This document shows, piece by piece, positions 1-13,672 of a DNA stretch of 13,672 nt. Numbering within the stretch: the stretch's first letter is position 1; the number at the start of each line of letters is the position of its first letter. A program made the translations under genes and the position numbers. The notes under the pieces were generated by a model that did not search any database, had not been told where the DNA came from, and saw only the letters and a list, made by a program, of their open reading frames with translations. The stretch comes from an uncultured Clostridium sp. (GTDB lineage Bacteria; Bacillota; Clostridia; TANB77; CAG-508), in assembly GCA_905213875.1 (NCBI GenBank), contig CAJMJN010000030.1, positions 1 through 13,672 of the forward strand, in the 5' to 3' direction.

Positions 1-130
1 TAGCAACTCAATTATATACGATTTAAATCACTTATTCAATTTTATTTATTTTGTTTCACATCAATTGTAATACAACAGATTTTGTGTAACTTTTGTAATA
101 TCTATGTAATAAATATGTGTAGAAAAGTCA

Positions 131-167
131 AAAAATTACACATATTTTAAAAACATGTGTAATTTTT
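131..167. terminator. Bidirectional intrinsic-terminator-like hairpin just beyond the 3' end of the VanW-family gene
   Basis: AAAAATTACACAT (131-143) and ATGTGTAATTTTT (155-167) form a perfect 13-bp inverted repeat with an 11-nt loop. The A-run is 5' and the T-run 3', so both strands read as stem plus U-tract. It starts 12 nt past the stop of the minus-strand CDS ending at 179. Confidence 0.6.
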
Positions 168-178
168 ATTTTTTCTTT

Positions 179-1978
179 CTATTCAGTTGCTTGTTGTTGC
201 TCTTGAGTCTCTGTTGTATTTGTTGTTTGTGGCGTTGTAGTTGTTTCTGTTGAGGTTACTTCTGTTGTTTTATTATCTTCTGTATTAGTTGTCATTGCTG
301 GTCCTGTGCCTCTTCTAATTATTCTTGTCATTGCATTATATGTGTCTTTAGAAACTAATGTTGTAGAAATTACTTTTCCATTTAATAATTTTGTCATATA
401 TGTTTCAGTTTTTAATCCATTTGTTCCTTTTTGTTCAACTTTTTCTGTTCCTGTTGGTAATGTACTATCATCTATGTATTCTGTTGTAACTGGAATTGTT
501 GCAACTCTTTTTACATCAAATTTGAATGTATATTCTTTATCCTCTTTTATTCCATATATTGTTACTGTTGCAATTCCGTTTTTTGCTGTTGCAACTACTC
601 TTACTGGATATTGTCTTGTATTTTTAAATTTAAAATCTGTTAATCCATATACTACTGTTGCATCCATTCCTGGTTCTACATATGATGTTACAAATTGGTG
701 ATTTTTTCTTTCTACAATTTCTAAGTTTGCATTTAATACTGCATTATATAATGTTGAAGAAATTTGACATATTCCTCCGCCTATTCCATCAACTACTTTT
801 CCAGCCTCATATATTTTCGCATTTTTGTAACCAGCTCCTGCTGTTCTTGCCCCCACTACTTTATTGTATGAGAATGTATCTCCTGATAATACTACTGTTC
901 CATTTATTTTGCTACAAGCTAATTCAAGGTTTGTTGTTCTGTCTTTATCACTTACATCATATCTTGTTGAAAATGTTGCTAACTTATCTGGAAATGCTTC
1001 TGGTCCAATTTTATCTAATGTTACTTTTGGATTTGTAATTGTTAATTTTATTACATATTCATCTTTATCTTCTTGCAATATTTCTTTTGCTTTTTCTAAG
1101 TCAAAACTTATTCCTTTAACTTCAGGATATACCGCAAATGGATTTTTCGTGTAATATGCATCTTGTGGCTCTTTACATATTTCATCATGAATTTTTTCTA
1201 TATCTATTGCTTCTGGTTCTTTATTTACTACTGGTATTTCTAATGTTTGATCTCCATTTGAATCTATATTTTTTAATTCATATTTTATAATTTCTAAAAA
1301 AGCATTTTCATCTATTACAACTCCAACTTTTCCTTTAGATATTGTTAATTCATCATCATCTACTGAGTAACTAGATTCTATTACACCATCTGGTAAATTC
1401 ACATTTATATCATCTATTGTTTGTTTTGCTACATCTTCATTTATTGACATATCTACATCAATATTTCTTTTTCCTATTAATGTAAATAAAATATTGTAAT
1501 TATTTACAAATATATTATCACTTTTTCCTATATTGTCTGCTTCATCAACTGCTTTGTCTATATCATAATTTGTCTCAATTAATTCTGGGCTTATTGTTGA
1601 TTCATATTCATTATGTTTTATTTTTATTTCAGTTGTTTTTTTCTCATTATAAATTGCTTCTAATTTACTTTTAGCCTCTTCTTTAGAGATTCCAGACATG
1701 TCTATTTCTTCGATAAATACGCCTTTAGCTATTTTTTCATTATTAATATTTACTAATGCAAATATTGTAGATATAAATAGTCCTAAAATAATTATTATGC
1801 CTATTATTACTGACATAACAATATATTTTTTCTTACTACTTGTCTCTTTTTTGGTTTCTTTTGACATTTCTTTTATCTCTTCTTCTAATTTTTTTGGATT
1901 TTCTTCCAATTGTTCAAACTTTTTTTCTACTTTTTCTTTTTCCATCTCTTTCGTTTCTTCCTTTTTATTTTCTTTCAT
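179..1978 (-). CDS. Membrane-anchored VanW-family protein with a C-terminal G5-like module and a Thr/Gln-rich tail (YoaR-like architecture)
   Basis: ORF track gives 179-1987. The GTG at 1987 lies inside the SD-like AGGGGTG, so ATG at 1978 (6 nt downstream) is preferred. K/E-rich N-terminus and one TM helix (YIVMSVIIGIIIILGLFISTIFALV). VanW-like core (FSTRYD..., GGGICQISSTLYNA, ERKNHQF, GMDATVVYG). G5-like segment (TTEYIDDSTLPTGTEKVEQKGTNGLKTETY...RIIRRGT). Low-complexity T/Q/E tail. Confidence 0.8.
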   Translation of the reverse strand: MKENKKEETKEMEKEKVEKKFEQLEENPKKLEEEIKEMSKETKKETSSKKKYIVMSVIIGIIIILGLFISTIFALVNINNEKIAKGVFIEEIDMSGISKEEAKSKLEAIYNEKKTTEIKIKHNEYESTISPELIETNYDIDKAVDEADNIGKSDNIFVNNYNILFTLIGKRNIDVDMSINEDVAKQTIDDINVNLPDGVIESSYSVDDDELTISKGKVGVVIDENAFLEIIKYELKNIDSNGDQTLEIPVVNKEPEAIDIEKIHDEICKEPQDAYYTKNPFAVYPEVKGISFDLEKAKEILQEDKDEYVIKLTITNPKVTLDKIGPEAFPDKLATFSTRYDVSDKDRTTNLELACSKINGTVVLSGDTFSYNKVVGARTAGAGYKNAKIYEAGKVVDGIGGGICQISSTLYNAVLNANLEIVERKNHQFVTSYVEPGMDATVVYGLTDFKFKNTRQYPVRVVATAKNGIATVTIYGIKEDKEYTFKFDVKRVATIPVTTEYIDDSTLPTGTEKVEQKGTNGLKTETYMTKLLNGKVISTTLVSKDTYNAMTRIIRRGTGPAMTTNTEDNKTTEVTSTETTTTPQTTNTTETQEQQQATE

Positions 1979-2084
1979 TGTAATCACCCCTACGATATTA
2001 CAATTTTATAATAGCATAAACTTAAATTTTTTACAATATTTTAAAATTTTTATTGTTTTTTTATCACTTTTTTTGAAAAAATAC

Positions 2085-2113
2085 TTGAACAATGTGTAAA
2101 TTAATATTATAAT
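2085..2113 (+). promoter_or_regulatory. Sigma-A-type promoter for the CBM-like gene
   Basis: TTGAAC (2085-2090), 17-nt spacer, TATAAT (2108-2113). SD AAGGAGA follows at 2134-2140 and ATG at 2149. Confidence 0.5.
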
Positions 2114-2148
2114 ATTACTAGCAAAAGATAAATAAGGAGAGAATTTAA

Positions 2149-2619
2149 ATGGAGTTAACAAAAAATATATTCTTCAACACAGATAAATTAGTAGAAAATA
2201 GTAAAGTAAAAATATCATATTTAGGTCAATTATATCAAGATGCTTCTGAAGAAGTATCTATTCATTATGGTTTTGGACAAAATTGGGATAATGTAACTGA
2301 TGTAAAAATGGAAAAAACTGATTTAGGATTTCAAGCTGAAATACAATTATTAGAAGGAGATACTTTTAACTTCTGTTTTAAAAATAGTAATGAAATTTGG
2401 GATAACAATAATGGTCAAAATTATATATTCCCATTAGAAAAAGTTCAAAACGAATTAATTGTTTTAGAAGATGAACCTGTTTCTTTAGGTTCTGCAAAGA
2501 AATTAAGACGTTCTTATTTATGGAGCAAAAAGGTTCGTTTAGCTGTTTATAAAATAATTTCTTACTTACCAAAATTAATTTCTGGAAATTATAAAAGAAA
2601 ATTAAATGATGCCAATTAA
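2149..2619 (+). CDS. Small cytoplasmic carbohydrate-binding-module-like protein (CBM25/CBM53 starch/glycogen-binding type) with a basic amphipathic C-terminal tail
   Basis: Good SD and ATG. The pattern KISY...IHYGFGQNWDNV...F..E...GD.FNFCFKN.NEIWDNNNGQNY resembles starch-binding CBMs (aromatic W/Y and WDNNxGxNY). No signal peptide and no catalytic domain. C-terminus KKLRRSYLWSKKVRLAVYKIISYLPKLISGNYKRK. Confidence 0.45.
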   Translation: MELTKNIFFNTDKLVENSKVKISYLGQLYQDASEEVSIHYGFGQNWDNVTDVKMEKTDLGFQAEIQLLEGDTFNFCFKNSNEIWDNNNGQNYIFPLEKVQNELIVLEDEPVSLGSAKKLRRSYLWSKKVRLAVYKIISYLPKLISGNYKRKLNDAN

Positions 2620-2641
2620 TAATTTATTATATAATATAAAT

Positions 2642-2680
2642 AAAAAACTAATAATATTTAAAACATATTATTAGTTTTTT
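2642..2680. terminator. Bidirectional intrinsic terminator between the convergent CBM-like and SDR genes
   Basis: AAAAAACTAATAATAT (2642-2657) and ATATTATTAGTTTTTT (2665-2680) form a perfect 16-bp inverted repeat with a 7-nt loop. A-run 5' and T-run 3' on both strands. Confidence 0.7.
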
Positions 2681-2693
2681 ATTTTGCTTAAAT

Positions 2694-3434
2694 TTAAGTA
2701 ATTACCCATCCACCATTTATTGAAATAACTTGGCCTGTTGTATAATTGTCATCTATTAACCATTTTACACATTTAGCAATATCTTGTGGATTACCTAATC
2801 TTTCTAGTGGTATTTCTTCTTTTATTTCTTCGATTTCTTTTTCTGTAAATTTACTATTCATTTTTGTATTTATCATTCCTGGTGCAATTGAGTTCACTCT
2901 AATATTAGATGGTCCTAGTTCTTTTGCTAATGCTTTTGTCATTCCATCTAGTCCTGCTTTTGATATAGAGTACAAAACTTCTAATGATCCACCAACTATT
3001 CCCCATATTGATGAAATATTTATTATACATCCTTTTTTATTATGTACCATATTTGGTATTACTTCTTGTGACATTGCAAATGCAGAATATAAATTAGTAT
3101 TTATTAGTTTATCCCAGTCTTCATCTGTTTCATCTGTAAATAATTTGTATTCAGAGATTCCTGCATTATTTATTAATATATCTATTTTTCCATACTTTTC
3201 TATTGTATATTCTACTAATTTTTTTACATCTTCTCTTTTTGACACATCAGCTTTAACTATTTCTAATTTAAAATTTTGTTCTTCTAATTCTTGTTGTAAT
3301 TTTTTGGCTTCTTCCTCTGATTTATTGTAATTTGCAATTACAGTTATTCCAGATTCTGCAAGTTCTTTTGCTACTTCTCTTCCTATTCCTCTTGATGCTC
3401 CTGTTACTATTGCTATTTTTTGTTTATCTTGCAT
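2694..3434 (-). CDS. Classical short-chain dehydrogenase/reductase, FabG-like (3-oxoacyl-ACP reductase family)
   Basis: 246 aa. Rossmann TGxxxGIG (TGASRGIG), NNAG motif, catalytic Ser...YxxxK (SSIWG..., YSISKAG), C-terminal GQVISINGGW. Not in a fab cluster, so the substrate is unassigned. Confidence 0.85.
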   Translation of the reverse strand: MQDKQKIAIVTGASRGIGREVAKELAESGITVIANYNKSEEEAKKLQQELEEQNFKLEIVKADVSKREDVKKLVEYTIEKYGKIDILINNAGISEYKLFTDETDEDWDKLINTNLYSAFAMSQEVIPNMVHNKKGCIINISSIWGIVGGSLEVLYSISKAGLDGMTKALAKELGPSNIRVNSIAPGMINTKMNSKFTEKEIEEIKEEIPLERLGNPQDIAKCVKWLIDDNYTTGQVISINGGWVIT

Positions 3435-3552
3435 ATTTTTTGTATAATATATTTTTTATATATTATATCTCCTTCCTTTTTTATTAATATTTTTTCATTT
3501 AAATAATAGCATATTTTGTTAAATTATTCAATGTGATAAATATTTATGCAAT

Positions 3553-3574
3553 AAAAAAAAGCCCGTAATCAAGC
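3553..3574 (-). terminator. Weak intrinsic terminator candidate after tRNA-Thr
   Basis: Minus strand reads GCTTG-ATTA-CGGGC followed by T8. The 5-bp stem includes two G-U pairs, so it is marginal. Confidence 0.3.
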
Positions 3575-3597
3575 ATAGTGCAAAACTACTGACCTTG

Positions 3598-3674
3598 TGG
3601 AGCCACTTCTCAGATTCGAACTGAGGACCCCCGCATTACAAGTGCGGTGCTCTGGCCAACTGAGCTAAAGTGGC
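3598..3674 (-). tRNA. tRNA-Thr (anticodon UGU), CCA encoded
   Basis: Reverse complement is GCCACTTTAGCTCAGTTGGCCAGAGCACCGCACTTGTAATGCGGGGGTCCTCAGTTCGAATCTGAGAAGTGGCTCCA. It folds by hand into a cloverleaf with anticodon loop CTTGTAA and T-loop TTCGAAT. Confidence 0.95.
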
Positions 3675-3700
3675 CTATTCATTTAATAATAAATAAATTG

Positions 3701-3775
3701 TGGTGACCCCTACGGGAATCGAACCCATGTCTCCGCCGTGAAAGGGCGATGTCTTAACCGCTTGACCAAGGGGCC
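3701..3775 (-). tRNA. tRNA-Glu (anticodon UUC), CCA encoded
   Basis: Reverse complement is GGCCCCTTGGTCAAGCGGTTAAGACATCGCCCTTTCACGGCGGAGACATGGGTTCGATTCCCGTAGGGGTCACCA. Anticodon loop CTTTCAC, T-loop TTCGATT. Confidence 0.95.
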
Positions 3776-3785
3776 TTATAATATA

Positions 3786-3819
3786 AGAAACTAAATAATG
3801 ATTGGATTATTTAGTTTCT
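3786..3819. repeat. Perfect 14-bp stem / 6-nt loop hairpin filling the tRNA-Lys to tRNA-Glu spacer
   Basis: AGAAACTAAATAAT (3786-3799) and ATTATTTAGTTTCT (3806-3819) are exact reverse complements. The spacer between the two tRNAs is only 48 nt (3776-3823). Confidence 0.8.
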
Positions 3820-3823
3820 GCTT

Positions 3824-3899
3824 TGGTGAGCCATCCGCGACTCGAACGCGGGACAACTTGATTAAAAGTCAAGTGCTCTACCACCTGAGCTAATGGCCC
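3824..3899 (-). tRNA. tRNA-Lys (anticodon UUU), CCA encoded
   Basis: Reverse complement is GGGCCATTAGCTCAGGTGGTAGAGCACTTGACTTTTAATCAAGTTGTCCCGCGTTCGAGTCGCGGATGGCTCACCA. Anticodon loop CTTTTAA, T-loop TTCGAGT, 76 nt. Confidence 0.95.
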
Positions 3900-3939
3900 A
3901 AATTTTTGTATCACCACAATGCTTCTATATATTACAATA

Positions 3940-3973
3940 TTTTTTCACAAATGTCAATACATTTGTGAAAAAA
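3940..3973. repeat. 14-bp perfect palindrome between the DUF1858 gene and the tRNA operon (operator-like or RNA hairpin, not canonical terminator polarity)
   Basis: TTTTTTCACAAATG (3940-3953), loop TCAATA, CATTTGTGAAAAAA (3960-3973). The T-run is 5' and the A-run 3' on both strands, the reverse of an intrinsic terminator. Confidence 0.6.
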
Positions 3974-4001
3974 ATTTGTAATTTTTTATACTTTTTTATA
4001 A

Positions 4002-4193
4002 TTAGTCTTCTTTATTTAGCATTTCTAATACTTCTTCAACGTCTATTCCATGCACTGCACAAGCTTCTTCCAATGTTTCCATTTGAGATGCTGGGCATCC
4101 TAAACAATGCATTCCAACTTCTAATAATATATCAGCTTTTTCTGGTGCTTTTTCTAATAATTCACCAATTTGAGTATTTTTATCAAATTTCAT
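4002..4193 (-). CDS. DUF1858-type small redox-disulfide domain protein (hybrid-cluster-protein-associated family)
   Basis: 63 aa. GGAGG lies 6 nt upstream of the ATG. The sequence IGELLEKAPEKADILLEVGMHCLGCPASQMETLEEACAVHGIDVEEVL, with the CxGCP motif, matches my recollection of this family. Confidence 0.7.
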   Translation of the reverse strand: MKFDKNTQIGELLEKAPEKADILLEVGMHCLGCPASQMETLEEACAVHGIDVEEVLEMLNKED

Positions 4194-4339
4194 AGTTTTC
4201 CTCCATTCTATTTTAATAATTAAGATTTATATTTTTAATAAATATTTCACCTATTAAAATTTTATTTGTTAAAGTCCTTTGTATTACTGACTTTTCTCAT
4301 TTGTCGAAATATATTTTAACATATTTTTTTAAAAAAGTA

Positions 4340-4368
4340 TAGACAAATTCCAAAAAATATTGTATTAT
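4340..4368 (+). promoter_or_regulatory. Candidate promoter for the T4SS-like operon
   Basis: TAGACA (4340-4345), 17-nt spacer ending in TG, TATTAT (4363-4368). This would give a leader of about 185 nt before the SD at 4545-4552. Sequence match only. Confidence 0.3.
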
Positions 4369-4560
4369 GTTTCAAAATCGTAAGGCGGTGATATTATTTC
4401 TAAATTAATCGATTTTTATTTTATCACATTTATTATTTATCTTTTTATTACTTTATATTCAATTTATTATTTTTTTGATATCTTTTTATTTCATAACAAA
4501 CAAGGTTCAAAATTACAAATAAAAAAGAAATTTTTTTAAATTTTAAAGGAGGTATATTTT

Positions 4561-6318
4561 ATTTTTTTACCTAATCGTAAAAGTCTGTTTTTTTCCATTT
4601 TATTTACCATTATTTTTAGCATCATTATTTTTAAAGTTTTTTATCCCATTTATGTTGCTGACGAAATTATTATTCCCTACGGAATTCATCCATTTGATAT
4701 TTGTTCTAAAAACTCCAATTTATGGAATAACATTAAAATTATTTATATTTTTATATCAGTGTTTTCAAATTTTATAATCAGTAATTTTATTTATAATCGA
4801 TTTTTTATTAATCTTTTATCCATTTTTAATAAGTTTACACATAAAAAATCTAATTTTAAAAAAAATTCTAATCTATATTTCAAAAATAATATTCACTCTA
4901 AAAAATCAATTAAAACATCTGGCCATTTGCAATTAAAAATTGGTCAAGTTGAAGGTTCAAAAGAAACTATATATATTCCTGAAAGTGGTTTATATCAAAA
5001 TTTTTTAATCACAGGTACTATAGGTTCTGGAAAAACTTCTAGTGCAATGTATCCTTTTACTCGCCAATTATTGGAATTTAATTGTTCTAATTCAAACAAA
5101 AAAATAGGTATGCTTATTTTAGATGTTAAAGGCAATTACTATAATCAAGTAAAAGAATATGCACAAAAATTTAATTTGGATAAAGATTTAATTGTTTTAG
5201 AATTAGGTTCAAGTGTATTTTACAATCCATTGCATAAGCCTCATTTAAAAGCTACTGTACTAGCTAATAGGTTAAAAACTATATTACTTCTCTTTTCTGA
5301 AAATAATTCAGAATCTTATTGGTTAGATAAGGCTGAGGAAGCTTTATGTGCAGCTATAAAATTGTGTAGACTTTATAATAAAGGATATGTTACATTTGCT
5401 GAAATTCACAAACTTATTACAGAGCCTTCGTATTATAAGGAAAAAATTAAAATTTTGAAAGATTTGTTTATTTTAAGTAAATTTAATCAAAAACAAATTT
5501 ATGAATTAAATGCTAGTTTGAATTTTTTTGAAAATGATTTTAATAATTTGGATTCTAGAACTAAAGGAATTTTAATCTCTGAAATAACTAGAATTACTAG
5601 TACTTTTGTGTCTGACTATGATGTTAAAAATACTTTTTGTTCTGAAAAAAGCAAATTGACTTTTACTGGATTTGATGAAGTTTTATCTAAGGGAAAAATT
5701 GTTGTTTTAAATATGAATATTTTTGAATACTCACTACTTTCTAAAATCATTGCAACATATCTAAAATTAGATTTTCAAACAGAAGTTATGACTCGTCTTT
5801 CTAAAAAAATAAATAATACATCTGCTTTTATTTGTGATGAATATGACAAGTTTGCAACAAAAACAGATAGTGAATTTTTTTCTTTAAGCAGAGAAGCTAA
5901 ATGTATTAATATTGTTAGTACTCAAAGTTATTCGTCTTTAAAAAGTACATTAAAAGATGATGCTACTGTTAAAGTTATTGTTCAAAATCTTATTAATAAA
6001 ATTTGGTTTAGAACAGATGATATTTTCACTATTGAGGAAGCTCAAAAACAACTTGGTAAAGAAGATAAAGAAAAAACTTCTAAAAGTATTTCTGAAAGTG
6101 CTAAAGAAACAAATTTTAATTATATAACAAATACTTTAAATTCTAGAAATTCAAACATTTCTGAAACTTATAGCACTTATTTGCACAATGATTTTATTTA
6201 TGATTCCAACTTTTTTACAAGGGAGCTTCAAACATTCACTGCCCTTACGTTTTTATCTGATGGTAATAAAATTTTAATACCACAGAAATTAAATATGTTT
6301 CCATATTTTAAAGAATAA
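4561..6318 (+). CDS. Type IV secretion coupling protein-like ATPase (VirD4/TraG/TraD family) with two predicted N-terminal TM helices; start codon uncertain (ATT 4561 after a strong SD, first canonical start GTG 4759)
   Basis: Walker A FLITGTIGSGKTSS; LILDVKGNYY and FYNPL motifs; Walker B-like AFICDEYDKF; IVSTQSYSSLKS; KIWFRTDD. The reading frame is stop-free from 4540. AAAGGAGG sits at 4545-4552 and ATT at 4561, 8 nt later. The upstream 66 codons encode hydrophobic helices (SLFFSILFTIIFSIIIFKVF; IIYIFISVFSNFIISNFIY), as expected for a T4CP membrane anchor. Confidence 0.65.
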   Translation: MFLPNRKSLFFSILFTIIFSIIIFKVFYPIYVADEIIIPYGIHPFDICSKNSNLWNNIKIIYIFISVFSNFIISNFIYNRFFINLLSIFNKFTHKKSNFKKNSNLYFKNNIHSKKSIKTSGHLQLKIGQVEGSKETIYIPESGLYQNFLITGTIGSGKTSSAMYPFTRQLLEFNCSNSNKKIGMLILDVKGNYYNQVKEYAQKFNLDKDLIVLELGSSVFYNPLHKPHLKATVLANRLKTILLLFSENNSESYWLDKAEEALCAAIKLCRLYNKGYVTFAEIHKLITEPSYYKEKIKILKDLFILSKFNQKQIYELNASLNFFENDFNNLDSRTKGILISEITRITSTFVSDYDVKNTFCSEKSKLTFTGFDEVLSKGKIVVLNMNIFEYSLLSKIIATYLKLDFQTEVMTRLSKKINNTSAFICDEYDKFATKTDSEFFSLSREAKCINIVSTQSYSSLKSTLKDDATVKVIVQNLINKIWFRTDDIFTIEEAQKQLGKEDKEKTSKSISESAKETNFNYITNTLNSRNSNISETYSTYLHNDFIYDSNFFTRELQTFTALTFLSDGNKILIPQKLNMFPYFKE

Positions 6319-6327
6319 CTGGTTTAT

Positions 6328-6347
6328 GGGTTTTAGCCTTAAAACCC
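6328..6347 (+). other. Short GC-containing hairpin just after the coupling-protein stop (partial terminator or processing site)
   Basis: GGGTTTTA-gcct-TAAAACCC, 8-bp perfect stem. It is followed by AAATAAATTTT rather than a clean T-run. Confidence 0.4.
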
Positions 6348-6365
6348 AAATAAATTTTAAGGTTT

Positions 6366-6394
6366 TTAGGATATTATAACTTTTACGCTATAAT
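6366..6394 (+). promoter_or_regulatory. Candidate internal promoter ahead of the VirB2-like gene
   Basis: TTAGGA (6366-6371), 17-nt spacer, TATAAT (6389-6394). Confidence 0.4.
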
Positions 6395-6426
6395 CTCTTT
6401 AAATAGATGAAAGGAATGGTTTTTAT

Positions 6427-6765
6427 ATGAATTTCAAAAAAAAATTTTTTTATTTAATTTTTACTACTATTTTCTCATTACTATTATTATTTTCTTTTTC
6501 AGTTTTAAGCTATGGTTGGGGAGATCCTGAAATTGTAACTAAAATTAATTCTGCTTTTGAAAGTATAGAAAATTGGCTTATAAAAATCTCAACTCCTGCT
6601 GCAGCAGTTGCTGTTGGTAGTGGTGTTTTTATGAGAAAATTTAGTTTTGGTGATGAAGAAAAAATACGAATGGGCAAGAAAATTATTAAAGGGTCTTTAT
6701 TTTCTTATGCTTTTATACTTGCTATTAATTTAATATTATCTGCTATAAAATCTTTAATTACATAA
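6427..6765 (+). CDS. TrbC/VirB2-like small membrane protein (signal peptide plus two-helix hairpin)
   Basis: 112 aa. N-terminal signal-like segment MNFKKKFFYLIFTTIFSLLLLFSFSVLSYG. Then a helix ISTPAAAVAVGSGVFM, a short basic loop, and a helix GSLFSYAFILAINLILSAI. This is the topology of T4SS pilin-like subunits. Call made from architecture and context only. Confidence 0.45.
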   Translation: MNFKKKFFYLIFTTIFSLLLLFSFSVLSYGWGDPEIVTKINSAFESIENWLIKISTPAAAVAVGSGVFMRKFSFGDEEKIRMGKKIIKGSLFSYAFILAINLILSAIKSLIT

Positions 6766-6775
6766 GGAGGAAATT

Positions 6776-7654
6776 TTGGAAAGCCAAACTAATATTACAC
6801 AAACTATTATAAATACTATAAATAGTATTTTCGAGATGCTTTTTTCTTCTATTGATAATAATTTATATTCTGTTTTAGATAAAATTACTTTTATAAATTC
6901 AGATATTTTAACTGATAAAAATTTTGAAAATATTTTTGGTACTTCTACTTCTAATGGTATTTTATTAATCGCAAATTCTTTGTTATTAGGTCTTATTTTA
7001 TATTATGGTTTCAAATATTTAATGTCACATATCACTTACCAGCGTGTTGATTCCCCTTTTAGCTTTATTATAAAAATTATTATTTTTGGTATTTGTATGA
7101 ATTTTTCGTTTTTTATTTTACAATTTTTATTAGATTTAAATTCAAATATTTCTTTGGCAATTAGAAGTTTAGGAAAAAATCTATTTGGAAGTGAATTAAG
7201 TTTTTCAGAATTAATCAATAAAATAAATACTAATATTTCTATTGATACTAGTTCCTTAAATATTTTTTCTGTTGATGGTTTAATAAAAAGTACATTAAGT
7301 CTTTCTTTACTTAACCTTGTTTTTTCATATTCTTTTCGTTATATTATGGTTAAAGTTTTTATTTTGCTTGCTCCTTTTGCCTTTCTTTCCCTAAGTTTAG
7401 ACTCAACCTCTTGGTTCTTTAAATCATGGCTTAAAAATTTATTTTCGCTTTTATTTATTCAAATTATAGTTTCTTTAGTTTTACTAATTTTATTTTCTTT
7501 GGATTTTTCATCTTCAAATTTATTTAATAAATTTGTTTATGTTGGTGGAATTTATAGTTTGATAAAAGCTAATTCATTTGTACGTGAATTTATCGGTGGA
7601 GTTTCCACAAATATTTCACAATCTGTGAAAAGTTTTGCTAATTTTAAAAAATAA
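6776..7654 (+). CDS. Polytopic membrane protein, VirB6/TrbL-like
   Basis: TTG start 5 nt after AAGGAGG (6764-6770), which overlaps the upstream stop, suggesting translational coupling. 292 aa with about 5-6 hydrophobic helices (GILLIANSLLLGLILYYGF, FSFIIKIIIFGICMNFSFFILQFLL, LSLSLLNLVFSYSFRYIMVKVFILLAPFAFLSL, LFSLLFIQIIVSLVLLILFSL). Its position after a VirB2-like gene matches Firmicutes ICE operons. Confidence 0.45.
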   Translation: MESQTNITQTIINTINSIFEMLFSSIDNNLYSVLDKITFINSDILTDKNFENIFGTSTSNGILLIANSLLLGLILYYGFKYLMSHITYQRVDSPFSFIIKIIIFGICMNFSFFILQFLLDLNSNISLAIRSLGKNLFGSELSFSELINKINTNISIDTSSLNIFSVDGLIKSTLSLSLLNLVFSYSFRYIMVKVFILLAPFAFLSLSLDSTSWFFKSWLKNLFSLLFIQIIVSLVLLILFSLDFSSSNLFNKFVYVGGIYSLIKANSFVREFIGGVSTNISQSVKSFANFKK

Positions 7655-7816
7655 TTTTATTTAAAATTTATTTTTAATTATTTATTATAATTTATTTAAG
7701 CTTATATTTTACCGCATTTTCTATTTTTAGTGTGTTTTCCTCTTTTTTTCTATTTTTTTTGAATTTATACTATTTTTTTCTAATTTTTTCATTTTTTTAT
7801 AATATTTTTAAGGAGG

Positions 7817-7926
7817 TATATTATTTAAATTTTTATATTATTAATTATTAATTATTATTTATTTTTTATTTTTTATTTTTTATTTTTTATTTATTTTTTA
7901 ATTATTAATTTAAATATTTAAATATT
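7817..7926. repeat. 110-nt tract with no G or C, containing a 7-bp periodic repeat (7841-7896; four perfect TTTTTTA units 7862-7889) flanked by ATTTAAAT palindromes
   Basis: Direct reading gives TTAATTA x2, TTATTTA, TTTTTTA x4, TTTATTT. ATTTAAAT occurs at 7823-7830 and as ATTTAAATATTTAAAT at 7908-7923. The tract is preceded by an orphan SD TAAGGAGG (7809-7816). Confidence 0.85.
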
Positions 7927-7934
7927 GGTTTATT

Positions 7935-8216
7935 ATGAAATTTATTTTTCCACAGAACTATAGATTCAAAAATAAAATACTAGGTATTATTGATTATCAA
8001 ACAGCTTTTGTAAATTTAGTTTGGTATATTATCGTTTTAGTTATTGTTAACTTGATTTTTAATTCTATTAATTTAAAGGTTATGTTTTTTATAGCTTTTT
8101 GTTTTCCATTATTGCTTTTTAGTTTTTCTGGCTTTCATGGCGAAAGTATTATTTCTGTAATTAAATATTTATTTAAATTTATATTTAAACAAAAATTATA
8201 TTTTTTTAGTAAATAA
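7935..8216 (+). CDS. PrgI/VirB3-like small membrane protein
   Basis: 93 aa. The N-terminal FPQNYRFKNKILGIIDYQTAF, then a two-helix hairpin, then GFHGESIISVIKYLFKFIFKQKLYFF, parallels the PrgI-family layout (short polar N-terminus, TM hairpin, C-terminal amphipathic tail). No convincing SD precedes the ATG. Confidence 0.45.
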   Translation: MKFIFPQNYRFKNKILGIIDYQTAFVNLVWYIIVLVIVNLIFNSINLKVMFFIAFCFPLLLFSFSGFHGESIISVIKYLFKFIFKQKLYFFSK

Positions 8217-8262
8217 CACTAAAATTTTATTTTATTTTTCAATATTATTTTAAATAAAAATT

Positions 8263-8295
8263 ATATGAAATTTATACGAAATTTATATGATTTGA
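8263..8295 (+). repeat. Three tandem 11-bp repeats directly upstream of the dnaB/dnaI promoter
   Basis: ATATGAAATTT (8263-8273), ATACGAAATTT (8274-8284), ATATGATTTGA (8285-8295). The period is one helical turn and the array ends 2 nt before the -35 element. Confidence 0.6.
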
Positions 8296-8297
8296 CC

Positions 8298-8326
8298 TTG
8301 AATTTTTTGTCTAAAAAAGATATAAT
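8298..8326 (+). promoter_or_regulatory. Sigma-A-type promoter of the replication-gene pair
   Basis: TTGAAT (8298-8303), 17-nt spacer, TATAAT (8321-8326). SD AGGAGAG at 8351-8357, ATG at 8365. Confidence 0.55.
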
Positions 8327-8364
8327 TTGTTTTACAAAATATTTTTAATTAGGAGAGATTTACA

Positions 8365-9342
8365 ATGAAATTAGAACAAAATGAAAAACCACTTTTGTTT
8401 TCTGAGACTACTATTCCAGATATATTTTTTTCAGAACATTTATCAGAATTACCTGGTGATTATCTTAAAATATATTTATATTTAATCTTTTTGTCTAAAT
8501 ATAATAAAGATGCAAAATTAACAGACTTGTCAAAGAAATTGAACATTCCTTTAAAGTCTATTAATGATGGAATAAAATTTTTAGAAGAACATGGTTTACT
8601 TACTAAAAAATCTACCGGTTATGTTATTGTAGATTTACAAGAAGTTACATTACACAATTTATACTCACCTAATTTAAGTTTGTCTAAAGAAAAAATTGAA
8701 CAAACTGCCAAAAATAAAGCTAGATCTAAAGTTATTGAACATATTAATAATACTTATTTTCAAGGAATTATGGGTCCTTCTTGGTATAATGATATTGACC
8801 TTTGGTTTAGAAAATATTCTTTTGATGAACAAGTTATGATAGCTTTATTTGATTATTGTTATAAGAAAAGTGCTTTACATAGAAATTATGTACAAGTTGT
8901 TGCTGAGGCTTGGGCCTCTAACAAAATACAAACTTATACTGACTTAGATAATTATTATGCTAAACAAGAATCATTAAATAAAATGAAAAAGTCTATTGCT
9001 AAAAAGCTTGGTAAATACAATGGATTAACACAATATGAAGAAGCTTATATTGAGAACTGGGTTCTTAATTATGGCTATGATATGAGTATTATTGAAATTG
9101 CTTTAAAAAGAACTGTTTTTAAACAAAATCCAACTTTTGAATATATAAATAAAATAATTACAGATTGGCATGAACGTCAACTAAAAACTCCTGCTGAAAT
9201 CACAGCATTTTTAGAACAAAGAAAAAAACAAGAAAAAGATACAAAAGAGTTAAAATCACAAGTGCATAAAGCAAATTACGAGCAACGTCAATATTCTAAT
9301 TTAGATTTTCTTTATGCAAATAATACTAATAAGGAGGACTAG
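8365..9342 (+). CDS. Replication initiation/membrane attachment protein of the Firmicutes DnaB/DnaD family (winged-helix N-domain plus two DnaD-like C-terminal repeats); not the replicative helicase
   Basis: N-terminal wHTH-like segment LPGDYLKIYLYLIFLS...LSKKLNIPLKSINDGIKFLEEHGLL. Two DnaB_2/DnaD-C-like repeats: WFRKYSFDEQVMIALFDYCYKK...YVQVVAEAWASNKIQT and IENWVLNYGYDMSIIEIALKRTV...YINKIITDWHERQLKT. The stop TAG abuts the ATG of the next gene. Confidence 0.75.
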   Translation: MKLEQNEKPLLFSETTIPDIFFSEHLSELPGDYLKIYLYLIFLSKYNKDAKLTDLSKKLNIPLKSINDGIKFLEEHGLLTKKSTGYVIVDLQEVTLHNLYSPNLSLSKEKIEQTAKNKARSKVIEHINNTYFQGIMGPSWYNDIDLWFRKYSFDEQVMIALFDYCYKKSALHRNYVQVVAEAWASNKIQTYTDLDNYYAKQESLNKMKKSIAKKLGKYNGLTQYEEAYIENWVLNYGYDMSIIEIALKRTVFKQNPTFEYINKIITDWHERQLKTPAEITAFLEQRKKQEKDTKELKSQVHKANYEQRQYSNLDFLYANNTNKED

Positions 9343-10351
9343 ATGGCTGACGAAATTTTAAATTCTTTATTAAAAGAATATTCACAAAAAAAATTGCAAG
9401 CTGAACTAGATTTAGAAAAAAGAAAAGAAGAATTATATAATTCAATTCCTCGATTACGACAAATTGAAGATGATTTAAATAATTTTGCTATTTCTACTGC
9501 AAAAAATATATTAAAAAATGGTAGTTCTCCTGAAGAAGAACAAGAATTAAAAAATAAAGTAGAATTATTAAAAGCTGAAAAGGCACGAATATTAGCAGAA
9601 TTAAATCTACCTGATAATTATTTACAACCATTTTATAGTTGCTCTATTTGTAAAGATACTGGATATGTTTCAGATGGCGGTTATAATATGGTTATGTGTA
9701 GTTGTTTAAAACAAAAATTATTAGATTATTCTTTTAATAAATCTAATATGTCTAATTTAAACAAAGAAAATTTTTCTACTTTTAATCCTAATATGTTTTC
9801 AGATGAAGTTGATATTGCAAAATTTCATTTTAATATATCTCCTAGAACTAACATATTAAATATAAAAAATAAATGTGTTCAATTTGTAGAAAATTTTGAA
9901 GATTCAGCTCAAAAGAATTTGCTTTTTACAGGCAATACTGGTTTACGGTAAGACTTTTATGTCAAACTGTATTGCTAATGAATTGTTAAAAAAAGGAAAA
10001 ACTGTGCTTTATCAAACATCTCCTGTGTTGCTTGAAAGCGTAATAGATTACAAGATGAGTAAAAATAAATCTTCGCTTGATAACATATATAATTCTGTTT
10101 TAAATTGTGACTTATTAATAATAGATGACCTTGGAACAGAAAGTTTAAATAGTATGAAGTTGAGCGAACTATTTACAATTTTAAATACTAGAATTTTAAA
10201 TTTAAATAATAAAATTACTAAAACAATTATATCTACTAATTTGGATCTTAATGATATTTTTAGAATTTATGAAGAACGTATTGGTTCTAGAATTATTGGT
10301 TATTATGATATATATAGATTTTTTGGAGAAGATTTACGTTTTAAAAGATGA
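9343..10351 (+). pseudogene. DnaI/DnaC-type AAA+ helicase loader, interrupted by a 1-nt insertion inside the Walker A motif (ORFs 9343-9951 and 9896-10351)
   Basis: N-terminal zinc-ribbon-like CSICKDTGYV...MCSC. Sequence GGC AAT ACT GGT TTA CGG TAA (9931-9951). Deleting C9946 gives GNTGLGKTFMSNCIANELL (Walker A GxxGxGKT), continuing into LLIIDDLG (Walker B) and the rest of a loader-like C-terminus. The restored ORF is 335 aa. Confidence 0.8.
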
Positions 10352-10502
10352 TTTTGGGGACGGAGCAAAAAATCATCTTTTAAAATTTTTAATTATATAC
10401 AATAGAAAAAAGCTTTTAATTATAAATAAAAAGCTTTTTTCTATTTTTTTATATAATATGCAAGTTGTTAAATATGATTTTTTGCTCCGTCCCCAAAATC
10501 AT
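10348..10502. repeat. 155-bp unit bounded by perfect 29-bp inverted repeats (MITE-like element or giant 3'-UTR hairpin) filling the dnaI/gyrA convergent spacer
   Basis: ATGATTTTGGGGACGGAGCAAAAAATCAT (10348-10376) is the exact reverse complement of 10474-10502. The left arm contains the TGA stop of the loader gene (10349-10351). The right arm ends 4 nt before the gyrA stop (10507-10509). Confidence 0.85.
10403..10450. terminator. Intrinsic terminator nested in the centre of the 29-bp inverted-repeat unit
   Basis: TAGAAAAAAGCTTTT (10403-10417) and AAAAGCTTTTTTCTA (10429-10443) form a perfect 15-bp stem with an 11-nt loop, followed by T7 (10444-10450). The U-rich stem end also gives some activity in the gyrA direction. 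Confidence 0.7.
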
Positions 10503-10506
10503 AATT

Positions 10507-12954
10507 TTATTCTTTTATATCTGGTGTTAAAGTTTCCATACTTACAACTTTTCCGCCATCACTTGTTCTCATTAATGTAACACCTTGTGTTGATCTTCCT
10601 AAAATGCTAACATCTTTTACACTAATTCTTATTATTGTTCCTGAATCTGTAATAAGCATAACGTCATCATCTTCTGTTGCAATTCTTACTCCTACTAGTT
10701 TTCCAGTTTTAGGTGTAATTTTATAAGTTATTACTCCTCTTCCACCTCTTTTTTGTACTCTATATTCGTCAAGTTCAGTTCTCTTTCCAAATCCATTTTC
10801 AGTAATTGCAAGTAGTGTTGCTTTTCCTCCTGCTATAACTGATTCCATACCAATTACTTCGTCATCATCATCTAATCTTATTCCTATAACACCTTGTGCA
10901 ACTCTACCAATTGGGCGTACATCTTTTTCATCAAATGTAATACATAAACCATTTCTTGTAACTAATACAACGTTGTCTTCACCATCTGTTAAACGTACTC
11001 CAATTAATTCGTCTTCATCTTTTAAAGTAATACCTTGTAATCCGTTTTTTCTAGTTGTGTTATATTCTGTTAATGCTGTTTTCTTAATTAATCCATTTTT
11101 TGTTGCCATTAATAGATATTTTCCTTCAGCAAAGTTTTGAATTGGTATTACTGCAGATACTTTTTCTCCAGCTTCTAAGTTCAATAAGTTAACAATTGCT
11201 GTTCCTTTTGCTGTTCTACCAGCTTCTGGAATTTCGTATCCTCTTAATCTATACAATTTACCTTTGTTTGTAAAGAATAAAATTGTATCATGTGTTGATG
11301 CTGTAAATATTTGTTTAACAAAATCATTTTCGCGTGTTGCAATTCCTGTTATTCCTTTTCCACCACGTCTTTGGCTTCTATATGTATCTATTGGCATTCT
11401 TTTAATATATCCAAAGTGTGTTAATGCTACAACACATTGTTCTTCTTTTATTAAATCTTCTACATCTATTTCGCCTTCTGCAGCTACTATTTTAGTTTTT
11501 CTTTCATCTCCGAATTTGTCTTTTATTTCAAGTAATTCTTCTTTGATTATATCAAAAACTAATTTTTCACTTGCTAATATTGCTCTTAAATGTTCGATTA
11601 ATTCCATTAATTGTTTGTATTCTTCTTCAATTTTTTCACGTTGCAATCCTGACAATGTTTTTAATCTCATATCTAGTATTGCTTGTGCTTGAATTTCAGA
11701 AAGTCCAAATCTTTCCATTAATCTTTCTCTTGCATCGTCATATGAAGAACGAATTATTTGAATAACTTCGTCTATATAGTCAATAGCAATTCTTAAACCT
11801 TCTAATATGTGAGCTCTTGCTAATGCTTTGTCTAATTCGAATTTTGTTCTTCTTAAAATAACGTCTTTTCTGTGATCTATAAAGCAATTTAAACATTCTC
11901 TTAATGTTAAGATTTTAGGTTCTCCATTAACTAATGCAAGCATTATAATACCAAATGTTGTTTGCATTTGTGTGTGTTTAAACAATTGGTTTAATACAAC
12001 TTGTGGTCTTGCATCTCTTTTTAATTCAATTACAACCCTTACTCTGTCTTTTCTATCTGATTCATCTCTACATTCAGAAATTCCTTCGATTTTCTTTTCT
12101 TTAGATAAATCTGATATTGCTTTTATTAAGTTTGCTTTATTTACTTGATATGGTAATGAAGAAACAATAATTCTTTGTCTATTTCCACTCATTTCTTCTA
12201 TTTCTGTTTCTGCTCTTAGTGTAATTTTTCCTCTACCTGTTGTGTATGCTTGCTTTATTCCTTCTCTTCCTAGAATAAGTCCTTCTGTTGGGAAATCTGG
12301 TCCTTTAATTACACTCATTAGATCTTCGTCTGTTACTTCATCTTCATCAATTATTTTAATTATTCCATCAATTACTTCATTTAAGTTGTGTGGTGGTATA
12401 TTTGTTGCCATACCTACAGCTATACCTGATGAACCATTTATTAAAAGTGTTGGTATTCTTGTTGGTAATACTGTTGGTTCTTGTAGTCTATCATCATAGT
12501 TTGGCATAAAGTTTACTGTGTTTTTTTCTATGTCTGATAACATATATGCAGATATTTTTGCCATTCTTGCTTCTGTGTACCTCATTGCGGCTGCTCCGTC
12601 ACCATCAACTGAACCAAAGTTGCCATGGCCATCAATTAACATATATCTCATTGAGAAATCTTGAGCCATTCTAACCATTGCATCATAAACAGAGCTATCA
12701 CCATGTGGATGATATCTACCTAAAACAGAACCTACTGTATTAGCACATTTTCTGTATGGTTTATCTGCTGTAATTCCATCTTCATGCATTGCATATAATA
12801 TTCTTCTATGTACTGGTTTTAAACCATCTCTTGCATCTGGAAGCGCACGTGAGACAATAACACTCATGGCATAATCTATGTATGCTGTTCTCATTTCTTT
12901 TTCAATGTCTCTTTCGATTATTTTTCCGTCATTTCTTTCTGGTCTTTCTTCCAT
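10507..12954 (-). CDS. gyrA: DNA gyrase subunit A
   Basis: 815 aa. N-terminal [33 protein letters not shown], active-site [11 protein letters not shown], GyrA-box QRRGGKG in the C-terminal beta-pinwheel (absent from ParC). QRDR reads [12 protein letters not shown]; the residues aligning with E. coli S83 and D87 are Ser (12694-12696) and Asp (12682-12684), the susceptible-type pattern. Confidence 0.97.
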
Positions 12955-12990
12955 TGTTTCTCCCTCTTTTCCTTGTTTTTCTACATTTGT

Positions 12991-13019
12991 ATTATACTAA
13001 AACTAGGGAAAATATGCAA
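12991..13019 (-). promoter_or_regulatory. Sigma-A-type promoter dedicated to gyrA
   Basis: On the minus strand: TTGCAT (13019-13014), 17-nt spacer, TATAAT (12996-12991). An SD GAGGGAG lies upstream of the ATG at 12954. Confidence 0.55.
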
Positions 13020-13073
13020 GTAAAATTGGCTAAAAACTTAGGGATTTTGTACTATTATTCAATTATTTTATTT

Positions 13074-13376
13074 CTATTTTTTAAGGCATTCTATCATTAG
13101 ATTTATTCCATCTATAAAACCTAATTTATACATTTCTTCGTTATATCTCGTTATTTTTATATTATAATTGTCTTCAATAATATTAAATATCTCTCTTAAT
13201 TCCCTAGGATTTTTTGATTCTTCTATTGCTCTTTCCATATTTATACTTTTTAATTCTTCTCTTGTTTCTTTGTTTATTTTTTGTATTAATTTGTCTATTT
13301 CTTCTGATTTGCTTTCATATATTTTTTTTAATATTTCTTTTTTATTCATTGTTTCCATTACCTCCATTTTTATCAA
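13074..13376 (-). CDS. Small helical hypothetical protein (start uncertain: TTG 13376 or ATG 13349)
   Basis: 100-aa ORF rich in K/E. GGAGG lies within codons 4-6 of the long form, which favours the ATG at 13349 (MNKKEILKK...). The C-terminal MYKLGFIDGINLMIECL is reminiscent of small clostridial or phage-associated proteins of unknown function. No family assigned. Confidence 0.5.
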   Translation of the reverse strand: MIKMEVMETMNKKEILKKIYESKSEEIDKLIQKINKETREELKSINMERAIEESKNPRELREIFNIIEDNYNIKITRYNEEMYKLGFIDGINLMIECLKK

Positions 13377-13426
13377 TCCTTTCTTTATATTTTATCATAT
13401 TTTTATTTTGTATTTATTTTCGTTTT

Positions 13427-13672
13427 TTATACATAAAATTCCAATAATTTTATATCTCCTTTGCTAGTTATTTTACCATATATATTAATATACCTTTCTT
13501 TTTCTAATTTTTGATAACAATATTCTGCATTTTTGTCATATGCTTTTATTTTTATTATACTTTTATTATCTAACTCTATTTTAAATTCTGCTATTGAATA
13601 AAATTTATTTTTTATTGCAAATTTAAATTCTATTTCTGTTATTATTTTTCCTGATATAAAACAATTATTCAT
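13427..13672 (-). CDS. Small OB-fold-like (SSB-like) hypothetical protein; ORF touches the window edge
   Basis: MNNCFISGKIITEIEFKF...YSIAEFKIEL...IIKIKAYDKNAEYCYQKL...INIYGKITSKGDI has the alternating beta-strand pattern of short SSB/OB-fold proteins. There is no acidic C-terminal tail. The ATG coincides with the last bases of the window, so the true start may lie outside it. Confidence 0.35.
   Translation of the reverse strand: MNNCFISGKIITEIEFKFAIKNKFYSIAEFKIELDNKSIIKIKAYDKNAEYCYQKLEKERYINIYGKITSKGDIKLLEFYV

Follow-up and report, generated by a model that had tools for sequence, protein, structure and literature searches.

A probable domesticated type IV secretion system, split into two halves near the replication origin of uncultured gut Clostridia

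Introduction

What are parts of a type IV secretion system (T4SS) doing among the housekeeping genes of an uncultured Clostridium? The window (the whole stretch of 13,672 nt that we analyzed) contains four same-strand ORFs that resemble T4SS components (Table 1), and no VirB4, relaxase, integrase, or hydrolase is found among the genes at positions 1–13,672. A first-pass annotation, made from these letters alone, had noted that absence and described an orphan module of four genes. It offered three readings: a deletion remnant of an integrated conjugative element (ICE), a module that is completed by genes elsewhere, or a minimal translocon that works without VirB4. Here we ask which of these readings fits, and what the system might do.

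Results

The genes of the block resemble conjugation machinery

The window has a GC content of 15–25% throughout, so the extreme AT bias noted earlier is real. The block is flanked on the left by genes for tRNA-Thr/Glu/Lys and a DUF1858 protein and on the right by DnaD, a DnaC-like gene, and gyrA, as the first-pass annotation described. A search with Rfam found the three tRNAs and nothing else. We considered an alternative genetic code and dropped it because table 11 already gives intact ORFs.

Table 1. Features of the five-gene block and of the nearby VirB4 gene. Positions are in the window unless another locus is named.
Feature	Position	Strand	Evidence
Promoter-like site TAGACA-17-TATTAT with TG-extended -10; heads the operon (putative function)	4340..4368	+	Consensus scan
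orf0, 47 aa, single TM helix, unannotated	4396..4539	+	tblastn, dN/dS, conservation
Type IV coupling protein (T4CP; VirD4/TrwB-like), 585 aa	4561..6318	+	Pfam, AF2/Foldseek
Terminator-like hairpin between T4CP and pilin genes, specific to source species	6327..6348	+	Scan
VirB2-like T4SS pilin, 112 aa	6427..6765	+	PF18895, family HMM
Putative VirB6/TrbL-like polytopic membrane protein, 292 aa, TTG start	6776..7654	+	Sub-threshold TrbL, family HMM, synteny
AT-rich repeat spacer, ~15% GC, VirB6-like to VirB3-like	7655..7934	.	GC profile; overlapping tandem arrays
Putative VirB3/PrgI-like protein (orf4), 93 aa, two TM helices	7935..8216	+	Family HMM, weak Pfam
VirB4 ATPase ORF	L186, 8164–10026		Pfam, Walker A

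The first of the four proteins is a coupling protein (T4CP). It scores above the gathering thresholds of Pfam's TrwB_AAD_bind (34.6 bits versus a cutoff of 20.5) and TraG-D_C (32.9 bits versus 22), and it has two N-terminal TM helices, a Walker A motif (GTIGSGKTSS), and a Walker B motif (FICDEYD). Its AlphaFold (AF2) model has a pLDDT of 91.1, and the best Foldseek matches are Cag-beta (8DOL, E = 6.6e-13), TrwB (1E9S), and DotL (6SZ9). HerA and VirB4 rank lower, and we dropped the idea that this gene encodes an FtsK/HerA-type ATPase because T4CPs are placed higher. A comparison of the T4CP profile to PDB sequences gave nothing significant, and the PADLOC and PHROGs libraries gave nothing relevant. 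Among 72,556 plasmids, tblastn found only 38 weak matches to the T4CP (20–28% identity), most of them orphan genes of plasmids that are not mobilisable, and nothing was learned from the contexts H1, H3, and H55. Neither the pilin nor the VirB6-like protein had any tblastn match in these plasmids.

The pilin scores just above the cutoff for T4SS_pilin (PF18895; 27.7 versus 26.6 bits). Its N-terminus resembles a signal peptide, and after it come two hydrophobic helices that flank a charged loop. An HMM built from its family matches PF18895 proteins of two conjugative elements, L180 (2e-12) and L182 (9e-13), which we return to below.

The assignments of the VirB6-like and VirB3-like proteins rest on sub-threshold Pfam matches plus synteny, and we regard both as putative. 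The VirB6-like protein reaches 18.1 bits for TrbL/VirB6 (cutoff 25.9), and TrbL is the top Pfam family for 14 of 30 members of its family (best E = 4.8e-4). The family HMM matches a 315-aa protein of L180 (1e-13), which is itself a weak TrbL match, and a 336-aa protein of L182 (3e-7). A homologue search with this protein returned only sequences at least 93% identical, of no use as an alignment. Its AlphaFold model, made from a shallow alignment, has a pLDDT of 48.7 and is too poor for use. The VirB3-like protein of the window has no Pfam match of its own. Its relatives have weak matches (E = 0.02–0.3), with PrgI on top in 5 of 29 (best E = 0.023) and VirB3 in 1. The N-terminal motif MKFIFPQNY.FKNK..G..DY is conserved, and the family HMM matches small proteins located directly 5' of VirB4 in L180 (6e-14) and L182 (9e-10); these homologues have no PrgI match either. 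Taken together, Pfam, AlphaFold/Foldseek, and the family HMMs that match conjugative elements support the T4SS-like nature of the four genes.

The spacer between the VirB6-like and VirB3-like genes is specific to the source species, and the corresponding gap in relatives is about 20–30 nt. Its length varies among strains: the offset of orf4 differs by up to 200 nt among the same-species contigs L001–L005.

In the neighboring helicase-loader gene, we noticed a conserved one-base insertion within the Walker A motif. The insertion has the appearance of a programmed +1 frameshift, hitherto undescribed, in an essential gene of replication, and a literature search turned up no helicase loader with reported frameshifting.

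A fifth gene and non-AUG starts

The first-pass annotation missed a fifth conserved gene, orf0, which encodes a small membrane protein and lies 5' of the T4CP gene. In 79 of 80 species loci, tblastn places orf0 5' of the T4CP gene (55–89% identity), and it is intact in all 143 of 143 loci. Its sequence pattern is IS.LI.FYFITFIIYLFITLYS.YTFFDI.LFHNKQGSKL.IKKK.F, and family-library searches (PADLOC and PHROGs) gave no match. When the DUF1858-orf0 intergenic region is aligned across 45 species, both the -35 and the -10 box of the promoter-like site prove to be conserved, as does a downstream Shine-Dalgarno sequence (AAGGCGG). The start codon of orf0 is probably ATT (at 4393 or 4396), and its stop codon is directly 5' of the Shine-Dalgarno sequence of the T4CP.

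The full-length T4CP also lacks an ATG, GTG, or TTG start, and the first canonical start is a GTG at 4759. Translation most likely begins at the ATT at 4561, which is 3' of a Shine-Dalgarno sequence (AAGGAGG, 4546–4552). At this position, most species have ATT, ATA, or CTG after GGAGG, and residues 2–66 are conserved (dN/dS of 0.29). Together with the VirB4 ATPase described below, orf0 and the T4CP have non-AUG starts, which suggests that translation of these genes may be deliberately low. We rejected the hairpin after the T4CP gene as a regulatory feature because it is not conserved: the intergenic region in relatives is 0–47 nt and is mostly hairpin-free.

VirB4 lies on the other side of gyrA

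The block is not an orphan: in the same species, a VirB4-family ATPase is encoded about 9.7 kb past the right edge of the window and about 15 kb from the block. We reached this region via the last gene of the window (13427–13672), and L183, L184, and L186 contain the window's own genes plus the VirB4 ATPase. As seen from the block, the VirB4 cluster is beyond dnaD-dnaC-gyrA, wedged between gyrB and gyrA. It comprises a VirB4 N-domain ORF, the ATPase ORF, and a gene for a TadZ/ParA-like protein. The order along the chromosome, in the origin region, is dnaA-dnaN-recF-gyrB-VirB4...gyrA-dnaC-dnaD-VirB3-VirB6-VirB2-T4CP. The ATPase matches P-loop_TraG (72.4 bits), AAA_10 (51.2 bits), and DUF87 (28.7 bits), and its Walker A motif (GTSGAGKS) is intact.

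VirB4 is 73–92% identical in 23 related loci, which are those of the relatives whose fetched flank extended far enough, and it is always beyond gyrA. A distant member of the lineage (L138) has VirB4 divided in the same way, between an N-domain ORF and an ATPase ORF. These results bear out the reading that the module is completed by genes elsewhere, and they illustrate how a window-limited scan can take a split system for an orphan one.

The block is inherited vertically and is under purifying selection

We fetched 160 loci, out of 215 matching stretches in a collection of species-representative genomes, and the order and location of the five-gene block are kept in them. The arrangement DUF1858, orf0-T4CP-pilin-B6-orf4, DnaD-DnaC, gyrA is found in L011–L090 and also across a broader low-GC gut clade (L094–L172), and the block is intact where its neighbors change (L099 and L138). 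Thus, the block is conserved at this locus in related genomes, and the long chromosomal residence suggested by the first-pass annotation is supported. At least 90% of loci carry the genes intact. The dN/dS ratios within the block are 0.15 for orf0, 0.19 for both the pilin and the VirB6-like gene, and 0.28 for the VirB3-like gene; the range for the block (0.15–0.28) is within that of the flanking housekeeping genes (0.07–0.36). By sequence comparison, then, this appears to be a split T4SS that is inherited vertically beside the replication origin in a large uncultured lineage of low-GC gut Clostridia.

These data refute the idea of an ICE remnant, because the genes are mostly intact, with dN/dS ratios like those of the neighboring core genes, and because the order and the locus are constant. 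Some features do look like decay: there is no relaxase, hydrolase, or integrase, the T4CP has no canonical start codon, and VirB4 is in two pieces. However, the non-canonical starts and the split of VirB4 are themselves conserved, and we consider a decaying element to be highly improbable.

Homologous genes are joined in conjugative elements

Homologues of the T4CP, the pilin, the VirB6-like and VirB3-like proteins, and VirB4 occur together in L180 and L182, which are metagenomic elements of the MPF_FATA type (the prototypes are pCF10 and CTn2). The outgroup T4CPs are 39–44% identical, and the VirB4 proteins of conjugative elements are 39–43% identical, to those of the chromosomal system. In L180 and L182, the T4CP is accompanied by VirB4, an M23 peptidase, and Tad genes, and in L180 only by a relaxase and MobC. 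Further outgroup T4CPs are accompanied by Fic, ToxN, topoisomerase, or an integrase. The first-pass annotation had given an order of T4CP, small membrane protein, VirB6, PrgI, and VirB4 for clostridial ICEs; we found it in one outgroup element, L182, except that the hydrolase gene is inserted there (T4CP-pilin-VirB6-(M23)-VirB3-VirB4). In both L180 and L182, the VirB3-like gene is directly upstream of VirB4 and is apparently translationally coupled to it.

This arrangement bears on whether the five-gene block could work alone as a VirB4-independent translocon, with the VirB4 cluster serving another purpose. The two clusters are on opposite strands with replication genes between them, and VirB4 is accompanied by the TadZ/ParA-like protein, as might be expected if they were separate. 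But conservation in the lineage extends to both VirB4 and the block, their VirB3-like and VirB4 homologues are adjacent in two elements, and we know of no T4SS that lacks VirB4. We therefore consider this reading very unlikely. From the co-conservation and shared ancestry of the two halves, we infer that they are functionally linked.

In contrast to the MPF_FATA elements, the chromosomal system has no accompanying relaxase/MobC, M23 hydrolase, primase, toxin-antitoxin genes, or integrase; it is at a fixed locus, is inherited vertically, and is in two clusters around gyrA. Specifically, no relaxase or MobC is among the called genes from dnaA to a P-type ATPase (~37 kb). There is no integrase in the ~37 kb around the system, and the location, with its housekeeping flanks, is the same in all 160 loci. 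The M23 peptidase, which is present in the outgroup elements L175, L179, L180, L181, and L182, is absent from both chromosomal clusters. No VirB8-like protein was found by Pfam within the ~37 kb, where p241 and p379 have no family assignment.

Given that VirB4 is nearby, that the block is conserved, and that the homologues are joined in conjugative elements, we think it likely that the five-gene operon (4340–8216) is half of a domesticated chromosomal T4SS that descends from a Firmicutes-type conjugative element. The other half, across dnaD-dnaC-gyrA, would be the VirB4 N-domain ORF, the VirB4 ATPase, and the TadZ/ParA-like protein. On this view, the system has lost its relaxase and M23 cell-wall hydrolase, along with any integrase, at least locally.

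Might the system still conjugate? A core-genome T4SS could serve for the transfer of DNA, that of the chromosome included, if a relaxase and an oriT were encoded in another part of the genome or on mobilisable elements. All of the T4SS parts derive from conjugative elements with a relaxase (as in L180), the T4CP retains its TrwB-like all-alpha and TraG-D_C regions, and genes for T4CPs and relaxases are often located away from those for mating-pair formation (PMC12102498). Against this, the ~37 kb around the system lack a relaxase, MobC, an integrase, and a hydrolase, and a fixed position across many species is unlike a mobile element. We view conjugation as improbable, though less so than a system without VirB4.

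Discussion

How would such a machine work? By analogy to known T4SSs, a membrane-anchored hexamer of the T4CP would pick a substrate in the cytoplasm, and VirB4, docked via the VirB3-like protein, would drive assembly and translocation. The VirB6-like protein would form the conduit through the membrane, and the processed pilin would carry it through the wall. We favor a role in the relaxase-independent and contact-dependent export of macromolecules (protein or DNA) to neighboring cells, with both the direction and the substrate being guesses. Export is favored because of the leading position of a T4CP in the operon: such proteins occur in systems that export and are not known from ComB, which takes up DNA.

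Core-genome T4SSs that lack a relaxase have been described in a few pathogens and, more recently, in Patescibacteria. ComB of Helicobacter pylori resembles the system described here in being chromosomal, relaxase-less, and in two gene clusters, but it is from a diderm and has no T4CP. The Rickettsiales vir homolog (rvh) system is also part of the core genome and is conserved across its lineage, with genes scattered in several chromosomal islands. Unlike the clostridial system, it is a diderm MPF_T system with VirB7–11 and duplicated VirB6, and it delivers effectors to eukaryotic hosts. The rvh system is also mentioned in the study of Patescibacteria (PMC12102498).

The closest analogue appears to be the chromosomal T4SS of Patescibacteria/CPR. 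Both are monoderm-type systems on the core chromosome, proximal to the origin and without an associated relaxase (none was seen in our ~37 kb); both have VirB4 and VirB2-like PF18895 pilin components, together with VirB3/PrgI-like and VirB6 components that are putative in the clostridial system; and both are thought to have been co-opted from Firmicutes-type conjugation machinery (PMC12102498). There are differences as well. The host here is a member of the Clostridia, in a different phylum. The T4CP is with the channel genes and VirB4 is apart, whereas the T4CPs of Patescibacteria are mostly far from virB4: just 148 of 5,713 T4CP genes are near it (Microb Genom 2025, PMC12102498). Also, VirB4 is in two ORFs here and there is a single pilin gene, while the pilins of Patescibacteria form an array. 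The Patescibacteria system is essential for epibiotic growth, and its T4CP proved dispensable in the single species examined for this (PMC12102498).

This likeness raises the alternative that the domesticated T4SS is an import machine, as has been proposed for Patescibacteria, which would take up DNA or other macromolecules from neighbors or the environment and so feed a reduced-genome organism. Besides the shared layout near dnaA/dnaN, the genomes of this lineage are very AT-rich, and the longest contig that we saw is 1.05 Mb. On the other hand, the known uptake system does without a T4CP; in the clostridial operon, the gene for this protein stands at the head and is subject to purifying selection. 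The placement of most T4CP genes in Patescibacteria, and the dispensability of the T4CP in one species, also argue against reading the clostridial system in this way, and import by the Patescibacteria system is itself a hypothesis (PMC12102498). Overall, we consider import to be unlikely, if somewhat less so than conjugation.

Our preferred reading remains a domesticated T4SS, most likely one that exports. If the system is indeed domesticated, then a conjugative ancestor of the same kind would have been co-opted a second time, in a widespread lineage of gut Clostridia for which our literature search found no report of a T4SS. It would also offer a tractable comparison for learning what such machines transport. 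More speculatively, these abundant and very AT-rich bacteria might depend on an origin-embedded T4SS, kept at low dosage by conserved non-AUG starts, for an obligate cell-to-cell lifestyle that parallels Patescibacteria. Such cells might acquire material from other gut bacteria as epibionts or parasites, or might exchange chromosomal DNA species-wide; we think that such dependence is doubtful. In any case, a domesticated T4SS would suggest that these uncultured bacteria physically interact with other cells.

Identification of the T4SS-type proteins

The window is about 24% GC, and its ORFs read cleanly in table 11 (see table below). The first-pass annotation described a T4SS-like module of four ORFs. 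This module is real: two of the identities are firm, and the other two come from weak sequence signals. Two Pfam families of T4CPs match ORF 1 above their gathering thresholds (TrwB_AAD_bind, 34.6 bits; TraG-D_C, 32.9 bits), and ORF 2 is marginally over the threshold of T4SS_pilin (PF18895; 27.7 bits versus a cutoff of 26.6). ORF 3 is under the Pfam threshold for TrbL/VirB6 (18.1 bits versus a cutoff of 25.9). For ORF 4 (orf4), Pfam gave no matches; synteny and weak profile matches tentatively suggest that it is VirB3-like.

When we compared the T4CP to plasmid sequences, we found 38 weak matches and nothing better, and a profile of the T4CP had no matches among PDB sequences. Of 1.84 billion representatives searched, 2,229 clusters belong to the family at E up to 0.001. 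An AlphaFold model, with 61 diverse sequences as input, had a pLDDT of 91.1. The best matches of this model in the PDB were Cag-beta (8DOL, E 6.6e-13), TrwB (1E9S/1GL7), and DotL (6SZ9), and both HerA and VirB4 ranked below the coupling proteins. The product of ORF 1 is a divergent yet genuine T4CP. Another relative of the T4CP (46% identity) is found on a GC-rich metagenome contig from a high-GC organism (L177, 4710-6914), where it stands alone amid housekeeping genes (glutamine synthetase, CorA, and HD). Here too, the ATPase family may have a chromosomal copy that is not mobile.

Features of the window and of the VirB4 cluster. Coordinates are those of the window unless a locus is named (L186, same species as the window; L138, distant lineage member). 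dN/dS values are by Nei-Gojobori; dS is near saturation, so the values are comparative.
Feature	Position	Strand	dN/dS
VanW/G5 protein	leftmost in window	minus	0.36
CBM53 protein	between VanW/G5 and SDR genes
YmfI-like SDR	right of CBM53 gene	minus	0.22
tRNA-Thr, tRNA-Glu, tRNA-Lys	3598-3899	minus
DUF1858 gene	4002-4193	minus
orf0	4396-4539		0.15
T4CP (ORF 1), canonical-start form	4759-6318	plus	0.22
Pilin (ORF 2)	6427-6765	plus	0.19
VirB6-like (ORF 3)	6776-7654	plus	0.19
orf4 (ORF 4, candidate VirB3-like)	7935-8216	plus	0.28
DnaD	8365-9342		0.13
DnaC/DnaI-like loader, two frames	9343-9951 + 9896-10351
gyrA	10507-12954	minus	0.07
Last gene of window	13427-13672
TraC-like VirB4 N-domain ORF	L186 7421-8020, outside window
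VirB4 ATPase ORF	L186 8164-10026, outside window
Split VirB4 ORFs of distant member	L138 857-1366 + 1402-3150

The block is conserved and under purifying selection

Identical proteins are found, with identical synteny, on many gut-metagenome contigs, including contigs of 1.05 Mb and 352 kb. In a collection of species-representative genomes, relatives of the T4CP are encoded in 215 stretches, and we kept the 80 with 68-81% identity. These come from MAGs that bear the labels uncultured Clostridia or Clostridium sp. (e.g., CAG:343 and 28_17) and were obtained from the guts of humans, rabbits, chickens, and mice. Essentially all 80 have the same order: the DUF1858 gene, orf0-T4CP-pilin-B6-orf4, DnaD-DnaC, and gyrA. 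A metagenome scan seeded by distant T4CPs gave 75 further low-GC loci with the same block. The five genes remain together where the neighbors change: the block is followed by an ABC transporter in one relative (L099) and by HD, tadA, DAPDH, and dnaX in the distant lineage member L138, with no T4SS gene downstream in either.

Every block gene has an intact copy in at least 90% of the loci, and synteny is kept; dN/dS is 0.15-0.28, which is to be read in comparison with the neighboring genes. Because of this pattern of conservation and selection, we ruled out a decaying ICE remnant left by deletion, which was one of the readings in the first-pass annotation.

Homologs in conjugative elements

More distant T4CPs from outgroup loci (39-44% identity to the window's T4CP) sit in mobile-element contexts. 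In the conjugative element L180, the order is MobC and relaxase, a 106-aa protein, an 861-aa VirB4 (TraC-like/P-loop_TraG), a PHD-like antitoxin, a PF18895 pilin, T4CP, an M23 peptidase, a 315-aa membrane protein, and ParA and Tad pilus genes. In the element L182, it is primase and a toxin-antitoxin pair, T4CP, pilin, a 336-aa protein, M23, a 104-aa protein, an 852-aa VirB4, and Tad genes. The remaining outgroup loci have Fic, ToxN, topoisomerase, or integrase.

Family HMMs for the pilin, the VirB6-like protein, and orf4 matched proteins in both elements. The orf4 HMM matched the small protein directly upstream of VirB4 (6e-14 in L180 and 9e-10 in L182). L182 has the gene order that had been given in the first-pass annotation, with VirB4 next after the VirB3-like gene. 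The VirB6-like HMM matched the 315-aa protein of L180 (1e-13) and the 336-aa protein of L182 (3e-7). The pilin HMM matched the PF18895 protein of L180 (2e-12) and a pilin-like ORF of L182 (9e-13), which at 25.1 bits is slightly under the PF18895 cutoff of 26.6. Because of the contexts of the outgroup T4CPs and these HMM matches, all four window proteins are assigned homologs within true conjugative T4SS clusters.

A split VirB4 is encoded beyond gyrA

We searched every fetched locus with the VirB4s of L180 and L182 (tblastn). In many relatives, minus-strand matches lie past gyrA, with 40-45% identity across about 590 aa. Contigs of the window's own species that extend through the window's last gene carry the window genes and, at the far end, a 541-aa gene that matches AAA_10, P-loop_TraG, and DUF87. 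Extending further gave the order dnaA, dnaN, recF, gyrB, a TraC-like 199-aa ORF, the VirB4 ATPase ORF, a 379-aa TadZ/ParA-like protein, three short ORFs, a 241-aa helical protein, an HTH gene, a diversity-generating retroelement, two small ORFs, and gyrA.

The VirB4 ATPase ORF matches P-loop_TraG (72.4 bits), AAA_10 (51.2 bits), and DUF87 (28.7 bits), and its Walker A motif (GTSGAGKS) is intact. With the L180 VirB4 it shares 43% identity across residues 250-853, and the ORF upstream, in a different frame, matches residues 20-201. The same split into two ORFs is found in L138, where the second ORF starts with ATG; in the window's species, the VirB4 ATPase ORF has an apparent ATT start behind GGAGG. 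The two-ORF VirB4 recalls the TrsD plus VirB4 pairs of pGO1 and Patescibacteria (PMC12102498). The VirB4 ATPase is encoded about 9.7-11.6 kb past the window's right edge and is 73-92% identical in 23 relatives, which are those whose fetched flank reached that far. The module is thus not an orphan that lacks VirB4, as had been proposed: a conserved VirB4 is encoded about 15 kb from orf4 in the same species' chromosome.

Some other features of this region deserve mention. The three short ORFs (71, 59, and 84 aa; L186 11561-13394) each repeat part of the C-terminal ~70 residues of the TadZ/ParA-like protein, and similar fragments are found in several relatives. The retroelement between gyrA and the VirB4 cluster (L186 16001-19409, or 17429-20831 in L001, which is also from the window's species) lies just past the window's right end and includes a reverse transcriptase, bAvd, a MutS_I-like 167-aa protein, and a putative target of 440-442 aa. 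Only some of the related species carry it. In L186, a 352-kb contig, gyrB is called in four fragments (322, 43, 58, and 158 aa; 4553-6314), which may be assembly frameshifts and not biology.

Operon anatomy and non-AUG starts

The reading frame of the T4CP is open upstream as far as a stop at 4537. The extension encodes two TM helices, which relatives share, and has no ATG, GTG, or TTG anywhere. A perfect Shine-Dalgarno sequence (AAGGAGG) is at 4546-4552, and in most species ATT, ATA, or CTG follows at the expected spacing. The N-terminal 65 codons have a dN/dS of 0.29. Because of these features, the T4CP is taken as a protein of 585 aa, which most likely starts at the ATT at 4561. Immediately upstream is orf0, an unannotated 47-aa ORF with a single TM helix, which opens with an Ile codon behind a Shine-Dalgarno sequence and was found in 79 of the 80 species loci (55-89% identity). 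A promoter-like site (TAGACA-17-TATTAT, 4340-4368) and the Shine-Dalgarno sequence of orf0 are conserved in 45 species.

Overall, three start sites lack ATG, GTG, or TTG: those of orf0 (4393-4398), the T4CP (4561-4563), and the VirB4 ATPase ORF (L186, about 8161). All three have ATT, ATA, or CTG behind a strong Shine-Dalgarno sequence, and this is kept across species. The pilin, orf4, DnaD, and gyrA use ATG. The non-AUG starts of T4SS genes suggest deliberately weak translation initiation.

The spacer between the VirB6-like gene and orf4 (7655-7934; 280 nt, ~15% GC) consists of overlapping AT-rich tandem repeats. It is found in the window's species only, is missing from relatives, and differs in length between strains by up to about 200 nt. 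Within it, the Shine-Dalgarno context of the T4CP is duplicated (AAGGAGGTATATT, 7811-7823), with a stop codon directly after. Between tRNA-Lys and the DUF1858 gene, a perfect 15-bp AT-rich hairpin followed by a T-run (3940-3973) could be a bidirectional terminator.

A putative programmed frameshift in the helicase loader

The gene for the DnaC/DnaI-like loader has one extra C within its Walker A motif (GGT TTA CGG TAA GAC; junction at about 9940-9951). The zero frame encodes GNTGLR and then a stop; if the C is skipped, GNTGL-GKTF is restored and the +1 frame runs on as GKTFMS. Most of the roughly 65 species keep the Leu-CGG junction, some of them as variants that have no stop after CGG, and unsplit relatives without the extra C have GGT TTG GGA AAA. 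CGG occurs just once among 3,636 codons in the window, exactly at this junction. Both halves are under purifying selection (dN/dS of 0.29 and 0.12). This essential replication gene probably undergoes programmed +1 ribosomal frameshifting at a hungry codon. A literature search found no report of programmed frameshifting in a helicase loader.

A putative domesticated T4SS

The five genes of the block make up a conserved operon that encodes T4SS-type parts, the nearby VirB4 on the same chromosome is conserved, and both halves have homologs in one kind of conjugative element. In the ~37 kb from dnaA to a P-type ATPase, we found no relaxase, integrase, M23 hydrolase, or VirB8-like Pfam match. Among described systems, the chromosomal T4SS of Patescibacteria (PMC12102498) comes closest; it is likewise origin-proximal and relaxase-less and has VirB2-like PF18895 pilins. 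In contrast to that system, the host here belongs to a different phylum, the T4CP is integral to the cluster, VirB4 is split, and the two clusters are laid out around gyrA.

Import, as hypothesized for Patescibacteria, is a possible alternative, and so is conjugation with a relaxase that is encoded elsewhere. Given that the T4CP heads the operon, we favor export that depends on it. The block and the VirB4 cluster probably form one machine, domesticated from a conjugative element, whose present cargo would be something besides a relaxase-led plasmid strand.
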